Below, piece after piece: positions 1 to 64,000 of a stretch of 64,000 nucleotides of DNA. This DNA is from a virus. Positions within the stretch are counted from its first letter, which is position 1. The number at the start of each line of letters is the position of its first letter. The stretch lies in IMG/VR virus record IMGVR_UViG_3300045988_122538, one strand, 5' to 3'. Position numbers and translations under genes: made by a program. A model generated the notes under the pieces. That model saw only the letters and a list, made by a program, of their open reading frames with translations, ran no database searches and was not told the origin of the DNA.

Positions 1-20
1 GAGTCCCGCCACCGGCACCA
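1..20 (+). tRNA. 3' terminal fragment of a tRNA gene truncated by the window edge
   Basis: GAGT/CCCGC/CACCGGC/A/CCA parses as the end of a TTCGAGT-type T-loop, a 5-nt T-stem 3' strand, a 7-nt acceptor 3' strand, discriminator A and an encoded CCA. The rest of the gene is outside the window, so the fold cannot be verified. Confidence 0.45.
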
Positions 21-21
21 A

Positions 22-62
22 CACCGCAATGTTGATTTTAACAGCATCGCGGTGAAATTTTT
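22..62 (+). terminator. Weak hairpin plus A/T tract after the tRNA fragment
   Basis: CACCGCAATG (22-31) is complementary to CATCGCGGTG (45-54) with one mismatch. It is followed by AAATTTTTAT. Confidence 0.3.
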
Positions 63-85
63 ATATTACAGGAAGGAGTGCTGAT

Positions 86-2407
86 ATGATTACTCATATC
101 ATCAAAAGAGATAGACGTAAAGTCCCATTTGATATCAATAAGATAGCAAATGCTGTTTATCGTGCTGCTCAAGAAGTAGGTGGTTCAGATATGAACACTG
201 CTAAAGACATTGCTGAGAAAACATACAGGCTTTATGAACAGACATACGGTGATCAAACTCCTACGGTAGAGATCATTCAAGACTGTGTAGAGAAAACACT
301 GATCGAGAATGGTCATGCTCGAACCGCAAAAGCGTACATCTTATATCGACATGAGCGTACACGTGACAGAGAGATGAAATCTAGTCTGATGCAGACAATG
401 AAAGAGCTAACATTTGACTCAGCAAAAGACAGTGATATCAAGCGTGAAAATGCTAATATCAATGGAGATACTGCAATGGGTACAATGCTCAAGTATGGAT
501 CGTCTGCATCTAAAGCTTTCTATGAGCTATGTATCTTGAATCCTAAACATGCAGAAGCTCATAGAAATGGTGATATCCATATCCATGATCTTGATTTCTA
601 TACATTAACAACAACTTGTACTCAAATTGATCTTGTTAAGCTTCTGAAAGATGGCTTCTCCACTGGACATGGTCATTTAAGAGAACCTAACGACATTTCA
701 AGTTATTCTGCACTCGCTTGTATTGCAATTCAGTCTAACCAGAATGATCAACACGGTGGACAAGGTGTACCTACATTTGATTATGCAATGGCTGCAGGTG
801 TTGCAAAGACGTTTGCTCATAAATATAAGCAAAATCTTGCTAAAGCAATTCTGTTGATAGGTCAACTTGATGATGCTGAACAATTTGCAGAACGTATATC
901 TAATGACATCAAGGATAAATTCAACTTAATTCCTACACTTGCAGATGAAGATGATTATCGGAAGATTGAGAATTCATTCTTGTGTGAATATCTAGGTTCT
1001 GAACATGCCGAAGCTATTCAGTCATTTGCACGTAATTATGCTGTTAAAGAAACAGAACGTGCTACTTACCAAGCAATGGAAGCACTCATTCATAATTTGA
1101 ATACAATGCATTCAAGAGCTGGTGCACAAGTACCATTTAGCTCTATCAACTATGGTACAGATACATCTCCAGAAGGTCGTATGGTCATCAAAAATATCTT
1201 GCTTGCTGAAGAAGCTGGTCTTGGTAATGGTGAAACACCTATCTTTCCTATCCATATTTTCAAGGTAAAAGACGGTGTAAACTACAATCCAGAAGATCCA
1301 AACTACGACTTGTTTAAGCTGGCTTGCAGGGTTTCTGCAAAGCGTTTGTTCCCTAACTTCTCATTTATCGACGCACCTTTCAACCTCCAGTATTACCGCC
1401 CTGATCGCCCTGAGACGGAGATTGCTTATATGGGCTGCCGTACAAGAGTAATTGGTAATGTACATGATCCATCAAGAGAGATTGTAACCGGTAGAGGTAA
1501 CCTTAGTTTCACCTCAATCAATTTGCCGAGACTTGCTATCAGAGCAAATCATGATATTGATAAATTCTACACATTACTAAATGAGATGATGGATCTTGTT
1601 ATTGAGCAGCTCATTCATCGTTTCAATATTCAAGCAAAGAAGCTTGTTCGTAATTATCCATTCTTGATGGAGCAGGGAATATGGATTGATTCTGATAAGC
1701 TTGGACTTGATGATGAAGTCGGAGAGGTATTGAAGCACGGATCACTTTCAGTAGGTTTCATCGGTCTTGCTGAAACCTTGAAAGCATTGATCGGAAAACA
1801 TCATGGTGAAAGTGAAGAAGCCCGTAAATTAGGGTATGAAATTATTTCTACTATGAGAAAAAGAGTAGATGAAGAATCCGAACGTACAAAACTCAACTTC
1901 TCATTATTTGCAACTCCAGCAGAGGGTCTATCTGGCAGATTCGTCAAGATTGATAAAGAGAAGTATGGTGTAATTCCAGGCGTTACTGACAGAGAATATT
2001 ACACTAATTCATTCCATGTACCAGTGTACTATCCGATAAGTGCTTTTGAAAAGATCAAGATTGAAGCTCCTTATCATGAACTTACAAATGCAGGACATAT
2101 CAGTTACATTGAAATGGATGGCGATCCGTTACAGAACCTTGATGCTTTTGAAAAAGTAGTACGTTGTATGAAGGAATCAAACATTGGATATGGTTCTATC
2201 AACCACCCAGTAGACCGTGATCCAGTATGTGGGTTTACAGGTATTATTGGAGATACATGCCCACAATGTGGAAGACATGAGTCTGATGCTGATGTAGGGT
2301 TTGAAAGAATTCGACGAATAACAGGGTATCTTGTAGGTACACTTGACAAATTTAACAATGGTAAACGTGCAGAGGAGCGTGACAGGGTTAAACACGGAAT
2401 TAGGTAA
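86..2407 (+). CDS. nrdD: Anaerobic (class III) ribonucleoside-triphosphate reductase
   Basis: 773 aa. N-terminal ATP-cone-like IIKRDRRKVPFDINKI. C-terminal zinc ribbon CGF..CPQCG followed by the glycyl-radical motif RIRRITGYLVG. RBS GGAAGGAG lies upstream. Confidence 0.9.
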   Translation: MITHIIKRDRRKVPFDINKIANAVYRAAQEVGGSDMNTAKDIAEKTYRLYEQTYGDQTPTVEIIQDCVEKTLIENGHARTAKAYILYRHERTRDREMKSSLMQTMKELTFDSAKDSDIKRENANINGDTAMGTMLKYGSSASKAFYELCILNPKHAEAHRNGDIHIHDLDFYTLTTTCTQIDLVKLLKDGFSTGHGHLREPNDISSYSALACIAIQSNQNDQHGGQGVPTFDYAMAAGVAKTFAHKYKQNLAKAILLIGQLDDAEQFAERISNDIKDKFNLIPTLADEDDYRKIENSFLCEYLGSEHAEAIQSFARNYAVKETERATYQAMEALIHNLNTMHSRAGAQVPFSSINYGTDTSPEGRMVIKNILLAEEAGLGNGETPIFPIHIFKVKDGVNYNPEDPNYDLFKLACRVSAKRLFPNFSFIDAPFNLQYYRPDRPETEIAYMGCRTRVIGNVHDPSREIVTGRGNLSFTSINLPRLAIRANHDIDKFYTLLNEMMDLVIEQLIHRFNIQAKKLVRNYPFLMEQGIWIDSDKLGLDDEVGEVLKHGSLSVGFIGLAETLKALIGKHHGESEEARKLGYEIISTMRKRVDEESERTKLNFSLFATPAEGLSGRFVKIDKEKYGVIPGVTDREYYTNSFHVPVYYPISAFEKIKIEAPYHELTNAGHISYIEMDGDPLQNLDAFEKVVRCMKESNIGYGSINHPVDRDPVCGFTGIIGDTCPQCGRHESDADVGFERIRRITGYLVGTLDKFNNGKRAEERDRVKHGIR

Positions 2408-2454
2408 CCTACTATAATATATGTACATTGGCAATAGTTGATGTATGATAACAG

Positions 2455-2493
2455 AAGCAGCTGATTACATTCACATGTATCAGCTGCTTTTTC
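2455..2493 (+). terminator. Intrinsic terminator after nrdD
   Basis: AAGCAGCTGAT (2455-2465) pairs with ATCAGCTGCTT (2479-2489), followed by a T-run. Confidence 0.7.
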
Positions 2494-2507
2494 TGTGTAT
2501 GAAGTAA

Positions 2508-2518
2508 GATTCGTTATG
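2508..2518 (+). promoter_or_regulatory. Recurrent phage motif GATTCGTTATG (class II promoter-like element)
   Basis: One of about 12 copies of GA(A/T)TCGTTAT(A/T). Sits in the intergenic gap 54 nt upstream of the small ORF at 2572, just after a terminator. Confidence 0.4.
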
Positions 2519-2571
2519 TAATATGTAAACATTATTCATCCATAAATCATATGTAGTCGAAAGGAGATTAT

Positions 2572-2733
2572 ATGATGAACTTAATCATTACAATCGTAGC
2601 GATGGCTTGCTGCTCTGTTGCACTTTGCAGATCTGTATACTCAAAGTCAACTAAATTTGACAAAATTTTCTACGCAGTTTCTTCTGCTGCATTTCTCATC
2701 ATTGGCATTTACTTCTGCAATATCTGGAAGTAA
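2572..2733 (+). CDS. Small hydrophobic membrane protein (53 aa, below the ORF-track cutoff)
   Basis: Hand translation: MMNLIITIVAMACCSVALCRSVYSKSTKFDKIFYAVSSAAFLIIGIYFCNIWK. Two hydrophobic segments. RBS AAAGGAG lies 7 nt upstream. Fills the nrdD-ligA gap. Confidence 0.55.
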   Translation: MMNLIITIVAMACCSVALCRSVYSKSTKFDKIFYAVSSAAFLIIGIYFCNIWK

Positions 2734-2760
2734 ACTATTACATAAGGAGTGATACTAAAA

Positions 2761-4677
2761 ATGACTGAACTCGAACGCAAAATTGAACAAGCTGCTCAGA
2801 AATACTATACAGACGGATCATCTGAATTGACTGATGCAGAGTTTGATGCTCTTATAGATCAGCTTCGTTCTGAAAATCCTGATTCTGAGCTGCTGAAAAC
2901 TGTAGGATGGGGCTACAAAGTGTCTAAAGACAACACACCTGGACAGAAATATATACACAAATATGGCAAGGCTGGTTCTCTTGATAAGGCATATAACTTT
3001 GATGAAATCAACTTAATGCTGACAATGAGTGAAGTCGACATTTCGGCTAAACTTGATGGTTTGAGTGTAGTACTCTATTATGAATCAGGTAAACTTGTAC
3101 AAGCACTTACACGAGGTGATGGTACTTTTGGAATTGATATCACACCGAAAGTAATGAATATCATTGATGGTAAGTTGCAGGATAACTGGTTCTCCGGGGC
3201 GGTACGTGGAGAAATCATCATGTCATATGACAACTTCAAGCGTTTTCAAGAGTTACACCCTGAGGCTAAAAATCCAAGAAATTCAGCTGCAGGTCTTATC
3301 AATAACAAACAAGTTTCAGAAGACCTTCGTTTTGTAGAAATTATTCCGTACTCTGTAGTAGGTATTGAACCTGAAGTACGGACTAATCATGCAGCTGAGT
3401 TTGAAACTATCTTTGCTGTAAGAAAATTCATTGCTCGTAACTTCTCGAAATTTGTTATGGGTAGTAGATCTAGAATTTACAGGGAATCTTATTTAGAAGA
3501 TTTCAGCAAATATTTTGAAGCATGGTCTGCTGAATATCCGATTGACGGACTTGTTCTTACATTACCTAATGTCAATTTAGCTAACAACGGTGAGGTGAAG
3601 CAAGATTCGCAAGCATTCAAATTCAAGTCAGAAGTAGCTAACTCAACGGTAGTTGATATCGAATGGAACATGAGCAAAACTAACTATGCAATTCCTCATG
3701 TAAAGATTGAACCTGTTCAGCTTGCTGGTACAACAGTTCAGTATTGCACCGGATACAACGCACAATATATTTCTGAAAATAATCTTGGTATTGGTGCTGT
3801 TGTTGAAGTTGAGAAACGTGGTGAGATAATTCCGAACATCAATAAGGTCATTGCTGTAAGTAACAGCTGTGAGCTTCCTAAATTCTGTCCTTATTGTAAT
3901 TGTGAATTACGATGGGAAGGTGTGCATCTTGCTTGTAAAAATCCTGCATGTGCTAATGCTACAACACAGGACACTATGATTTGGACTAATATTCTTGCAC
4001 CTGTCGATAATTTAGGAGAATCTCTGAAAGAGAAATTCTTCGTTGAAGCATTTGGAAAGGTTCCTAGTATTGAGATCCTTATGAGAGAGAAACCATCTGC
4101 TTATCAGACAGCACCTGAAGGCACACAAGCATACAGAATGAAACAGATGTTCGATAAGCTGTTCAGCAAAGATAAAGTTGATCTTGTAACTGCTATTAAA
4201 GCCCTTAACATTCCGAGATTTGGAGATGTAACTGCTGCTAAACTTGCTGACTACCCAGAACATGTTAAACGCTTAATAAAAATTGCACTTGATGGTAGTT
4301 GTGCAGATGGTGTTGAAGCTGCAAATCTGTTTGACAAGCTGTCAAAACTGATTGGTGTAGCAAATACAGAATCTTTAGAGCAAAATATGGACATTGTAAC
4401 TCGTTTGCAGTTTATCAATGTAGACTGGTCTGAAAATCGAACATGTGACAACAATGAATCCAAAGGAAAAGTTGCTATTACAGGTAAACTCAGTGTAAAA
4501 CGTTCTGAATTCGAGAAGGAGCTTAAGGCTGCTGGATATGTATCTTCAGAGATTTCAAAAGATACAAAATTTCTCATCACAGATAATCCTAACAGCTCTA
4601 GCTCTAAAAATAAGAAAGCTGATGCTTGGGGAATCGTTAAGATAAGTGAACAACAGTTCAGAAAGGAGTATATGTAA
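2761..4677 (+). CDS. ligA: NAD-dependent DNA ligase
   Basis: N-terminal AAQKYYTDGSSELTDAEFDALIDQL. Adenylation motif SAKLDGLS (KxDG), plus TRGDG and VRGEI. C4 zinc finger CPYCNCEL..CKNPAC. BRCT-like C-terminus KVAITGKL..FLITD. ATG at 2761 preferred over GTG at 2749 because RBS AAGGAG is at 2742-2747. Confidence 0.9.
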   Translation: MTELERKIEQAAQKYYTDGSSELTDAEFDALIDQLRSENPDSELLKTVGWGYKVSKDNTPGQKYIHKYGKAGSLDKAYNFDEINLMLTMSEVDISAKLDGLSVVLYYESGKLVQALTRGDGTFGIDITPKVMNIIDGKLQDNWFSGAVRGEIIMSYDNFKRFQELHPEAKNPRNSAAGLINNKQVSEDLRFVEIIPYSVVGIEPEVRTNHAAEFETIFAVRKFIARNFSKFVMGSRSRIYRESYLEDFSKYFEAWSAEYPIDGLVLTLPNVNLANNGEVKQDSQAFKFKSEVANSTVVDIEWNMSKTNYAIPHVKIEPVQLAGTTVQYCTGYNAQYISENNLGIGAVVEVEKRGEIIPNINKVIAVSNSCELPKFCPYCNCELRWEGVHLACKNPACANATTQDTMIWTNILAPVDNLGESLKEKFFVEAFGKVPSIEILMREKPSAYQTAPEGTQAYRMKQMFDKLFSKDKVDLVTAIKALNIPRFGDVTAAKLADYPEHVKRLIKIALDGSCADGVEAANLFDKLSKLIGVANTESLEQNMDIVTRLQFINVDWSENRTCDNNESKGKVAITGKLSVKRSEFEKELKAAGYVSSEISKDTKFLITDNPNSSSSKNKKADAWGIVKISEQQFRKEYM

Positions 4678-5297
4678 TGAAATATACAAGAAATAAAGAT
4701 GATATCAATCAGAAGATCAATTGGTCTACTATCGACAAAGCAGTTGTTAAGATTGGATATAACTACAATATCTTTACAATTGTTTTGGTGTCTGATAATG
4801 TAGATGACATGAATGCTATTAAGGCAGGATACAGCTACTGCATTGAAGTTCCTGGCAATCATAGACTTGTTGAAAAGTATGCAAGAGCACTTGAACAGCA
4901 TTACAGTAAGCTCAAAGCAGGACATTCTATTCATTGGGAAAGTAGGGACATCTGCATATTCAGACTTTACAGTAGCTACTCTACAATTGACAGCATGAAA
5001 AAATCTACTAAATCAGATGTTGACTATGACGAGCATATCCTATGTGCAGCTGTTAGATTGAAGAAAGATAACAGTGATCAGACTATAATCTTAGGTGGAT
5101 ATCGACACGCTGATTGTTTTGGGTCAGCTATCCAGTTAGGATATACAGGTTTCATTGATGAAAAAGATCAAGGATTCTTAACCTCTAAAGGCCGTTTTGT
5201 AGACCGTGCAGAGGCATTAACAATCGCAAGAAGAGCTAATCAGCTGAATTCTCATCATCCTGCTGCAAAATTCCTCATTTCTGATGATTTATACTAA
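4677..5297 (+). CDS. Hypothetical protein
   Basis: 206-aa ORF. Its start overlaps the ligA stop (TAATG). No motif recognised. Confidence 0.55.
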   Translation: MKYTRNKDDINQKINWSTIDKAVVKIGYNYNIFTIVLVSDNVDDMNAIKAGYSYCIEVPGNHRLVEKYARALEQHYSKLKAGHSIHWESRDICIFRLYSSYSTIDSMKKSTKSDVDYDEHILCAAVRLKKDNSDQTIILGGYRHADCFGSAIQLGYTGFIDEKDQGFLTSKGRFVDRAEALTIARRANQLNSHHPAAKFLISDDLY

Positions 5298-5310
5298 GGA
5301 GATATAGCAT

Positions 5311-5619
5311 ATGGATATTAGTAAAAATATGTATATCATAAAGTTGTCTGATATATCTAAAGAAGAAGCGCTCATGATGGTTATCAACACAATGAAAGAG
5401 AATGCAAAACTCAAAACATTATTGATGGCTGCTATAACTGATATAGAGCAACTAAGAAAAATCACATCACATTGTGTAAATCCTAACTTCTGTGCAGCAG
5501 CATTAGAATACAATGTAAATCCGTATGATCTTTGTAATAGCTGCCCTTTGAGCGGATCTACAAAGTGCAAATGGAGATATGATGATGAAGCTAGAAAGGT
5601 ATTAGGATATGAAAAATGA
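5311..5619 (+). CDS. Hypothetical Cys-containing protein
   Basis: RBS TAAGGAG upstream. The C-terminal motif CKWRYDDEARKVLG is shared with the ORF at 7918-8271. Confidence 0.55.
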   Translation: MDISKNMYIIKLSDISKEEALMMVINTMKENAKLKTLLMAAITDIEQLRKITSHCVNPNFCAAALEYNVNPYDLCNSCPLSGSTKCKWRYDDEARKVLGYEK

Positions 5620-5995
5620 CATCTTATTTAGAGGAATTCGTCAAGACAATCATGAATATGTTGAAGGCTATTATTGTAAATATCCTCATAAGTTCAGTGG
5701 ATTCTTGAACGACTATATATTAGTTTTAGAATATGATGCTGAGACAGAAGCAGCTATTTGTATGGCATATCAAGTAGATTCAGAATCGGTAGAACGGTTT
5801 ACAGGAACTAATGATATAGACAACATCAAAATTTTTGAAGGTGATATTGTATCAGCTTATAAGAACAATGATGTGTTATTTACAGAAGTTGTTACATTCA
5901 GAAATGGCTGCTTTTGGTTTGGAAATTGGTCTTGGATTGAATTTCTGAACGTATTCAGACGCATCAAAGTTATTGGAAATACATATACTAGTTGA
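5609..5995 (+). CDS. YopX-like protein
   Basis: Opening FRGIRQDNHEYVEGYY, mid FEGDIV and C-terminal IKVIGNTYT fit the YopX family pattern (FRaW..., GDIv, GNIyen). Confidence 0.55.
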   Translation: MKNDILFRGIRQDNHEYVEGYYCKYPHKFSGFLNDYILVLEYDAETEAAICMAYQVDSESVERFTGTNDIDNIKIFEGDIVSAYKNNDVLFTEVVTFRNGCFWFGNWSWIEFLNVFRRIKVIGNTYTS

Positions 5996-6007
5996 AAGGA
6001 GAGCATT

Positions 6008-6346
6008 ATGGCAAGCATTAAAGAATTGAAGAGGATGTGTAAGTCATTTGAAACATCTTGTAACGGTTGTCCTTTTCAGAATGAAATAGATGGTGGCTGT
6101 TTAATAACAATGTTAGCATATGATTGTTTCCCTGATAACGCTGATGAGATAATTGATAAATGGATGTTAGAACACCCTATAAAAACATACATGCAAGACT
6201 TCTTTGAAAAGTTTCCGGATGCACCAACAAAAGAAAACGGAGCTCCAAAGATTTGTCCTCGATACATATATCCAGGATTAACAAATGACTGTTGTGGAAA
6301 CTGCTTAGAGTGCTGGAGCGTAGAGATGAAAGTAGGTGAAGACTAA
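6008..6346 (+). CDS. Cys-rich small protein, tandem paralogue 1 of 3
   Basis: MASIKELKRMCKS...DNADEIIDKW..EHPIKTYMQDFFEKFPDAP...CLECW. Clearly homologous to the next two ORFs. Confidence 0.65.
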   Translation: MASIKELKRMCKSFETSCNGCPFQNEIDGGCLITMLAYDCFPDNADEIIDKWMLEHPIKTYMQDFFEKFPDAPTKENGAPKICPRYIYPGLTNDCCGNCLECWSVEMKVGED

Positions 6347-6663
6347 TGGCAAGCATTAAAGACTTAAAAAGAATGTGTAAAGCTTATGACGCTTGTATTG
6401 ATTGCCCAATGAGTGAAGCAGGTTGTGCTTCGCCTAATAAGTTCTATGACAACGCTGACGAAATTGTTGACAAGTGGGTATCAGAGCATCCTGTAAGGAC
6501 ATATGCTATGGACTTCTTCGAGAAGTTTCCGAAAGCTCCAAAAGATCCGTCTGGATGTCCAATGCCATGTATTAGGTTGATATATCCTGAAGCTATGGAC
6601 AAGTCTTGCTTAGAATACACGTGCAAGGATTGTTGGAATCAACCTATTCCTGAAGATAAATGA
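6346..6663 (+). CDS. Cys-rich small protein, tandem paralogue 2 of 3
   Basis: MASIKDLKRMCKAY...DNADEIVDKW..EHPVRTYAMDFFEKFPKAP...CKDCW. Start overlaps the previous stop. Confidence 0.65.
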   Translation: MASIKDLKRMCKAYDACIDCPMSEAGCASPNKFYDNADEIVDKWVSEHPVRTYAMDFFEKFPKAPKDPSGCPMPCIRLIYPEAMDKSCLEYTCKDCWNQPIPEDK

Positions 6664-6688
6664 TTTGAATTAGAAAGGATGAGTGCAA

Positions 6689-7012
6689 ATGAGTAGCATC
6701 AAGGACTTAAAGCGTATGTGCAGATGCCACGAGGAGTGCAATAACTGCCCTTTATTTATTGGAGGTTTTGCACAATGTAACCCAGATGATTTTCCTGATA
6801 ATGTTGATGAACTTATTGACAATTGGGTTCAAGAAAACCCTGTAAAGACGTACGCTTTGGATTTTCTCACGAAACTTCCAAATGCACCACAGATGGATAG
6901 AGATAAAATACCTAAAGTTTGTAGAAGTCTTATTTATGGTGGCATCTGTCCTAAACAATGCAATATAGTGTCAAGTTGTGTTGACTGTTGGAACATGGAG
7001 ATGGAAGAATAA
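6689..7012 (+). CDS. Cys-rich small protein, tandem paralogue 3 of 3
   Basis: MSSIKDLKRMCRCH...DNVDELIDNW..ENPVKTYALDFLTKLPNAP...CVDCW. ATG at 6689 chosen by alignment with the paralogues; the track start is 6683. Confidence 0.65.
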   Translation: MSSIKDLKRMCRCHEECNNCPLFIGGFAQCNPDDFPDNVDELIDNWVQENPVKTYALDFLTKLPNAPQMDRDKIPKVCRSLIYGGICPKQCNIVSSCVDCWNMEMEE

Positions 7013-7257
7013 TGACTTGTGTTGTATGTGATAAATGCGGAAAACCTATTCCATATGTCAAAAAGAGAAATCCCTTTGGAATTGAAGAAACGGTACTTGA
7101 TAGAGGAGTAGTAAGAAGTTCTGAATGGCGAATTGATACACTGTTTTATGAGTATGATTTATGTAAAAGCTGTGCAGATAATGTTTCATTGCAAGCCGAT
7201 AATCTATTTCTAAGGATGAAATTAGCAGTACTAAAGGAGGCAAATAGAGATGATTGA
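7012..7257 (+). CDS. Small zinc-ribbon protein
   Basis: MTCVVCDKCGKP...CKSCAD gives two CxxC pairs. ATG at 7012 overlaps the upstream stop. Confidence 0.5.
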   Translation: MTCVVCDKCGKPIPYVKKRNPFGIEETVLDRGVVRSSEWRIDTLFYEYDLCKSCADNVSLQADNLFLRMKLAVLKEANRDD

Positions 7258-7393
7258 AAAATTAAAACATCTATACGAGATGATATTCAAATTACACTGT
7301 CCAGAATGCAATTGTGTAATGGACTGTGAAGGATTATGTGAGTTTGATAAGCTAATTTACAAATGCCATGGTTGCGGAAAGGTGTGGATTTGA
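7250..7393 (+). CDS. Small Cys-rich protein (47 aa, not in the ORF track)
   Basis: Hand translation: MIEKLKHLYEMIFKLHCPECNCVMDCEGLCEFDKLIYKCHGCGKVWI. RBS AAAGGAGG at 7234-7241. Fills the 7257-7396 gap. Confidence 0.45.
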   Translation: MIEKLKHLYEMIFKLHCPECNCVMDCEGLCEFDKLIYKCHGCGKVWI

Positions 7394-7395
7394 GT

Positions 7396-7626
7396 ATGCC
7401 CGAATTAAAACCCTGTCCGTTCTGCGGCAGCACAAAACTAAAGATTGAAAGCAAGCGTACTTTCAACTACGGTAAAAAACATTGTTCTGTCACGGTAAGA
7501 TGTATGAAATGTCATGCACGAAGTCCAGTTGTTGGAATCAATGTGGACAATAATCAGTACAATGAGCGTGAACTTTGTGAATCACAAGTAACGGAAGCTT
7601 GGAACAGGAGGAAAGACAATGGATAA
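7396..7626 (+). CDS. Lar-family restriction alleviation protein
   Basis: MPELKPCPFCGSTK...RCMKCHARSP...VTEAWNRR matches the Lar family signature (KPCPFCG ... CxxC ... AWNRR). Confidence 0.65.
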   Translation: MPELKPCPFCGSTKLKIESKRTFNYGKKHCSVTVRCMKCHARSPVVGINVDNNQYNERELCESQVTEAWNRRKDNG

Positions 7627-7921
7627 ATTGATTGACGGTCTTGCAATGCTACATTTTTTCAATCAGCGAGCAGGTCGAGAGCTTTGGCAAAATAAGCCAA
7701 AAGAAGTACAGAATCATGACATATTTACTGCTGATGAAATTTTAAGCAAAGCGATTCAGAAGCTTGAAGAGGTACGGCCTGTTGTCCATGCTGAGTGGGT
7801 ATGTCATGAATCAGAAATCGGGCTTTATTATTCATGTTCCAGATGCGGACATAACGCATTGCAAGGAATGTATAAGTTCTGCCCTAACTGTGGTGCAAAG
7901 ATGGACGGTGATGCAGAATGA
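7619..7921 (+). CDS. Hypothetical protein with C-terminal zinc ribbon
   Basis: C-terminus CSRCGHNALQGMYKFCPNCGAKMDG. Paralogous C-terminus in the ORF at 8264-8590. Confidence 0.55.
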   Translation: MDKLIDGLAMLHFFNQRAGRELWQNKPKEVQNHDIFTADEILSKAIQKLEEVRPVVHAEWVCHESEIGLYYSCSRCGHNALQGMYKFCPNCGAKMDGDAE

Positions 7922-8271
7922 CAATTGATGAAGCAATAAAGGTACTCAGACAGCATAACGTAACAAATATGCCAGTATTGAGAATCACAAAAGGACAGGC
8001 ATTAGAAAAAGAACTGCTTGCACAGGTATTAGATAGCTGTGAACAGCTTATTTCCGAAAAAGCTGAATACAAGCGGCTTCTGAAAGAGGCAGTTTCAATA
8101 ATCAACAATTCTTTTCCAGAAGTTAGTAGTTGCTGGGGCTGTGCGAACTATGATAAAGTAAATGACGAATGTAAAGGTGATTATTTTGCGGAATGTGCTG
8201 AGGTGTGCAAGTGGGAACACGCAGACGAAGCCCTCGCACTTATCGGGGAGGACGGTGATACAAATGGCTGA
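7918..8271 (+). CDS. Hypothetical Cys-rich protein
   Basis: Start overlaps the upstream stop. The C-terminus CAEVCKWEHADEALALIG resembles that of the ORF at 5311-5619. Confidence 0.55.
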   Translation: MTIDEAIKVLRQHNVTNMPVLRITKGQALEKELLAQVLDSCEQLISEKAEYKRLLKEAVSIINNSFPEVSSCWGCANYDKVNDECKGDYFAECAEVCKWEHADEALALIGEDGDTNG

Positions 8272-8590
8272 GTATATTGAGAAACCTGATATGCAGTACA
8301 TCTTACATATCAAGTCTGACAAGAAAGCAGAGAAAAGGTTGATTGACTTTTGCTTAGAATCGGTGGTTGATATGTTTGAAGATACAGGGCTGACCGCAGA
8401 CGTACAGCCTGTGAAGTATGGGCGGTGGATTGATATTTATGAATGGGCTAAAATGCACGATAGTAGGCCAAGTGGTATGTGTACATATTTCTGGTGTTCA
8501 GAGTGCCAAACTGCGCAGGGAAAGAAAAGCAATTTTTGCCCCAACTGTGGTGCAAAGATGGAAGAAAGCGAGGATGACAAACATGAATGA
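8264..8590 (+). CDS. Hypothetical protein with C-terminal zinc ribbon
   Basis: ATG at 8264 (MAEYIEKPD) chosen within track ORF 8162-8590. C-terminus CSECQTAQGKKSNFCPNCGAKMEE parallels 7619-7921. Confidence 0.5.
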   Translation: MAEYIEKPDMQYILHIKSDKKAEKRLIDFCLESVVDMFEDTGLTADVQPVKYGRWIDIYEWAKMHDSRPSGMCTYFWCSECQTAQGKKSNFCPNCGAKMEESEDDKHE

Positions 8591-8816
8591 TATCAAACTT
8601 AAACCGTGTCCGTTTTGTGGTGGTAAAGCGTTGTCAAGAATTCGCATCATGAGAAATGACCCGGTAGATTATGCTCAACTTCAAATCTATTGTTCAAAAT
8701 GTAACATCAATAGAGCTAAAACAATAGATAACAATCGTACTCTTGATAATCTGCAAACTGTAATGAGTCAACTTATCGACAGTTGGAATACACGGAGTAT
8801 AGTTATCAATGAGTAG
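8583..8816 (+). CDS. Lar-family restriction alleviation protein (second copy)
   Basis: MNDIKLKPCPFCGGKA...YCSKCN...LIDSWNTR. In-frame ATG at 8583 within track ORF 8418-8816. Confidence 0.6.
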   Translation: MNDIKLKPCPFCGGKALSRIRIMRNDPVDYAQLQIYCSKCNINRAKTIDNNRTLDNLQTVMSQLIDSWNTRSIVINE

Positions 8817-9024
8817 GTATAAGATATATTTTGACAACAAAGCATACACAGGAACATGCTATCTAAATCAAGGAAAGTATTATGCCATCCTTGATAGTAA
8901 AATTCCTAAGCTGTATAAGAATAAGGAAATTGCTGAACGTGCAGCTAAAGCTTGTGTACATCTATTTGCAAATTTATCAGCTGACTATGAAATCATTGAA
9001 ATAAAGGAGGGTGAATATGACTGA
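8809..9024 (+). CDS. Hypothetical protein
   Basis: 71-aa co-directional ORF with start/stop overlap. No motif recognised. Confidence 0.5.
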   Translation: MSRYKIYFDNKAYTGTCYLNQGKYYAILDSKIPKLYKNKEIAERAAKACVHLFANLSADYEIIEIKEGEYD

Positions 9025-9250
9025 ATTTGTTTCAAAAGTTAACAGAGATGAATATGAAATCATATTCAAAACAGACAAGGTGGCTGATTACAGAAAGATT
9101 CAAGAAGCAATCAGGAAAATTATAGACCGAAACAGAACTCAAATCTTATCTCGGTACATGGATATATGTGTATGCTGCGGTGCCGAAATTCCTGAGGGGC
9201 AACAAATATGCAATGAGTGTGAAAGGAGTGCTTATGGAAAAGATTTGTAA
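9017..9250 (+). CDS. Small zinc-ribbon protein
   Basis: RBS AAAGGAGGG at 9003-9011 and ATG at 9017. C-terminus CVCCGAEIPEGQQICNEC. Confidence 0.5.
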   Translation: MTEFVSKVNRDEYEIIFKTDKVADYRKIQEAIRKIIDRNRTQILSRYMDICVCCGAEIPEGQQICNECERSAYGKDL

Positions 9251-9557
9251 GATATGTGGTAAACCTAGATTCATGCTTTCATGGGAAGATACTTGCTACA
9301 CTTGTAAGCAGAAGCAACATCTAACAGCAATACAACAAATGATAAAAGATAATCAAGAAGATATTGATACGTTTTCTAGTGATTATATTATTTGTCCGTA
9401 TTGTGGCAATGCGTTAGATACTAAGTATGGGTATGAGGACTTCCCAGAATTATATGAAGAAGGTGATCATGAACTAGAATGTAGTGAGTGTGGAAAATCA
9501 TTTATAATGGAGACAATGGTATCATACTCCTATGAAACACGCAAACCCGATGAATGA
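9234..9557 (+). CDS. Double zinc-ribbon protein
   Basis: MEKICKICGKP..CYTCK and CPYCGN..CSECGK. RBS GAAAGGAG precedes the ATG at 9234. Confidence 0.5.
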   Translation: MEKICKICGKPRFMLSWEDTCYTCKQKQHLTAIQQMIKDNQEDIDTFSSDYIICPYCGNALDTKYGYEDFPELYEEGDHELECSECGKSFIMETMVSYSYETRKPDE

Positions 9558-9558
9558 T

Positions 9559-9569
9559 GAATCGTTATT
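9559..9569 (+). promoter_or_regulatory. Recurrent motif GAATCGTTATT followed by TATAAT
   Basis: Intergenic, 33 nt upstream of the ATG at 9602. The motif runs into TATAAT (9569-9574). Confidence 0.4.
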
Positions 9570-9601
9570 ATAATCATAAATAACCAAGGAGGGCTATACA
9601 T

Positions 9602-9871
9602 ATGATTACAAATTTCCGAGACTGGAAGCTGTTTGCACATGAGTTCTATGTGTACGAAGTAAACGATCATCGTAGATATGAGATACTGGTTGAATTTTAT
9701 GAACAATATACAAATGTACTCAACGCTATTGTGACACTGTACATCTCGGGATACTATGAGGATAAAAGACTAGAATCAGGTAAATGTTATAACAGACACC
9801 GCCTAGTTGATTCGAAACCGCTTCATGAAGCATTAAAGGTCGCACATATGCATTATGAAACAAATTTTTAA
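9602..9871 (+). CDS. Hypothetical protein
   Basis: 89-aa ORF with RBS AAGGAGGG upstream. Confidence 0.55.
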   Translation: MITNFRDWKLFAHEFYVYEVNDHRRYEILVEFYEQYTNVLNAIVTLYISGYYEDKRLESGKCYNRHRLVDSKPLHEALKVAHMHYETNF

Positions 9872-9886
9872 TGAGGAGACAGATGT

Positions 9887-10876
9887 ATGAATATCATTAA
9901 CGCAAACGCTAAATATCTTAATCCTGACAATGTACATCCTTACAAATTCATGGAAGTGATAGGACGTACTTGTTATAAGTCTGAAAACAATATAACAGAA
10001 GACAGCAGCACCAAGTTTGTAAGAACTCTTATGAACAATGGTCATACAGCAATGCTAGAACATTCGCATATCATTATACAGACAACTCGTGAACATGCAG
10101 CTTATGTCAGGGATGAGCTTGAATGTATAAATAATTCCTATATCACGATAACAATCAACTCACGTTCTGAAGATGAAGGAAACTTCATTTCGGGTTCCTT
10201 CAGAGCATTTCTTCAACTTTTTGATTTAGATGCAAATTGGGACAGAGCTATATATGATGATAAAATGATGTACGTTCTTCATAATGAATATCCTGAGGTA
10301 TTCAATGGTCCTGATGTAGAACCTAATGACGTAGATTGTAAGATTCTTTCAAGATCAGAATTTATTGATGCTGTAAGATCTGCATATTGTTTCAGCGACA
10401 AGCATACTATTGCAAACTCTATCATTCGTAGACATCTTACACATACAATCAAGTTTACATGCGACAGAGGTGTATCTCATGAATTTGTAAGACATCGTCC
10501 TGCATCGTTTGCTCAAGAATCTACAAGATACTGCAACTATTCTAAATATAAATTCGGCAGTGAAATTACATTTATTCGACCTTGTTTTTGGGATGTAGGT
10601 TCTGATAAATTTACGATGTGGAGAGTAGCTTGCGAAAATGCTGAAAACACTTATTTTGACCTGCTGAATAGTGGTGCTACACCTCAAGAAGCAAGATCTG
10701 TGTTACCAAATTCGTTGAAAACAGAGCTGATTGTAACCGCTACTGAAGACGAATGGAATCATATTGTTAACCTCAGATATTATGGTACTACAGGTAAACC
10801 GCATCCTCAGATGGTTGAAGTAATGAACATTGCTCATCCGTTATTAGTAAACGCTTCGGAATCCAGAATTCATTAA
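9887..10876 (+). CDS. thyX: Flavin-dependent thymidylate synthase
   Basis: ThyX signature RHRxxSxxxxSxRY is present as FVRHRPASFAQESTRY, with typical flanking regions (MLEHS, SVLPNSLKTE). Confidence 0.9.
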   Translation: MNIINANAKYLNPDNVHPYKFMEVIGRTCYKSENNITEDSSTKFVRTLMNNGHTAMLEHSHIIIQTTREHAAYVRDELECINNSYITITINSRSEDEGNFISGSFRAFLQLFDLDANWDRAIYDDKMMYVLHNEYPEVFNGPDVEPNDVDCKILSRSEFIDAVRSAYCFSDKHTIANSIIRRHLTHTIKFTCDRGVSHEFVRHRPASFAQESTRYCNYSKYKFGSEITFIRPCFWDVGSDKFTMWRVACENAENTYFDLLNSGATPQEARSVLPNSLKTELIVTATEDEWNHIVNLRYYGTTGKPHPQMVEVMNIAHPLLVNASESRIH

Positions 10877-10901
10877 GTACAATATCTGTAAAATACAAAT
10901 A

Positions 10902-10953
10902 AAATCACCTTCTTAAACCTTATATAACAGTAAAGGTAAGAGGGTGATTTTCT
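10902..10953 (+). terminator. Long imperfect hairpin after thyX
   Basis: AAATCACCTTCTTA (10902-10915) pairs with TAAGAGGGTGATTT (10937-10950) with one mismatch, then TTCT. Confidence 0.4.
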
Positions 10954-11184
10954 ATGAATGACTGTTTATGTATAGAAGTTCCTAATGCAGGTTGCTGCAT
11001 CAAACCTGGCAACATTGTAAGATTAGGAAGATTCAAACAAGAACGATGGTTAGTTAAATATGACTGGTATTCATGGGGTGGTAATCGCCCTGTATTAGGT
11101 TGGTTTCTTATAAGAGAGAAAAATAAAGAGATAAAACCATTACAACTACCAGATCTAGACGATATTTATGTTATCGAATCATAA
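10954..11184 (+). CDS. Small protein homologous to the N-terminal domain of the following fibre protein
   Basis: GNIVRLGRFKQERWLVKYDWYSWGG..GWFL...IKPLQLPDLDDIYVIES parallels GSVVILSRFPDTKWVLQDGWYMYEG..GWYF...ILPLQGTDLLGLVIVS at the start of the ORF at 11185. Confidence 0.55.
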   Translation: MNDCLCIEVPNAGCCIKPGNIVRLGRFKQERWLVKYDWYSWGGNRPVLGWFLIREKNKEIKPLQLPDLDDIYVIES

Positions 11185-13590
11185 TTGGAGGTGATACAAT
11201 TGCATAGCATTAAAATTCCAGATACGTGTCAAGAAATAACTGTAGGTAGCGTTGTTATTTTGAGTAGATTTCCGGATACTAAATGGGTACTACAGGATGG
11301 TTGGTACATGTATGAAGGTCAACAATATAATGGTTGGTATTTTAGCTCTATACCAGCTCAAACTATTTTACCACTTCAAGGTACAGATCTATTAGGACTT
11401 GTAATAGTATCAGGAGGTTCATGCAAGCCAATTCCACACCCACCTTGCCCGTGTCCAGGTCCAACTCCGAGTCCAACTCAGCCAAGATCTGTTGAAAAAT
11501 ATATGCAAGGTGTGAATTACGTTGAAGGTCAGCTTGTATGGCTTGAGACTGGGGTAATTTATCAAGTTGTATCTGATTTTCGTTCAAGTTCTACTTCGGA
11601 ATCAGCGTCAGAAGACTTGAAATTAGATGTTACAGCTGGAAAGCTTATTCCTATTTCATCAGATATTACATCTGTAGGTAGTATCAGCTTGTATATCAAT
11701 TTCAAAGAAGTATTTGGAACTGCTAATCCCGAAAAATCTAATGCTGATGCTTATCTTGCTACGTTTGATCCACCGATTGTACCGTCTGACGGTATACAAT
11801 TTGTAAATTCTGATAAAACAGCTGCTACATTTGGTACTGTATATCAATATATGAGAGTTCCAGGTTCAGATGAACTTATATTTCAAGCAATTTTAGGTTT
11901 GAAAGGTGATATAGGCCCAGAAGGACCTCAAGGGAAACCTGGAAATGATGGGAAATCTGCATATCAGTGCTGGTTAGATGCTGGAAATACTGGTTCTGAG
12001 ACTGATTTCTTGAATTCATTGAAAGGTGAAAATGGAGAACCAGGTAAAGACGGTACAAATGGTGTAGACGGTACAGATGGACAAGACGGTCAACCTGGTA
12101 AATCTGCATATGAAATTGCAGTAGACGCTGGATACGAAGGTAGTAAAGAAGCATGGCTTGCATCCTTAAAAGGTGAGCCAGGTCCTCAAGGTATTCAAGG
12201 CGAACAAGGTATTCAAGGTCCTCAAGGTGTTCAAGGTCCTCAAGGTGTTCAAGGTTCATCTGGTTCTGATGGTCTATCTGCATATGAAGTCGCACGTAAA
12301 AATAGTTATACCGGTTCTGAGTCTGAATGGTTGAGTAGCTTGAAGGGCGATATCGGTGAAACTGGTCCTCAAGGACCTAAGGGCGATACTGGTGATTCTG
12401 GTTCTAAAGGCGATACTGGTGAAACTGGTCCTCAGGGTGAACCTGGTAGTGATGGTGTATCTGTAACTAATGCTGTTGTAAATGAGTCTGGTCACTTGAT
12501 TATATCATTAAGCAATAGTCAAACATTAGATGCAGGTTATGTTAAAGGTGCAGATGGTACTTCTATAAATATCAAAGGTGATCTTAACTCTACTTCTGAA
12601 CTTCCAAGTTCTGGACAGCAACTAGGAGATTGTTATCTCATATCAGGTGATTTATGGGTTTATACTGGTAGCACAGAATCTGGATCAATAAATGGATTCA
12701 AGAATGCAGGGACAATTCAAGGACCAGCAGGTAGAGGAATTTCATCTGTAGCTGTAAATAGCAGCGGACAACTTGTAGTAACTTATTCTGACAGCACTTC
12801 TGACAATTTAGGAAAAGTTGTAGGTGACAACGGTAAATCTGCATACCAAATTGCAGTAGATGGTGGTTATGACGGATCTGAATCTGACTGGATAGCTTCA
12901 CTTAAGGGTGAAAAGGGTGATTCTGGTGATAAAGGTCCTCAAGGCGATCCTGGTACCGATGGTAAAAATGGTGATAACGGACAATCTGCATATCAAATAT
13001 GGCTGTCACTTGGAAACACTGGTACTGAATCTGATTTTATTGCTTCATTGAAAGGCGAACAAGGTATCCAAGGTGTTCAAGGTGAACAAGGCGTTCAAGG
13101 TGAGCAAGGAATTCAAGGTGAGTCTGGAGCTGATGGACGTAGTATTGTTAAGATAGTATTCAAAAGCAGCTCTACAGGTAGCAGTGCTGGGACGGCCGGT
13201 GCTATAGATACTTATGAAATAACATACTCAGATAATACTACATCTGAATTCCAGATAAAGAATGGTGAACAAGGACCTCAAGGTGTACCAGGTTCAGAAG
13301 GACCATCCGGTGTTGGAATTTCAAGCGTAACATTTACATCTAGTACAGGTGGGGATACAGCAGGAATAGCTGGAGCTACAGATACTTACACAATCACATT
13401 TACAGACAATACAACTTCAACATTTGTTGTACACAATGGTGCAGATGGTAGTGGCAGCATTATCATAGATTCTGCAATGAGCGATACAAGCGGTAACACA
13501 GTTGAAAACCGAGTTATCAAAAAATATGTTGATGATATTGTAGGCAATATACAGTCTGTATTATCTACTGTTGTGGAGGTGACTGAATAA
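11185..13590 (+). CDS. Collagen-like repeat tail fibre protein
   Basis: Long G-X-Y runs (GPQGIQGEQGIQGPQGVQGPQGVQG and others). These alternate with five copies of a phage-fibre repeat, SAY(E/Q)IAV..G(Y/N).GSE.(D/E)W(L/I)ASLKG(E/D), and with repeated beta-rich modules. The start codon (TTG) is uncertain. Confidence 0.8.
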   Translation: MEVIQLHSIKIPDTCQEITVGSVVILSRFPDTKWVLQDGWYMYEGQQYNGWYFSSIPAQTILPLQGTDLLGLVIVSGGSCKPIPHPPCPCPGPTPSPTQPRSVEKYMQGVNYVEGQLVWLETGVIYQVVSDFRSSSTSESASEDLKLDVTAGKLIPISSDITSVGSISLYINFKEVFGTANPEKSNADAYLATFDPPIVPSDGIQFVNSDKTAATFGTVYQYMRVPGSDELIFQAILGLKGDIGPEGPQGKPGNDGKSAYQCWLDAGNTGSETDFLNSLKGENGEPGKDGTNGVDGTDGQDGQPGKSAYEIAVDAGYEGSKEAWLASLKGEPGPQGIQGEQGIQGPQGVQGPQGVQGSSGSDGLSAYEVARKNSYTGSESEWLSSLKGDIGETGPQGPKGDTGDSGSKGDTGETGPQGEPGSDGVSVTNAVVNESGHLIISLSNSQTLDAGYVKGADGTSINIKGDLNSTSELPSSGQQLGDCYLISGDLWVYTGSTESGSINGFKNAGTIQGPAGRGISSVAVNSSGQLVVTYSDSTSDNLGKVVGDNGKSAYQIAVDGGYDGSESDWIASLKGEKGDSGDKGPQGDPGTDGKNGDNGQSAYQIWLSLGNTGTESDFIASLKGEQGIQGVQGEQGVQGEQGIQGESGADGRSIVKIVFKSSSTGSSAGTAGAIDTYEITYSDNTTSEFQIKNGEQGPQGVPGSEGPSGVGISSVTFTSSTGGDTAGIAGATDTYTITFTDNTTSTFVVHNGADGSGSIIIDSAMSDTSGNTVENRVIKKYVDDIVGNIQSVLSTVVEVTE

Positions 13591-14537
13591 TGGCTACTGT
13601 AACACAGCAACTTTCTGAACTTGTTAACCAACGAAATAAACTTGCTGAAAATCTAACAACTAAAGGTGTAACAGCATCTTCTACTGAAAAGTTCAATACA
13701 CTTGTACCAAAAGTGCTTGATATTCCCTCAGGTATTGACACATCTGATGCTACTGCAGCTGCAGGTGATATCATCAAAGATAAGACTGCATATGCTAATG
13801 GTAAAAAGTTGACTGGTACTTGCGAAGAAATCACTGATACAATATACACACCTACTGTTATAGATCAAATTATTGCTGGACCAAAAATGATACCAAGCAA
13901 TAAAACATTAACATTCAAAGGTGATACTAATTTAATAGCAAGCAATATCAAGAAAGGTATCAGTATATTTGGAGTGACTGGTACCTATGAAGGTAGTGGT
14001 GGCGGAACAGTTACCACTGATATATTAAATTGTTCATCAATGACATCATCTGCAGAAGTATATACGGCATACAAAGATATTGTTATGGTTTCTAATGATG
14101 GTGAGTATGCAACATTCTCTAATCTCACAGATTATATCGATTATCAAACAATAGCAGCTGCATATGAGAAAGACCTTGCAGGCATAAATATCAGGACTGC
14201 ATCTGATGAAGTAGGATTATATTTTACAATACCTGTAAATATTCAATCTTCATATGCTATCTTAAAACTTATCTATTATGTATCAACATGGATCAATCCT
14301 TCGATTCAATTCAACTTGGTAGATGCTGATTCCTTAGATGAGATTCCTACTAAAATAGCTGCAAATGAATATGTCTATACAAAATCACTTGTATTAGGTA
14401 ATGTCCATAACAAATCATCATCTTTCTATGAATTGACAGATCTACCTATAGGTTCGCATTATGTATGCATAACTGTACCTACAAAGACAGGTGGTAATGA
14501 AGCATTGATAAGTACTATTCAATTGATGGAAATATAA
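13590..14537 (+). CDS. Hypothetical structural protein (tail fibre module)
   Basis: Start overlaps the fibre gene stop (TAATG). Ser/Thr/Gly-rich. Function inferred from position only. Confidence 0.5.
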   Translation: MATVTQQLSELVNQRNKLAENLTTKGVTASSTEKFNTLVPKVLDIPSGIDTSDATAAAGDIIKDKTAYANGKKLTGTCEEITDTIYTPTVIDQIIAGPKMIPSNKTLTFKGDTNLIASNIKKGISIFGVTGTYEGSGGGTVTTDILNCSSMTSSAEVYTAYKDIVMVSNDGEYATFSNLTDYIDYQTIAAAYEKDLAGINIRTASDEVGLYFTIPVNIQSSYAILKLIYYVSTWINPSIQFNLVDADSLDEIPTKIAANEYVYTKSLVLGNVHNKSSSFYELTDLPIGSHYVCITVPTKTGGNEALISTIQLMEI

Positions 14538-14550
14538 GAGGTGATTAAAT

Positions 14551-15366
14551 ATGATTTTGAATTCTATAGAATCTGTAAATCGTTATGACTATACACAGTT
14601 ATCTGGTAACATCTACAAGATTCATTTACGTACTGATATTGTAAATCACACTACATATTATTCATACAATGAGTATGTTTTAGTGACTGAGATATCGTCT
14701 GAAGATATTGATGATACAATTAACAACAATTTCGACAGCTATCTCGAAATTGCTAAATTGAATGATGAAGAGCGTAAGAAAGAAAATATGATTGAGACGT
14801 ATAAACATACGCTCAATAATTCTGACTATATGATTATCAAGAATCTTGAAAATTATGTATTAGGACTTACTCTTCCTTATGAATATTCTACTTTGATTGC
14901 AAAACGTCAAGAACTCAGAGATAATATAAATAACTTAGAGTCAACAGAATCAAGTACATTAGATGCAGAATTAGCACAGTGTAAATCTAGAAAAATTACA
15001 GAGATGTGTGCAGTATGTCAGACAACTATTACAAATGGCATTGATTATAACAATGAACATTATCGTTTGAATGCTACAGATCAGATAAACCTTACATCAT
15101 TATACACATTAGCACAAGCTGGTCAGTCTGTTCCGTATCATGCTGATGGTTCTGTATGCCGTATTTACAAACCTGATGAACTAATTGGATTAGTACAGTC
15201 CGGAATAAAGTGGGTTACATATCACACTACATACTTCAATCTTCTCAAGCATCAAATTGAAAGTATGGAAACTGTTGAAGAAATCAGCAATGTTACGTAT
15301 GGTATGACGCTTAAAGATGAATATCAAGCTATAATCAACGCAATAACAAGTGGTGATTCTAAATGA
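14551..15366 (+). CDS. Hypothetical protein (tail fibre module)
   Basis: 271-aa ORF with RBS AGAGGTGA upstream. No motif recognised. Confidence 0.5.
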   Translation: MILNSIESVNRYDYTQLSGNIYKIHLRTDIVNHTTYYSYNEYVLVTEISSEDIDDTINNNFDSYLEIAKLNDEERKKENMIETYKHTLNNSDYMIIKNLENYVLGLTLPYEYSTLIAKRQELRDNINNLESTESSTLDAELAQCKSRKITEMCAVCQTTITNGIDYNNEHYRLNATDQINLTSLYTLAQAGQSVPYHADGSVCRIYKPDELIGLVQSGIKWVTYHTTYFNLLKHQIESMETVEEISNVTYGMTLKDEYQAIINAITSGDSK

Positions 15367-15794
15367 AATATATCAAAAGTCTAATTAAGTATGCAGTATT
15401 ATTCTTTTTCGGAGGTCTAGTATATTACTTGATTGAAATACTGTGGAGAGGGTATTCTCATTGGACTATGATCATACTCGGAGGTTTATGCTTTGTAGCT
15501 GTAGGACTTATCAATAATATTTTACCATGGAATATGGTGATTGAACTTCAAGCACTAATAGGTGCTGTATTGATAACATCACTAGAGTTTGTAGTTGGGT
15601 TGATAGTCAATGTTAATTTAGGATGGGATATATGGGATTATTCAAATGTTCCATTCAATTTTCTAGGGCAAATATGTTTACCGTTTTCGTTATTATGGTA
15701 TATGCTCAGTATAATAGTAATATTCACAGACGACTATATTCGTCATATATTCTTCAATGAAAAGAAACCAGTATACAAAAGTATATTTATTTAA
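15363..15794 (+). CDS. Multi-pass membrane protein, CmpB/DUF1113-like
   Basis: Four hydrophobic segments. The motif LGWDIWDYSNVPFNFLGQICLPFSLLWY resembles the WDYS..P.N..G.I.L..S..W core of the putative ABC-transporter type IV (CmpB) family. Confidence 0.5.
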   Translation: MKYIKSLIKYAVLFFFGGLVYYLIEILWRGYSHWTMIILGGLCFVAVGLINNILPWNMVIELQALIGAVLITSLEFVVGLIVNVNLGWDIWDYSNVPFNFLGQICLPFSLLWYMLSIIVIFTDDYIRHIFFNEKKPVYKSIFI

Positions 15795-15813
15795 TAGGTA
15801 AGGAGGGCTTACA

Positions 15814-18417
15814 ATGCCAAGGCAAATATGGAATGAAGGCAGAGTAGTTGGATATTCTGCATATGAAGTATATGTGAAGCATGCTCTCAGTGTAGATCCA
15901 GATCATGAACCTGCAACTGAAAAAGAATGGCTTGCATCTATGATGGCAATGGGTTCATCTATGCTTCTTCGAATTGGTGTAGATCCAGTAGGCCTAGCAT
16001 ATGATGGTCTACATTATAGAGATATTCAATTTCCAGAAGATTCAAGATTATGTGCAGCTAATACCATAATGGCATCATTCTTTGACGGTGAGGGATATGT
16101 TGGTACAGTTAGCCCGTCTGATGACCTAACAGGATGGGCAACTAAAGTTACAAGTTATGGTTCACTAATAAATAATAACTCTACATCTTATCCTTCTGAT
16201 ACTATAGATACTGACGGAACTGTACCACCTACTGGTATAAAGGCGATTACAAATACAACAATTGTACCAAGAATCAAAGAGTACATGAAAATTGTTGATG
16301 GTATCATTATACAACCAGGTACGTGGACAGATAATCCTAATACACCACCACAAAAAGACTTCAAACCTACACTATCAAAGTATCCAAGACTTCGTATCGC
16401 ATTTAGTGAGAGAATCACAACACCATTTTTCTTGTTACTTACAGGATTCACAAATAGAACTGTAGTAGATGGTACAACTGGTTTTGATACAGCAGTCAAT
16501 ACATTATCTCCGTCTGATGGTGATTTCTTAGGACCTTGGGCATTTCCTTGGTCAGCTAAGGTTATATTCTCTGTACCATCTTCTTTCATAAATTATTTTA
16601 TGAATAATAATTACACAAGACAGCTCAAAACAGGAACATCTGAAATATCTGTTAAATCAGATACTATCATAGATTTGAAGCAGAATCATAATTCTGATTT
16701 ATCATCTATATATTTCAGCAATGAGGATACAGAATCTACTTTACCTGCAAAGGTAGTTGATATAAATATATTAGGAGATGACGCAGCTGTATTTGCTACT
16801 TATATGCATTCAGATAATGATGTTAAACTCCCACCTGCATTATATGCATCACTTGTTAACTCAGAAGGTGATACTAAGTTTGAACCCGTAGACACTGTTG
16901 CACCTGGATCATTGCATCTTTATAGCGGAGATACTGCATCTGAATCATCTATAACAATAACAAAAGCAAAAACACTTGAAGCTAATGCTAAAGGGGCAAC
17001 TGCTTTTATGCGAGATGAAGGTAGTGATGAAGATTCTAAATCTTCTGCGTCTTATGTTGTATATGAATTGAATCAAATTGATCAAGTAGTACCTGTTTCT
17101 GATGACTATAATGTTTCTATTTGGGGTGCATTATCTATCACAGAACCTATACCACCATATTTCTGTATGCAACACAACATTCAAGATCCAGATGATTGGT
17201 TTACTATGTGGGTTGTAGCTAGTTGGAGAATATTCGGTAACGTATCAAAAGCATTCGAGAAAGCATTTGCTCTAAGTCCGGCACAGATTGACGCTATATT
17301 GAATACACATACAGGTGATAATCATGTTTCAGTAAATTCATCTATGTATGAACAAGTGAAGAATAAAAATGATTATTACTACATAGTAAGTGGACCTCGT
17401 AAAGGAGATGGTGGTCATGGTGGAGCGAATTACTGGAATATAATACCAGTTAGAAAAATAGACGGTCATATTGATGTAGTATACAAGCAATATTACGACT
17501 CAGATAACAACTCATATACAGGATCTGATGGTAGACCTCATAATGTTGTGGAATTGATTCAGCCTAATTCTACTAATACAACAAATGCATCAATCAATAA
17601 CTACAAGTATGTAGGTGGTTATTGGAATGGCGAAGGGCCTTCTGATAACCCTAAATTGTACGATGTAATGCCAGAAGATGTTAAGAAAAACTCATTCATA
17701 CAAGACAAAAATCGTAAAGCTCCTAAATCATCTGGTTCATGGGTTGATGATTATAAAAATGTAACATTACAAGCACTTGCAAATTCTACAGGTATTGATA
17801 TATCTCATGTAGCACAAGAATTTCGTTCACTAAGTCTACTTGAGATTGTAAATAAAGCTAGATTGTATAAACTAGGAAATGGTGAAAAAATAACATATAC
17901 ATCAGATGGTAAAACATATGAAGGCAGACATAAAGATATCTTATGTATTCCATTTGCAAGCAACATCAAAGTTTCTAATAACACTGTAGACTTTGATAGT
18001 TTTACCGATGATTGTGTTTTAACTGCAAATATAACAGCTGTAACTGAAAACAGAACTACATTGTTGCCATTACCTTCTATATATCAACGAACAGACGGTC
18101 CATTGGCTGCTGTAGGTGTATCTGGTAACAACCAAACATTCAGCTTATCTGTAGCTGATAGCTATGGAAATATGTATGATCTATATGGTTTTTCAGATGA
18201 TATGAAATGCGATGAATTCAGAGATAACAAACTGCATTGGTCAGATTTAGTAGACTGTTTAGCTTCAGGTAAATCTATAGATTTGCTAGGACCTGTTCTT
18301 CGTGGTATTGTAAATAGTTGCCCATCTTCTGATGATAAGTTAACAGAAGGAAATTACATCATAAATATAACTAAAAATAGTAGCGGAAAATTTGATGTTA
18401 AGCTGGTAAAGCAGTAA
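15814..18417 (+). CDS. Large structural protein, probable second fibre / receptor-binding protein
   Basis: 867 aa. The N-terminus GYSAYEVYVKHALS..ATEKEWLASM carries the same SAYE...EWLAS motif as the collagen-like fibre. RBS AAGGAGGG upstream. Confidence 0.5.
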   Translation: MPRQIWNEGRVVGYSAYEVYVKHALSVDPDHEPATEKEWLASMMAMGSSMLLRIGVDPVGLAYDGLHYRDIQFPEDSRLCAANTIMASFFDGEGYVGTVSPSDDLTGWATKVTSYGSLINNNSTSYPSDTIDTDGTVPPTGIKAITNTTIVPRIKEYMKIVDGIIIQPGTWTDNPNTPPQKDFKPTLSKYPRLRIAFSERITTPFFLLLTGFTNRTVVDGTTGFDTAVNTLSPSDGDFLGPWAFPWSAKVIFSVPSSFINYFMNNNYTRQLKTGTSEISVKSDTIIDLKQNHNSDLSSIYFSNEDTESTLPAKVVDINILGDDAAVFATYMHSDNDVKLPPALYASLVNSEGDTKFEPVDTVAPGSLHLYSGDTASESSITITKAKTLEANAKGATAFMRDEGSDEDSKSSASYVVYELNQIDQVVPVSDDYNVSIWGALSITEPIPPYFCMQHNIQDPDDWFTMWVVASWRIFGNVSKAFEKAFALSPAQIDAILNTHTGDNHVSVNSSMYEQVKNKNDYYYIVSGPRKGDGGHGGANYWNIIPVRKIDGHIDVVYKQYYDSDNNSYTGSDGRPHNVVELIQPNSTNTTNASINNYKYVGGYWNGEGPSDNPKLYDVMPEDVKKNSFIQDKNRKAPKSSGSWVDDYKNVTLQALANSTGIDISHVAQEFRSLSLLEIVNKARLYKLGNGEKITYTSDGKTYEGRHKDILCIPFASNIKVSNNTVDFDSFTDDCVLTANITAVTENRTTLLPLPSIYQRTDGPLAAVGVSGNNQTFSLSVADSYGNMYDLYGFSDDMKCDEFRDNKLHWSDLVDCLASGKSIDLLGPVLRGIVNSCPSSDDKLTEGNYIINITKNSSGKFDVKLVKQ

Positions 18418-18427
18418 GGAGTTCGAC

Positions 18428-18829
18428 ATGAAAATATTATGTGCAGCTAATAAACCTACTCAGATTCCAGCAAGTCAACAAGTGAACCGAGTTGGAAAGT
18501 ACTTGTATAAGCATCTTGATGGTGCATATGAATATCATAAATCAGGTAATATGTACGATGTATATTGTACATTATTATATGAGTTGAAAGAGGAGTTTGG
18601 CGGTACTAAGAATGATGTTAAGGATATGACTATTAACATAAACATAACAACATATCAGAATAAACTTCGAATCAACACAATTGAAATGACTCCTCAAGAA
18701 CGTACTCTCGGATTTGATCTTATGAAGCCTGAAGATCTTATTGACCTGCAAGAAGCTATGAATATCATAAAGAAGAAAGTAGGTAACAGAATTCGCAGAG
18801 CTTATAAGAACTATATCATATTGTTCTAA
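18428..18829 (+). CDS. Hypothetical protein
   Basis: 133-aa ORF with RBS TAAGGAG upstream. Confidence 0.5.
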   Translation: MKILCAANKPTQIPASQQVNRVGKYLYKHLDGAYEYHKSGNMYDVYCTLLYELKEEFGGTKNDVKDMTININITTYQNKLRINTIEMTPQERTLGFDLMKPEDLIDLQEAMNIIKKKVGNRIRRAYKNYIILF

Positions 18830-18859
18830 TAAATTTCAGCCTCCTAATTTTATATATCT

Positions 18860-18905
18860 AATAGCCTTTCCAGTGATTCGTTATTGAACATGCGTAAAGG
18901 CTATT
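18860..18905 (+). terminator. 10-bp hairpin with a 26-nt loop that contains the GATTCGTTAT motif
   Basis: AATAGCCTTT (18860-18869) pairs with AAAGGCTATT (18896-18905), followed by CTTATTT. Confidence 0.4.
18875..18885 (+). promoter_or_regulatory. Recurrent motif GATTCGTTATT
   Basis: Intergenic, 43 nt upstream of the ATG at 18928. Lies inside the hairpin loop. Confidence 0.4.
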
Positions 18906-18927
18906 CTTATTTATGGAGGTAATCAAC

Positions 18928-19431
18928 ATGAAACTAGAAGACATCAAAAAATCCGGTGTATATGTTTGTAACTGCCCAGAAAAATACTACAAAGGCAGTG
19001 CTCAGTTCATTAACTGGTGTCGAAACTGGACATTCACAGTTGGTAAAATCGTAACAGATGATTCTGGTAAAGTTGTACGGGCAACTTTATTTGACACTTA
19101 CTTCGACGACAAATGCATTGAAGTAGATGCTAACAATGTTCAAGACTTCAACTTCACAATGGACAGAAATCTAGTTAGAGAAGCTACTAGACATGAATGT
19201 CGTCTGTATGACTCTCATGATGTATTTGCAGCTAAAATGGATTCATCTGGTAAAGCAAAATATTTCATTAAGAAAGATGCAAAAGTATCTCAAGAACAGT
19301 TGATAGATAGTCTTATTCAAGATAAAGAAAACACTCAACACGAAATCAAAATGCTGAAGAGTAAGCTTGATTGTATCTGCGATGAGTTGAGTAAAGCAAT
19401 TGATGGTACACACTATTTATTGAATCGTTAA
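18928..19431 (+). CDS. Hypothetical protein
   Basis: ATG at 18928 preferred because GGAGGT at 18915-18920 would serve as its RBS. The track start is 18913. Confidence 0.55.
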   Translation: MKLEDIKKSGVYVCNCPEKYYKGSAQFINWCRNWTFTVGKIVTDDSGKVVRATLFDTYFDDKCIEVDANNVQDFNFTMDRNLVREATRHECRLYDSHDVFAAKMDSSGKAKYFIKKDAKVSQEQLIDSLIQDKENTQHEIKMLKSKLDCICDELSKAIDGTHYLLNR

Positions 19432-19453
19432 AACTGTTGTAGGAGGTGATAAC

Positions 19454-19987
19454 ATGTATGATATTGAATCAGTAATATTGCCATATGCAGATTGTCAACC
19501 TAATCATATCATTTTGCCATCAACGTTATTAGATAGAATGCCTGCACTTGTTTCAGAATCCGGTATCAATCCTAGATTTCAAAGCTTCTTTGAACGACTT
19601 GTAATTGCAGTTGCAGGCGATAAAATCAATTATAGCGTTGATGTTAGTAAATTGTTTGAATTAACAGATAAAAATGTTAGTTTAGAAGAATTTTCAACTA
19701 TGATAGACGATGCATGGAGTTCACACTTTTCAGCAATGAAATCATCAAATTCGTCATTGATGCAAACTGGTATTGACATTGAACTCAATATGGATAGATT
19801 TCAAGAAATTCATAGAAATCTGATAGGAGGATTCAATGTAATAACCTATCATATTGATATGAACACTGATGAATTCACAGGAGCGATTGTACCGAAACTC
19901 ACAAAGGCACATACAGAATTGCTATTCACATACAAGAATGACGAGTTTGTATTGCTACCATGCTTTAGTGCATTCACATATGAATAA
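19454..19987 (+). CDS. Hypothetical protein
   Basis: 177-aa ORF with RBS AGGAGGTGA upstream. Confidence 0.55.
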   Translation: MYDIESVILPYADCQPNHIILPSTLLDRMPALVSESGINPRFQSFFERLVIAVAGDKINYSVDVSKLFELTDKNVSLEEFSTMIDDAWSSHFSAMKSSNSSLMQTGIDIELNMDRFQEIHRNLIGGFNVITYHIDMNTDEFTGAIVPKLTKAHTELLFTYKNDEFVLLPCFSAFTYE

Positions 19988-20006
19988 TGTATAGGAGATG
20001 TTATAA

Positions 20007-20333
20007 ATGTCTGATAAAGTTCCTAAGTGTGAAACTATTGATTATTTACTTACATGCGTAGCTGAAGAATGTTCCGAAGTAAGCAAAGAAGCTATCAAAG
20101 GTATCAGATTTGGCCTGCATGATAAATGGCAAGATAAACCTACAGCACATGATGCAATCATTGCTGAATATTATGATTTAGTTGCAGTAATGAATATGCT
20201 GTTTGAAAACAACGTCTTGTCTAAACCATCTGATGAAAAAGTAGCTGATATGATAAATCGAAAGAAAGATCGTGTTAGATGCTTCATGGCTTATTCCGCA
20301 AACTGCGGACATTTCAAAGGAGAAATTGTATGA
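20007..20333 (+). CDS. MazG-like nucleotide pyrophosphohydrolase (tentative)
   Basis: 108 aa. VAEECSEVSKEAIKGIRFG ... EYYDLVAVM resembles the EExxE...K..RFG / E..D helical core of small MazG-family NTP-PPases. Confidence 0.4.
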   Translation: MSDKVPKCETIDYLLTCVAEECSEVSKEAIKGIRFGLHDKWQDKPTAHDAIIAEYYDLVAVMNMLFENNVLSKPSDEKVADMINRKKDRVRCFMAYSANCGHFKGEIV

Positions 20334-20815
20334 GTATACTTGATGATACTAATAAGAAGATCTGTAAATATGACATTGAAATTGATGCTGGTGAAGATGT
20401 AGATACATCTACAGAAAGCTTTTCAGCTATGTATAATTTCATTATGGAGCTTGTGAACGAACTTCTTGATGATGACGTAACTGTAGTTGTAGCAAGAGTC
20501 CCTGACTGTTACAACGTAGATGAAATCAACGATGAACTTGAATCTTTGATAGCATATATTCGTGCAGAGTTTTCAGTCAAAGCTCCTAAAGCATTTATTC
20601 TTGGTTCGTGCTTCGATATCAAATGCACCAACAGACCAAGTAAAATTATCATGTGGCCTGAAATTATGGAGATTGCATTTACAGATGATGAAGAAAATTC
20701 TGAAGGTGATAACTCATCAGAATCTGTTGAAAATGAACAGTTCACTAAAGAGATGAGCAGAATGATAAATGAAGTGAATGCTCCGAAGATCATCACTCCT
20801 GATATTATTATTTAA
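20330..20815 (+). CDS. Hypothetical acidic protein
   Basis: In-frame ATG at 20330 overlaps the upstream stop. Asp/Glu-rich. Confidence 0.5.
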   Translation: MSILDDTNKKICKYDIEIDAGEDVDTSTESFSAMYNFIMELVNELLDDDVTVVVARVPDCYNVDEINDELESLIAYIRAEFSVKAPKAFILGSCFDIKCTNRPSKIIMWPEIMEIAFTDDEENSEGDNSSESVENEQFTKEMSRMINEVNAPKIITPDIII

Positions 20816-20830
20816 TTTTTGGAGGTTCAT

Positions 20831-20980
20831 ATGAAACTATCAGATAAAGTGTGCTTATTTGTTGGTAAATCTGTACTAATGTGTTTAACTATATGTGCAG
20901 GTTGTGCTGTTGCATTCATAGGCTTGATAAAAATTGAACAGTACAAATTATCTAATAAAAGGAGGAATCTTCATATGTAA
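20831..20980 (+). CDS. Small membrane protein (49 aa, not in the ORF track)
   Basis: Hand translation: MKLSDKVCLFVGKSVLMCLTICAGCAVAFIGLIKIEQYKLSNKRRNLHM. One hydrophobic helix. RBS GGAGGT lies 5 nt upstream. Confidence 0.5.
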   Translation: MKLSDKVCLFVGKSVLMCLTICAGCAVAFIGLIKIEQYKLSNKRRNLHM

Positions 20981-21010
20981 TACAACCTTATATAGATGTG
21001 AAATGAATAC

Positions 21011-21062
21011 AGCGAGTTATGTAGCATCCTGAAATCCTCGCTAAAATCAAAACATAAAGGAG
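21011..21062 (+). promoter_or_regulatory. preQ1-I-riboswitch-like H-type pseudoknot in the leader of the transporter gene
   Basis: P1 is AGCGAG (21011-16) with CTCGCT (21037-42). The loop starts UUAUGUAGC and ends in C. An A-rich tail AAAAUCAAA follows. ACAUA (21052-56) is complementary to loop UAUGU and abuts the SD AAGGAG (21057-62). The ATG is at 21071. Confidence 0.4.
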
Positions 21063-21070
21063 TTTTTGTT

Positions 21071-21733
21071 ATGTACGAAGAAAGTAAATCTTCAAATTCA
21101 GGAATTTCTACAATGCTGCTCATGTTAGTAGTAATCTTTGTAGGATTCTTGATGATGTCAAACATTCTTGCAAACAGAATGATTCAGTTATGGATCTTCT
21201 CTATTGATGCAGGAACTTTGACATTTCCTATCACCTATATACTGTCTGATGTATTCTCTGAAGTTTACGGATATAAATGGTCTAGAAGAGTAACATGGAT
21301 AGCTGCAGGTATGAACTTAATATTTTCGCTGTTGATTATGATTGCTTGCGTATTACCACATCCTGACTGGTATGATGCTAGCCCGTTTACAACAGCTATA
21401 GGTAGCTCTTATAGAATTGTAGTTGCAAGCCTTGTATCGTATGTATGTGGAGACTTTGTAAATGATAGAGTATTCCGAGCATATAAGCGACGTAAACCAG
21501 GTTTGAAGCATTTTTCTATAAGGGCAATTATGTCCTCTTTTTACGGAGAAATTGTTGATACAAGTTTATTTGTATTGATAGCATTTTTAGGTACAATGCC
21601 TGTTAGTGAGATGTTACCTATGATTTTGATAAGCATTGTCATCAAAACTGGATATGAAGCTGTTATTCTACCATTAACTTGTAGGATAACAAGATGGGTA
21701 CATACACATGAGGGAGGACAATATGAGTTATAA
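21071..21733 (+). CDS. yhhQ: Queuosine-precursor transporter (YhhQ/COG1738 family)
   Basis: 220 aa with about 6 TM segments. Family-typical FPITYILSDVFSEVYGYKWSRRV and GDFVNDRVF. Confidence 0.8.
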   Translation: MYEESKSSNSGISTMLLMLVVIFVGFLMMSNILANRMIQLWIFSIDAGTLTFPITYILSDVFSEVYGYKWSRRVTWIAAGMNLIFSLLIMIACVLPHPDWYDASPFTTAIGSSYRIVVASLVSYVCGDFVNDRVFRAYKRRKPGLKHFSIRAIMSSFYGEIVDTSLFVLIAFLGTMPVSEMLPMILISIVIKTGYEAVILPLTCRITRWVHTHEGGQYEL

Positions 21734-22391
21734 AACAATTGTAGTTACAGGATCTGCTAACGGTATAGGATTAGCAACTGTACAATTCTTTTTGAGAATG
21801 GATACTAAGTTCAGTGTAATTGGGCTTGACATAAAAGATTGTCCTGCTGAATTAAAAGGTAATCTAAGATACGTTCATTGCAAATGTGACGTAAGAGGAG
21901 AATTACCTGATATCCCGAACGTGAATATACTCATAAACAATGCCGGTGTTCAGAATACAGGTTATGATATTGACGTGAACCTCAAAGGGACTATCAACTG
22001 TACAGAAAAATATGGTATTCAGCCTTGCATTGATTCAATTGTCAATGTATCGTCTGTAAGTGCTCACAATGGTGCAGAATTCCCTGAATACTGTGCAAGC
22101 AAAGGAGGTATGCTTGCATATACAATCAATACAGCTAAACGTGTAGCTATTTTCAGAGCTACATGTAATAGCATATCGCCTGGCGGTGTAATCACTGAAC
22201 TAAATAATCCAGTTATGCAGGACAATAAAAAATGGGTCAGCATCATAGGACAGACGCCTCTCAGAAAATGGGCAACAGCTGATGAAATTGCTCAATGGAT
22301 ATATTTCATATCTGTTGTGAATAGAAGTATGACTGGTCAAGACATCATAATTGATAATGGAGAAATGATAAATCACAGATTCATATGGTGA
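21723..22391 (+). CDS. Short-chain dehydrogenase/reductase (classical SDR)
   Basis: TGSANGIG cofactor motif, NNAG, catalytic Ser (VSSVS) and YCASK (YxxxK). ATG at 21723 follows RBS GGGAGGA. Confidence 0.85.
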   Translation: MSYKTIVVTGSANGIGLATVQFFLRMDTKFSVIGLDIKDCPAELKGNLRYVHCKCDVRGELPDIPNVNILINNAGVQNTGYDIDVNLKGTINCTEKYGIQPCIDSIVNVSSVSAHNGAEFPEYCASKGGMLAYTINTAKRVAIFRATCNSISPGGVITELNNPVMQDNKKWVSIIGQTPLRKWATADEIAQWIYFISVVNRSMTGQDIIIDNGEMINHRFIW

Positions 22392-22406
22392 TGGTCATTC
22401 ATACTT

Positions 22407-22417
22407 GATTCGTTATA
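22407..22417 (+). promoter_or_regulatory. Recurrent motif GATTCGTTATA
   Basis: Intergenic, 72 nt upstream of the queF ATG. Confidence 0.4.
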
Positions 22418-22488
22418 TAAGTTAGATTCAACATCAGATATTGAATTTGATTTGATGGTGAACATAAACAAACAAGGAGGTCAAAAAT

Positions 22489-22995
22489 ATGTCAAATGTA
22501 AGCAGAAATGCAGAGGAACTCAATGGAGTAACTTTGCTAGGAAATCAGAACACCCAGTATGCCGATGACTATGCACCGGAGGTTCTTGAAACATTTGTAA
22601 ACAAGCATATGGATCATGACTATGTTGTTACTTTTGATGCATACGAATTCACATCTAAGTGCCCTAAGACTGGTCAGCCAGACTTTGCAAAGGTAGTTAT
22701 CAGCTATATTCCAAACGAACGAATGGTTGAAAGCAAGTCTTTGAAGCTGTATTTGTTCAGCTTTAGAAATCATGGAGATTTCCATGAAGACTGCATGAAT
22801 ATCATCATGGAGGATCTTATCAAGCTTATGGATCCAAAGTATATCGAAGTAAAAGGTATTTTCTCTCCTAGAGGTGGTATTTCTATCTATCCATTCGTCA
22901 ATTATGCAACATCTGGATATAGACACATTGCAGAATCAAGAAGACTTGATGCAATGAGAGATGCAGCTAATCGTACAGTAAGATACGATATGTAA
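22489..22995 (+). CDS. queF: NADPH-dependent 7-cyano-7-deazaguanine (preQ0) reductase, unimodular type
   Basis: 168 aa. Catalytic Cys in [11 protein letters not shown]. QueF motif [13 protein letters not shown]. Confidence 0.9.
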
Positions 22996-23028
22996 TCTAA
23001 TCAGAATTCAACTGAAGGGACAGTGCTG

Positions 23029-23056
23029 TTGACCTAGCTCTTCAGATGGATAATAT
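23029..23056 (+). promoter_or_regulatory. Possible internal sigma-A-type promoter before queC
   Basis: TTGACC (23029-34), a 16-nt spacer, then TAATAT (23051-56). Confidence 0.3.
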
Positions 23057-23080
23057 AAAAACAGAAAGGAATATTGAATC

Positions 23081-23794
23081 ATGGCAAAGAAAGCATTGGT
23101 ACTGAGTAGCGGAGGCGTAGATTCTACTACATGCGTAGGAATCGCAGTTAAGAGATTTGGAGCAGAAAATGTTTCAACAATCTCTGTATTCTACGGACAG
23201 AAACACCATAAGGAACTGGAGTGTGCAGCAAAAGTTGCAGAGTACTACAATGTAAATCATGTAGAACTCGATCTGTCTAATGTTCTCAAATATTCTAACT
23301 GCTCGCTGCTTGAATCTAGCACAGAAGCTATTATTCACAAGAGTTATGCAGATCAGATCAAAGAGAATGGTGAAGGCAAGGTAAGCACATATGTACCATT
23401 CAGAAATGGACTTATGTTGTCAGCTGTTGCAGCTGTTGCTCAGTCTGTTTATCCAGACGACGATGTATATGTATACCTTGGAGCTCATGCTGACGATGCA
23501 GCTGGTAACGCATACGCAGATTGCAGTCAGGACTTCACAGATGCAATGAAGAAAGCTATCGAAATTGGAACTTATGGAAAAGTTCATCTTGAAGCTCCGC
23601 TTGTAAACTTAAACAAGGCTCAGGTGGTTGCAAAAGGCTTATCTATCAACGTACCATATCAGTATACATGGAGCTGTTATGAGGGTGGTGATACTCCATG
23701 CGGAACTTGTGGAACTTGTATTGATCGTGCAAACGCATTCAAAGCAAATGGAGTAGAAGATCCTGCATTGTCTGGAGGTGTTGAAAATGTATGA
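23081..23794 (+). CDS. queC: 7-cyano-7-deazaguanine synthase
   Basis: PP-loop LSSGGVDSTT and a C-terminal zinc cluster CYEGGDTPCGTCGTCIDR. Confidence 0.92.
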   Translation: MAKKALVLSSGGVDSTTCVGIAVKRFGAENVSTISVFYGQKHHKELECAAKVAEYYNVNHVELDLSNVLKYSNCSLLESSTEAIIHKSYADQIKENGEGKVSTYVPFRNGLMLSAVAAVAQSVYPDDDVYVYLGAHADDAAGNAYADCSQDFTDAMKKAIEIGTYGKVHLEAPLVNLNKAQVVAKGLSINVPYQYTWSCYEGGDTPCGTCGTCIDRANAFKANGVEDPALSGGVENV

Positions 23795-24164
23795 AGTTTC
23801 AAAAAGAATGGAAATTGCAGGAGCTCACAGACTATCGTTGTCATACGATAGTCCTTGCCAAAATCTACATGGTCATAACTGGGTCGTAACTGTCTATTGC
23901 AGAGGTTCTGAGCTAGACGAAAATGGTATGGTCGTTGATTTTGCAAATGTGAAAAAAGCTATCCACGGTGCTTTGGATCACCAGTTTATCAATGATGTTC
24001 TACCAAATGGTATGAATCCTACTGCTGAAAATATGGCGAAGTGGATCTGTACAAAAGTAACAAATATGTGCAAGACTGGATATTGTTACAAAGTGACTGT
24101 GCAGGAAAGTGAAGGAAATATTGCCTCATATATTGAAACGGAGGTATCTCGTGAAAGTAGTTGA
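23787..24164 (+). CDS. queD: 6-carboxy-5,6,7,8-tetrahydropterin synthase
   Basis: CxxxHGH motif (CQNLHGHNW), about 125 aa. ATG at 23787 overlaps the queC stop. Confidence 0.9.
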   Translation: MYEVSKRMEIAGAHRLSLSYDSPCQNLHGHNWVVTVYCRGSELDENGMVVDFANVKKAIHGALDHQFINDVLPNGMNPTAENMAKWICTKVTNMCKTGYCYKVTVQESEGNIASYIETEVSRESS

Positions 24165-24807
24165 AATTTTCAAGAGTATTGAAGGTGAAGGTAAGCGTGC
24201 TGGCTTGCCTTGCACATTCATCAGACTATTTGGCTGTAATCTGAGATGCAAATACTGTGACACACCATATGGTTGGTCACATGAATATAAAAATGATGCA
24301 AAAGAAATGTCAGCAGATGACATCATTGCAGCAGTTGATGCAATGAATGTGCCTAATGTCACCATCACAGGTGGAGAACCACTTCTCCAAGACCATAATG
24401 AAATGATGTGTTTACTTTCAGCATTGAGTTTCAAGGGTTATGATATAAACGTAGAAACTAATGGTACTATGATGCCTTTACTTCACAGTTTGAGTAACGT
24501 CTTTTACACAGTAGATTACAAGACAGATGCAAGTGGTATGTCGTCAAGGATGGACATGAATGTTATGAAATCACTCAGTGGTAAAGATGTATTGAAGTTT
24601 GTTGTAGGCAGTATTGATGATTGTAAGCAAGCAAAGTGTATCATTGATTCTATCAAGACAGAAGCTGCTGTTTATTTCAGCCCGGTTTTTGGTATGATTG
24701 AACCAAAGGACATTGTTAAGTTCTTGCTTGATAACAATATGTATAATTGTCATGTACAAGTACAACTTCATAAGATCATTTGGCCTGCAGATATGAGAGG
24801 AGTATAA
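24151..24807 (+). CDS. queE: 7-carboxy-7-deazaguanine synthase (radical SAM)
   Basis: [11 protein letters not shown] opening and the cluster motif [15 protein letters not shown] at 24151 is preceded by GGAGGT (24141-46). Confidence 0.9.
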
Positions 24808-24808
24808 T

Positions 24809-25387
24809 ATGAAAACTATCGACACTGATAAAATCCAAGAAGCTATTAAGATGATTCTTGAAGCACTTGGAGATGATGTAAACAGGGAAGGTCTTGTAGA
24901 AACGCCTAAACGTGTTGCAAATATGTACAAAGAAGTATTCGAAGGTATGCAATATACAAATGCTGAAATTGCAGGTATGTTCAACAAGTGCTTTGAAGAT
25001 GCAAGCTTCGGAGACCTTGTAACTGTAAGTGATATTCCTATTTTCAGCTACTGTGAGCATCATCTTGCATTGATGTATAATATGAAAGTTCATGTAGGAT
25101 ACATACCTAACGGTAAGGTAATCGGCTTGAGCAAAATCGCGAGAATTGCTGATATGGTAGGTAAAAGACTTCAGCTCCAGGAACGAATTGGTACCGACAT
25201 TTCTGAGGTACTCCATATGATCCTCGACACCGAAGATATCATTGTAGTTATCGAAGGCGAACATTCTTGTATGACTGCTAGAGGTATCAAGAAACCAGGT
25301 TGTAAGACACGAACAAGTGCTATCAGAGGTGCATTTGCTAACGACAGTAACCTCAGAAAAGAATTCTATGATCTGGTTATCAAATAA
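24809..25387 (+). CDS. folE: GTP cyclohydrolase I
   Basis: [17 protein letters not shown] and the HSCM(T)ARG motifs typical of FolE type I. Confidence 0.92.
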
Positions 25388-25417
25388 TCAATAAGTGATA
25401 AACAAAATATAACACAG

Positions 25418-25449
25418 AAAGGTTGTAGCTCATAAACTACAACCTTTTA
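25418..25449 (+). terminator. Intrinsic terminator closing the deazaguanine operon
   Basis: AAAGGTTGTAG (25418-28) pairs with CTACAACCTTT (25437-47), followed by T residues. Confidence 0.75.
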
Positions 25450-25456
25450 TATTGTC

Positions 25457-25467
25457 GATTCGTTATA
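25457..25467 (+). promoter_or_regulatory. Recurrent motif GATTCGTTATA
   Basis: Eight nt after the terminator and 34 nt upstream of the ATG at 25501. TATAAT follows at 25470-75. Confidence 0.45.
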
Positions 25468-25500
25468 CATATAATAAATACAAAGTAGGTGATAAATGTA

Positions 25501-26391
25501 ATGGGTATAACATTTAGCCCTAGACGTCAATTTGGTATACCTATGTATTTCTCAAAAGATAATCCTAATTTCTCCATTGTGATGCAAAATAACAGATACT
25601 ACATCAGGATTCTAGAAAATAGAGAATGGGTATATCCATCATGGGATGAAGCTATTGATGGATTCAGAACTTTGAGTGATGCTCAAACTTGGCTCAACAA
25701 ACATGATTGGGAAAACGCTACATCTAGTAGTATTGACAATAACAAAGATGCTGAAAGCAAATATGAATCTGATTTTATTGATGCTATGAAGCTATTAGGT
25801 CTAGAAAAGTCTACAGATGCATTTTATGATGGTGAAGATGTATACACGTTATCAACTGTAACAGATTCTGGCGATAATTTGGATATACGTGTCATTAAAT
25901 ATTCAGATACAATAGCTGTAGATTATTGGATAAATAATAAGCTTCTACCTAATTCAGCTAAACCTGCAGATACATTGAATATATCAAGAACCGTACGTAA
26001 CATAGAGCGTATGATGAACAAATATGGTTACAACATATTTGCAAATACTGCAATTGTAGATAGACAAAATAGATTTGCAGTTATGGCAGCTGCTAGTACA
26101 AAAGATGCTGCAAAAAATCTTGTAAAAGTAAGATCGTCTAATGTATGGGCATATGGTATGAATATCAAAGACCGTAAAAGCAAAGTAGGTGATTTACTTG
26201 TTCAGTTCAAAGATACTCAAGGTGGACCAGGAGATATATACATCTATTATGATGTACCAATAATTGTATATCGTAGATGGCAGTCTGCACCAAGTAAAGG
26301 TCATTATTTTTGGATATACATCCGAAATAATTATAAATATTCAAAGCTAACTGGTGATAAACGTGGTAAATTGAAAAATGCTATCAACTAG
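25501..26391 (+). CDS. KTSC-domain-containing protein
   Basis: The C-terminal about 70 aa (VRSSNVWAYGMN...LLVQFKDTQGGPGDIYIYYDVPIIVYRRWQSAPSKGHYFWIYIRNNYKYSKL) fit the KTSC domain pattern. An alternative GTG start is at 25489. Confidence 0.6.
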   Translation: MGITFSPRRQFGIPMYFSKDNPNFSIVMQNNRYYIRILENREWVYPSWDEAIDGFRTLSDAQTWLNKHDWENATSSSIDNNKDAESKYESDFIDAMKLLGLEKSTDAFYDGEDVYTLSTVTDSGDNLDIRVIKYSDTIAVDYWINNKLLPNSAKPADTLNISRTVRNIERMMNKYGYNIFANTAIVDRQNRFAVMAAASTKDAAKNLVKVRSSNVWAYGMNIKDRKSKVGDLLVQFKDTQGGPGDIYIYYDVPIIVYRRWQSAPSKGHYFWIYIRNNYKYSKLTGDKRGKLKNAIN

Positions 26392-26402
26392 GAGGAACAA
26401 AT

Positions 26403-26876
26403 ATGAAACTGAAACATACAATAAAAAGTGCTACTGCAGTAACAGCGGCTATGCAAATAGGTACCACTTATTATAGAGTGACACTGGACGACATTGAGTC
26501 TGTTATGCAAGATAGCACAGATGCAAATATCTGGATTCTGAAATCTTTTCAAGAACTTGGATGGGACGCAATTGATTTTGAACATAATTTATTTGGAAGT
26601 CAAGTAATAGATGATGTTCTTTATATCTGCAACACAGATGGACGTGATATTGATGTAAGGGGAGAAAAAGTTGACCCTGAAACTGCATTAGATGATTACA
26701 AATTATCCGACCTATCCACTTATATAGAGGATGCAGATGAAGAAATTATATTGAAATATATCACACCTTATGAAATCAAAACACCAAAATTCAACAATTG
26801 GGCATCTGAATTGCTGAAAGATGGTTATACATTCACTGACCTTGTAAATGATGCTCAGGAGTTTTCTGATTTCTAA
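26403..26876 (+). CDS. Hypothetical acidic protein
   Basis: 157-aa ORF with RBS TAGGAGGA upstream. Confidence 0.55.
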   Translation: MKLKHTIKSATAVTAAMQIGTTYYRVTLDDIESVMQDSTDANIWILKSFQELGWDAIDFEHNLFGSQVIDDVLYICNTDGRDIDVRGEKVDPETALDDYKLSDLSTYIEDADEEIILKYITPYEIKTPKFNNWASELLKDGYTFTDLVNDAQEFSDF

Positions 26877-26904
26877 CTGACGTGACCACAGCTCTCAAAA
26901 TATA

Positions 26905-26915
26905 GAATCGTTATA
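26905..26915 (+). promoter_or_regulatory. Recurrent motif GAATCGTTATA with upstream CACAGCTCTCAA box
   Basis: CACAGCTCTCAA-N6-GAATCGTTATA. The same arrangement (CACAACTCTCAA-N6-GAATCGTTATA) recurs at 28521-28549. Confidence 0.45.
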
Positions 26916-26950
26916 GACTATGTAATAATCAATTACATAGTCTATTTTTT
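26914..26950 (+). terminator. Intrinsic terminator overlapping the motif
   Basis: TAGACTATGTAAT (26914-26) pairs with ATTACATAGTCTA (26932-44), followed by TTTTTT. Confidence 0.6.
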
Positions 26951-26971
26951 ATATTCAGGAGGTAAATAACG

Positions 26972-27226
26972 ATGGAGGTAAAATTTCTTGGTACACACAT
27001 GGTTTCTATGACGAAGGATCTTGCAATCTTCAAGATTGATGAATCTGCATTAACTGCTGTATCTGGATTCATGAATTACAGCGGTGATGTTGAATCGAAG
27101 AGATCTACAAAGATCCACTTCGACAAGAAGGGTGAACCTTACATTGTGAGATACAACTGCCAGTATATGCTCGCAAACTTTGTAAGACCTAATTTAGAAA
27201 TGGGGGTAAGTATCCACCATGCCTAA
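26972..27226 (+). CDS. Hypothetical protein
   Basis: 84-aa ORF with RBS CAGGAGGT upstream. Confidence 0.55.
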   Translation: MEVKFLGTHMVSMTKDLAIFKIDESALTAVSGFMNYSGDVESKRSTKIHFDKKGEPYIVRYNCQYMLANFVRPNLEMGVSIHHA

Positions 27227-27563
27227 TAAGAACTGGACTATCCGCGATAAGGTAGAATATCTCCTCGACCGTTCTGTCCGTGCGAGAAACGACGACAAGT
27301 ATCTTACACTGCTGTATTGGAAGTATGCAGATAAAATAGACCTTCAGAATCTTGCTCATGAATATCTAGAAAAAGCTACCCCAGCTACTTCTATTATTCG
27401 TGCAAGATGTTTGATTCAATCAGCAGGATTGTATCCACCGTCACCTGAAGTAGCTGAGCGTAGGGGTAGGAAAGAAAAAGCATTTCGCAGGAGTATCTAT
27501 AACGAAGGTGAGGTTCCATCTGAAGAAGATGTAGACAACTATGTAGATGACGAATTTGATTGA
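27219..27563 (+). CDS. Hypothetical protein
   Basis: 114-aa ORF overlapping the upstream stop. Basic centre and acidic tail. Confidence 0.55.
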
Positions 27564-27577
27564 TAAGGAGGATTGAT

Positions 27578-28519
27578 ATGAGAACACCAAAGCAGATATT
27601 TGAAAAGCTCAGTGAAGATGTAATTGGTCAAGATAGTGCTAAGAAAATTCTGAGTACTGCAATCTATGCTCATTACAAGAGATGTTCTAATCCAGATGCT
27701 GAGATTGAAAAGTCTAATATCATTATGATAGGACCGACTGGTACAGGTAAAACCTTAATTGCTAAGACGCTTGCAAAGGTTATGAGCTTACCAATCGCAA
27801 TTGCAGATGCCACGAGTTTAACACAGGCCGGCTATGTAGGCGAGGATGTTGAAAATTGCTTGCTACGCCTGCTACAGGCCGCAAATGGCAATGTCAAATT
27901 AGCTGAACGAGGTATACTGTTTATTGATGAAATCGACAAGATTGGACGTAAAAGTGAATCTCCTTCTATTACAAGGGATGTAAGTGGAGAAGGTGTTCAG
28001 CAAGCTCTACTGAAGATGATTGAAGGATCTATTGTAAACGTACCAGCAGAGGGTGGACGTAAAAGACCTGATGGTGTAGGATATATTCCTATGGATACGT
28101 CAAATATATTGTTCATTTGTTCAGGTGCATTTGAAGGTCTAAGTAACAAAAGCTATATAGATACGTATGATCTTGTTAAATTTGGTATGATGCCTGAGTT
28201 ACTTGGACGATTACCAATTGTAGCTAAACTCAATCCGCTAACATATGAAGACATCTATAACATTATTGATGGTCCTAAGAATTCTATTCTAAATCAATAC
28301 AAGAAGTTATTTGCATTAGATAAGTGCAACCTTGAATTTGAAGAAGAAGCACTTCAACAAATTGCAAAATATGCCAAAAACAAAAATATAGGTGCAAGAG
28401 GTCTTAGAAGCATTTTTGAAGATGTATTGCTAGATTATCAATTTCAACTACCTGATATATCAGAATGTAAAGTAACAGAAGAGGATGTTATCCGAAAATT
28501 GAGAATCAAACACATGTAA
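27578..28519 (+). CDS. clpX: ClpX-family AAA+ unfoldase lacking the N-terminal zinc-binding domain
   Basis: [12 protein letters not shown], Walker [17 protein letters not shown], Walker [25 protein letters not shown], sensor ARGLRSI. Only about 15 aa precede the AAA+ core, and there is no C4 cluster. Confidence 0.85.
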
Positions 28520-28538
28520 ACACAACTCTCAAGAAGTT

Positions 28539-28549
28539 GAATCGTTATA
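28539..28549 (+). promoter_or_regulatory. Recurrent motif GAATCGTTATA with upstream CACAACTCTCAA box
   Basis: Intergenic, 59 nt upstream of the ATG at 28608. Confidence 0.45.
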
Positions 28550-28607
28550 TAACGTGTAGTAAATATCTACATCAAAATTCTATTTGAACAATCAGGAGGT
28601 AATTATC

Positions 28608-29582
28608 ATGAGCGCAAATATTGATACACTGCTGTATGTTGGTGAAACACCATGGCACGGACTTGGTACTAGGTATGCATCTGCACCTACAACTGCTGAA
28701 GAGGTGATTCGCGGTGCACATCTTGACTGGACAGTTGCTGCTGATCCAATGTTTACTGCACATCATGACAAGGTTCAGAACTACCATGCAATTTATCGCG
28801 AAGATGCAGATTTCGTACTTGGAGTAGTAAACAAACAATATCCAGTACTTGTTCAGAATGTCGATGCATTTTCTGCATTTGATAATCTAATTGGTTCTGA
28901 CGTATCTGTTGAAACTGCTGCAAGTCTTGGTTTCGGAGAAAGAGTATTTGGCTGTTTCAAAATCAATGAAAAGTATAAGGTTCTGGATGATGAAATCGAA
29001 CACTATCTGGTAGTGTTTAACGATCATCTCAAAGCTGACGGAAAGATTACAGTCCTCAACACACCGGTTAGAGTTGTATGCCAGAATACATTATCGGCTG
29101 CTCTCAGTGACAATCTGTTGAAATACAGAATCAAATGCAGTCATGATGATGCTATCAATTCATCACTTGCATCACATATCTTGGAAGCTTCTAAGAAGAG
29201 CAAAAAGGCACTCATTGAGAGATCTGAAGAGTTGCTCAGTCGTAAGGTAACAAGGGAAACTGTTGAGAAAATTCTTGACGAACTGTTCCCTTATATCAAA
29301 GTGGAAGGTGAGTCTACACATACTCGTGCAAATGAACGTACTGCAATGATGCGAGAAACATTCTTAACAAAATGTATGGGTGCAGATAACCTCGCAAATT
29401 ACCGTGGTACACATTATCAGGTATTCAATGCACTGACAGACTTCACTCAGCACTATTTCAAGAATTCTGACAATGGTCTTGATCTTGAATCTAGAATGAA
29501 GCTCTTGCCAGGTTCTGGTTCCGAATCAGCATCAAGTAAGGTATCTAAGTTTCTCAATATGTCTGGTAAGCTGATTGCTTAA
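28608..29582 (+). CDS. DUF932-family (phage/plasmid-like) protein
   Basis: N-terminal VGETPWHGLG and overall length fit the DUF932 / TIGR03299 pattern. ATG at 28608 follows AGGAGGT. Confidence 0.6.
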   Translation: MSANIDTLLYVGETPWHGLGTRYASAPTTAEEVIRGAHLDWTVAADPMFTAHHDKVQNYHAIYREDADFVLGVVNKQYPVLVQNVDAFSAFDNLIGSDVSVETAASLGFGERVFGCFKINEKYKVLDDEIEHYLVVFNDHLKADGKITVLNTPVRVVCQNTLSAALSDNLLKYRIKCSHDDAINSSLASHILEASKKSKKALIERSEELLSRKVTRETVEKILDELFPYIKVEGESTHTRANERTAMMRETFLTKCMGADNLANYRGTHYQVFNALTDFTQHYFKNSDNGLDLESRMKLLPGSGSESASSKVSKFLNMSGKLIA

Positions 29583-29611
29583 CTACCTAACATAAAGCTC
29601 ATCTAATACAA

Positions 29612-29648
29612 ATGCCCTGCCGAATATGGTAGGGCATATTTTTTTTTG
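29612..29648. terminator. Bidirectional intrinsic terminator between convergent genes
   Basis: ATGCCCT (29612-18) pairs with AGGGCAT (29631-37). It is flanked by an A-rich tract 5' and TTTTTTTTT 3'. Confidence 0.8.
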
Positions 29649-29654
29649 TTTATA

Positions 29655-30434
29655 TCAATAATTCATTTGACCTTTAACTAATCGGTCATGTAAAATATTC
29701 ATAGCCCTAGGCAACGCTGATTTAAGCGTCCAATAATCAATAGAGTATAGGTCTGATAATTCTCGCAAATCTCCATCAGATAATTTTGATTCGTTTGATA
29801 CCATCTCATGTATAAGTAACTCTTCTACACTGTTATAATTATCTGTCAAGTATCTAGATATGTCAGTATGCTGTGTATCAGGTGCTTCTATATACATTTC
29901 ATGATCAGCAAGGTCTGCCCAGTAAACAGCACCAAACATAGCTTTGAGACTATTCATTTCATCTGCGGGTAATTTAACATGTGCTAGATCTTCATACTTA
30001 ACTTGTCCCCAATGCTTTCCAAGCTGTTCCCCAGCTTTCATACATAATGAACGACGTAATGAGTATTTAACTGTATTCAATTCTCGTTCAATCATTTCAC
30101 CTAATCTCAAAGTGAAGAAGCTTGAAAACGACAGATCAGTGCGGTACTTCTTAGACCATCTGTACCACCACCAACACTTACAGAAGTTACATAATGCTGA
30201 TTGAAGTTTATCCTCATACTCAATAGATGGATTATTGATATATGTACGAGAAGCAACATATCCAAAAAATGAATAATTGAGTTTGATAACTTCATCTCTT
30301 ATGTCTAATCTGCTTTTGCGTTCTTCTTCATCCTGAGGTAGCGAATCATATAATTCAATAGTGCGTTTCTTTACATCAGAATACTGCTTATTGACTTCCA
30401 TAACTTTTGACCTACCTTTCAATAGATGATTCAA
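29655..30434 (-). CDS. Sigma-70-family-like transcription factor (only minus-strand gene)
   Basis: Region-2-like IRDEVIKLNYSFFGYVASRTY...EDKLQSALCNFCKCWWWYR...FSSFFTLRLGEMIEREL. Region-4-like LSDGDLRELSDLYSIDYWTLKSALPRAMNILHDRL. An alternative start MEVNK is at 30401, after AAAGGTAGG. Confidence 0.5.
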   Translation of the reverse strand: MNHLLKGRSKVMEVNKQYSDVKKRTIELYDSLPQDEEERKSRLDIRDEVIKLNYSFFGYVASRTYINNPSIEYEDKLQSALCNFCKCWWWYRWSKKYRTDLSFSSFFTLRLGEMIERELNTVKYSLRRSLCMKAGEQLGKHWGQVKYEDLAHVKLPADEMNSLKAMFGAVYWADLADHEMYIEAPDTQHTDISRYLTDNYNSVEELLIHEMVSNESKLSDGDLRELSDLYSIDYWTLKSALPRAMNILHDRLVKGQMNY

Positions 30435-30464
30435 TATATATATGTTATAATTATATTATATAAT

Positions 30465-30478
30465 ATCTTCGTGAAGAT
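30465..30478. promoter_or_regulatory. Perfect 6-2-6 palindrome ATCTTC-GT-GAAGAT in the leader/promoter of the minus-strand gene
   Basis: Read directly from the sequence. Operator-like geometry. Confidence 0.3.
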
Positions 30479-30498
30479 GTCAATATAATTCAGGTATT

Positions 30499-30508
30499 TT
30501 AACGATTC
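30499..30508 (-). promoter_or_regulatory. Minus-strand variant of the recurrent motif (GAATCGTTAA)
   Basis: The reverse complement of TTAACGATTC reads TTGAATCGTTAAAA. It lies about 65 nt upstream of the minus-strand start at 30434. Confidence 0.3.
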
Positions 30509-30522
30509 AATTTTGTACGACC

Positions 30523-30755
30523 AAAAACAACCAAAAACACCATAATTGGTATTTTGAAAAGTGGTGAAAACTGGTGTTTTCAAAAATAGTTAAAATAGCT
30601 ACTTTTTGACAAAAACCATTAAAAACGCCAGATTTGATTACAAAAGTGGTGAAAACGCCGGATTTCTAAATTTGCATATTTGAAGGTTTTGTTAAGTAAA
30701 AACAACCGAAAACACCATAATTGGTATTTTGAAAAGTGGTGAAAACGCCGGATTT
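30523..30755. repeat. Iteron array (candidate replication origin / initiator binding sites)
   Basis: A 49-bp unit AAAAACAACC(A/G)AAAACACCATAATTGGTATTTTGAAAAGTGGTGAAAAC occurs at 30523-30571 and 30698-30746 with one mismatch. The sub-unit AAAAGTGGTGAAAAC occurs three times (30557, 30642, 30732). AAAACGCC(G/A)GATTT occurs three times (30622, 30652, 30742). There is an inverted pair AAAACACCA / TGGTGTTTT (30534-42 / 30572-80). Confidence 0.8.
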
Positions 30756-30840
30756 GACCGCATTATATATAAACAAATATATAAATAGAATATATAAGAA
30801 TATGTAATATGTGTAAATATATGTAATTATAGAATCACAC
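30756..30840. other. Extremely AT-rich tract next to the iterons (possible DNA unwinding element)
   Basis: ATATATAAACAAATATATAAATAGAATATATAAGAATATGTAATATGTGTAAATATATGTAATTATAG, with ATGTAAT-like reiterations. Confidence 0.35.
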
Positions 30841-30930
30841 TCAAAATAATAAAATAGCTCTTTTTGCTGTTTTTGTTTTATTCTGAATCTGTGCGTCGAC
30901 CTCTATTTCAGATTGAACTACTAACAAGGT

Positions 30931-30941
30931 GATTCGTTATA
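30931..30941 (+). promoter_or_regulatory. Recurrent motif GATTCGTTATA
   Basis: Sits in the large non-coding region, 78 nt upstream of the consensus promoter at 31009. Confidence 0.4.
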
Positions 30942-31008
30942 TACTATGAGCCCCCACCACTCAGGTGAAATATGTTGAAAAAAAATATTGAGGAAATTCA
31001 AAAAATGC

Positions 31009-31037
31009 TTGACTTTTTATTCAATAGGGCTTATAAT
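31009..31037 (+). promoter_or_regulatory. Consensus sigma-A/sigma-70 promoter
   Basis: TTGACT (31009-14), a 17-nt spacer, then TATAAT (31032-37), followed by ATACATGTAG. Upstream AAAAATGCTTGACTTTTT is shared with the promoter at 39678. Confidence 0.7.
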
Positions 31038-31043
31038 ATACAT

Positions 31044-31195
31044 GTAGAATAAATTTGTTATCATTATTGCAGGTAATGATTTCGACTGTATAAGGCTAAC
31101 AAGGCCTGCAAACTTGTTAGCATAGAGCTTATTAAGGCCTGCAAACTTATGTAGCTCTTCATGACAGTCGAAATCATTGCCTGCAATTTTTTTTA
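31044..31195 (+). ncRNA. Candidate structured leader/sRNA: three-way junction closed by a 24-bp stem plus a U8 tract
   Basis: The outer stem is 31066-31089 with 31164-31187 (23 Watson-Crick pairs plus one G-U valid only in the + strand RNA). Hairpin 1 is 31095-31121 and hairpin 2 is 31124-31158. Both display the identical 11-nt loop GGCCUGCAAAC. T8 is at 31187-31194. The 5' end is inferred from the promoter. Confidence 0.5.
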
Positions 31196-31245
31196 TTTCG
31201 TCAAAAGATTATCTGGATTATAAACAAAGAGAAGGATGTGGTCAC

Positions 31246-32226
31246 ATGGATATGCAAAGTGCTGAAAAGGTAGCGGACAAGCTATTGACGTTTGTACAAT
31301 CTGTCGCCATGTCTGATTCTAAGTTATATGGTAAATCTAAACAGAGACTTCAAAGTATTGCAAATGTTTGTTCTCAAGTTGTAACAGCTGTTTCTGGGAT
31401 ATTGCAAACTGAAATACTTGAATCTGATCAACAAGAGTTTGAATCTAAACCTGATGTAGATATCTACGAACAAGTAGCATCTCTCAGTGCTGAGATAGAA
31501 AAACTCAAGGAATTTATACAGTTCCCTGCTTCTAATGAATGTGATCCTGTTGTTAATAATGAACTTGTTGAGGATGATTCTGTAGCGGAATCTAGTGATT
31601 CAGATATTGATGTTATGTCATCTAATGACAATGTTTCTGAAAATATTGATGATGCTAAATTATCACCCGACGAAATGAAATCAATTGTAAGTAAGTACGG
31701 TTGTGTGCTTAAAAATGCTGCTAATACTGATTGTGGTATACCTGCAGGTAACCAAGTAACAAACATTTTGTGGAAATGGTTCCAAGCCCGCATATTTACT
31801 AAATATAGTAATGCACCACCATTTCACTATAGCGTACATAGATTCAAAAGCATCATATATTCTTTTATTGTCTTATATGGCAAGCATTTTGAAGATGGTA
31901 CTGTTGAGCTATTTTTACGCTACTTTGAAGACTGGATTTCGTCACTCAGTACATCTCATGAGAGTAACAAATGGATAGCTCCTTATGATGTATATCAAAT
32001 AGAGAGAGCTGTAGATACAAATCATGCGAATCTTACAGCTGTTGTTCTGTATGATGTGTTAATGGATACAGTTCTAAAACCTCTTTTAGATAAGAAGTCA
32101 GACGGGTATTATCTATGCGATTCTGGAATATATGATATGGTCTATTCATCAAATTCATCATGTCTTGATAACTATACAAATTACAAGTATGACCCTAGCA
32201 TATTAGAATCGTTAAAACTTATGTAA
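31246..32226 (+). CDS. Hypothetical acidic protein (first gene of the replication module)
   Basis: ATG at 31246 chosen. The track start 31177 lies inside the terminator stem. No motif recognised. Confidence 0.55.
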   Translation: MDMQSAEKVADKLLTFVQSVAMSDSKLYGKSKQRLQSIANVCSQVVTAVSGILQTEILESDQQEFESKPDVDIYEQVASLSAEIEKLKEFIQFPASNECDPVVNNELVEDDSVAESSDSDIDVMSSNDNVSENIDDAKLSPDEMKSIVSKYGCVLKNAANTDCGIPAGNQVTNILWKWFQARIFTKYSNAPPFHYSVHRFKSIIYSFIVLYGKHFEDGTVELFLRYFEDWISSLSTSHESNKWIAPYDVYQIERAVDTNHANLTAVVLYDVLMDTVLKPLLDKKSDGYYLCDSGIYDMVYSSNSSCLDNYTNYKYDPSILESLKLM

Positions 32227-32246
32227 TCTAAAAGAAAGGAGATGTT

Positions 32247-33410
32247 TTGACCATGGTGAAATTTACGCAGTTACCTGATAAGCTTATTTATCCAGCACGT
32301 ATTAGAGCAAAGCTGTCAACATTACATTCTGATGTGATAACTTATGTAGTATCTAATTTCAAGAATACTGCTAAGTACAAGCGTCAAGTTGTTGATACAT
32401 TGAATACAATTTCTGTGTATATTAAAAACAATGATGCTTTACCTTCTGATTGGAGTGTTTCTAATCCATTGACCAATCTAGAGTTGTTGGATTCTAGCTT
32501 TTGTGAAGATACATTAGGTAACTTATGTATCAAAGTTAAGGATATAATTTGGGACGTTCAAGAGTCTGAAACAGATGAACAGATATCTACAGATACAGTT
32601 GTTACTGCAAAAACTTCATCCGAAGATACTGTAACTTCGTCTAAGGTTGTAAATGTCAAACCTAAACGTGATATAGGTGTTGTTGTATCTCCAACTCCTA
32701 AAGAAAATCTGTATATAAAGCCTCCGACCATTCCACAATTTGATGCGTCTAAACCTTGGTTACAGTCTCAATTAAATCAAAATGTATACACAATATATGA
32801 ATCTCTTCCTATCATACCTGTTAATCAGAGTCAGATATCTGTAACTACTGATGTTTCAAAAATGACTATCATGGATATGATGAAATTGTATCCTAATCAT
32901 TTTATTCGGACAAGAGCAGCAACTATGTATGAAAATCATAATGGTTTGACTCTTGATGATGACATTGGTATTATTTTGCCGATTGTAGGTTTCAGCCCGA
33001 CTCAGGTTAAAGATAACATTATCAAATATCCGCACATATACAAACTTACTCGATACATGAATAATAAATTCACTAGTTTTTATTCAAATATCGAGATTGA
33101 CGGTGAGTTACATGATACGCTTTCCATTTGGGATAGTTTACCTGATAGCAAGAAGATGCCTCGTAATTCAGAGTTCATAAAAGAGTATGTAGTTCGGAGA
33201 TATTTACTAGAACGTGATATTCTTGGAGTAGAGCATAAGTATCCGTTGTTTGGGACACTAGAACCGTTCTTAACATTATTCACAACATCTGATGATTATA
33301 TCCGACTTGGATATACAGATGTTACTGATATTGCAAAACAATGTGTGATATCTAGAGTAAGTTATAAGCGGTCAAGAAATCCAATACTAAGGATGGTGTA
33401 TAATGAATAA
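32247..33410 (+). CDS. Hypothetical protein (possible origin-binding/initiator, by position only)
   Basis: 387-aa ORF between the iteron region and the loader/helicase genes. RBS AAAGGAG upstream. TTG at 32247 or ATG at 32253. Confidence 0.5.
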   Translation: MTMVKFTQLPDKLIYPARIRAKLSTLHSDVITYVVSNFKNTAKYKRQVVDTLNTISVYIKNNDALPSDWSVSNPLTNLELLDSSFCEDTLGNLCIKVKDIIWDVQESETDEQISTDTVVTAKTSSEDTVTSSKVVNVKPKRDIGVVVSPTPKENLYIKPPTIPQFDASKPWLQSQLNQNVYTIYESLPIIPVNQSQISVTTDVSKMTIMDMMKLYPNHFIRTRAATMYENHNGLTLDDDIGIILPIVGFSPTQVKDNIIKYPHIYKLTRYMNNKFTSFYSNIEIDGELHDTLSIWDSLPDSKKMPRNSEFIKEYVVRRYLLERDILGVEHKYPLFGTLEPFLTLFTTSDDYIRLGYTDVTDIAKQCVISRVSYKRSRNPILRMVYNE

Positions 33411-33990
33411 CTGTATATTTACTGCTCATTGCACAGAACCTGTTTGTGATAAATCTTGTCCTATATTGTCAGAGACATCTTATTTGCTAGAACGAAATGG
33501 GTTATCATTTGATAATGCAGTATTCCATTCTTCTACTAAAGACATCAACAATGCTTTATATGCATTGCATAAATCAGATGGTAAATTAGCTACAGTTGTT
33601 TCTGACGATACAATTAGATCAAGTAATCTGCTTACATACTGTGCAATATGCGAAAATTGGCAAGGTAATAGATTACATTGTAATGTATATCATTTGAAGT
33701 TCTCTAATCATGTTGAAGCAATACAACGAAGTTGGTCAAATAAGAATACATCAGATTCGCTTGAATATGAACAAATATGGTCGTCTAGTGCTAAAATACT
33801 GATCATTTCTAATATAGATTATGTTCAATTCAAGGACTTTCAGTCACAGACATTATTGAATCTCATTCATAACCGTATGAATAATAACCTTACTACTATA
33901 GTAGTATCACCTAACCTGTCAGCTCTTATTGGTAATGGTTTGTTTTTCAGTAAACTTGTTAAGATACTAGATAAGGCGGTGATTAAGTGA
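33403..33990 (+). CDS. DnaC/DnaI-like helicase loader with a degenerate Walker A (tentative)
   Basis: AKILIISNIDYVQF...QTLLNLIHNRMNNNLTTIVVSPN mirrors the DnaC pattern LLIIDDLG...LF.LI..R....TIITSN. No GxxGxGKT is present. Sits immediately upstream of the DnaB-like helicase. Confidence 0.4.
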   Translation: MNNCIFTAHCTEPVCDKSCPILSETSYLLERNGLSFDNAVFHSSTKDINNALYALHKSDGKLATVVSDDTIRSSNLLTYCAICENWQGNRLHCNVYHLKFSNHVEAIQRSWSNKNTSDSLEYEQIWSSSAKILIISNIDYVQFKDFQSQTLLNLIHNRMNNNLTTIVVSPNLSALIGNGLFFSKLVKILDKAVIK

Positions 33991-35333
33991 TAACATCAAT
34001 TGAACTCCAAGTTATATCAAGAATCCTTACAAGCGATTCAATAAATGAGATAAATACATTATGTGGGTTTGATGATTCATATTATTCTGTATTTAAGGAA
34101 CATATTCAATTCATACTGAATCATAAAGAGCGGTACAATGATGTACCTGATGTATTTACCTTTCAATCACAATTCCCAGATATCACACTTGTAAAGGTTA
34201 CTGAAAGTTTATCTTATCTTGTAGATGAGTTAAACAAGAATAAGCAGCATATAATACTTTTGGAGACCTTCAATAAATTGAAGGATCTAGGTGCTGGGGA
34301 TGTTACAGACGCTTGGTCATACTTGAATGCTCAATGTGAAAAGGTTGCTCGGTTAGATTCAACTCAACCTTTGAACATTGTAAAAGACGCAAGAGAGCGA
34401 AGTAGACAAGTACAAGAATTCAGTAAACAACAAAGAATTCCTACTGGTTTTCCTGAGATTGATAAAGTAATGTACGGAGGGTTTTCAACAGTTGAGGAAC
34501 TTGTGATAGTAGTTGCACGTACTAACACCGGTAAGTCTTGGGTAGGTACAAGAATGATGGAGTCTGCTCAAGAGAACAAATTTCCAGCACTTTATTACTC
34601 TCCTGAGATGCAGGCTAGTTTCTTAGGTACACGTTTTGATACTTGGAGGGGTCATTTCAAAAATAGTGATCTACATCAAGGTAAATACGACGAACAGTAC
34701 TATAAATATCTAGATAATCTAGAGAAAGAAGAGACAGATGCATACATACTTGAGGATAAAGATGTACCAGGTGAAGTAGTAAACGTACCTGTACTTAGAA
34801 AAATAGTCAGAGCTAATAACATTAAGTTAGTTATAGTTGACGGCTTGTCTTATATGGAAGATAGCCAAGGTAAGGCAAGTGATTCTGATTACGTCAAATA
34901 TAAAAACTTATGTTCAGATCTATTTCGTATGAGCAAACAAGAGGGTTGTGCAGTTGTCGTTATGATGCAAGCGAATAGAGAATCTAAAGATAACAAAGAT
35001 GATAAAGGAGAAGTATTCCCAAATATTTATAATATCGAGGGATCTGACCATCCTGCACGTATAGCAACTCAAGTATTTGCAATGAGACAGATATTTGATA
35101 AGCATGTACTTGATATCCGTTTAGAAAAATCAAGAAATGCTAACAATCAAAAACCTGAATTCTCATATTCTTGGGATATCAATACAGGTAATATGCAATA
35201 TATACCCGGATCTCAAAGTGATTCTATCAGCACAGTAATTACACCACCTGTAAGCCCAGCTGGTATTGTATCTGCTCCTAAAGCTCCGGATGATATTGTT
35301 CTCGATGATTCTGATGACGAAGTTGAATTTTGA
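33987..35333 (+). CDS. dnaB: Replicative DNA helicase (DnaB family)
   Basis: Walker A ARTNTGKSW, Walker B LVIVDGLSYM, QANRE (the QLNR equivalent). 448 aa. Confidence 0.85.
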   Translation: MITSIELQVISRILTSDSINEINTLCGFDDSYYSVFKEHIQFILNHKERYNDVPDVFTFQSQFPDITLVKVTESLSYLVDELNKNKQHIILLETFNKLKDLGAGDVTDAWSYLNAQCEKVARLDSTQPLNIVKDARERSRQVQEFSKQQRIPTGFPEIDKVMYGGFSTVEELVIVVARTNTGKSWVGTRMMESAQENKFPALYYSPEMQASFLGTRFDTWRGHFKNSDLHQGKYDEQYYKYLDNLEKEETDAYILEDKDVPGEVVNVPVLRKIVRANNIKLVIVDGLSYMEDSQGKASDSDYVKYKNLCSDLFRMSKQEGCAVVVMMQANRESKDNKDDKGEVFPNIYNIEGSDHPARIATQVFAMRQIFDKHVLDIRLEKSRNANNQKPEFSYSWDINTGNMQYIPGSQSDSISTVITPPVSPAGIVSAPKAPDDIVLDDSDDEVEF

Positions 35334-35351
35334 TAGGAGGTAGAATATTTT

Positions 35352-35816
35352 ATGAGTGACTTCATCATATACACAGATGGTGCTTGTAGTGGTAATCCAG
35401 GTCCTGGTGGGTGGGCGTTTGTTGCTGTCGAATCAAATGGTACAGGTACTAAGATTGAATCATCTGGTTCTGAATTAAATACTACAAATAATCGTATGGA
35501 GCTAACCGCTGTTATCAACGGTATATCGTTTATAAAGGCTATTGCATATAGTTCTATGCTCATTCTTACTGACAGTAAATATATTGTAGATGCTGTCAAT
35601 CAAGGTTGGCTGAATAGCTGGGTAAGTAAGAATTGGAAGAAGTCAGATGGTAAACCAGTGCTCAATCAAGATTTATGGTCTAAATTGCTTGAATTGATGT
35701 CTATTTACAATGTTTCATTTCAATGGGTAAAAAGTCATGCAGGTATTCCTGAGAATGAACGCTGTGATGAATTAGCTCGAAAAGAGATAAAGAAGTTGAG
35801 GGAGCTATATGGTTGA
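35352..35816 (+). CDS. rnhA: Ribonuclease HI
   Basis: IYTDGACSGNPGPGGWA, TNNRMELTAV, TDSKY, WVKSHAGIPENERCDELA. Confidence 0.9.
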   Translation: MSDFIIYTDGACSGNPGPGGWAFVAVESNGTGTKIESSGSELNTTNNRMELTAVINGISFIKAIAYSSMLILTDSKYIVDAVNQGWLNSWVSKNWKKSDGKPVLNQDLWSKLLELMSIYNVSFQWVKSHAGIPENERCDELARKEIKKLRELYG

Positions 35817-36807
35817 TGTAGAATTGATACTTCAAAAGCTTGAATCATTCGGATTCATTCGAATACATAAACAAGCTGGTAACTACATGCAGATATACTG
35901 CCCATTTCATTCAGATGGTAATGAAAGAAAACCGTCATGCGGTGTATTACTGCACGAAGAATATAAAAATGGCAGACACTATCCTCAAGGTTGGACACAT
36001 TGTTTCACATGTGGTTATGCTGAATCTCTACCAGATATGATTACTGACTTGCTTAAGTTGAAGTCAATATCACAAACTGGCATTGATTGGTTAGTTCAAA
36101 ATATTCCTGGATTTGTTCCTGATTTTGAATCTGAATTTGAAGCATTGATACCAGATACACTTATGTCTACATTAAATGATAAATATGCTGTAAACTATAT
36201 TCAGTCTATAACTCAGCCTAAACCTGATTATATATCTGAAAGTGAACTTGCATCTTATAGATTCACTATACCATATATGTATGAACGCAAATTGACTGAT
36301 GAAATAATTGATAAATTTGATGTAGGATATGATGCAAATTGGGTAGCACCTGGAAGAACTAAACCTACTCCGTGTGTTACATTTCCAGTGAGAGATAAAT
36401 CTGGGAACACGTTATTTTTCTGTAGACGAAGTGTTAAAGGTAAATTTTTCAACTATCCTACAGGTGTTACAAAACCTGTATATGGTCTATATGAGTTACC
36501 TGAACACTGTAAATCCGTTGTAATCTGTGAAAGCTGCTTCAACGCACTTACTTGCTGGGTATACGGTAAACCAGCTGTTGCACTTTTAGGGACAGGTAAT
36601 TCATACCAGATACAGCAACTTAAGGAGCTTGGAGTACAAGAATTTATACTTGCATTTGATCCAGACGAAGCAGGTCAGCGTGCTACTGCTAAGTTGAAGA
36701 AAGCATTGAAGGGAGTAGCAATTGTTTGGTCATTTGTAGGTATACCTGCAGGTAAGGACATAAATGATTTGACCAAAGAAGAATTTGACTCACTAGAGTT
36801 AGAATGA
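35809..36807 (+). CDS. dnaG: DNA primase (zinc finger + TOPRIM)
   Basis: CPFHSDGNERKPSC zinc-binding motif, TOPRIM Glu (VICESCFNALT) and DxD (AFDPDEAGQRA). Confidence 0.85.
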   Translation: MVDVELILQKLESFGFIRIHKQAGNYMQIYCPFHSDGNERKPSCGVLLHEEYKNGRHYPQGWTHCFTCGYAESLPDMITDLLKLKSISQTGIDWLVQNIPGFVPDFESEFEALIPDTLMSTLNDKYAVNYIQSITQPKPDYISESELASYRFTIPYMYERKLTDEIIDKFDVGYDANWVAPGRTKPTPCVTFPVRDKSGNTLFFCRRSVKGKFFNYPTGVTKPVYGLYELPEHCKSVVICESCFNALTCWVYGKPAVALLGTGNSYQIQQLKELGVQEFILAFDPDEAGQRATAKLKKALKGVAIVWSFVGIPAGKDINDLTKEEFDSLELE

Positions 36808-36811
36808 GGTA

Positions 36812-37210
36812 ATGCAAATGAATTCTAAAGAATCGGAACTTAAATTGTCAGAAGACTTGTCACATGTTTTAGCATTTCTTAGAAACATATTAACAATATA
36901 TTCTCAAAATAGAGAAATGCTATCTACATATGATAGAAAAACAAGTGATTTCAATCATGCTCTCGAATTATACAATCTGAGTTATAATGAAAGAGCGAAG
37001 TTAGCAACTAAACAGCGTGATAATCTGATTGAAAGACGTAAGTGTAAAGACATCATTTATGAGTATCAGCCTGTTGCTGACTTACTTGACTCTAAAGAGG
37101 GTCATAGATTTTTGAATCTACTGAGTGAAGCATTAGGGAAAGTTCGTAAAGAAGAGAAAGCTCATGAAAACAGAACATATCGAAAACGTATAGCTGATGA
37201 TAAGGAGTAA
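36812..37210 (+). CDS. Hypothetical protein
   Basis: 132-aa helical, charged ORF. Confidence 0.5.
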   Translation: MQMNSKESELKLSEDLSHVLAFLRNILTIYSQNREMLSTYDRKTSDFNHALELYNLSYNERAKLATKQRDNLIERRKCKDIIYEYQPVADLLDSKEGHRFLNLLSEALGKVRKEEKAHENRTYRKRIADDKE

Positions 37211-37213
37211 TAC

Positions 37214-37693
37214 ATGAAGCGTAATGATTATATAAGTTGGGATACATATTTTATGGGAGTTGCTATGCTTGCGTCTAAACGAAGCAAAGATCCATCTACA
37301 CAGGTAGGTGCTTGCATTGTAAATAATAATGATATCATTGTAGGCGTAGGGTATAACGGTATGCCAAGAGGTTGTTCTGATGATACTATGCCTTGGGCAC
37401 GTTCTGCAACTAGCCCTTTACATACTAAATATCTATTTGTGTGTCATGCTGAGCTAAATGCTATACTTAATGCAAATACTGCAAGCTTAAAAGATTGTAC
37501 ACTGTATGCTACTTTGTTCCCTTGTAATGAATGTGCTAAAGCTATAATTCAAAGTGGTATCAAACGTGTTGTATATTATGAAGATAAATATGCAGATACT
37601 GATAGTGTTAAAGCATCAAAGCTTTTGTTTGCTACTAGCGGTATTTCTGTTGAAGCTTACACTAAATCTGATACTGTAACATTATTACTTTGA
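37214..37693 (+). CDS. dCMP deaminase
   Basis: Zinc motifs CHAELNA and PCNECAK. The opening WDTYFMGVAMLASKRSKDP is typical of ComEB/dCMP deaminases. Confidence 0.9.
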   Translation: MKRNDYISWDTYFMGVAMLASKRSKDPSTQVGACIVNNNDIIVGVGYNGMPRGCSDDTMPWARSATSPLHTKYLFVCHAELNAILNANTASLKDCTLYATLFPCNECAKAIIQSGIKRVVYYEDKYADTDSVKASKLLFATSGISVEAYTKSDTVTLLL

Positions 37694-37699
37694 TAGTGT

Positions 37700-37709
37700 G
37701 ATCGTTATT
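37700..37709 (+). promoter_or_regulatory. Weaker variant of the recurrent motif (GATCGTTATT)
   Basis: Intergenic, 29 nt upstream of the ATG at 37738. Confidence 0.3.
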
Positions 37710-37737
37710 ATTAGTACAACAAAACATGGAGGTGCTT

Positions 37738-38307
37738 ATGTTGAAAATTTTCTTTGATACAGAGTTTACAGGATTACACCAAGGTACTACATTGATAAGC
37801 ATTGGGCTTATCACAGAAGCTGGTGAGACATTTTATGCAGAGTTTACAGATTATGATCAGTCTCAATTGACTGACTGGATCAGGGATAATGTTATTGCTA
37901 ATCTCCAATTAGTCAACAACCCTATAGCTGATCCGTTCATTTCATATAAATCTCCGTATCTACCAATATTTACTAATGTTAAAATGTATGGTAGTCGATA
38001 TGAGGTTGCAGATGCTTTACGAGATTGGCTTGAACAGTTTGGAGAAACAATTGAGATGTGGAGCGACTGTCTCGCATATGATTGGGTCTTATTTTGTGAG
38101 CTGTTCGGAGGCGCATTTCATATACCGTCTTGTGTATATTATATACCTTTTGATCTATCTACATTGTTTCAAATCAAAGGAATTGATCCTGATATTGATC
38201 GTGAATTATTTGCATTCAGCGGTTCTGATAAATCACCTGACAGTATGCTCAAACATAACAGTTTATGGGATGCTATTATCATCCGTAAGTGTTATGAAAA
38301 ATGCTAA
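37738..38307 (+). CDS. DEDDh 3'-5' exonuclease (Rv2179c-like)
   Basis: FFDTEFTGL (DxE), LISIG, and the C-terminal HNSLWDA (Hx4D). ATG at 37738 follows GGAGGTG. Confidence 0.65.
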   Translation: MLKIFFDTEFTGLHQGTTLISIGLITEAGETFYAEFTDYDQSQLTDWIRDNVIANLQLVNNPIADPFISYKSPYLPIFTNVKMYGSRYEVADALRDWLEQFGETIEMWSDCLAYDWVLFCELFGGAFHIPSCVYYIPFDLSTLFQIKGIDPDIDRELFAFSGSDKSPDSMLKHNSLWDAIIIRKCYEKC

Positions 38308-38321
38308 ATGGAGGTTCATAA

Positions 38322-39188
38322 ATGAAATGTATATATCATAATGATATGGATGGTAGATGTGCAGGGGCATTAGTTGCTAGATATACTGGTAATTATAATA
38401 AAGATGATTTTATCGAGTGTAGCTATACACAATTTCCACTTCATAAAATTGAACGTGGTGAATCTGTTTACATTGTTGATTATTCATTCACAGATGCAAC
38501 TGTTCATATCCTTCGTCAGATGGTAGAAAAGCAGTGCAACATTGTATGGATAGATCATCATACATCTAGCATACAATTACAGAATAAGTATGAGTATGAA
38601 TGGTTAAAACGTATAGATGGTATACGTGATGAGAGTCAGAGTGGTGCTGGATTAACTTACAGCTATTTTCATTCTATGGAGGGTCATCTTGATGTTGAAA
38701 AGCTTCCTAGATTTGTTCAGCTTGTTGATGATTATGATAGATGGGTTTACCGTTTAGGGGAGGATACAACTTATTTCAAACTAGGTTTGGAAACTATTGA
38801 ATTTGATGCACTTGATAGTATTTGGAGAGAGCTCATGCTTTCTGATGAAAAGGTAGATTCTATCATTGCAGTAGGTGCTATAATAAAGCAATATATTGAC
38901 AAGTCAAATGCATCTTATCTCAAGAGCTACAGTTATGAGTCTACAATTTCGGGTTTACCTTGTCTTGTAATCAATAAACGCACTAACAGCTGGATATTTG
39001 CTGACAAGATTGATGAATATCCAATTGTAGCTACATTTGTTTTTGATGGTGAATGGTACCACTATTCATTATATTCATCTGATAAAACTGTAGATTGCAG
39101 CAAGATTGCAGAGCAGTATGGCGGAGGCGGCCATAAAGGGGCTGCTGGTTTCACATTAAACAGATTGATCTTTGACAAGCGTTCATAA
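38322..39188 (+). CDS. DHH/DHHA1 phosphoesterase (NrnA-like)
   Basis: HNDMDGRCAG (motif I), IDHHTSS (DHH), C-terminal GGGGHKGAAGF (DHHA1). Confidence 0.8.
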   Translation: MKCIYHNDMDGRCAGALVARYTGNYNKDDFIECSYTQFPLHKIERGESVYIVDYSFTDATVHILRQMVEKQCNIVWIDHHTSSIQLQNKYEYEWLKRIDGIRDESQSGAGLTYSYFHSMEGHLDVEKLPRFVQLVDDYDRWVYRLGEDTTYFKLGLETIEFDALDSIWRELMLSDEKVDSIIAVGAIIKQYIDKSNASYLKSYSYESTISGLPCLVINKRTNSWIFADKIDEYPIVATFVFDGEWYHYSLYSSDKTVDCSKIAEQYGGGGHKGAAGFTLNRLIFDKRS

Positions 39189-39318
39189 TATATAGTGCAG
39201 AACCTTACATATCTCTGCACTTAAGTTGCAAAGATATAAGATGTGGTAAGTTAGCGAATTCACTATATTTACTCAAAACAGTTTGCTAAAATACTATATG
39301 AATGTGAGGTAATTTGAA

Positions 39319-39627
39319 TTGAATACATCTGATATGTATACAACATTAAGCACACGTACTAAGAACAAGCTATCACGGATACAGCAGAATATATTTCAGC
39401 TGTATCCTGAAATATCTGAACTTGGAATTCAAATATATAATCACACCGGATTCAGAGGTGGTAAGTCTGGATTTGAACTTTGTTTCCAAATAAAATCTAA
39501 AAAGTTAAATGATACAGAAACAGATATATCTTGTGTGTTTACACGTGATATATCTCAGGTGGAATCTAGTAGCATAATGCGTCAATTCAGGCAAAGATAC
39601 ACCAGCTGTGTTTATAATATTCATTGA
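39319..39627 (+). CDS. Hypothetical protein (TTG start, uncertain)
   Basis: 102-aa ORF. GAGGT lies 8 nt upstream of the TTG. No motif recognised. Confidence 0.4.
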   Translation: MNTSDMYTTLSTRTKNKLSRIQQNIFQLYPEISELGIQIYNHTGFRGGKSGFELCFQIKSKKLNDTETDISCVFTRDISQVESSSIMRQFRQRYTSCVYNIH

Positions 39628-39650
39628 TCTGGTTCAAAAAAATATTATTA

Positions 39651-39750
39651 AGAAACTATTAAATTTTGCAAAAATGCTTGACTTTTTCTCCAAAATCGTA
39701 TATAATAATATATGTAGGGACAAGACAATACCTACAACATATCAAAAAAT
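39651..39750 (+). promoter_or_regulatory. Conserved promoter-leader cassette A
   Basis: TTGACT (39678-83), 17 nt, TATAAT (39701-06). A 5'-proximal hairpin is formed by TGTAGG (39713-18) and CCTACA (39731-36), followed by ACATATCAAAA. Almost identical to 52668-52766. Confidence 0.7.
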
Positions 39751-39778
39751 CATAGATGTTAAAAAGGAGTAAAAAGTC

Positions 39779-40705
39779 ATGGGCACAAAAATGTTCAAAA
39801 ACAGGGAAACAAATTTCGAGGCAGCTCGCAGAAAGGCTATCGCACGTTGGTCTGATAACATTCCGGTATCTGAAACACCGTTCTACGCAGCACGTTCTCG
39901 CTTCAGGAGTGTAGTAGGTTATGAGCCGTTGTCTTATGAGGAGTGGTTGTCTTTGGATGACCAGTATAAGGCAGCGGCTCTTTTTGTTACCTTCTTCGAC
40001 CAGATCACTCTCGCATGGAGCAAGGCAAAAAGCTTCTACGTTCTCGAGGAGGATGGTGTATCTGAGATGATGAAATATCTCATGAAGAATACACCTCTGA
40101 TCGCTTCTAAGAAAAGCAAATACTCTCCGGCATACATCTACAGAGTGGCATATAACTGCCTGTACTGCATTAGTCGTGATATCAAGCGTGACAGACTGGC
40201 ATATGAAAATAATGTTCCGCAGTATGTTCAGTGCGGCGATGATGTATTGGATCTGTTCGATACTGTATGCGACACTGAGGATATGGACAACACTATCAGC
40301 AAGAAAAAGTTCTGGGCTCTGGTTGACAATCAGGAGTGGGATGTTAAGGCTATGATTGTCAAAATTCTCGAAGGTGGTGCTTTGCCTGCAGGTATCCCGA
40401 TGAAGCGTCGTGCTGAAATTATGGAGGAACTCAAAACTACTTTTGCAGATTATAAGGCACTCTTCTATGGTGAGTCTGAACAGAAACACGAACTGACATT
40501 TGCATATGTACTGCAGAACGACGACAAAATTGCTTCTGCAGTTGTAGAAATGCCGAACGGCGAGTCTGCTGTATATTATGGCCAGAAGCTGTACAGAAAC
40601 AACAAGGTGTACAGAATTGAATTCTTTGGATCTACTCAGGACTATCTGTTTGCAGCTGAGACAGCACGTGGCTTCAAGGTAACCGACATTGAGATGTACA
40701 GATAA
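39779..40705 (+). CDS. Sigma-factor-like protein (tentative) in a GC-richer, codon-biased segment
   Basis: Region-2-like DQYKAAALFVTFFDQI...AYIYRVAYNCLYCISRDIKRD. Region-4-like VKAMIVKILEGGALPAGIPMKRRAEIMEEL. Strong promoter and RBS AAAAGGAG. The CDS itself is well supported; the function is not. Confidence 0.4.
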   Translation: MGTKMFKNRETNFEAARRKAIARWSDNIPVSETPFYAARSRFRSVVGYEPLSYEEWLSLDDQYKAAALFVTFFDQITLAWSKAKSFYVLEEDGVSEMMKYLMKNTPLIASKKSKYSPAYIYRVAYNCLYCISRDIKRDRLAYENNVPQYVQCGDDVLDLFDTVCDTEDMDNTISKKKFWALVDNQEWDVKAMIVKILEGGALPAGIPMKRRAEIMEELKTTFADYKALFYGESEQKHELTFAYVLQNDDKIASAVVEMPNGESAVYYGQKLYRNNKVYRIEFFGSTQDYLFAAETARGFKVTDIEMYR

Positions 40706-40756
40706 TAGGAGATATAATCTCTGATACATATCTAATCATCAACTAGTCAATAAACA

Positions 40757-40766
40757 AATCGTTATA
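40757..40766 (+). promoter_or_regulatory. Recurrent motif AATCGTTATA(AT)
   Basis: Reads AAATCGTTATAATACATGTAGG, i.e. the motif fused to TATAAT and the ACATGTAG start region seen at the consensus promoters. About 100 nt upstream of the ATG at 40868. Confidence 0.45.
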
Positions 40767-40867
40767 ATACATGTAGGTCGGACAGCCAATTCGGCTTACA
40801 TGTTTTATAATGTGCCTGATGAACAGGCACATATCATCATATCAAGAAACCAATAGGAGGTATTATT

Positions 40868-41587
40868 ATGGCATTCAAAAGCGTAGACGAATACAACAAG
40901 GAACAGTATGGTGGTCTTTTCAGACTTCCGAATGATCAGGATTGTGCAGATGTCATCTTCCTTTACAGACAGCATTCTGATGCACTCGTAGCTGACACAC
41001 ACTACATCAAAACAGCTGATTACAGTGGATATGTACACTGTACAGGTCGTGGCTGTCCTGCTTGTGCTAAGGGCATCAGAAAGCAGACAAAGATCTTTGT
41101 ACCGCTGTATAACATCACAGAGGGTGAACCGCAGTTTTGGGACAGAACACCGTCGTTTGAACCTCAGCTGAACACAGAGGTATTTTCACGTTTTCCAAAT
41201 CCAAGTGATTTCGTATTCCGTATCACAAGACATGGCGTTGCACGTGATGTTAACACTCGATATCAGATTGTTGCAACTAGCAACAACACCTTCAAGTCTT
41301 TTGATCAGATCTTGTCCGAAAACAACATCTCCTTCCCTGAATTCTATGAACAGATCTGCAAGGATGTCGATGCTGCTACACTTTCAAGCTGGCTCAGCAC
41401 AGCAGGATCAGCTGCAACTGGTTACAGCAATGAAGCGATGCCGGACTATACGCCTACACCACGAGCTAATCCGTCAGCCATTGCACCGTCAGCTCCTATT
41501 ACACCACCTCCGTCTCTTGATGAAGTTGGTATTGATCCGTCAATCAGCATGGGTGCTGAAGAAGTAGATCCTGACGTTAATTTCTAA
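40868..41587 (+). CDS. Single-stranded DNA-binding protein (tentative)
   Basis: Zinc-finger-like HCTGRGCPAC. Pro/Ser-rich linker. Acidic C-terminal tail ending EEVDPDVNF, analogous to SSB/gp2.5 tails that end in an aromatic residue. Adjacent to the polymerase. Confidence 0.5.
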   Translation: MAFKSVDEYNKEQYGGLFRLPNDQDCADVIFLYRQHSDALVADTHYIKTADYSGYVHCTGRGCPACAKGIRKQTKIFVPLYNITEGEPQFWDRTPSFEPQLNTEVFSRFPNPSDFVFRITRHGVARDVNTRYQIVATSNNTFKSFDQILSENNISFPEFYEQICKDVDAATLSSWLSTAGSAATGYSNEAMPDYTPTPRANPSAIAPSAPITPPPSLDEVGIDPSISMGAEEVDPDVNF

Positions 41588-41601
41588 TAGCAGATGATAG
41601 G

Positions 41602-41640
41602 TAGCTCTGTAGTTCGTTATTATAACAGCTACAGGGCTAT
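41602..41640 (+). terminator. 11-bp hairpin whose 17-nt loop carries the TTCGTTAT motif
   Basis: TAGCTCTGTAG (41602-12) pairs with CTACAGGGCTA (41630-40), including one G-U, followed by TTTATATATTT. Confidence 0.45.
41611..41621 (+). promoter_or_regulatory. Recurrent motif AGTTCGTTATT followed by TATAAC
   Basis: Intergenic, about 40 nt upstream of the polymerase start. Confidence 0.4.
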
Positions 41641-41657
41641 TTATATATTTATAGGAG

Positions 41658-44312
41658 GTGATGAGCTTGGGTTTATTTAGTAGAGCCCAAATTGCTCAAG
41701 TTAATGCAATTGCTGAAAAAAGTAAAGCATCTCTTGAACAGTCTGCTCCAAAAACAGCAAGATCGACAAAAGGATTGAATGCTGAGTTAAAAGCGATGTC
41801 AGATGCTGTAATAGAGTACTTCAAAGATTCTAAAGCTATATTGATCACAAGCAAAGAACAGCTACATGATTATGTAACTAATCTCATAGATTCTGGATAT
41901 GGTAGTCTAGATACAGAGACAACTGGACTTGATCGTATAAGAGATACTATTGTCGGAGCATCTCTATATTATCCAGGTGGTGTAGAATGCTACATACCTA
42001 GTAAACATCTTGTACCTATTTTTGATGCACCTTATAAAGATCAGTTGACATATGAAGAGATTGGCGAAGAGCTTCAGCGAATTGCAGATAGCAGTGTAAA
42101 ACTTATTTTTGCAAATGCTGACTTTGACTTATCTATGATTTACAAAGATCTTAAAGTTGATCTTATCAAGAATTGTTACTATGATGTTATTCTTGCTTGG
42201 AGATGCTTGAAGGAGAATGAACGAAACAATCGACTGAAAGAGCTGTATAACAAATATGTTCTTAAGGGTAAAGGAGATCCTAAAACCTTTAGTGATTTCT
42301 TCCCTCCAAAGCTATTCCCATATTGCAAGCCTGAAGTTGCAAAGCTATATGCTGCAAACGACGCAAAAATTACATATGAGTTGTTTACATGGCAATTACC
42401 ATATGTTATGAAAGATAATCCTAAATGTAAGAAGAATCATCTTGAAGCAATATCTGATCTTATTTGGGGTGTAGAATTTCCGTTGATGGGTGTGTGTCAG
42501 AAGATGCACAGAGATGGTATCTATATTGAACCGTCTATGGCGGAGATGCTGAATAGAAAATATCTCCCAATTGCAGATGCAGAACTTAAGAAACTTCAGG
42601 GTATGGTGCAAGAAATACTCGATAATCCTAAATACACAACACGTGTAAAAAGACCATTTTTACGTGCTACAGATTTTAATCCTGAGTCTACTCCTCATGT
42701 AGCTTGGTTATGCTATGATTTGATGAAACTTGATTCAGGTAAAGGTGGTAGAAGCACTAATAAAGAGATTCTAGGAACATTCAATGCTCCTGTTGCAAAA
42801 CAAATTCTAAAATGCAGAAGTTTAGGAGTTCTTATCAGCACATTTGTGAAGAAATTACCTAACGCTGTAGGTCCTGACGGTAAGATCCATTGTACATTCA
42901 AACAAATTGGTGCTGATACAGGACGATTTAGTTCTGCAGATCCTAATATGCAGAATATTCCATCAAAAGCTGGAGATATTCGTAGAATGTTCAGAGCTAT
43001 GCCGGGTCATGTTTTGATGTCTTCTGACTATTCTCAGCAAGAACCAAAACTCACAGCATATGTAAGCCAAGACGAGAAGATGGTTCAAGCTTTCAAAGAT
43101 AATAAGGATATTTATTCTATCATTGCTAGTATTGCATTTGGTGTTCCTTATGAGGACTGTCTTGAATTCAAGCCGACTGGTAAGTTTGATGAAGATGGTA
43201 ATCCTATTAAGGTATATAATGCTTCTGGTAAAGCTCGAAGAGGTGAGGCAAAGACCATTGTACTTGGAATTACATATGGTCGTTCTGTAGTTACAATTGC
43301 AGATCAGTTATATGCACATGAACCTTGGTCTGATGAGGAAAAAATCAAGAAAGCACAACATGTATTCGATTCTGTTTTGAATGCATTTCCATCACTTAGA
43401 AAGTTGATGATAAATGCACAGAATTGTGCAAAAACAAATGGATATGTTGAAACTATTCTAGGACGTAGACGTCATATACCTGATATGCAACTTCCTGAGT
43501 TTGAATTCAAGCCTATGAAAGGGTATGTTAACCCTGACATTGATCCGCTTGATGTATCTACACTCGATAATCAAGAATCTATACCACAGAGAGTTGTTGA
43601 TAGACTCTATAAGGAGCTTACAAGTTACAAATACTTCGGTCAAGTTGCAAAGCGTATAAGAGAATTAGCCGAGAACGATCATATTAAGGTTATAAATAAC
43701 CGATTCAAGATTCAAGAAGCTTCAAGAAAATGTGTAAATTCTATAATTCAAGGTAGTGCAGCTGAGCAGACAAAACTTGCTATGTTGCTCATCGATAATG
43801 ATCCAGAATGGAACGCATTAGGTGGACATGTTATACTTCCTGTACATGACGAACTTATCGCAGAAGTTCCTATTGAGAATTGGGAGGCTTGTGCAAATAG
43901 ACTGAGTAAATTGATGTGTGACGCAGCTAGTTTCTTACCGTTTGCAAGTAAATGTGATGTTACTGTATCTTATAGATGGAACGGTATGGAGTATCCTTGT
44001 AAATATCCTAAACCTAATTCATTGGATAATCTCACAGAAGATGAAGTAATGTGGGTTCAATATCATTTGTTTGAATGTGGATATGAATTACCTGTATTCA
44101 AAACTCCGGATGGTGATAAACCGGAGGGTGATGCAGCACTTGGTGTAAATGGTGTAGTAACAGATCAATATAATAGTTACATTCGTGACTATTGTAATCG
44201 TTATAATATTACAGAAGATGAGTTTATCTATCATATTCATACCAAGGTGCATACAGGTTCGGCACCTGTTAAACAGCTTGGAGATTATAAACAAATCTCA
44301 TCTAAATCATAA
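41658..44312 (+). CDS. polA: Family A DNA polymerase with 3'-5' exonuclease domain
   Basis: Exo motifs LDTETTGLD and NADFDL. Pol motif A DYSQQEPKL, motif B RRGEAKTIVLGITYG, motif C PVHDEL. The exact start is ambiguous (GTG 41658 / ATG 41661 / TTG 41667). Confidence 0.9.
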   Translation: MMSLGLFSRAQIAQVNAIAEKSKASLEQSAPKTARSTKGLNAELKAMSDAVIEYFKDSKAILITSKEQLHDYVTNLIDSGYGSLDTETTGLDRIRDTIVGASLYYPGGVECYIPSKHLVPIFDAPYKDQLTYEEIGEELQRIADSSVKLIFANADFDLSMIYKDLKVDLIKNCYYDVILAWRCLKENERNNRLKELYNKYVLKGKGDPKTFSDFFPPKLFPYCKPEVAKLYAANDAKITYELFTWQLPYVMKDNPKCKKNHLEAISDLIWGVEFPLMGVCQKMHRDGIYIEPSMAEMLNRKYLPIADAELKKLQGMVQEILDNPKYTTRVKRPFLRATDFNPESTPHVAWLCYDLMKLDSGKGGRSTNKEILGTFNAPVAKQILKCRSLGVLISTFVKKLPNAVGPDGKIHCTFKQIGADTGRFSSADPNMQNIPSKAGDIRRMFRAMPGHVLMSSDYSQQEPKLTAYVSQDEKMVQAFKDNKDIYSIIASIAFGVPYEDCLEFKPTGKFDEDGNPIKVYNASGKARRGEAKTIVLGITYGRSVVTIADQLYAHEPWSDEEKIKKAQHVFDSVLNAFPSLRKLMINAQNCAKTNGYVETILGRRRHIPDMQLPEFEFKPMKGYVNPDIDPLDVSTLDNQESIPQRVVDRLYKELTSYKYFGQVAKRIRELAENDHIKVINNRFKIQEASRKCVNSIIQGSAAEQTKLAMLLIDNDPEWNALGGHVILPVHDELIAEVPIENWEACANRLSKLMCDAASFLPFASKCDVTVSYRWNGMEYPCKYPKPNSLDNLTEDEVMWVQYHLFECGYELPVFKTPDGDKPEGDAALGVNGVVTDQYNSYIRDYCNRYNITEDEFIYHIHTKVHTGSAPVKQLGDYKQISSKS

Positions 44313-44324
44313 GGAGGTTATATT

Positions 44325-44723
44325 TTGGAAAATTCTACATTTGTAGCTGTACGTAAGTTAAGTACAATTCAGAAACGTGAAAAACTCAATGACGTCTATG
44401 CAATGGACGAACCAGGAAACGGCGGAGCTAATCATACTTATGCTGTATATAAGTCTGGTGAAACGCCTACCATTCTCAATGAGCCGCTTGTAATCATTCA
44501 GCTTCAGAATGGAGCAAGGAAAATTCCGGATAGCATTCATGGCGTAATTGATACTGACCTGCTGGAAATTGTTCGTGACCGACTTAAGTCATTTCAGAAT
44601 GGTGAGTTTGCTACAAGGGAAAATGCTTGTGCTTTGACTCATATCGAAGAGGCACTTATGTGGTTGAATCGTCGTGTTGAGGACAGAATCGAGAGAAATG
44701 TTCTCGGAACAGATAACAAGTAA
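44325..44723 (+). CDS. Hypothetical protein
   Basis: 132-aa ORF. TTG start 8 nt after AAGGAGG. Confidence 0.5.
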
Positions 44724-44736
44724 TGGAGGTTATATA

Positions 44737-45840
44737 ATGTCACAAAAATTTACAGTGAGCACAAAACCGCTGATTGATGGTTTGAATCTTGGTATCTTAA
44801 ATGCTAACATCTCAAACTTCTTTCAGAGAAGCACAATGGCACAAGTAACAGCTAACAAAAACAGTCTTATCATCAACCTTGAAGCTGCATTTATCTATTC
44901 AGAAGTTGAGTTCAAGGGGATGGGTACAGAAGATACATCTTCTACTATATTTGTAAGCAGTTCTCTTCTGAAACAGCTTGTTTCTACATTTGAAGCAAGT
45001 ACAACTACTTTTGAGTTTGATGAAAGTGGTCTCATTTTACATTCAGGTAAATCTAAGTTCACCCTTCCAAAAGTAATTGATGCTGATATGACATTCCAGC
45101 GTCCTGGTAGTTTGTCATCTGATATCATCGACATCAAGAAAGAAGATTGGAAGTTCATCAAGGACTATCAGCTGTATGCTATTGCAATGTCTTTTGTTCA
45201 TCCTGTTTATACAAAGGCTTGGTGCGGTGAGTCTGGTGATGTACTTGTTGGCGATTTTGATATTGGCTTGTTTACGCATTCTAAGAAGGGCAACCTTAGA
45301 CGCACTTGTCTGCTTTCTGATACAATTATCAATCTTATCACATCTCTTCCTGAGGGTGCAAAGATGTATAAAGCTGAAAACAGCTATATTGTACATGTAA
45401 AGACTGATGGATTCACATTTACATCTGAATTTGAACCTAAGTATGAATCTGATGAAGATATGGGCAGTTACAATGCCGATATGATTTTGTCTATCATGAA
45501 TGTAGACGGTGAGTCTGTTAAGGTGAATGTTGCAGCTATCATGAAGATTCTAAATCAGGCTGATTTGCTTTCTACAAAGAGCGAGGATTCTATTAAACTT
45601 TCTGTAAGCACTGGACAGATTACATTCACTGATGTAAATGTAAATTGTTCAATTCCAGCTGAGGGTACTATTACTAATCCATACTCTGTAGAATTCAACA
45701 TTGACTCGCTTAAGAAGGTAATGTCTAATTGTTCTGAAGATGTTGTAAGTATCTTTGCTGCACAGAATGAAGGAGAAGTGTCTGGTATTACAATCTTCAG
45801 CAAGGACTTGATTACATCTATTGCGGCGGTAGAAGAATAA
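44737..45840 (+). CDS. Sliding-clamp-like protein (DnaN-like, tentative)
   Basis: 367 aa, the size of a bacterial beta clamp. The opening FTVSTKPLIDGLN is DnaN-like. Located between the polymerase and the clamp-loader genes. ATG at 44737 follows GGAGGT. Confidence 0.5.
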   Translation: MSQKFTVSTKPLIDGLNLGILNANISNFFQRSTMAQVTANKNSLIINLEAAFIYSEVEFKGMGTEDTSSTIFVSSSLLKQLVSTFEASTTTFEFDESGLILHSGKSKFTLPKVIDADMTFQRPGSLSSDIIDIKKEDWKFIKDYQLYAIAMSFVHPVYTKAWCGESGDVLVGDFDIGLFTHSKKGNLRRTCLLSDTIINLITSLPEGAKMYKAENSYIVHVKTDGFTFTSEFEPKYESDEDMGSYNADMILSIMNVDGESVKVNVAAIMKILNQADLLSTKSEDSIKLSVSTGQITFTDVNVNCSIPAEGTITNPYSVEFNIDSLKKVMSNCSEDVVSIFAAQNEGEVSGITIFSKDLITSIAAVEE

Positions 45841-46610
45841 TGAGTTTCCAACCATTGAATTTTGCGTCTGTTGCAAAGTTCAATTCGGCAACAAGCAGTG
45901 AATTCCTCTCTTTTTATCAAGATTATGTTCTTCAGAAATTAAGGGAGGACAGCTTGAAGCCGAAAAACAAAACATTTGCTCCTTCAAGTTTTCGATGTGC
46001 TAGAAAATGTTGGTTCAGATTACGTGGTGTCGAAACTGATATGTTAACTAATCCTGATCCAGTATTGAACTTCAAGGCTGAGGTTGGAACAGCACGACAC
46101 GAAATAATTCAATCTAATCTCAAAGAAGCACTTGGAGATGACTGGATTGAAGTACCTGATTATTTAAGCAAGCATCCTATACCATACGAATATACATTGA
46201 CACAGAAAAATCTGGAAACCTTGATAGAAATATCAGATCCTCCAATTCGTTTCGCATGTGATGGTATTATCCGATGGAAAGATAAGATATACTTGCTTGA
46301 AATAAAAACAGCTGACTATGATAGTTGGAACTCATTAACTGACTGGAAGGCTGTACACAAAGATCAAATTCAATGCTATAGCACTCTTTTAGGTCTACCT
46401 CATGTAATCGTTATATATGAGGACAGACAATACGGCGATTTGAAAGTCTATGAAGAGTTTGTCAATCAACTTGAATCCCAAGCTGTATTAGACAGAATGC
46501 ACTATATTCAGGAAATGGTTGAATGTAATCTAGCACCTGACAGAGTTCCTAATGGTGATTACATGTGCAACAATTGTGAATATCGCGTAAAGTGTAAGCA
46601 GTGGGGTTGA
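45840..46610 (+). CDS. Cas4/RecB-like PD-(D/E)XK nuclease with Fe-S cysteine pattern
   Basis: CDGII...YLLEIKT (D...ExK) and QIQCY (QxxxY). Cysteines FRCARKC plus the C-terminal CNNCEYRVKC (Cx2Cx5C). Confidence 0.7.
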   Translation: MSFQPLNFASVAKFNSATSSEFLSFYQDYVLQKLREDSLKPKNKTFAPSSFRCARKCWFRLRGVETDMLTNPDPVLNFKAEVGTARHEIIQSNLKEALGDDWIEVPDYLSKHPIPYEYTLTQKNLETLIEISDPPIRFACDGIIRWKDKIYLLEIKTADYDSWNSLTDWKAVHKDQIQCYSTLLGLPHVIVIYEDRQYGDLKVYEEFVNQLESQAVLDRMHYIQEMVECNLAPDRVPNGDYMCNNCEYRVKCKQWG

Positions 46611-46650
46611 GAAATCAACCCCATTTTGTATAAAAGAAAGGTGTGTTAAA

Positions 46651-47667
46651 ATGTCACTTGCTACAAAATATCGTCCTAAATCATTTTCAGATGTAGTAGA
46701 GCAATCACTTATTGTAGATATGCTCAGTAATATCTGTAAAAGTGATTTGAATAACCGAAATTTCTTATTCATTGGTCCGGCAGGGTGTGGCAAAACTACA
46801 CTTGGTCGAATTGTAGGAAACGTATTGAATAATAATACAGGTGAACCTATTGAAATTGATGCTGCGTCTCATAGTGGTGTAGATAAGATGCGTGATATCA
46901 TTCAGCAAGCACGAACTTACCCTATTGGTTGTGCTTACAAGATATTTATCATTGATGAGTGCCATAGCTTATCGTCACAAGCTTGGCAGGCTCTGCTTAA
47001 GACACTTGAAGAATCTCCAGCAAAAAGTGTTTTTATTTTCTGCACTACAAATCCAGAGAAAATTCCAGCTACAATTTTATCTCGTGTTCAGACATTTCAG
47101 TTGAGTAAGATCAGTCTTGACAGCATCTGTAACAGACTTGTATATGTATTGGATTCTGAAATTGCAGAAGGTAGAGATATAACATATGAGAAAGAAGCTA
47201 TCAACTACATTGCGAAGCTTGCTAATGGCGGTATGCGTGACGCTTTAACATTGCTGGATAAAGCATTGGCGTATAGTACTAACATTTCATCTCATACATT
47301 ATCAAAGGCGCTAGGCCTACCTAACTATGATGATTATTTTATGTTATTGTCTGCTATTGCAAAAAGAGATAATGAAACTATCACAAAGGTAGTTGATGAA
47401 GTTTACAATTCAGGTGTTAACTTTGTGAAATGGTTTGAGAATTTCCATTCATTTGTAATCAACATCGTAAAATATATCTTCCTTCAAGACATCAATAAGA
47501 CAATGATTCCAGCACATTATGCAGATAAGATATCTAAATATAGTACAGCTCATTCTAACATCTGCTTGAAGTTAGCTAATACACTTATCAAATTGAATCA
47601 AGAGTTGAAGTCTACTAACTACCAACAAGAGATTGCACTTACATATTTGTGTAGTCCTAAAAAATAA
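46651..47667 (+). CDS. dnaX: Clamp loader ATPase (DNA polymerase III gamma/tau-like)
   Basis: KYRPKSFSDVVEQ, Walker A GPAGCGKTT, Walker B IFIIDECHSLS, SRVQ sensor (TILSRVQTF). Confidence 0.85.
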   Translation: MSLATKYRPKSFSDVVEQSLIVDMLSNICKSDLNNRNFLFIGPAGCGKTTLGRIVGNVLNNNTGEPIEIDAASHSGVDKMRDIIQQARTYPIGCAYKIFIIDECHSLSSQAWQALLKTLEESPAKSVFIFCTTNPEKIPATILSRVQTFQLSKISLDSICNRLVYVLDSEIAEGRDITYEKEAINYIAKLANGGMRDALTLLDKALAYSTNISSHTLSKALGLPNYDDYFMLLSAIAKRDNETITKVVDEVYNSGVNFVKWFENFHSFVINIVKYIFLQDINKTMIPAHYADKISKYSTAHSNICLKLANTLIKLNQELKSTNYQQEIALTYLCSPKK

Positions 47668-47679
47668 TGAGGTGTTACT

Positions 47680-48240
47680 GTGTTGAATTTACAGAATGTT
47701 CAAAATGAGTTTTCAGATGATATTGAAGCTGTATCTGATTGGTGTGAAGAAATCTATCAAAATAATTTCGCATCGCATTTTTCAGAATCAAGAGAGTTAT
47801 TCTTAAGGCTTAAATCAAAAACACAACCAATTACTGATGAGGAACTAAGCTGGATCTTAATAAACCTTCCACTCAATTTGTTTGATGTATCTGAAGTTCT
47901 TAATAAGTTCAAAGTTAATCAAGAAGTAGTTAAATTGCGTAATAAGCAGAAAGAATCTGATCTTGTTAAAGCGTCTATTGAAACAACAGCTACAAAGCGT
48001 CAAGAAGAAGCATCTATCAAAATGCTTGAAAATAAATTACTTGTAACAGCATATTCGTCTGTTATGTCGAGAGTAGAAAGCGAAATTTCATTTTGCAGAG
48101 AGCTTATCATGGGAGCAAAGAAAATCTGGGATGCACGTAGACGTTCTGAGTCTGCTAATCCTGTAGGTCTTGTAACTGATGATTCTCATACAGATCTACC
48201 AGATTACCAACAAGATGTTTATATCAAAGGAGGTAAATAA
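47680..48240 (+). CDS. Hypothetical protein
   Basis: 186-aa ORF (GTG start) inside the replication/recombination module. Confidence 0.5.
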   Translation: MLNLQNVQNEFSDDIEAVSDWCEEIYQNNFASHFSESRELFLRLKSKTQPITDEELSWILINLPLNLFDVSEVLNKFKVNQEVVKLRNKQKESDLVKASIETTATKRQEEASIKMLENKLLVTAYSSVMSRVESEISFCRELIMGAKKIWDARRRSESANPVGLVTDDSHTDLPDYQQDVYIKGGK

Positions 48241-48242
48241 CT

Positions 48243-49424
48243 TTGGCAAGTTATAAAGATATTATAAAGAAGAAAAAGAAAGAGTGGAATTGTGAAGGGT
48301 TGATGGACGGTGCTCATGCGGCACGTGGAGAGAAGTTACCATTTTCGTCACCTTTGATGAATTGGTGCACCTACGGTGGTATTCCTAGAAACAAGATTTC
48401 AGAGTTCTTTGGCGATCCAGGTGGTGGTAAAACTACTACATCTGTCGACATCTGTAAAAATGCTATTGCAATATTCAAAAATGAGTTTGAAGCTAAGGCA
48501 GCTGAATTACGAGATAAGATTGCACAAGGTGTAAAGTCTGCATATTCTGAGCTTGAGGACTTGAATGATAAAGGTCCAAAACGTGTATTGTATATTGATC
48601 TAGAGCACGCATTTGATGGTGCTTGGTCTAAAACACTTGGAATTGATGAAGCTGATATGGATATAATGCAGCCGCCTGATGTATTTGCTGAAGATGTTTT
48701 ACAGACAATTCTGGAGATTGTAGAAACAGGTGAAGTTGGTCTAATTGTTACGGACTCTATTCCTTCATTAGTACCTAAAACAGAACTTGAAAAGAAAATA
48801 GGTGAGCGAACAGTTGCAGTACTTGCTGGGCTATTAAGTGTATTCTGCAGAAAGATTGTTTCTTTGCTTACAAGATATGAATGTACACTTCTCTTGATAA
48901 ATCAGACTCGTGATAACATGGATAATCCATATGTTGTAAAAACACCTGGTGGAAAAGCTCCTAAATTTTATGCATCACTTCGTATTCAGTTCAGAGTAGG
49001 ATCTCCGGTAGATTTCCTAGGAAACGAGTTACCTATGAATACAGATAATCCTGCTGGCTATATCATAAATGCTAAACTAGTTAAACAGAAAAGTGCTCCG
49101 TGGGATAGAAAACAAGGTACATATTACCTCATGTGCCAATCTGGTATTAGACCTGATTTCGACTATGCACTACTTGCAGTAAATAAGTATGGAATCATTC
49201 AAAAAGGCGGAGCTTGGTTCACAATATGCGATCCGTTTACAGGCGAAGTTCTTATGGTTGATGATCCATCTAATCCTGGTAAGCAGAAGCCTCTAAAACT
49301 CAACGGTCTTGCAAGAGTATATGAATATCTCAATTCTAATCCTGAATATTATCATAAACTTCAAAAATTTATCTTAGATGATATAAATGGTAAAACTGAT
49401 GAAACGGAGGATTCTGATGAGTGA
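48243..49424 (+). CDS. recA: RecA-family recombinase
   Basis: GGIPRNKISEFFGDPGGGKTTTS (RecA-type Walker A context), Walker B LIVTDSI, QTRD loop (INQTRDN). TTG start. Confidence 0.8.
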   Translation: MASYKDIIKKKKKEWNCEGLMDGAHAARGEKLPFSSPLMNWCTYGGIPRNKISEFFGDPGGGKTTTSVDICKNAIAIFKNEFEAKAAELRDKIAQGVKSAYSELEDLNDKGPKRVLYIDLEHAFDGAWSKTLGIDEADMDIMQPPDVFAEDVLQTILEIVETGEVGLIVTDSIPSLVPKTELEKKIGERTVAVLAGLLSVFCRKIVSLLTRYECTLLLINQTRDNMDNPYVVKTPGGKAPKFYASLRIQFRVGSPVDFLGNELPMNTDNPAGYIINAKLVKQKSAPWDRKQGTYYLMCQSGIRPDFDYALLAVNKYGIIQKGGAWFTICDPFTGEVLMVDDPSNPGKQKPLKLNGLARVYEYLNSNPEYYHKLQKFILDDINGKTDETEDSDE

Positions 49425-49950
49425 ACCAACTAAATATTATAGTTCAAGACAAGAACATATGGTAGCTGATTACCTCGGTTGGTCAGTTGTATCTGGCAGC
49501 GGTGCTCGTTCATTTAATCCAGGAGATATACGTTCAGATGATTTCTTAGGTGAGTGTAAAACATTCACTAAGGAATCTGATGACGTTTACTGCTATAATT
49601 CAGTATGGTCTAAGATAACAGAAGAAGCGACATCTGTTATGAAAAAGCCGGTTCTGTTTGTAGATAATGGTACACAACAATCTCAAAATACTTGGTGTGT
49701 AGTTCCAGAAAGGTTCATTTCTTCTGCACCTTCAGTGAGTATTATGGATTCTAAAGTTGCTAATTCGTTATTAAAAACATCTAAAACACGTGTCAGATTT
49801 TCTCATATGAATGTTAAATATGAATTTATGATGTATCGTAGAGTAGTCAATACAGATATGATAGCTTTACCATTTCATCTTGCTGATACAAATGTTGCTT
49901 TAATTTCATTAGCAACACTAAAACATGTGTTGGAAGGAGATGTTGACTAA
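49417..49950 (+). CDS. Hjc-like PD-(D/E)XK Holliday junction resolvase (tentative)
   Basis: QEHMVADYLGWSVVSGSGARS..GDIRSDDFLGECK gives the E...SG...D...ExK arrangement. Overlaps the recA stop. Confidence 0.45.
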   Translation: MSEPTKYYSSRQEHMVADYLGWSVVSGSGARSFNPGDIRSDDFLGECKTFTKESDDVYCYNSVWSKITEEATSVMKKPVLFVDNGTQQSQNTWCVVPERFISSAPSVSIMDSKVANSLLKTSKTRVRFSHMNVKYEFMMYRRVVNTDMIALPFHLADTNVALISLATLKHVLEGDVD

Positions 49951-50867
49951 TGTTAAGCATACAAGAAGCTGGTAAAGAAATACTTACAGGACATCCAGGC
50001 AAATTTTATGTATTTGCAGGAGATGAGTATGGTGTTAAGGACAAATATTTATTAGCTCTAAAATCTCATTATTCTGATTATGTAGAAGCAGATGATGTTG
50101 AGTCTATATTCAAGCTAATGACTACTAAACACCTTATTCCATTACCACCTAAACTTTACATTGTACGATATGATGAAAACTTCATATCATCATTAACTAA
50201 TGTGACAGCGTCTAAAATAAAATCTATGAAGATATTAGGTACATTGGTATGTATTTATGAGTCACCTAAGCATACTGCTAAATGTGACAAACTGCTTCCA
50301 GAATATACTGTATCATTTGATCATGTAAGCCCAGAATTCGTCAAGAAATATTTATCGTCTGATTTTCCAGAATTATCAAAGTCTATCATTGATTTTGCAG
50401 TAAGCACTCGTCCTGATTATAAATCGGCTTGGAACATATGCAATTGTTTATCGCATGTAGACGCTACTAAAATCAATTTTGCAAATATGTCCGGACTTGC
50501 AACTACATTTGGTTGTTCAGCATCATCTAATGAAGCTCAATTACGGTTAGGTATTGCATCTAGAAATTTTGCATATTCACTGAGTGTTTTAGATTCATAT
50601 GGAGATGATATCAATGCTGCATTTTATACTATATTAAGTACATTGATTGATATTGAAAAGATCATTGATAGTACTTACAGTCAGTCAGATTTGCATAAGT
50701 ATGTGAAAGTATGGACACATGCTGACATCTATTACATGTTTATGAACACTTATGATGCATTGAAGAAATCTCGTTCATATACATCACATGACATATATGA
50801 CAGCTTAGTATATTTACTTGGATTGACACAGTTCTCTCCTATACCTAGTCCAGAATCTATGAATTAA
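49950..50867 (+). CDS. Possible clamp-loader delta-like subunit
   Basis: 305 aa. The opening KFYVFAGDEYGVKDKYL resembles HolA (lyll.G.e..l). Lies between recombination genes and the delta'-like gene. Weak support. Confidence 0.35.
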   Translation: MLSIQEAGKEILTGHPGKFYVFAGDEYGVKDKYLLALKSHYSDYVEADDVESIFKLMTTKHLIPLPPKLYIVRYDENFISSLTNVTASKIKSMKILGTLVCIYESPKHTAKCDKLLPEYTVSFDHVSPEFVKKYLSSDFPELSKSIIDFAVSTRPDYKSAWNICNCLSHVDATKINFANMSGLATTFGCSASSNEAQLRLGIASRNFAYSLSVLDSYGDDINAAFYTILSTLIDIEKIIDSTYSQSDLHKYVKVWTHADIYYMFMNTYDALKKSRSYTSHDIYDSLVYLLGLTQFSPIPSPESMN

Positions 50868-50881
50868 GGTGGTGATTTATA

Positions 50882-51664
50882 ATGCAGCTTATCAATCAAA
50901 AGATTGGAATTGCTGAATTGGAAAGGCTCGCTAAAGACGATAAACACAGTATAATGATTGAAGGTATTGAAGGATCTGGCAAATCATATCTTGCAAAGCA
51001 GTATGCGTCTATGTTGAACATTCCCGATTTTCAAGTAGTTGAACCTAAGGTACAGAACATTAAAGATGCAATAAATGCTTGTTACTTGATTGAAAATCCA
51101 GTTGTAATTTGTATTGAGAATCTTGATACCGGAGTTCTTGCAGCATCTTATGCACTATTGAAATTTCTTGAAGAACCTGCTTCTCATGTATACATTGTTG
51201 TAACATGTAGAAATCTACAACATGTACCTGATACTATCATAAGCAGAAGTGCTGTTGTATCAGTTTCACCTCCTATTGAGTCAGATTTAGTTTCTTATGC
51301 TTCTGAGAAAGATTCTGCTCAATATCTTTATCTTCAAGATAAATCTATCTGGAAATGTGCAAAGACATTCAAAGATGTTGAAACATTGTTAGAGTTAGAT
51401 TCTACTAAGATTGAATATTTCAATACTTTGTCAGAGTTGTTAACTAAACAAGGGTCTGTTTCTAATATCGTATGGTCATTGCAAAAATATCCTGATAATT
51501 CTTCTACACCTATACAGCTTGTAATTCGTTATATAATGTATATTACAAATTCAAGTACTATTTGGCGTGCAGGGCATGATTGTTTGAAGGAGTTATCTCT
51601 TGGACGAATTTCTACTCATGCAGTTTTAGCTAAATTTGCATTTGAACTGAAATACCTTAAATAA
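50882..51664 (+). CDS. Clamp-loader delta'-like AAA+ subunit
   Basis: IEGIEGSGKSYLAKQYA (P-loop-like) and LKFLEEPASHVYIVVTCRNLQHVPDTIISRS (the LEEPP...TI.SRC hallmark). Confidence 0.65.
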   Translation: MQLINQKIGIAELERLAKDDKHSIMIEGIEGSGKSYLAKQYASMLNIPDFQVVEPKVQNIKDAINACYLIENPVVICIENLDTGVLAASYALLKFLEEPASHVYIVVTCRNLQHVPDTIISRSAVVSVSPPIESDLVSYASEKDSAQYLYLQDKSIWKCAKTFKDVETLLELDSTKIEYFNTLSELLTKQGSVSNIVWSLQKYPDNSSTPIQLVIRYIMYITNSSTIWRAGHDCLKELSLGRISTHAVLAKFAFELKYLK

Positions 51665-51690
51665 CTTATATTGTAACATTATTAAGGAGG

Positions 51691-52659
51691 ATGCTGTATA
51701 TGGTGTATTTTTTCAGCGGCGGTCTTACAAAAGATATGGTTAAATATTTAACTAATATGCCTGACTTTGAACCTATTGATGTGCTTGTATCTCAGCTGGA
51801 CAGAAATTCTATCAAAGAAATGATCAAATATCAAAGTGAAGGTGTTGTTAAACAGCTTTTTATTGATAGCGGTGCTTTTTCTGTACATACAGGCAAGGCT
51901 ACAGTAGATTTGGATGAATATATTTCGTTCGTCAATTCTATTGACGATCATATTCATGCTATCGCACAGGTTGATACTATTCCTGGTGTGTTTGGTCAGC
52001 CTAAATCTAGAGAGGATTATGAAAAGTCTGCAAAATTGTCTTGGGAGAACTTCCTTTATATGTATAGAAATCTCAAATCTCCTGAAAAGCTTATTCCTGT
52101 ATTCCACTATGGTGAGTCTTTTGACGCTCTTAAGAATATGCTTGATTGGAAGGATGAAAACGGGAAGCCTTTGACTTATCTTGGAATTTCTCCTGCTAAT
52201 GATACTTCTCAAAGTACTAAGAATGTGTATATGAGGGAAGTATATGATTTCATTGCAAATTCAAGTAATCCAAACGTAAGAACTCACTTATTTGGTATGA
52301 CTGCTTTAGATGCTTTGTCTAAAGTTCCTACGTATTCAGCAGACAGTGTAAGTCATAGGCTTATTGGCGCATACAATAAAATCTATCATCCGGAGTTTGG
52401 AGTTATCAGCTTATCAAAGAAATCTAGAACTTCAAGAAGTAAATCTAGTATGAGTTTTGTAGAAACTTGTGATGACATCGCACTTAAGAAGCTTACGGAT
52501 TATCTTGAACATCTTGGAGTTACACTTGAAGAGGTACAAGACAGTCATTCTGCAAGATGTGCAGTTTCAATGTATGGAATCATTCAGCATTTGAAAACAC
52601 ATCCTTACAAACCAGAGAATGTCAAGCGTACCAAGAAGCTGTTTAGCTTGCCTAACTAA
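51691..52659 (+). CDS. dpdA: DpdA-like (TGT-superfamily) DNA guanine transglycosylase candidate
   Basis: LFIDSGAFSV resembles the catalytic DSGGFQ box of TGT. HLFGMTALDALSKVPTYSADSVSH resembles the hLfG.g.......DS.s C-terminal box of archaeal TGT/DpdA. It is the only transglycosylase-like ORF seen that could consume the product of the queFCDE/folE module. By-eye match only. Confidence 0.5.
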   Translation: MLYMVYFFSGGLTKDMVKYLTNMPDFEPIDVLVSQLDRNSIKEMIKYQSEGVVKQLFIDSGAFSVHTGKATVDLDEYISFVNSIDDHIHAIAQVDTIPGVFGQPKSREDYEKSAKLSWENFLYMYRNLKSPEKLIPVFHYGESFDALKNMLDWKDENGKPLTYLGISPANDTSQSTKNVYMREVYDFIANSSNPNVRTHLFGMTALDALSKVPTYSADSVSHRLIGAYNKIYHPEFGVISLSKKSRTSRSKSSMSFVETCDDIALKKLTDYLEHLGVTLEEVQDSHSARCAVSMYGIIQHLKTHPYKPENVKRTKKLFSLPN

Positions 52660-52667
52660 TTTCTAAA

Positions 52668-52766
52668 TAAACTATTAAATTTTATAAAAACTATTGACTT
52701 TTTCTCTAAAATCGTATATAATATAATTGTAGGGCAAAAAAAATAATACCTACAACATATCAAAAC
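52668..52766 (+). promoter_or_regulatory. Conserved promoter-leader cassette B
   Basis: TTGACT (52694-99), 17 nt, TATAAT (52717-22). Hairpin TGTAGG (52728-33) with CCTACA (52749-54), followed by ACATATCAAAA. Near-identical to 39651-39750. Confidence 0.7.
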
Positions 52767-52784
52767 ATTTGGAGGTACAATAGT

Positions 52785-53027
52785 ATGAAAAATTTAGAAG
52801 TATTCAATCAGCGTGGTTTTGGTGATTACAGCTGTAGTTCATGTAGAACTCCTCTCCTTGGTACATTTACCGCTATAGGAGAAGTTGGTGATGAGAATGG
52901 TTATGAGTGGAGAAGTTTTTGTCCTCGTTGTGCATCAAAATTAGGTATTGCAACTATTTCAGACAATGATCCGAAATTGAACGAAATTTACAGTAACTAT
53001 CCTATTCCCGATTATTTAGGAAACTAA
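52785..53027 (+). CDS. Small Cys4 protein expressed from cassette B
   Basis: 80 aa. CSSC...CPRC pairs. RBS TGGAGGT upstream. Confidence 0.55.
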   Translation: MKNLEVFNQRGFGDYSCSSCRTPLLGTFTAIGEVGDENGYEWRSFCPRCASKLGIATISDNDPKLNEIYSNYPIPDYLGN

Positions 53028-53028
53028 T

Positions 53029-53052
53029 ATAATCAATAACATAATCAATAAC
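53029..53052. repeat. Perfect tandem duplication of a 12-mer
   Basis: ATAATCAATAAC occurs twice (53029-40 and 53041-52), directly after the stop codon and before the terminator. Confidence 0.7.
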
Positions 53053-53054
53053 AT

Positions 53055-53086
53055 AAAAGCAGCTGTTGAAGCTGCTTTTATTTTAT
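53055..53086 (+). terminator. Intrinsic terminator
   Basis: AAAAGCAGC (53055-63) pairs with GCTGCTTTT (53071-79), followed by ATTTTAT. Confidence 0.75.
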
Positions 53087-53146
53087 GTTTGAAAACCTTT
53101 TATATGATATGTAACATATTCATTTGTTGGAGAAGGAGTGATTCAA

Positions 53147-53413
53147 ATGATCAAACCTGAGAATCTAAGTACATTATTATCTGCTTCTGAAGCAGCGGCT
53201 GTTGCTGATGCAGCTATTGATGAACAAGAAGAATGTGCAGTTGCACGTGCTATAAATTACAATGCAAATACAGGTGAAACTTGTACTGAATGGACTAGTG
53301 GTTTATCAGATAAGATGAAAGCTAAATTAAAATCAAAAAAGTACAAGGTAATCCCGAAAACTGATGCATATGGAGTAGAAATTCCTAACATGTACTATAT
53401 AAAGAGCAGGTGA
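53147..53413 (+). CDS. Hypothetical protein
   Basis: ATG at 53147, 9 nt after GGAGAAGGAG. The track start is GTG at 53138. Confidence 0.5.
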   Translation: MIKPENLSTLLSASEAAAVADAAIDEQEECAVARAINYNANTGETCTEWTSGLSDKMKAKLKSKKYKVIPKTDAYGVEIPNMYYIKSR

Positions 53414-53419
53414 TAGTTG

Positions 53420-53950
53420 ATGTTTGATAACAGATTCAAACTTCACAAGTATGACGAAGCATCTATAAATTCAGTTGTATTGAATGTTAATCAGCTTGAA
53501 TACTTCACATACCTAGAGCTGCCACATGACATCGCTAAGTTCTTGTCATTGTATTGTGTACAGGAATTTAATACTCCTAAAGGACCTATTGAACTCGATT
53601 ATTCTGATAAAATAACTAGAGAGTGTTTACGTCCATGGTTGAAAATCGAAACATCTATTTTCAATACAGAATGCGGATTTCACATGTATAAGTTTCAGTT
53701 TGTTGATACAAGAACGACTGATGTAGTATCGTTATACTTTGCATATAATTTACAAAATAGTAATCCTGATAAGACATCATACATCTATATGAAAGGCAGA
53801 AACGCTGAAGGATTCAATCCATTTGAAGATGGTAATGGGGCAGGCTCTGCTAGTAATACATCTGATAATTCTGACAGTGATTCAGACGATAGCAAAAATG
53901 ATTCATCTAGTTGTTGCTGTTGCGGTAAATGTAAGTATTGTAGTAAGTAA
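53420..53950 (+). CDS. Hypothetical protein with Ser/Asp-rich tail ending in a CCCC-x-K-C-x2-C cluster
   Basis: The C-terminus is ...SDNSDSDSDDSKNDSSSCCCCGKCKYCSK. Confidence 0.5.
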   Translation: MFDNRFKLHKYDEASINSVVLNVNQLEYFTYLELPHDIAKFLSLYCVQEFNTPKGPIELDYSDKITRECLRPWLKIETSIFNTECGFHMYKFQFVDTRTTDVVSLYFAYNLQNSNPDKTSYIYMKGRNAEGFNPFEDGNGAGSASNTSDNSDSDSDDSKNDSSSCCCCGKCKYCSK

Positions 53951-53962
53951 GGAGGTTTACAT

Positions 53963-54997
53963 ATGAAACGAAGAATTATATGTTCCTTCAGACAATACAA
54001 TGCTAATACCAAAGATATAAGAAAAGGTGACTGTTCTGTACGTGCATTATCACTAGCATATGGTATTGATTATGAACTTGTATACAAGTCTCTCAAAACA
54101 TATCAAAGAGAACTTGGTTATGGAATTTACAATGACTTAAGAAATATAGAGTACTTTATAGAAGGTAACAACAGTCAAAAGATACAAGTTGATAAGAGTG
54201 TAGATACTGTAGATGATTTTTGTAATTCTTACACCATAGGTACGTATTTGTTATTTACAAGTAAAACAGATACATCACGTATAAATCATATAGTTGCTGT
54301 AATAGATGGTGATCTGTATGATACATGGGATTCTTTGAATCAACATGTGCGTGAAGTTTACTGTGTAAGTTCTGATACTACTCATATGTATTCTGATGAG
54401 TTCAATATCAACGATGCAGCTTCGCAGATATGGGAACCTTTAGATAATTACATACAGTCTCAGAATAAAAAAGTAGAATTCATGTATGTAGATTTACAAG
54501 AGTTAGGAGTTAAGGGTAATGATACTGTTGTAATTGTATTAAAATGCATTCTAGATGATAGCATACCTATTTATTCTAAATATAAAAAATCCTCTGTAAT
54601 TACTCAAAGATTCATTGCAAAATTCAACCTCAAGAAGGATCAAACACAAAATGTGAAAGTTCTTGTACCCAAGCTCAGAACTAAGATATATGACTGGATG
54701 TATAATATACGAAAAGATATCCAAGATGCAAAGAAAGCTGAAACTATAAATCGTAAAGATTTTCTAGGTGATAAAACACTAGTTGCTAAATTACCAGAAT
54801 GGTCTCACCCTTATGTGACATATGCAAGTACATTAAATTATTCATCTGCATATTCAGTAGATATGGATGCACTAGATGGTGATCCTAGAAAGTCAGAAGC
54901 ACCTACGGTATATTTTCGTGCTGATTCTTTGAGAGAGTTGAAACAACAATTAGCATCATATAAATCTAATTTCTCTAGATTAGGGTATGACTATTAG
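53963..54997 (+). CDS. Hypothetical protein with a possible papain-fold Cys-His N-terminal domain
   Basis: RKGDCSVRALSLAYG (candidate nucleophile Cys) and INHIVAVIDGDLYDTWDS (candidate His/Asp). Pattern only. Confidence 0.35.
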   Translation: MKRRIICSFRQYNANTKDIRKGDCSVRALSLAYGIDYELVYKSLKTYQRELGYGIYNDLRNIEYFIEGNNSQKIQVDKSVDTVDDFCNSYTIGTYLLFTSKTDTSRINHIVAVIDGDLYDTWDSLNQHVREVYCVSSDTTHMYSDEFNINDAASQIWEPLDNYIQSQNKKVEFMYVDLQELGVKGNDTVVIVLKCILDDSIPIYSKYKKSSVITQRFIAKFNLKKDQTQNVKVLVPKLRTKIYDWMYNIRKDIQDAKKAETINRKDFLGDKTLVAKLPEWSHPYVTYASTLNYSSAYSVDMDALDGDPRKSEAPTVYFRADSLRELKQQLASYKSNFSRLGYDY

Positions 54998-54999
54998 TA

Positions 55000-55028
55000 T
55001 TGCATAACCTATCATATTATTGTATAAT
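55000..55028 (+). promoter_or_regulatory. Sigma-A/sigma-70-type promoter
   Basis: TTGCAT (55000-05), 17 nt, TATAAT (55023-28), then TACATGTAG as at 31038. Confidence 0.6.
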
Positions 55029-55052
55029 TACATGTAGAAGGAGGTAATCTGC

Positions 55053-55823
55053 ATGAAAGCAATATTTGCATGTAAGCTTTATAAATCAAGTAGACGTAAG
55101 GACAAAATAAAAGCAGCATTACAGAATCCTATAAATGCTGAGCTTGTAGAACAGATAGATGAATATCTAGGTGAAGAATATAGACCTGTAACTAAAATTG
55201 ACGGTGACGTCATGAAAACTGTTCCTAAACATGATAATAAATCAGGTTCATCTAATACACAAACAAGGTCAAGTGGTCATGGTCCTTCAAGTGGTGGACT
55301 AGGTGGTTTAAGTTCTGCATTATCTGGTCTAGACGATGATACTACCATATCGGAAAAATATGGTGACGAATTAGATGATGATGGAAATGCTGCATTTGAT
55401 GCTACTCAGGGTACAAGTTCGTCTGATGATGACACTTCTGATGATAATTCTGATACTACAGCAAATTCAGCTACAGCAGTGAAGAAATCATCTATCGTTG
55501 CTGATACAGTTGTAACTAAACCGTTTGTTGAAACACAAGTTTCCTTAAATGGTCTTGCAGGTGAACTTAAGGGAACATTGAATGCACGGTCATCGACTAC
55601 CGGTGTAAATCGTGTATGCGTAAAGAACAATGAGATATGGATTCATTATAATGATGATATCAATCTTAACAATGTTATGACTGCTGTAATAGACACATTG
55701 AATTCAGCAAATTATCATTACTTGATATTCAATCGTCTAGCAAGAACAGATAATGCAATTGTTTTTACAATCAACGGTAATGATACAGATAATGTGATGG
55801 AGCCGATATCTAATGAAAAATGA
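55053..55823 (+). CDS. Hypothetical protein with a low-complexity Gly/Ser/Asp centre
   Basis: 256-aa ORF. RBS GAAGGAGGT upstream. Confidence 0.55.
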   Translation: MKAIFACKLYKSSRRKDKIKAALQNPINAELVEQIDEYLGEEYRPVTKIDGDVMKTVPKHDNKSGSSNTQTRSSGHGPSSGGLGGLSSALSGLDDDTTISEKYGDELDDDGNAAFDATQGTSSSDDDTSDDNSDTTANSATAVKKSSIVADTVVTKPFVETQVSLNGLAGELKGTLNARSSTTGVNRVCVKNNEIWIHYNDDINLNNVMTAVIDTLNSANYHYLIFNRLARTDNAIVFTINGNDTDNVMEPISNEK

Positions 55824-56139
55824 ACTTCCAATAACTGAAGATTTAGATTTTCACTATCTACTAGAATTGATGCCTCCACTGCAAGACGAGGCTGAATTTT
55901 CTTGGCTGCCAGAATTATTTTCTACAGTAGGTTATGGTAGTTTGATTAAATTATGCAAATTCGCTGGTGGTGAGGTTATCAAGATACCAACACTTGAACA
56001 ACTTACTTCCAGTATAGAATCTCTACAGTGGTTCTATGATGTAGAAATATCTAAATGTAAGACATCTGATGAAATACCTTTACAATATCGAAATCTTGTA
56101 TCTAAAATAAAGGAGATATATGATGCTGGATACTGTTAA
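55813..56139 (+). CDS. Hypothetical protein
   Basis: 108-aa ORF overlapping the upstream stop. Confidence 0.5.
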   Translation: MKNELPITEDLDFHYLLELMPPLQDEAEFSWLPELFSTVGYGSLIKLCKFAGGEVIKIPTLEQLTSSIESLQWFYDVEISKCKTSDEIPLQYRNLVSKIKEIYDAGYC

Positions 56140-56320
56140 GCAATGTATAAAAGATGTTCCTGATATCTCATTTCAACAATTCTTTCAGATGTATGTAACA
56201 TCTGTACAAGATTCTAACATAGATAGAGAGGTCAGCTACTTAATAAACAGAAACATATTAGGTGTAAACTCTATGGGAATGTTAATCCATAATACAATTG
56301 AAAGGTTGAAACATGTATGA
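56120..56320 (+). CDS. Hypothetical protein
   Basis: 66-aa ORF. RBS AAGGAG upstream. Confidence 0.45.
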   Translation: MMLDTVKQCIKDVPDISFQQFFQMYVTSVQDSNIDREVSYLINRNILGVNSMGMLIHNTIERLKHV

Positions 56321-56622
56321 TTACAGCTACAAATATACAAAGTGCATATAATGATTTGTATAAAGAAGTGCGAAGATACATATGGGATTTCGATACAGTA
56401 AGTGCTCTTGCAGATTTGGAAGTTGAAACTTATCAAACCTTTCCAGATATAGAGCAGCTTATTAAGAAATTTGATACGTTCAAACGATATGTTAATGATA
56501 CAGATGTACTTCGTGAGGACGAAGATGTCAAGAAGGCATTTGACGAATTCGAGGAAATCATAAATGATGATAACATAGAGTTATATGCAAACTTAAAAGA
56601 TTTTCAGGAGGTACCAGTATGA
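56317..56622 (+). CDS. Hypothetical acidic protein
   Basis: 101-aa ORF with ATGA start/stop overlap. Confidence 0.5.
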   Translation: MITATNIQSAYNDLYKEVRRYIWDFDTVSALADLEVETYQTFPDIEQLIKKFDTFKRYVNDTDVLREDEDVKKAFDEFEEIINDDNIELYANLKDFQEVPV

Positions 56623-56825
56623 GTGTCAAGAGAATGAAGATAATGAAGTCTAAATCAACTGTAAAGTCTGCAACAGATGCAACTGTTTCTAAATCTGCTT
56701 ATGCAGAAGCTATCAACAACATCCAGTCTGCAATTCAAGCATTGAGTAAAGCTGCACAAGATGGTGATACTCTTGCTAAAGAATCAATTGCTAACTTAAG
56801 TGTTGTATTGTTTGATTTGAAGTAA
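56619..56825 (+). CDS. Hypothetical protein
   Basis: 68-aa ORF with ATGA overlap. Confidence 0.45.
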   Translation: MSVKRMKIMKSKSTVKSATDATVSKSAYAEAINNIQSAIQALSKAAQDGDTLAKESIANLSVVLFDLK

Positions 56826-56845
56826 ACAAAATTCGGAGGTGCTTT

Positions 56846-57361
56846 ATGGACGATATCAAAACTGTTGATAGTTCAGAAGTAGTGTATGATCCTGTATACC
56901 AACGACAAAAAGAGGGCGTCACGAAAATGCGTACGTCCTTGTTGGCGTGTACTGCTGAAAACGGTGTTACTATAAGAAACACATTAGATTCAATAACAGC
57001 TATGCGAATATATCATCAGATGATGCGTATAATCAAATATACAGAGTTGATGGATAAGCTTGAAGATAAGCTTTACAGGTCCATTGATAATATGTTAGAT
57101 AACTCTCCCGATGATGAACGAACTCTATTATCACTCTTACATATTCAAGAGCGTTTACAAAAGTCAATGATTGAATCTCATAAATTGATTCAGCCATATC
57201 TTGATATAAAAGAGTTTTCAGTTGTTGATCTTGTACCTCAAGAGTCTACAGCTGCTTCTAGTACTCAGTTTAACATGAAGTCTGAGGATCGTGATAGATT
57301 GCGTTCTAATGCTCAACAAGTTCTACTTCAATTAAAGGAAGGTGGGCTAGTTGCAAAATAA
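56846..57361 (+). CDS. Hypothetical protein (small terminase subunit possible by position only)
   Basis: 171-aa helical ORF immediately upstream of, and overlapping, TerL. Confidence 0.4.
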   Translation: MDDIKTVDSSEVVYDPVYQRQKEGVTKMRTSLLACTAENGVTIRNTLDSITAMRIYHQMMRIIKYTELMDKLEDKLYRSIDNMLDNSPDDERTLLSLLHIQERLQKSMIESHKLIQPYLDIKEFSVVDLVPQESTAASSTQFNMKSEDRDRLRSNAQQVLLQLKEGGLVAK

Positions 57362-59306
57362 CATCACAGATCTATCGCTACCTGAAAGAATTCAAAAGAT
57401 ATTTTCGAGCTGTAATGAAGTAGAACAGTCATACTTGCTTCAAATTCTAGAAGAATTGAGTGAGTCGGATTGTGGATACTCTAAAACATATGAAGACATA
57501 TGGTTATCTGATTACAAAGAGATACCAGTAGACATTGACACATTCTTAGATTCTGAAACATATCTAGGAAAAACTAACAGATGCGGTAAGGCTGTATTTC
57601 CATTTTGGCGTACAGAGTTGAGGAACTTCTTCAATGCTGGTAATCAATTTCATGAATGGATTCTAACAGGAGCTACTCGTATTGGTAAATCATCTACTGG
57701 TATATCAGCAACATCATACATGTTGTATAGATTGATGTGTTTGCGAGATCCTCAAAAATACTTCAATAAGAAAGACGTATCTAAGTTTTCTATACTGTTT
57801 TTCAACATTACAAAAGACTTGGCAAAGGGTGTAGCTTATCGTGAATTCAATGATACATTGAAAGCAAGCCCTTGGTTCAATGCACACGGAACCTTTTCTA
57901 GTAGTGAAAGAGATTTCTACTATATACCAGAGGGTGGAAAGATAATCATAGATTATGGTTCAGACGCTTCACATGGTCTAGGACAACAGGTATTTGTTGG
58001 GTTCATGGATGAGTGTAACTTCAGCAAAGCAGGTGTTAAAGACGTTAACAAAGCAAAATCACATATGAAAGAAACTTACAACACAATATCAGCCCGTGTT
58101 AAAGGTACATTTAAGCATGGTGGTGAAGTATTCGGAAAGATATTCGCTGTAAGCTCTAAACGTAGTGATAGTGATTTCATGGAAGCTTATGTGCAAGAGC
58201 AGTTAGATGCTGGTGCAGGCGATCATATGTATATATCTGATGCACCTCAGTGGGAAGTACTTCCTAAAGATACATTTGCAAGTGAAACATTCTACATTGC
58301 AGTTGGTGACAGATATCATAAGGGTTTTGTAGTACCTGATAATCAATGTTTTCCTGAAGCACTTGATGATTTACGAAAGCAAGGTTATAAAATACTGGAA
58401 CCACCAGTTGATATGAAATCTGATTTCTTAGCTGACTTTGAGATTGCATTGAGAGATCTTGCTGGTATTGCAGTAACAGGTGCATTGTCTTTCATAACAC
58501 AAGCAGCTATAACTCCTTGTATTTCTAAGACTCGAAAAAATCCTTTCTATTCTGATATTTTAGAAATTGGTACAAAGGATAATTTCAGTATCGAAGAATT
58601 TTTCCATATGAAAGAAGTTCCACCTGAACTCAAACGAATACCTATATTTATACATCTTGACTTGTCACTTACTACTGACCGAACAGGTATATCAGGCGGT
58701 GGTATAACAGGTCGTAAAGATATTGTAAATAAGGATGGTGCTAAAGTATCAATGCCGTTCTTATCGCATCTGTTTTCAGTAGCTATTCAAGCTCCAAGAG
58801 GTGATAAGATTGCATATGGTAAAATAGTTGCATTTATATGTTGGTTGCGTAAATCTGGATTCCATATTGAGCGTATAAGTCGAGATCAATTTCAAAGTGA
58901 ATATCTTGCACAAGAGCTTGAACAAAAGGGCTTCACAGTAGATAAGATATCACTTGATAGAACGTCAGACGGATACACAGCATTACGTTCTGTATTGTTA
59001 GAAGAGCGTATAGATCAACTTGATCATAAACTTCTACAAGATGAACTTGTACATCTACAGCGAGATAGTGTAACTGATAGAGTAGACCACCCTGCCGGCG
59101 GTAGTAAGGATGTTGCTGATAGTCATGCAGGTTGGGTATGGAACGCAATACGTCATAATCCAGGAATTACTATTCCAGCTAAAAAGGTTGTATCAGCAAT
59201 AGCAGCTGTCAACCAAAATACTAATCGTCAACGTGGGGCAACTCTTCCGAGTATGTTCCCTGGATTGAATACAATCAATACGTCTAAAAACAAATTCAAA
59301 CGATGA
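57351..59306 (+). CDS. terL: Terminase large subunit
   Basis: Walker A LTGATRIGKSS, Walker B VFVGFMDECNF. C-terminal nuclease-type acidic motifs IHLDLSLTTDRTGISG and DHPAGGSKDVADS. 651 aa. TTG start. Confidence 0.8.
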   Translation: MQNNITDLSLPERIQKIFSSCNEVEQSYLLQILEELSESDCGYSKTYEDIWLSDYKEIPVDIDTFLDSETYLGKTNRCGKAVFPFWRTELRNFFNAGNQFHEWILTGATRIGKSSTGISATSYMLYRLMCLRDPQKYFNKKDVSKFSILFFNITKDLAKGVAYREFNDTLKASPWFNAHGTFSSSERDFYYIPEGGKIIIDYGSDASHGLGQQVFVGFMDECNFSKAGVKDVNKAKSHMKETYNTISARVKGTFKHGGEVFGKIFAVSSKRSDSDFMEAYVQEQLDAGAGDHMYISDAPQWEVLPKDTFASETFYIAVGDRYHKGFVVPDNQCFPEALDDLRKQGYKILEPPVDMKSDFLADFEIALRDLAGIAVTGALSFITQAAITPCISKTRKNPFYSDILEIGTKDNFSIEEFFHMKEVPPELKRIPIFIHLDLSLTTDRTGISGGGITGRKDIVNKDGAKVSMPFLSHLFSVAIQAPRGDKIAYGKIVAFICWLRKSGFHIERISRDQFQSEYLAQELEQKGFTVDKISLDRTSDGYTALRSVLLEERIDQLDHKLLQDELVHLQRDSVTDRVDHPAGGSKDVADSHAGWVWNAIRHNPGITIPAKKVVSAIAAVNQNTNRQRGATLPSMFPGLNTINTSKNKFKR

Positions 59307-60892
59307 AAGGTATGATTACTATGAAAATGAGAAACCTTCTCAAACCCGGAGATTTTGTAACCTTAGTTCCTGCTGGTATACACATTACACTTCAGTACAA
59401 TGCTGAAGGTAATCTTGAAAAAGTATACACAGGATTTCAGTCAGATAGGGTTGACTGTTCTAATGAATTGCGTACTTTATTGGTTCAGAATCATACAGTA
59501 CCAGGTACTGTGCACATCAAAAGAGGTACAAGTTGGGTACGTGGTGTGCTATATACAAATGCTGTACAAAATGCACCTGGCAAGCTTCCAGCTTGTATTC
59601 AACAGTCATTGATGAAATTGTATCATTCAAATCCGTCGCAATTCAATTTCTTTGCAGCTACATTTGAAAGTACAATGACTGATTTCAAAGGAGCTACTCC
59701 TACTCGTCATGCACTGTCTATGTCAAAGTTTAAGCTGCTGCCAGGTTGGCTTGTTCCTGGTAATGTTACAGATAATTTGACTGACACATGGGTAAATAGC
59801 CCACAGTTTACGTTCAATAAGATAGTAACTGATTACATTATCTTTCACAGAGGCAAAGTGAATTATCTATCTGCTAATTCTTCACAGTTCATTGTCAATA
59901 AAGTAGTTAGATATACAGACGATAATGGATATGTTAAGGGTAGAATTTATCAAGACGTAAAAAGTCCTATCAGTGTTGATTATTCTGATATTGTACGTTT
60001 TGATATACAGCCTAATACACTAGTTGTATTAGATTCCGAAAATCAGATAATGCTTACTAAACCTACTGATAATAAAAAGCGTGATAAAAGATCTCGTACT
60101 ATTACTTGTAAGTATTGTGGTAAGTCTTATCAATCACCTTTATTTGGTACAGTTCAATGCCCAGATACACATTGCGTATCAAAGATGCTTCCTAATATCA
60201 GACAGTTCTTATCAAAACTGAATTTAACAGTTCCATCTAATGAAGAAATTCATAAGTGGTTAGAAGATAAAACTATCCTGTGTATACCCGATATCTTATT
60301 ACTTCCAGATTATCAACATTTGCAGATAGAGGTATCATTATCATCTCTATTACGTGCAATAGTACCAATTTCTGCTGTTCCTAGAGATGATATATTTGTT
60401 CTGTTTGCAAATGCATGCACAAACAATGCTAGAACAATGCGTTATTATGTTACTAATCCTGCACTCATTACTGCAGATTTAGGGCTAAATCATGCTGATT
60501 TGCCGAAATTGCTAAATTGGTTCAACGATAATTGCAATGCATCTGATGTTCAATCTTTACTAGATGCACCTCAATTCATTTTCAAGGACAAAGATAAACG
60601 TTTTGACGGACCGCCTATCTTCCGTAACAAAGTAATCTTCTTGACTGGTGATTTTATAAGAGGTAATTTTGCTGAAATCTCAGCTATCCTCCAAAGTTAT
60701 TCAGCAAGAGTAACTCTACAATTCACAGATGATGTTCATTGTGTACTTATTGGTGGTAAGCATGAAAACATTGACGGTAGAGCAATCAATGCTGCACACA
60801 ATTTAGGTATATCTGTTATGCAAGAAGAGGATTTCTTCAAGTATTATCAAATTGATGAAGACCTCAAAGCGAACCTTGTATATAAACAGTAA
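59303..60892 (+). CDS. LigA-like protein lacking the adenylation catalytic residues (pseudo-ligase)
   Basis: LVPAGIHITLQYNAEGNLEKVYTGFQS and WVRGV align by eye to SAKLDGLSVVLYYESGKLVQALTRGDG and VRGE of the ligase at 2761. However, KxDG, TRGDG and RGE are all replaced. It retains a C4 zinc finger (CKYCGKS...CPDTHC) and a BRCT-like C-terminus (VIFLTGDF...HCVLIGGK). The start is ambiguous (ATGs at 59303, 59312, 59321, 59327). Confidence 0.55.
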   Translation: MKGMITMKMRNLLKPGDFVTLVPAGIHITLQYNAEGNLEKVYTGFQSDRVDCSNELRTLLVQNHTVPGTVHIKRGTSWVRGVLYTNAVQNAPGKLPACIQQSLMKLYHSNPSQFNFFAATFESTMTDFKGATPTRHALSMSKFKLLPGWLVPGNVTDNLTDTWVNSPQFTFNKIVTDYIIFHRGKVNYLSANSSQFIVNKVVRYTDDNGYVKGRIYQDVKSPISVDYSDIVRFDIQPNTLVVLDSENQIMLTKPTDNKKRDKRSRTITCKYCGKSYQSPLFGTVQCPDTHCVSKMLPNIRQFLSKLNLTVPSNEEIHKWLEDKTILCIPDILLLPDYQHLQIEVSLSSLLRAIVPISAVPRDDIFVLFANACTNNARTMRYYVTNPALITADLGLNHADLPKLLNWFNDNCNASDVQSLLDAPQFIFKDKDKRFDGPPIFRNKVIFLTGDFIRGNFAEISAILQSYSARVTLQFTDDVHCVLIGGKHENIDGRAINAAHNLGISVMQEEDFFKYYQIDEDLKANLVYKQ

Positions 60893-60904
60893 GGAGTGAT
60901 ATTG

Positions 60905-62395
60905 ATGTCAAGAATTGTTGATAGATTGTTAAGACGTGGTAAGAAGTACAACAAGACAGTATCGTGGCTCCGTAATGTTACATCAGGATCATTCCTGAAA
61001 ATGTCAGATTTACGTGGTGCTACAAGTATTGATGATATAAAGACTAAAATTGATACAATGCGTGCTTTAGCAAAGGATTCTCAGATAAGCACAGCATTGT
61101 CGTATTATGCTACAGATGCTACTACAACAAATACGAAGGGTCAAATTATATGGGCAGATTCTAAAGATAAGAATTGTGCAAACATTATAAATGGACTTTT
61201 CAAACGATGGAATGTAAATATGTATGTTCGAGATCATATACTTGAACTTGCTACTATTGGTAATTTCTATATGCCAACTACTTGGATGTATAATGCACCT
61301 TCTAAACAAACCATTCATGTTGGAGTAGGGCTTGATAACAATACTATCCCTGATGATAAGTATGACATTATTCCAGCTTATATGATACCACCTGAAGATA
61401 TTATTCATATTTGGTATCAAGGTAAGCCACAAGGTTATATTTATCAGCCTGAGGATGGTGTACAAGACTATATTTCATATCCTGAGGATGCTGTTATACA
61501 CTTCTCATTAGGCGGATTATTAGGTGAGTATACAATTGATACTCGTAATTCTGACGGTGATGAAGAAACATTTGATATTCAATTTGCTGAACCTCTTATG
61601 AGTAATGCCGTATCTCCTACACAGACATTAAGTTTGTTGGAGGACTCATTGTTGTTAGCTTCTTTGATAAGAACTATTAAGTTCATAAATGTAGATTGTC
61701 AAGACGCTGAGGAAGAAGAAGTTCAAGATATACTTCAGCGTATGAAGGATATTGTTGAACAGCAGATTTCTATAAATACTGCTACAGGTGATGCTCAAAG
61801 TTTCGTCAATCCACAAAGTCCTAACAATCTTGTTTACTTAGCAAAGGTAAACGGAAATGATGCTATATCTGTAACTGATCTTAACATGGCAGAAGCTACT
61901 GAAGCTGATAATAAATTGCTTGATTACTATCAGAACAAGAAGCTATCTGTACTCGGTGTTCCAAAGGAAGCGATGAACTTCTCTTCTGCAGAGGGTCTAG
62001 GTAATGCAGGTACTGTAATGTCACAGCGTTCTGCTCTTTATGCTAACATCTTAAATCGTCTTATGACTGCATATAAAGAGGGATGGCGTACAGCTCTTAA
62101 TGCTTATTTCAAAGTAAACGGTTACAGCGGATATGTTGATAACTTTGAACTTCACATGAATCCTATAGTTACAACACAGTCTACTGTACAATTTGAAAAG
62201 CGAGATGCTGCATTGAACCAAGCAACTACACTTGTACAGCTACTCAGAGATACAGGAGTTAGTCATAAAGAAGCTTATACAATAGCACTTACTGAGATAC
62301 TTTCAGAGGTATTTCCTCAGATTGGTTCTGATATACCTACTTGGGACATAGCTTCAGAAGCAACAGGAGAAGGAGGCGGCGATGATGTTCTCTAA
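60905..62395 (+). CDS. Putative portal protein
   Basis: About 497 aa, in the packaging module downstream of TerL, with an acidic C-terminus. Assigned by size and position, not by motif. ATG at 60905 lies 8 nt after AAGGAG. Confidence 0.45.
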   Translation: MSRIVDRLLRRGKKYNKTVSWLRNVTSGSFLKMSDLRGATSIDDIKTKIDTMRALAKDSQISTALSYYATDATTTNTKGQIIWADSKDKNCANIINGLFKRWNVNMYVRDHILELATIGNFYMPTTWMYNAPSKQTIHVGVGLDNNTIPDDKYDIIPAYMIPPEDIIHIWYQGKPQGYIYQPEDGVQDYISYPEDAVIHFSLGGLLGEYTIDTRNSDGDEETFDIQFAEPLMSNAVSPTQTLSLLEDSLLLASLIRTIKFINVDCQDAEEEEVQDILQRMKDIVEQQISINTATGDAQSFVNPQSPNNLVYLAKVNGNDAISVTDLNMAEATEADNKLLDYYQNKKLSVLGVPKEAMNFSSAEGLGNAGTVMSQRSALYANILNRLMTAYKEGWRTALNAYFKVNGYSGYVDNFELHMNPIVTTQSTVQFEKRDAALNQATTLVQLLRDTGVSHKEAYTIALTEILSEVFPQIGSDIPTWDIASEATGEGGGDDVL

Positions 62396-62747
62396 TCCTA
62401 AATTATTATCACATCAGTTCTTCAGTGAATTGAAGCAATACAATAGTACAAACTTCAAAGCTCTTCATACTGCACAACTTACAGAAGATGACCCTGTAAT
62501 TATGAAGGCATTTAGTAGTGTTATCACACGATTCTTTATCTTTTGTGAAAAGCATCCTGAGTTGTCTGAAACTGAGCGTAGAATGCTTTATTTTCAGTTA
62601 AAGGTGGATATGATAGCTCGTTTCTTCTCTAACTATCCAAATACAAATACTGATGATTTAGTAGCATTTCAAACTGAATTGCGTTACTTTGTTAAAGAAA
62701 ATGAAAACGGTGGTGATAAAAATGCTGAGTCAGCCATTGCAGTATAA
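62382..62747 (+). CDS. Hypothetical protein
   Basis: 121-aa ORF overlapping the upstream stop. Confidence 0.5.
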   Translation: MMFSNPKLLSHQFFSELKQYNSTNFKALHTAQLTEDDPVIMKAFSSVITRFFIFCEKHPELSETERRMLYFQLKVDMIARFFSNYPNTNTDDLVAFQTELRYFVKENENGGDKNAESAIAV

Positions 62748-63333
62748 CATCTCAGATTGGCATCAGTTATCTGATGCCAAATCTAATAATAGTAGAGATT
62801 TGAGTATCTCTGTTTCTGATATCATACAGGATGCTAGGCTTACTGGACTTAGAATTCAATTAAATCATACTCAATTTGGTGTGCTATTTGCTTGTGTATT
62901 GAACGCACAGGGTAGTATGGTTACAGAATTCAATGAAAATCTTGTTGTTGAATTTACTACAAAACAGATTCTTGCTGAGCTTAAGAAATACGGTTTCTTG
63001 ATTACGTTTGAACCTAGGGCACATCTTCCCGGTAATCAGATTCAATATCTAATGACATTAAAGGGACTAGGCTATGATAAGCTCAGAATAATGAATGTTT
63101 ATAAGTACAACATTCAAGGAACAAAACAATTTCAGTGGTATGTTATAGCATTCAATATTCATGATGAAAATTGGCTTAATAATGGATATTCAATTTCAGA
63201 GACTGAATTCATGAAAGCTCTTAAAGATGGTAGATGCATAAATATATCTGCTATTAGTAAGACTCAAAGATGGTCATGGAGTTGGTTAGACTATGTAGCT
63301 AACATTGATGACATATTGGAGGATAACGCATGA
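62722..63333 (+). CDS. Hypothetical protein
   Basis: In-frame ATG at 62722 within track ORF 62689-63333. Confidence 0.5.
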   Translation: MLSQPLQYNISDWHQLSDAKSNNSRDLSISVSDIIQDARLTGLRIQLNHTQFGVLFACVLNAQGSMVTEFNENLVVEFTTKQILAELKKYGFLITFEPRAHLPGNQIQYLMTLKGLGYDKLRIMNVYKYNIQGTKQFQWYVIAFNIHDENWLNNGYSISETEFMKALKDGRCINISAISKTQRWSWSWLDYVANIDDILEDNA

Positions 63334-63572
63334 GAGATAAGTTCAACAAAGAGCATGTATTGAGTTTGTGCAAACCTGGTGACTATGGTATAATGGCACC
63401 GCCTATGGATGCTCAAGTTGCATTGCAGGAATTGTGTCGATACTTTTTAGGTAAAGATTGGTATGATAGTTCTGGTGCAAGTAATCCAGAGCAGGTAAAC
63501 ACAGCAATTGTTGCTGAAATTGAGATGAATTACAGAGGTGCTAAATTAAAGCGTAAAGTAGTATATGAATGA
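63330..63572 (+). CDS. Hypothetical protein
   Basis: 80-aa ORF with ATGA overlap. Confidence 0.5.
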   Translation: MRDKFNKEHVLSLCKPGDYGIMAPPMDAQVALQELCRYFLGKDWYDSSGASNPEQVNTAIVAEIEMNYRGAKLKRKVVYE

Positions 63573-63584
63573 GTGGTGATATTG

Positions 63585-64000
63585 ATGTCTATCAATCTTA
63601 TAGGCGAAGATATAAAACTTATGAGAGCTAGATACAATGAAGCTCTCGAAATGCAAGGAATACCTTGTAAGTATCAATTTCCTAATATGGCTACTACAAA
63701 TGAACAAGGAGAACCTCTAGTAGACAGTTATTCTGATATGATTGATACTCATATATTCTTTGAAGGGTCTCCTAAAGTAAAAACATTCAAGCGTTTAGGT
63801 TGGGTAGTTGAAAATGATAAGGACTTACCGTTCTTGCTCCATTGTAGTTTTGATTTGCCTAACTTACAAAAAGATAGTCTATTTCATATGTCAGGTCAAT
63901 ACACAGGTATGCCTGATAGAACATTCAGAGTAACTGAGCTCACATGCGATTTTCAAGCACCTGATCATATGATTGCACAAGTAGTGCCTGTATATGATAA
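63585..64000 (+). CDS. Hypothetical protein, 3'-truncated by the window end
   Basis: Open frame from the ATG at 63585 (MSINLIGEDIKLMRARYNEALEMQGIPCKYQF...) to the last base, checked by hand with no stop. RBS GAGTGGTGA upstream. Confidence 0.5.
   Translation, partial: MSINLIGEDIKLMRARYNEALEMQGIPCKYQFPNMATTNEQGEPLVDSYSDMIDTHIFFEGSPKVKTFKRLGWVVENDKDLPFLLHCSFDLPNLQKDSLFHMSGQYTGMPDRTFRVTELTCDFQAPDHMIAQVVPVYD

What the first reader, a model, noticed from the sequence alone, without database searches (positions are those of the whole stretch)
31044..31195. Promoter-proximal three-way-junction RNA with two identical 11-nt loops, a 24-bp closing stem and a U8 tract, in front of the replication genes
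A perfect TTGACT-17-TATAAT promoter (31009-31037) fires directly into a large nested structure.
- Outer stem: 31066-31089 with 31164-31187. Its single non-Watson-Crick position is a G-U that works only in the + strand RNA; it would be C-A on the other strand.
- Inside are two hairpins, 31095-31121 and 31124-31158. Both present exactly the same loop, GGCCUGCAAAC.
- The structure is followed immediately by T8 (31187-31194), so it is also an intrinsic terminator.
- The octamer GCCTGCAA occurs three times: in loop 1 at 31104-11, in loop 2 at 31137-44 and in the 3' arm at 31179-86. Its complement TTGCAGG occurs once, in the 5' arm at 31067-73. The 5' arm could therefore pair with either loop instead of the terminator arm, which is the logic of an attenuator or antiterminator.
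- The next gene starts at 31246 and heads the initiator/loader/helicase/primase operon.

Identical displayed loops also suggest two binding sites for one protein or RNA. I do not recognise this as any named RNA family.
Basis: seen in the sequence. Interest (0 to 1): 0.75.

Follow-up and report, generated by a model that had tools for sequence, protein, structure and literature searches.

The report
Phage replication-operon leader RNA switch
A strong early promoter in an uncultivated ~125-kb phage makes a ~150-nt folded leader RNA that ends in a terminator just before the DNA-replication genes, and about 20 related phages keep the same fold plus a competing loop-loop pairing, so it looks like a new RNA family that gates transcription into those genes.

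Summary
A TTGACT-17-TATAAT promoter (31009-31037) leads into a 24-bp stem (31066-89/31164-87) that encloses two hairpins sharing the 15-mer AAGGCCTGCAAACTT, followed by T8.

It is a conserved plus-strand RNA:
- 13 variants from related phage contigs keep P1 and P2 (25 of 31 pairs changed on both sides; 0/500 shuffles reach this).
- P1 has 22 G·U against 1 A·C.
- A U-tract is almost always present.
- About 8 more distant relatives have the same architecture with unrelated sequence.

The key new result is a small 5' hairpin, P0 (31060-80). It displays L0 (UUGCAGG), which is perfectly complementary to the P2 loop L2 (CCUGCAA). This pair co-varies through at least 7 sequence classes, sometimes matching better than L0 matches the 3' arm. 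P0 plus the L0:L2 kiss excludes the terminator base.

Most lineages leave only about 10-25 nt between the U-tract and the Shine-Dalgarno, so gene 1 needs read-through.

Best reading: a terminator/antiterminator attenuator. The effector is unknown and nothing was tested experimentally. There is no Rfam or GenBank-phage match. The second identical loop is lineage-specific, and the "initiator/loader" labels are unverified.

The parts
30931..30943 (+). GATTCGTTATATA box. Candidate phage-specific promoter motif upstream of the host-type promoter.
   Evidence: 17 matches with up to 2 mismatches in the window against 5.1 expected, mostly 30-65 nt upstream of + strand gene starts. The box is conserved near the element in relatives, but its position varies: upstream of the promoter, directly before P0, or after the terminator.
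31009..31037 (+). Sigma-70-type early promoter TTGACT-17-TATAAT. Predicted transcription start is near 31044.
   Evidence: 11/12 match. The same ATGCTTGACTTTTT...GGGCTTATAAT..ATGTAG layout is conserved in relatives and at a second window promoter at 39674-39706.
31060..31080 (+). P0, a metastable 5' hairpin: AUCAUUA (31060-66) pairs with UAAUGAU (31074-80), and loop L0 is UUGCAGG (31067-73). It overlaps the bottom 15 nt of the P1 5' arm and so is the candidate antiterminator.
   Evidence: It is the MFE of nascent-length transcripts. It is 85.7% paired over 13 variants, with CG/UG/UA/GU exchanges. L0 lies wholly or largely (unpaired fraction 0.67-1.0) in a predicted 5' hairpin loop in 11 of 15 variants; in window, L071 and L073 the predicted P0 stem extends into L0, and L344 lacks P0.
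31066..31089 (+). P1 5' arm.
31095..31121 (+). P2 hairpin, 9-bp stem. Loop L2 is GCCUGCAAA (31104-31112), complementary to L0.
   Evidence: The L0:L2 helix is 96.7% paired across 13 variants and co-varies in more distant relatives.
31124..31158 (+). P3 hairpin carrying a second copy of the L2 loop (31137-31145). This is a lineage-specific duplication.
   Evidence: Relatives have an unrelated small P3 here.
31164..31187 (+). P1 3' arm, which forms the terminator stem.
31187..31194 (+). U-tract (T8). It is T6 in the 98%-identical contigs L001/L002.
   Evidence: U-rich tails are conserved in relatives.
31231..31248 (+). Shine-Dalgarno GAAGGA and the ATG of gene 1, the first gene of the replication module.
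   Evidence: In most relatives only about 10-25 nt separate the U-tract from the SD.
31246..32226 (+). Gene 1 (326 aa, unknown function). It is followed by 387-aa and 195-aa unknowns, then DnaB helicase, RNase H-like protein and primase.

Best explanation
The element is the 5' leader of the phage replication operon and works as a transcription attenuator.

1. Host RNA polymerase starts at about 31044.
2. The nascent RNA first folds P0, a small hairpin whose loop L0 is UUGCAGG. It then folds P2, and in this phage also P3, whose loops L2 are CCUGCAA.
3. L0 and L2 can form a 7-bp loop-loop kiss. P0 plus the kiss sequester the 14-15 nt of the 5' arm that must pair last, next to the U-tract.
4. When the 3' arm emerges it nucleates on the free upper part of the 5' arm and zips down. 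If it displaces P0 and L2 in time, the 24-bp P1 is completed against U8. Transcription stops, releasing a very stable ~150-nt three-way-junction RNA.
5. If it does not, polymerase reads on into gene 1, the helicase and the primase.

The balance therefore sets, or lets an unknown factor set, how much early transcription reaches the replication genes.

Shown here: the structure, the strand, conservation of the U-tract, the alternative pairing and its covariation, and the lack of room for another promoter in most lineages.

Inferred: that termination and read-through actually occur, that the kiss lowers termination, and what modulates it. Candidates for the modulator are a phage or host protein on L2/P0, the accumulated leader RNA acting in trans, or polymerase speed.
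For: Structure and strand:
- The MFE is -60.9 kcal/mol, z = -8.8.
- 13 sequence-related variants lie upstream of orthologous gene 1 (35-98% aa identity).
- P1 plus P2 are 91.5% paired, with 25 of 31 pairs changed on both sides, 0 of 500 shuffles as good, and slid controls at 31-44%.
- RNAalifold independently finds the same helices.
- P1 has 292 Watson-Crick pairs, 22 G·U and 1 A·C.
- The + strand is more stable than the - strand in 13 of 13 variants.
- The covariance model scores 112 bits on the + strand against 46 on the - strand.

Terminator:
- A U-rich tail follows P1 in nearly all variants. These include L078, L338, L342, L346 and L350, whose sequences are unrelated.

Alternative pairing:
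- P0 is the predicted fold of nascent transcripts.
- Over the 13 variants P0 is 85.7% paired and L0:L2 is 96.7% paired.
- L0/L2 classes seen: UUGCAGG/CCUGCAA, UAGCAG/CUGCUA, CUGGCGC/GCGCCAG, UUGCGGG/CCCGCAA, AGUGAGG/CCUCACU, GUGCGGC/GCCGCAC and GUCGUAG/CUACGAC.
- In 15 of 16 variants the best complement between the 5' arm and the interior is 6-10 nt. In most of them it sits in the P2 loop and within 6 nt of the arm start.
- In L080 and L334 two or three L0 nucleotides lie outside P1. In L338, L342 and L346, L0:L2 is perfect where L0:3'-arm has a mismatch or wobble. Selection therefore acts on L0:L2 itself.

Cis role:
- Only about 10-25 nt separate the U-tract from the SD in L075, L078, L080, L334, L338, L346 and L350, which leaves no room for a promoter.
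- There is no leader ORF.
- There is a single copy per genome, always at this position.
Against: - There are no transcript data, so promoter use, the 3' end and read-through are all predictions.
- P1 is about 50 kcal/mol more stable than any alternative fold. The antiterminator can therefore act only kinetically, and the size of that effect is unknown.
- A stem of 24-32 bp is far longer than a terminator needs.
- In L337, L342 and L349 a phage-type promoter-like box lies between the terminator and gene 1. In those phages the RNA could be a separate transcription unit.
- L350 has no recognisable L2, and L344 has a weak U-tract with its L0 in mid-arm.
- Several related phages lack the element altogether (L348, L352, L361, L079, L077), so it is dispensable for the module.
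- Homology of the 8 distant variants rests on position and architecture, not on sequence. The model finds only L334 and L344, and only weakly.
Confidence: 0.5

Rival explanations
1. It is a stand-alone small RNA gene running from promoter to terminator. The stable product displays L2 loops and acts in trans on another RNA, or titrates a protein. One version has it kissing the L0 loop of later nascent leaders, in the way short IsrK acts on its own read-through isoform or P4 CI RNA acts on seqA/seqC.
For: - It is a discrete unit with a strong promoter and a terminator.
- L2 is exposed in the final fold, and it is duplicated in this phage.
- In L337, L342 and L349 a phage-type promoter box follows the terminator, so gene 1 may have its own promoter there.
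- There is precedent for terminated leader isoforms acting in trans (PMC4825925).
Against: - No extended complement to L2 exists elsewhere in the 64-kb window. The other TTGCAGG sites are inside coding regions, away from start sites, and match at most 10 of 15 positions.
- L2 changes completely between lineages and always co-varies with L0 in the same molecule, so the conserved partner is in cis.
- Most lineages leave no room for a separate gene-1 promoter.
- Only half of the genome was available to search.
Confidence: 0.17
2. It is an origin-associated transcript. The RNA activates or primes replication at the adjacent iteron and AT-rich region, as proposed for the non-coding PE1-T transcript in the ori of lactococcal phage c2, or for ColE1 RNA II.
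For: - The element lies 180-500 bp from direct repeats (30523-30757) and an AT-rich block (30760-30830). That layout is conserved in relatives.
- It lies between divergent early promoters.
- An RNase H-like gene sits in the downstream module.
- For the c2 precedent, both the length and the structure of the ori transcript matter (PMC7150918).
Against: - Relatives L348, L352 and L361 keep the AT-rich and boxed intergenic region but lack the element.
- The phage encodes its own primase and helicase.
- The AT-rich block lies upstream of the promoter, not in the transcribed part.
- This reading does not explain the L0:L2 covariation or the U-tract.
- There is no DNA similarity to any GenBank phage.
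Confidence: 0.1
3. It is mainly an RNase III processing or stability element. The 22-32-bp near-perfect duplex would be cleaved to detach the leader and set the 5' end and half-life of the replication mRNA, as happens at T7 early-mRNA and lambda N-leader sites. This could coexist with attenuation.
For: P1 is 22-32 bp in every variant, with at most 2 mismatches. That is about two helical turns or more and much longer than intrinsic terminators need. The RNase III substrate length requirement is from general knowledge.
Against: - This reading does not explain P0, the L0:L2 covariation or the conserved U-tract.
- No cleavage data exist.
- The host, and therefore its RNase III specificity, is unknown.
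Confidence: 0.1
4. It is a DNA-level element. The palindrome would be a protein-binding site, a cruciform or a single-strand initiation signal of the origin, and the RNA fold would be incidental.
For: The long inverted repeat sits next to origin-like repeats, and the sequence is 100% identical in the closest relatives.
Against: - P1 has 22 G·U against 1 A·C, always favouring the + strand.
- The arms turn over completely in sequence while pairing is preserved.
- The U-tract is on one side only.
- The inner hairpins and loop-loop complementarity are conserved, which a duplex-DNA site would not need.
- A + strand ssDNA hairpin is not formally excluded by wobble asymmetry alone.
Confidence: 0.03

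Closest known systems
Terminator/antiterminator leaders such as the RAT hairpin of the BglG/LicT/SacY system, and riboswitch expression platforms
   Same: A hairpin (P0) overlaps the 5' half of an intrinsic terminator stem in a promoter-proximal leader. Whichever structure forms decides between stop and read-through.
   Different: - No bound protein or ligand is known here.
- The antiterminator hairpin is apparently stabilised by a loop-loop kiss with a second hairpin inside the terminator's own interior.
- The terminator stem is 24-32 bp and closes a three-way junction.
- There is no sequence or Rfam match.
Antisense-RNA-driven attenuation of plasmid rep genes (pT181, pIP501, pAMbeta1), and ColE1 RNA I/RNA II or R1 CopA/CopT kissing complexes
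   Same: A 6-8-nt loop-loop kiss decides the folding pathway of a nascent leader upstream of replication genes. The output is termination versus read-through.
   Different: - In the plasmids the kissing partner is a separate counter-transcript. Here both loops are on the same sense RNA.
- No conserved minus-strand promoter is present. The one 10/12 match at 31245->31217 is not kept in relatives (sequences).
Phage P4 CI RNA (seqA/seqB/seqC), P1/P7 c4 RNA and Gifsy-1 IsrK
   Same: A phage leader contains a hairpin whose exposed sequence is complementary to another segment of the same transcript. It controls premature termination ahead of replication or late genes, and terminated and read-through isoforms coexist (PMC4825925).
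   Different: - In P4 the processed RNA pairs with segments both upstream and downstream and promotes termination. Here L2 pairs with the upstream L0 only and has the same sense as the 3' arm.
- Rfam has no match for this region at E up to 10; C4/CI or IsrK-type families, if held in the library, did not hit.
- The organism group is different.
Lactococcus phage c2 (Ceduovirus) ori transcript PE1-T
   Same: A non-coding, structured transcript from the first early promoter, in the intergenic region that holds the origin (PMC7150918).
   Different: - There is no sequence similarity.
- The c2 ori functions without phage proteins and the RNA is thought to act at the DNA.
- Here the RNA sits directly in front of an SD and gene, and it is absent from some relatives that keep the origin-like region.
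hok mRNA fold-back (metastable 5' hairpins replaced by long-range 5'-3' pairing)
   Same: A 5' hairpin forms during transcription. It is later replaced by a long helix joining the 5' and 3' ends of the RNA.
   Different: In hok this controls translation and antisense access of a toxin mRNA. Here the long helix is a terminator ahead of an operon.

Membership tests
Intrinsic (Rho-independent) terminator | A stable stem immediately followed by a U-tract on the transcribed strand. | tested here: met
   A 24-bp stem is followed by T8. U-rich tails follow P1 in nearly all relatives.
Intrinsic (Rho-independent) terminator | A simple hairpin with a short loop. | tested here: not met
   The interior is a 74-nt two-hairpin junction, and the generic scan (loop 3-8) does not call the site. 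Branched terminators are known from general knowledge, so this does not exclude function.
Intrinsic (Rho-independent) terminator | Transcripts actually end at the U-tract. | not testable with these tools
   This needs Term-seq, 3' RACE or in vitro transcription.
Transcription attenuator (terminator/antiterminator leader) | A mutually exclusive alternative pairing that involves the terminator's 5' arm. | tested here: met
   P0 is 85.7% paired and L0:L2 is 96.7% paired over 13 variants. L0:L2 co-varies in at least 7 sequence classes.
Transcription attenuator (terminator/antiterminator leader) | The element lies between the promoter and the regulated gene, with no promoter in between. | tested here: inconclusive
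   - Met in most lineages, where the U-tract-to-SD distance is about 10-25 nt.
- In the window the gap is 36 nt to the SD and holds a degenerate TTTCGTCAAAAG box.
- In L337, L342 and L349 a clear phage-type box intervenes.
Transcription attenuator (terminator/antiterminator leader) | A signal (protein, RNA, metabolite or ribosome) that shifts the balance. | not testable with these tools
   There is no leader peptide ORF and no riboswitch match. The effector is unknown.
Any Rfam 15 family (whichever riboswitch, phage-leader, 6S or Y-RNA families the library holds) | A covariance-model match at or near the gathering score. | tested here: not met
   There are 0 hits at gathering score in the whole window. 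At E up to 10 on 30400-31300, the only hit overlapping the element is BTnc060 on the - strand, at 19 bits against a 229-bit cutoff.
Antisense-controlled rep attenuators (pT181 type) | A counter-transcript promoter on the opposite strand within the leader. | tested here: not met
   The only - strand candidate (31245->31217, 10/12) overlaps the SD and start codon and is not conserved in L067, L069, L070 or L071. There is no A-run upstream of P1 that could terminate an antisense RNA.
Phage c2-type ori transcript | The non-coding early transcript is required for origin function. | not testable with these tools
   Only the location is similar. There is no sequence similarity to GenBank phages.
RNase III substrate | About 20 bp or more of near-perfect dsRNA. 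| tested here: met
   P1 is 22-32 bp with 0-2 mismatches in all variants. Cleavage itself was not testable.

The most novel reading that the evidence does not exclude
The leader is an RNA-only timer for phage DNA replication. Early on nearly all transcripts terminate, and the stable ~150-nt product accumulates with its L2 loops exposed (two of them in this phage). Once abundant, it kisses the L0 loop of newly made leaders in trans and locks the antiterminator P0. That switches host polymerase through into the helicase/primase operon. This would be a self-titrating, sense-RNA feed-forward switch with no protein effector, and possibly coupled to the adjacent origin.
Probability: 0.12. Interest if true: 0.85.

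Novelty: new variant of a known kind. Interest (0 to 1): 0.62.

Why it matters
If the model holds, this is an undescribed family of structured phage leader RNAs. An intramolecular kissing-loop complex would compete with an unusually long, branched terminator to gate early transcription into replication genes.

The family offers a natural series of orthogonal L0/L2 pairs: at least 7 sequence classes on the same scaffold. That makes it an attractive system for studying co-transcriptional folding and strand displacement at terminators, and for designing orthogonal transcriptional switches.

It also marks the regulatory and origin region of a clade of uncultivated 95-155-kb phages whose replication-module genes are otherwise unannotatable.

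Tried and rejected
- Rfam at gathering score on the whole window and at E up to 10 on 30400-31300 gave nothing relevant.
- blastn of 30800-31300 against GenBank phages gave no match. tblastn of the helicase gave at most 29% identity, so there is no cultured relative.
- An exact 15-mer scan of IMG/VR gave 64 stretches. All are single chance copies except the two near-identical contigs.
- A 20-base gapped pattern was too loose. Filtering for arm complementarity kept only contigs already known.
- A strict two-arm pattern found 6 IMG/VR contigs, all in the same context. An L078-type pattern found none.
- A covariance-model search for extra copies found one per genome. The weak hit at window 2448-2497 is an ordinary terminator after nrdD.
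- A search for trans targets of L2 in the window found none.
- Minus-strand promoter or antisense RNA: not conserved (sequences).
- Leader peptide: none.
- I considered and dropped tRNA anticodon-loop mimicry, a CRISPR-repeat mimic (Racr) and a retron ncRNA. L2 and the P2 stem change freely between lineages, the repeat matches nothing, and no reverse transcriptase is nearby.
- Linkage to the divergent 259-aa gene is not exclusive. It is also present in L348 and L355, which lack the element.
- Gene 1, gene 2, the 195-aa protein and the 259-aa protein have no PDB sequence hits. The AlphaFold model of gene 1 (pLDDT 75.6, helical C-terminal domain above 90) has no Foldseek PDB match at E below 0.8.

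Full report
**1. The observation**

- The promoter is TTGACT (31009-14), 17 nt, TATAAT (31032-37), scoring 11/12.
- A 24-nt inverted repeat joins 31066-89 with 31164-87. Its one non-Watson-Crick position is U·G on the + strand (I1).
- The two inner hairpins are 31095-31121 and 31124-31158.
- They share the 15-mer AAGGCCTGCAAACTT.
- GCCTGCAA occurs three times here, and 5 times in the window against 1.0 expected.
- TTGCAGG is at 31067-73, T8 at 31187-94, and the SD and ATG at 31231-48.

As RNA, the + strand folds into the described three-way junction. The energy is -60.9 kcal/mol against -30.0 ± 3.5 for shuffles, z = -8.8. It is the longest inverted repeat with arms up to 250 nt apart in the 64-kb window. 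The predicted loops are 9 nt closed by a G-C pair.

**2. Context**

The element lies in an 810-bp intergenic region between divergent genes.

To the left, a perfect minus-strand promoter (30483->30455) drives a conserved 259-aa protein. Between that promoter and the element are:
- 49-nt and 16-nt direct repeats (30523-30757);
- an AT-rich block (30760-30830);
- a GATTCGTTATATA box (30931). This box recurs before many + strand genes, with 17 hits against 5.1 expected.

To the right are three ORFs with no Pfam, PHROG or PDB match. After them come a DnaB-type helicase, an RNase H-like protein, a Toprim primase, a dCMP deaminase-like protein and a family-A DNA polymerase.

The phage has no close cultured relative. 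The helicase is at most 29% identical to any GenBank phage, and the DNA has no match. Near-identical IMG/VR contigs, one of 125.5 kb, carry the element unchanged apart from T6 in place of T8.

**3. Relatives with related sequence**

Homologues of gene 1 (35-98% identity) were traced to their contigs. Thirteen distinct variants of the element were extracted. Each lies directly upstream of gene 1, usually behind the same TTGACTTTTT...GGGCTTATAAT promoter. All of them fold as:
- a long P1 of 22-32 bp;
- a P2 hairpin with a 9-nt loop;
- a variable P3;
- a U-rich tail.

Counts on the MAFFT alignment A3:
- P1 plus P2 are 91.5% paired.
- 25 of 31 pairs show changes on both sides.
- 0 of 500 column shuffles reach any of the five measures.
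- Slid controls give 31-44% pairing.

RNAalifold predicts the same helices without guidance.

**4. RNA or DNA, and which strand**

- Within P1 there are 292 Watson-Crick pairs, 22 G·U and one A·C. A duplex-DNA palindrome would collect both kinds equally.
- The + strand fold is more stable than the - strand fold in 13 of 13 variants, by 1-19 kcal/mol.
- The covariance model R1 scores 112 bits on the + strand against 46 on the - strand.
- The U-tract lies on one side only.

I take a + strand RNA as established at the level comparative analysis allows.

**5.

The 7 nt just upstream of P1 (AUCAUUA, 31060-66) pair with UAAUGAU (31074-80). This forms a small hairpin, P0, whose loop is UUGCAGG (L0).
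- P0 is the predicted fold of every nascent transcript shorter than about 125 nt.
- Those 7 nt are a conserved island in an otherwise variable leader.
- P0 is 85.7% paired across the 13 variants, with UA/UG/CG/GU exchanges at one position.
- L0 is complementary to the P2 loop L2. That 7-bp helix is 96.7% paired.

P0 plus L0:L2 occupy exactly the lower 14-15 nt of the P1 5' arm. That part must pair last, next to the U-tract.

**6. Distant relatives settle the question**

An alignment of the better-conserved gene 2 found 33 IMG/VR loci. In L334, L337, L338-341, L342, L344, L346/347, L349 and L350/351, a stem of 19-32 bp lies at the same place. It encloses 37-145 nt, and its sequence is unrelated to the window's. 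Gene 2 in these loci is 42-56% identical to the window's. Most of these variants again have a sigma-70-type promoter, a U-rich tail, a 5' hairpin presenting L0, and a first inner hairpin whose loop is the exact complement of L0.

| Variant(s) | L0 | L2 |
|---|---|---|
| window group | UUGCAGG | CCUGCAA |
| L074 | UAGCAG | CUGCUA |
| L078 | CUGGCGC | GCGCCAG |
| L334 | UUGCGGG | CCCGCAA |
| L337 | AGUGAGG | CCUCACU |
| L338, L342, L349 | (A)GUGCGGC | GCCGCAC(U) |
| L346 | GGUCGUAGC | GCUACGACC |

In 15 of 16 variants the longest complement between the 5' arm and the interior is 6-10 nt. In most of them it falls in the P2 loop and within 6 nt of the start of the arm.

Per-variant shuffle frequencies are modest, from 0.001 to 0.3. 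The placement repeats across at least 7 independent sequence classes. My own Fisher combination of the frequencies gives roughly 2e-5, before counting the positional coincidence.

L0:L2 is not a by-product of L2 resembling the 3' arm. In L080 and L334, two or three L0 nucleotides lie outside P1. In L338, L342 and L346, L0:L2 is perfect where L0:3'-arm has a mismatch or wobble.

L0 sits wholly or largely in a predicted 5' hairpin loop in 11 of 15 variants. In window, L071 and L073 the predicted P0 stem runs into L0, leaving a 3-nt loop, and L344 is the exception.

L350 has no L2, and L344 has a weak tail.

**7. Cis or trans**

In L075, L078, L080, L334, L338, L346 and L350, only about 10-25 nt separate the U-tract from the Shine-Dalgarno. 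Gene 1 can only be transcribed by reading through P1 in those phages. This is the strongest argument that the terminator is leaky or regulated, which is to say an attenuator.

Points against a purely cis role:
- L337, L342 and L349 have a phage-type box after the terminator.
- The window has a degenerate TTTCGTCAAAAG there.

Other findings:
- No trans target of L2 is visible in the window.
- There is one copy per genome.
- Several relatives lack the element while keeping the origin-like region.

**8. Mechanism proposed**

Co-transcriptional order:
1. P0 forms.
2. P2 forms.
3. L0 and L2 kiss, with duplex energy of about -6 to -16 kcal/mol.
4. The 3' arm nucleates on the free upper 5' arm and must displace P0 and L2 to complete the stem at the U-tract.

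P1 always wins thermodynamically, so the alternative can act only as a kinetic block that lowers or tunes termination. Any factor that stabilises or blocks the kiss would then regulate entry into the replication operon.

The second L2 copy in this phage would raise the chance of a kiss, or the valency of the released RNA. All of this is inference. The structures and their covariation are what has been shown.

**9. Comparison with known systems**

There is no Rfam family for it, and a full-text search found no paper combining a kissing loop, an antiterminator and a phage leader in this way.

In function it is closest to:
- RAT-type antiterminator leaders;
- plasmid rep attenuators driven by kissing antisense RNAs;
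- the P4 CI, P1 c4 and IsrK leaders.

By location it resembles the c2 ori transcript.

It differs from all of them in two ways. Both kissing loops sit on one sense RNA, and the terminator stem closes a 24-32-bp three-way junction.

I therefore rate it a new variant of a known kind, the terminator/antiterminator leader, and a new RNA family.

**10. Verdict**

| Claim | My estimate |
|---|---|
| The structure is a real, conserved + strand RNA | about 0.9 |
| It terminates transcription at least partly | about 0.8 |
| L0:L2/P0 alternative pairing is under selection | about 0.85 |
| It is an attenuator gating the replication operon | about 0.5 |

The rivals, in order of weight, are a trans-acting small RNA, an origin transcript, an RNase III element and a DNA site.

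Noticed in passing
window 30523-30830: The stretch looks like an origin of replication. It has three 49-nt direct repeats (30523, 30608, 30698) and three AAAACGCCGGATTTGA-like 16-mers (30622, 30652, 30742). An AT-rich block follows, starting at CCGCATTATATATAA (about 30757-30830). The same repeats, then ..CGCATTATATATAA, then an AT-rich block recur in L067, L069, L070, L071, L074, L075 and L076. This is a candidate iteron-plus-unwinding-element origin.
   Followed up: partly
window 2508, 22407, 25457, 26905, 28539, 30931, 46405, 51523 (+ strand): A GATTCGTTATRTA box occurs 17 times with up to 2 mismatches, against 5.1 expected. Most copies lie 30-65 nt upstream of + strand start codons, and one follows an ordinary terminator at 2448-2497. 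It is probably a phage-specific (middle or late?) promoter motif. Its position relative to the leader RNA differs between relatives.
   Followed up: partly
window 39674-39706: A second early promoter shares the extended consensus of the one at 31005-31047: AAAAATGCTTGACTTTTT-N-TATAAT, with ATGTAG at the start site. It is followed by only a small hairpin and no long stem.
   Followed up: partly
window 29655-30483 (- strand): A perfect TTGACA-17-TATAAT promoter (30483->30455) drives a 259-aa protein. That protein is better conserved among relatives (54-91% identity over the aligned part) than gene 1, yet it has no significant Pfam, PHROG or PDB match. It could be the phage's transcription factor.
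   Followed up: partly
L069 777-1310; L076 1-1892; L078 1206-1718: HNH/NUMOD4 homing-endonuclease genes have been inserted into this same divergent intergenic region in some relatives. In L076 there is also an IS605 OrfB/TnpB-like gene.
   Followed up: no
L001 position 1 = window ~30446: The 125.5-kb IMG/VR contig 3300045988_101827 ends inside this repeat-rich intergenic region. This is either an assembly break at the repeats or a genome end.
   Followed up: no
L337, L342, L346, L349 (interior just after P2): The distant variants share a single-stranded junction motif, roughly CACRGTTYCAATTTTAAGG. It follows P2 even though their arm sequences are unrelated. It could be a tertiary contact or a protein-binding site. 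It is not evident in the window's group.
   Followed up: no
window 31246-33990: The three genes between the leader and the helicase (326, 387 and 195 aa) have no detectable family. The AlphaFold model of the 326-aa protein has a confident all-helical C-terminal domain (residues ~140-326, pLDDT above 90) with no PDB fold match.
   Followed up: yes

Follow-up and report, generated by a model that had tools for sequence, protein, structure and literature searches.

In NAD-dependent DNA ligase (LigA), domain Ia binds the NMN part of NAD+ and four helix-hairpin-helix (HhH) motifs grip the DNA backbone through their glycine hairpins. Pseudo-enzymes that retain the fold of a DNA enzyme are rare and informative. 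A precedent comes from poxviruses, in which vaccinia A20 and its MPXV counterpart A22 carry an inactive ligase domain that acts as a structural bridge in the polymerase holoenzyme (10.1101/2023.09.03.556150). There a replication machine relies structurally on a dead ligase domain. The LigA chain has also been rearranged in a phage-specific way, in the PR1 heterodimeric split ligase of T5-like phages (9HU3, 9I5I).

Here we analyse a window of 64,000 nucleotides of viral DNA (IMG/VR record IMGVR_UViG_3300045988_122538), in which a gene lying between terminase and portal was originally predicted, from the letters alone, to encode a catalytically dead relative of the phage's own LigA. To our knowledge, the packaging machine requires no more than terminase and portal, and we know of no phage for which a ligase-derived class of packaging accessory has been described. 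Our analysis supports the view that this protein, which we call pLig, is derived from LigA and would be unable to self-adenylate. A whole five-domain LigA chain without its chemistry is kept intact between terminase and portal across a very diverse clade, beside a working LigA.

The pLig gene, its neighbours and its family

The open reading frame of pLig was confirmed at 59303-60892 on the + strand (529 aa) and is supported by homologue clusters and an AF2 model. Its true start may be ATG 59321 (M7), the start used by most homologues, which has AAAGG 10 nt upstream. The preceding gene encodes the large terminase (TerL, 57351..59306, + strand), recognised through the PHROG terminase large subunit families and by tblastn to annotated phage TerL at 30-36% identity, and its stop overlaps the start of pLig via ATGA. 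The following gene encodes a T4-type portal (60896..62395, + strand; Pfam Portal_T4 E 5e-13 and PHROG portal) that probably starts at ATG 60905, with GGAG immediately 3' of the pLig stop. Given the ATGA overlap, and since no terminator-like site was found on the + strand between 55000 and 64000, pLig appears to share an operon with TerL and the portal gene.

The terminase small subunit is a small oligomeric DNA-recognition protein whose gene sits beside TerL. In the window its usual position, directly upstream of TerL, is taken by a separate ORF of 171 aa (56846..57361, + strand) that overlaps the TerL start and keeps its place ahead of TerL in all related loci, at 32-85% identity. This ORF matched no family in PHROGs or NCBIfam, and it is a candidate small terminase solely by position and size. 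The same role was ruled out for pLig, a protein of 529 aa with a LigA fold that matches no small-terminase family in Pfam or PHROGs.

At 50% identity the pLig family falls into about 255 clusters, of which 206 have E <= 1e-30; 101 full-length homologue clusters were also counted. Its members lie near 520 aa, within 506-554 aa apart from a few shorter entries. So many clusters of near-uniform length argue for a real, constrained gene. Its carriers are uncultured phages of anaerobic Clostridia from gut and rumen, 80-250 kb in size, which make up a large clade; every member examined has the gene. A relative in the chromosome of Ruminococcus callidus ATCC 27760, a cultured strain, offers an experimental entry point.

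Across related phages the order small-terminase candidate, TerL, pLig, portal is found in every locus examined that has flanks (sets of 55 loci, 2 more, 70 of 70 portal-anchored loci and 5 genome loci) and is kept even where TerL has inteins. This fixed position, together with the start that overlaps the TerL stop, suggests that pLig is made together with the packaging proteins. However, Bacillus HSE3 and Maribacter Colly_1, the cultured phages with the nearest TerL, package without a pLig-like gene, so terminases and portals of this type do not generally require pLig.

Compared with the window, pLig averages 36.6% identity as against 58.7% and 62.2% for TerL and portal, and it ranks below both in 118 of 118 loci. 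Such fast evolution is no less characteristic of host-interaction or accessory proteins than of motor components. T4 gp2 and the MuF- or portal-fused effectors are analogues for ejected proteins that protect genome ends or counter host defences, and pLig could likewise be a virion protein, carried in the head or at the portal and ejected with the DNA. It does evolve faster than its neighbours, as host-facing proteins are expected to do, and its gene lies within the head block and adjoins the portal gene. We nevertheless hold this to be quite unlikely: pLig has no sign of a signal peptide, capsid targeting or a protease site, it resembles no known ejection or end-protection protein in PHROGs, Pfam or NCBIfam, and the loss of DNA-binding-motif residues described below also counts against end binding.

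Fold and catalytic motifs of pLig

The AF2 model of pLig has a pLDDT of 88.7 and a pTM of 0.69, and the LigA fold expected from the original prediction is what it recovers. Full-length LigA structures were matched by Foldseek with E 2.7e-19 to 1.4e-10, across about 500-600 columns. Further matches were adenylation-only fragments of LigA and, with probability 0.90-1.00 over about 260-330 columns, the ATP ligases of ASFV, T4, Prochlorococcus, archaea and human as well as mRNA capping enzymes. These adenylation-only, ATP-ligase and capping-enzyme matches can involve only the N-terminal part, in which the model contains, at fold level, the nucleotidyltransferase (NTase) plus OB pair that defines the covalent nucleotidyltransferase superfamily. 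A BFVD structure search had the same outcome as Foldseek against the PDB.

The chain opens with a compact NTase-like domain (aa 8-172; 59324..59818, + strand), delimited by Foldseek and hhalign, with no domain Ia ahead of it and all catalytic motifs lost; in Foldseek it aligns with the adenylation-domain-only structures 4lh7, 3bac and 1tae over about 200 columns at E ~1e-4. Its strongly conserved stretches are VPxGxxxTLQY, GNLEKVY, GTTWVxGVLYT and FNFFA, and predicted strands 26-32 and 37-43 span ITLQY..NLEKVYT. An OB-fold-like domain follows (aa 173-256; 59819..60070, + strand), placed there by beta strands 175-254 of the model and by hhalign to the LigA OB domain, although Pfam DNA_ligase_OB found no match in pLig. 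The C4 zinc finger (C269, C272, C286 and C291; 60107..60175, + strand) is present in 228 of 228 sequences; hhalign pairs its cysteines with C380, C383, C396 and C401 of LigA, and they also align to the zinc fingers of 1dgs and 2owo. In place of the four HhH motifs stands an acidic helical region of the expected size (aa 296-430; 60188..60592, + strand), with helices at 296-420 in the model.

The best conserved part of pLig is its BRCT domain (aa 437-512; 60611..60838, + strand). Pfam BRCT detects it at E 3.4e-4 with 21.2 bits, a borderline value against the cut-off of 21.3, and is precomputed for many homologues; the family profile matches the LigA BRCT structure 1l7b at E 1.4e-4, and the region matches TIGR00575 positions 545-652. 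Within it T448 is conserved in 98% and G449, Y466, G484, E508 and F512 in 100% of members (n=228). A conserved acidic and hydrophobic tail, Y515-x-I517-D518-x-D520-L-x-x-N-L (60839..60889, + strand), ends the protein. Its key residues are found in 91% (Y515), 97% (I517), 91% (D518) and 98% (D520) of the same 228 sequences, and a helix is predicted at 517-525 with declining pLDDT; the tail is a candidate partner-binding peptide. Thus the ligase scaffold first recognised by eye, from a strand pattern, a C4 zinc finger and a BRCT-like C-terminus, is borne out in each of these elements.

Pairwise BLASTP between pLig and the window's LigA gave no match. The two are joined by hhalign, in which a profile of 228 pLig sequences aligns with the phage LigA family at a probability of 95.1% and E 3.2e-8, colinear from 24-515 against 103-641, and the pLig profile matches PDB LigA at E ~1e-6. 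Their relationship is therefore visible only at the level of profile and structure. On curated LigA models pLig stays below the cut-offs (TIGR00575, E 5.5e-10 and 38.3 bits against 444; NF005932, 25.6 bits against 369). That pLig is a paralogue, in the strict sense of a duplicate of the phage's own LigA, could not be demonstrated, the divergence being too great to trace.

The same alignment places V22, P23, A24 and G25 of pLig opposite K101, L, D103 and G104 of LigA, so that KLDG has become VPAG, and sets VRG-V82 opposite VRG-E155 of motif III; both pairs agree with the by-eye reading. The loss of motif Ia, TRGDG, was likewise read correctly, with a register one residue off: TGFQS had been proposed, and hhalign gives YTGFQ, with T43 at R122. 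Among the 228 members, position 22 is V in 145, I in 44, L in 15, M in 14, A in 7, S in 2 and E in 1, and Lys in none. The counterpart of D103 is V, I, L or A, that of R122 is T, L or I, and that of E155 is V in 191 of 228. The NPRN loop is lost, and hhalign finds no aligned counterpart in pLig of motif IV (DGxV; D266, G267) or motif V (AxKF/AFKF; A289-F292). LigA residues 1-86, domain Ia, are wholly unaligned, Pfam PF01653 is not matched, and pLig begins about 15 residues ahead of the motif I strand.

A replacement nucleophile was looked for throughout the protein. No position is Lys in at least 85% of the 228 members (K40 is Lys in only 74% and R, S, N or H in others), and no His is conserved at that level. 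Since no Lys stands at the nucleophile position and none is conserved elsewhere, pLig would be unable to self-adenylate, as originally predicted from the motifs, and covalent enzyme-NMP formation is predicted to be negative. The strong conservation of the NTase-like domain indicates that it is under selection, and split LigA is known in phages (PR1, 9hu3, 9i5i); one might hence suppose a ligase or nucleotidyltransferase with a non-canonical nucleophile or a lysine supplied by a partner. The lack of any Lys or His conserved at 85% or more, the absence of motifs I, III, IV, V and domain Ia, and an N-terminal pLig profile that, run against 1.84 billion representatives, brought up no active ligase make such an enzyme exceedingly improbable. 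The family alignment thus shows pLig to be a protein that would act through binding, not catalysis.

Active LigA, residues of the DNA-binding motifs and the likely role of pLig

The phage has its own catalytically intact LigA (2749..4677, + strand; Pfam DNA_ligase_aden, OB and BRCT; TIGR00575 273 bits), for which ATG 2761 agrees with homologue starts. KLDG, TRGDG and VRGE are all readable in it, in line with the original prediction of a bona fide enzyme at 2761-4677, and the invariants of its phage family are K101, D103, G104, R122, E155 and K291. Nick sealing itself would be left to this enzyme. LigA and pLig occur together on at least 27 IMG/VR contigs and in 'Siphoviridae sp. ctgN495', and LigA is present wherever this could be checked.

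The phage also encodes its own Pol A, DnaB-type helicase and RecA. With this set of proteins, and with LigA wherever checkable, the gene position could be incidental, and pLig might serve replication or repair as a scaffold, recruiting or regulating LigA, the clamp or recombination proteins; the inactive ligase domain of the poxvirus processivity factor, a structural match (8wpf_B), would be a parallel. We consider this improbable, because TerL and portal flank the gene in every locus examined, whereas the replication block lies about 55 kb distant. Its start, moreover, overlaps the TerL stop, and linkage this strict over such divergence is unexpected for a replication factor.

The residues that active phage LigA keeps invariant in its DNA-binding motifs are largely replaced in the hhalign comparison. 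The LigA family invariants R177 and N178 have become E/D and C; K310 and K356 of the OB domain E/D and S; R490 of the HhH region is hydrophobic; and the hairpin glycines G423, G492 and G536 are P, hydrophobic and D. In the BRCT domain R585 is hydrophobic and K620 is A/S. The HhH-like region has a mean net charge of -5.8, and across the entire protein basic residues reach 70% of members at only 9 positions. The BRCT domain has a basic pattern of its own, R441 (94%), H/R453 (96%) and K/R499 (75%). Because most family-conserved residues of the DNA-binding motifs are lost, nick binding in the manner of LigA is not supported, and neither is this part of the original prediction, a nick- or end-binding pseudo-enzyme.

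That all five LigA-like domains are kept in order argues that a DNA-encircling shape still matters, which is at odds with the loss of conserved residues in the DNA-binding motifs. Nicks and gaps block T4-type motors (PMC3012670), and a sensor of nicks on the motor side would be biologically sensible. One could accordingly picture pLig as still a LigA-like clamp on nicks or 5'-phosphate ends that does not seal them, and that senses or shields nicks with the terminase or protects concatemer ends from host exonuclease between headful cuts. The retention of domain order and sizes across more than 250 clusters is most simply accounted for by use of the C-shaped, DNA-encircling geometry; the zinc finger is invariant, the TG turn of the BRCT domain is conserved at 98-100%, and the BRCT domain retains the basic residues given above. 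However, the replaced LigA invariants, the few basic positions and the acidic HhH-like region speak against such a clamp, and a dead ligase on a nick would obstruct the real LigA. We judge it unlikely.

With the conserved residues of the DNA-binding motifs gone, and with the zinc finger, the acidic tail and a remodelled turn of the BRCT domain invariant, an adaptor or scaffold is the most likely mode of action. We favour, with moderate confidence, a non-catalytic adaptor or scaffold, a LigA-derived pseudo-enzyme working with the packaging and head-initiation proteins. pLig would be a LigA chain minus the NAD-binding domain Ia, with the residues for lysine adenylation and nick sealing gone, and synteny suggests that it is made alongside these proteins and is most likely their partner. 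Two candidate contact surfaces can be named: a partner, be it the portal, the terminase, a DNA end or a replication protein, may be held by the BRCT domain together with the zinc finger and the tail, and the rigid ligase-shaped body may serve as a spacer or clamp. A role in packaging or head assembly is our best guess, drawn entirely from gene position: of the packaging or regulatory function first proposed, synteny sustains the tie to packaging or head assembly, and the LigA-type binding of nicks or ends is not supported.

More tentatively, and with considerable doubt, pLig could be a dedicated third component of the packaging machine, a ligase-shaped clamp or adaptor by which the terminase is coupled to the portal or to concatemer DNA that is replicating or nicked. 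It might, for example, form a checkpoint that passes nicks to the active LigA before the motor stalls. If pLig does act at the packaging motor, it would represent a new kind of accessory factor, with a bearing on how headful motors face nicked DNA.

Comparison with known ligases and ligase-like proteins

LigA (PF01653+PF03120+PF00533; TIGR00575; 2OWO, 1DGS, 1V9P) has, from the NTase domain onward, the same order of NTase, OB (OB-fold-like in pLig), C4 zinc finger, helical HhH region and BRCT as pLig, and the two have in common the four cysteines and the TG, E, F and Y residues of the BRCT domain. Unlike LigA, pLig lacks domain Ia, the Lys nucleophile, the Asp of KxDG, the Arg of TRGDG, the Glu of motif III, the NPRN loop, motifs IV and V, the HhH hairpin glycines and an equivalent of R490. 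Its NTase domain is about 165 aa long as against about 220 in LigA, and its gene belongs to the packaging operon whereas that of LigA lies in the replication block.

Poxvirus A20/A22 resembles pLig as a viral ligase fold of catalytic subdomain plus OB, enzymatically inactive in A20/A22 and devoid of the catalytic residues in pLig. The processivity factor 8wpf_B is a Foldseek match to pLig at E 6.9e-6, and processivity factors were also matched in BFVD. However, A20/A22 contains only the NTase+OB core, set between unrelated terminal domains, and has no zinc finger, HhH or BRCT; it serves replication in a eukaryotic virus whereas pLig belongs to a phage packaging operon, and the two have no detectable sequence relationship.

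Subunit B of the PR1 ligase (Zn-HhH-BRCT) matches the C-terminal half of pLig by both sequence and structure. According to its entry titles the PR1 enzyme was solved on nicked DNA with the phage nick sequence, whereas pLig is unsplit and its catalytic residues are absent. Two database entries are true members of the pLig family: A0A8S5UC97 of Siphoviridae sp. ctgN495, called 'BRCT domain-containing protein', and A0A8S5UEV8 of Siphoviridae sp. ctX5W26, called 'DNA ligase' (515 aa, TM 0.73-0.78 and 29-33% identity in BFVD). These names are automatic only, and if the present analysis is right the label 'DNA ligase' on entries of the pLig family is probably wrong.

A LigA-derived fold without the catalytic apparatus

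The pseudo-ligase, a 529-aa protein that the ORF listing places at 59303-60892 (+), has a LigA-derived fold. The same window encodes an active LigA, an NAD-dependent DNA ligase (2749/2761-4677; Pfam adenylation, OB and BRCT domains; TIGR00575, 273 bits). The kinship is detectable by profiles or structure, the sequence alone being nearly silent: pairwise BLASTP between the two proteins gives no match, single-sequence phmmer against the PDB returns nothing significant (best E 1.4), Pfam reports only a borderline BRCT domain, and the PHROG matches to NAD ligases, located at the zinc finger and BRCT, are weak. A profile from 52 of the 101 full-length homologue clusters matches the LigA structures 1dgs, 2owo and 5tt5 (E ~1e-6); the matched parts are the zinc finger, the beginning of the HhH region and the BRCT domain. 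The AlphaFold2 model made from the homologue alignment is confident (mean pLDDT 88.7, pTM 0.69), and Foldseek aligns it over ~500-600 columns with full-length LigA structures in the PDB (E 2.7e-19 to 1.4e-10) and over ~200 columns, at an rmsd of ~5.3 Å, with structures of the LigA adenylation domain only (4lh7, 3bac, 1tae, 3jsn). ATP-dependent ligases (ASFV, T4, Prochlorococcus, archaeal, human LIG4) and mRNA capping enzymes are matched as well; since these have only the NTase+OB core in common with the pseudo-ligase, its N-terminal half shows the covalent-nucleotidyltransferase fold in its own right, regardless of the C-terminal half. A structure search of BFVD ranks its matches as the PDB search does.

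The catalytic apparatus is absent from this fold. The reference for the hhalign comparisons was an alignment of 43 LigA sequences of this phage lineage. The N-terminal halves alone align weakly (probability 10.6%, E 0.003) and a first comparison covers residues 127-520 against LigA 216-638 (probability 91%); motif I enters the confident alignment only with a 228-sequence full-length profile, which pairs residues 24-515 with LigA 103-641 (probability 95.1%, E 3.2e-8, local) and reproduces the by-eye motif match of the original prediction. The motif I nucleophile K101 corresponds to V22, a position occupied in the family by V (145), I (44), L (15), M (14), A (7), S (2) and E (1), never by Lys. 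D103 becomes A24 (V/I/L in the family) and G104 is kept as G25. R122 of TRGDG is replaced by T43 (T/L/I in the family), E155 of VRGE by V82 (V in 191 of 228 members) and the NPRN loop by L95, A97 and C98, while motif IV (D266, G267), motif V (AFKF, 289-292) and domain Ia (1-86) have no counterpart. Of the positions conserved at 90% or more in the active LigA family, 125 are aligned, and 26 of these persist in the pseudo-ligase: the four cysteines, structural glycines and hydrophobics, and TG, E, F and Y of the BRCT domain.

The predicted loss of catalysis also withstood a search across the 228 members for an alternative conserved Lys nucleophile. Because no position anywhere in the family reaches 85% Lys, and the best candidate, K40, is Lys in just 74% of members and R, S, N, H or T elsewhere, a lysyl-AMP mechanism is, as judged from these sequences, ruled out across the family. 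That the nucleotidyltransferase fold retains some residual enzymology is in our view very improbable.

The active LigA family has a peculiarity of its own. Its motif IV reads DGxVx(T/S), with T in 35 and S in 8 of the 43 sequences (aa 266-271 in the LigA of the window), and all its other catalytic residues are invariant. The same motif in E. coli LigA is DGVVIK, of which the Lys is important. The T/S may be an active-site variation particular to this lineage.

DNA-binding residues and conserved regions

The original prediction also proposed that the pseudo-ligase binds nicks or ends. Plain retention of nick binding is argued against by the 228-sequence alignment, in which E/D and S stand in place of the LigA OB residues K310 and K356, a hydrophobic residue in place of HhH R490, and P, a hydrophobic residue and D in place of the hairpin glycines G423, G492 and G536. 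In the BRCT domain, R585 and K620, which like the TG turn never vary in the active LigA family, are replaced by hydrophobic residues and A/S. The HhH-like region is acidic, with a mean net charge of -5.8, and only nine positions in the family are at least 70% basic.

The most conserved parts include the zinc finger, the helical residues D330, P355, C372, Y381-Y382, W406 and N412, the BRCT stretches FDGAPIFRxKxIxxTGxFxHG and ILQSYSA, and the C-terminal tail Y-x-I-D-x-D-L-x-x-N-L. From their conservation we read these elements as a putative remodelled binding module, whose ligand may be a protein or a DNA end. With residues of the LigA DNA-binding motifs replaced as they are, we hold it rather unlikely that the protein is, within or beside an adaptor function, a true clamp on nicks or ends.

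Gene order, distribution and hosts

The pseudo-ligase is strictly linked to the large terminase (TerL) and the portal. TerL, at 57351-59306, matches PHROG large-terminase families and is 30-36% identical to annotated phage TerL proteins; the portal ORF at 60896-62395 matches Pfam Portal_T4 (E 4.9e-13). The TerL stop overlaps the pseudo-ligase start (ATGA), a GGAG for the portal directly follows the pseudo-ligase stop, no terminator-like sites lie between the three genes, and their products are probably co-translated. The real start may be 59321, because the equivalent of M7 is the start used in most homologues. Three further ORFs are kept in every related locus: a candidate TerS of 171 aa, whose ORF (56846-57361) overlaps the start of TerL, and ORFs of 121 and 214 aa after the portal (62382-63333). 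None of the three has a match in PHROGs or NCBIfam. The 214-aa ORF has the same size as the T4 gp21-type prohead protease. Upstream of the packaging genes, a 256-aa ORF (55053-55823) has a long, acidic, low-complexity middle rich in Ser, Asp and Gly.

The order TerS candidate, TerL, pseudo-ligase, portal and two conserved small ORFs recurs in three Logan/JGI contigs (101-220 kb, 31-47% identity), in 55 of 55 tabulated IMG/VR and related loci, in two more loci, in five genome loci and in all 70 portal-anchored loci with enough flank, these sets overlapping in some contigs. Portal anchoring, which reached the less distant portals, found no clade member without the pseudo-ligase in the 70 loci. 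TerL inteins leave the order intact, and the TerL gene is a hot spot of mobile insertion adjoining a fixed pseudo-ligase. In five related loci from other genomes or contigs (L001, where it lies at 4750-7947, L016, L017, L030 and L051), TerL measures 783-1065 aa, with Intein_splicing matches among them, and HNH/NUMOD4 homing-endonuclease genes lie near TerL in several relatives. The pseudo-ligase as a mobile insertion of this kind was rejected, since it is universal in the clade.

Within the trio the pseudo-ligase evolves fastest, with the lowest identity to the window in 118 of 118 loci (mean 36.6%, against 58.7% for TerL and 62.2% for the portal), and its whole chain is under purifying selection. 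It coexists with a working ligase, the two occurring together in 27 or more IMG/VR contigs. Other genes of the window code for NrdD, ThyX, Pol A, a DnaB-type helicase and RecA; that the pseudo-ligase is a scaffold for replication or repair, its gene position being incidental, appears improbable beside so uniform a gene order. Among these genes, with ThyX upstream and the DnaB helicase and Pol A downstream, stands an 801-aa ORF with collagen triple-helix repeats (11185-13590; Pfam Collagen, E 4e-28), a possible fibre-like structural protein. At 6008-7012, three tandem paralogous ORFs of ~105-112 aa share the Cys-rich pattern MASIKxLKRMC...CxxC...DNADEIxDKW...FFEKFP...CxxCW.

The family is discrete, diverse and uniform in architecture. 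When a profile built on the first 258 residues was run against 1.84 billion representatives, 255 proteins were matched at E <= 1e-3 and 206 of these at E <= 1e-30; among the matches listed, lengths are 506-554 aa, a few shorter entries aside. This search returned the family only, with no bridge to active ligases, no other architecture and no intermediate with an intact lysine. The pseudo-ligase as a decaying pseudogene was rejected, the family being large, full-length and constrained.

A tblastn search of 50,697 GenBank phage records gave no match, which leaves no homologue or annotation from a cultured phage as a guide; BFVD holds two members, both uncultured-virus entries, named 'BRCT domain-containing protein' and 'DNA ligase'. 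A genome scan found relatives in Ruminococcus and Clostridia MAGs and, flanked by TerL and portal, one of 47% identity (locus L219) in the complete chromosome of a cultured strain, Ruminococcus callidus ATCC 27760 (NZ_CP186925.1, about 1,511,465-1,519,027). This cluster points to a prophage integrated there, from a lineage whose other known members come from metagenomes only, and to Ruminococcus as a host of the clade. The 773-aa ORF at 86-2407, read by eye as a class III anaerobic ribonucleotide reductase (NrdD-like) with the C-terminal glycyl-radical motif RRITGY, fits an obligate-anaerobe host.

Proposed role and known systems

We propose, at about even confidence, that the pseudo-ligase is a non-catalytic adaptor in packaging or head assembly. 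It would act late, alongside packaging and head-initiation proteins. The conserved BRCT, zinc finger and tail would make up its binding end, and the body, shaped like a ligase, would serve as a spacer or clamp. A replacement for TerS was rejected, since a separate TerS candidate exists. A virion or ejected protein, encoded as it is next to the portal, seems unlikely to us.

The plausibility of the adaptor role is supported by two published findings: in the poxvirus polymerase holoenzyme an inactive ligase domain acts as a bridge (10.1101/2023.09.03.556150), and T4 terminase is loaded via adaptor contacts with gp55, its translocation being blocked by nicks and gaps (PMC3012670). The pseudo-ligase is missing from the cultured phages nearest by TerL: Bacillus HSE3 has the portal directly after TerL, and Maribacter Colly_1 carries an unrelated 194-aa ORF in its place. 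Literature searches on split or two-subunit LigA, heterodimeric phage ligases and BRCT/ligase-like proteins in packaging modules turned up no paper describing the family, and the surveys they yielded of viral NAD-dependent ligases and jumbo-phage core genes make no mention of an inactive LigA in a packaging module. Poxviruses already furnish the concept of a pseudo-ligase scaffold; new here are the whole LigA chain, its setting in phage packaging and its fixation across the clade.
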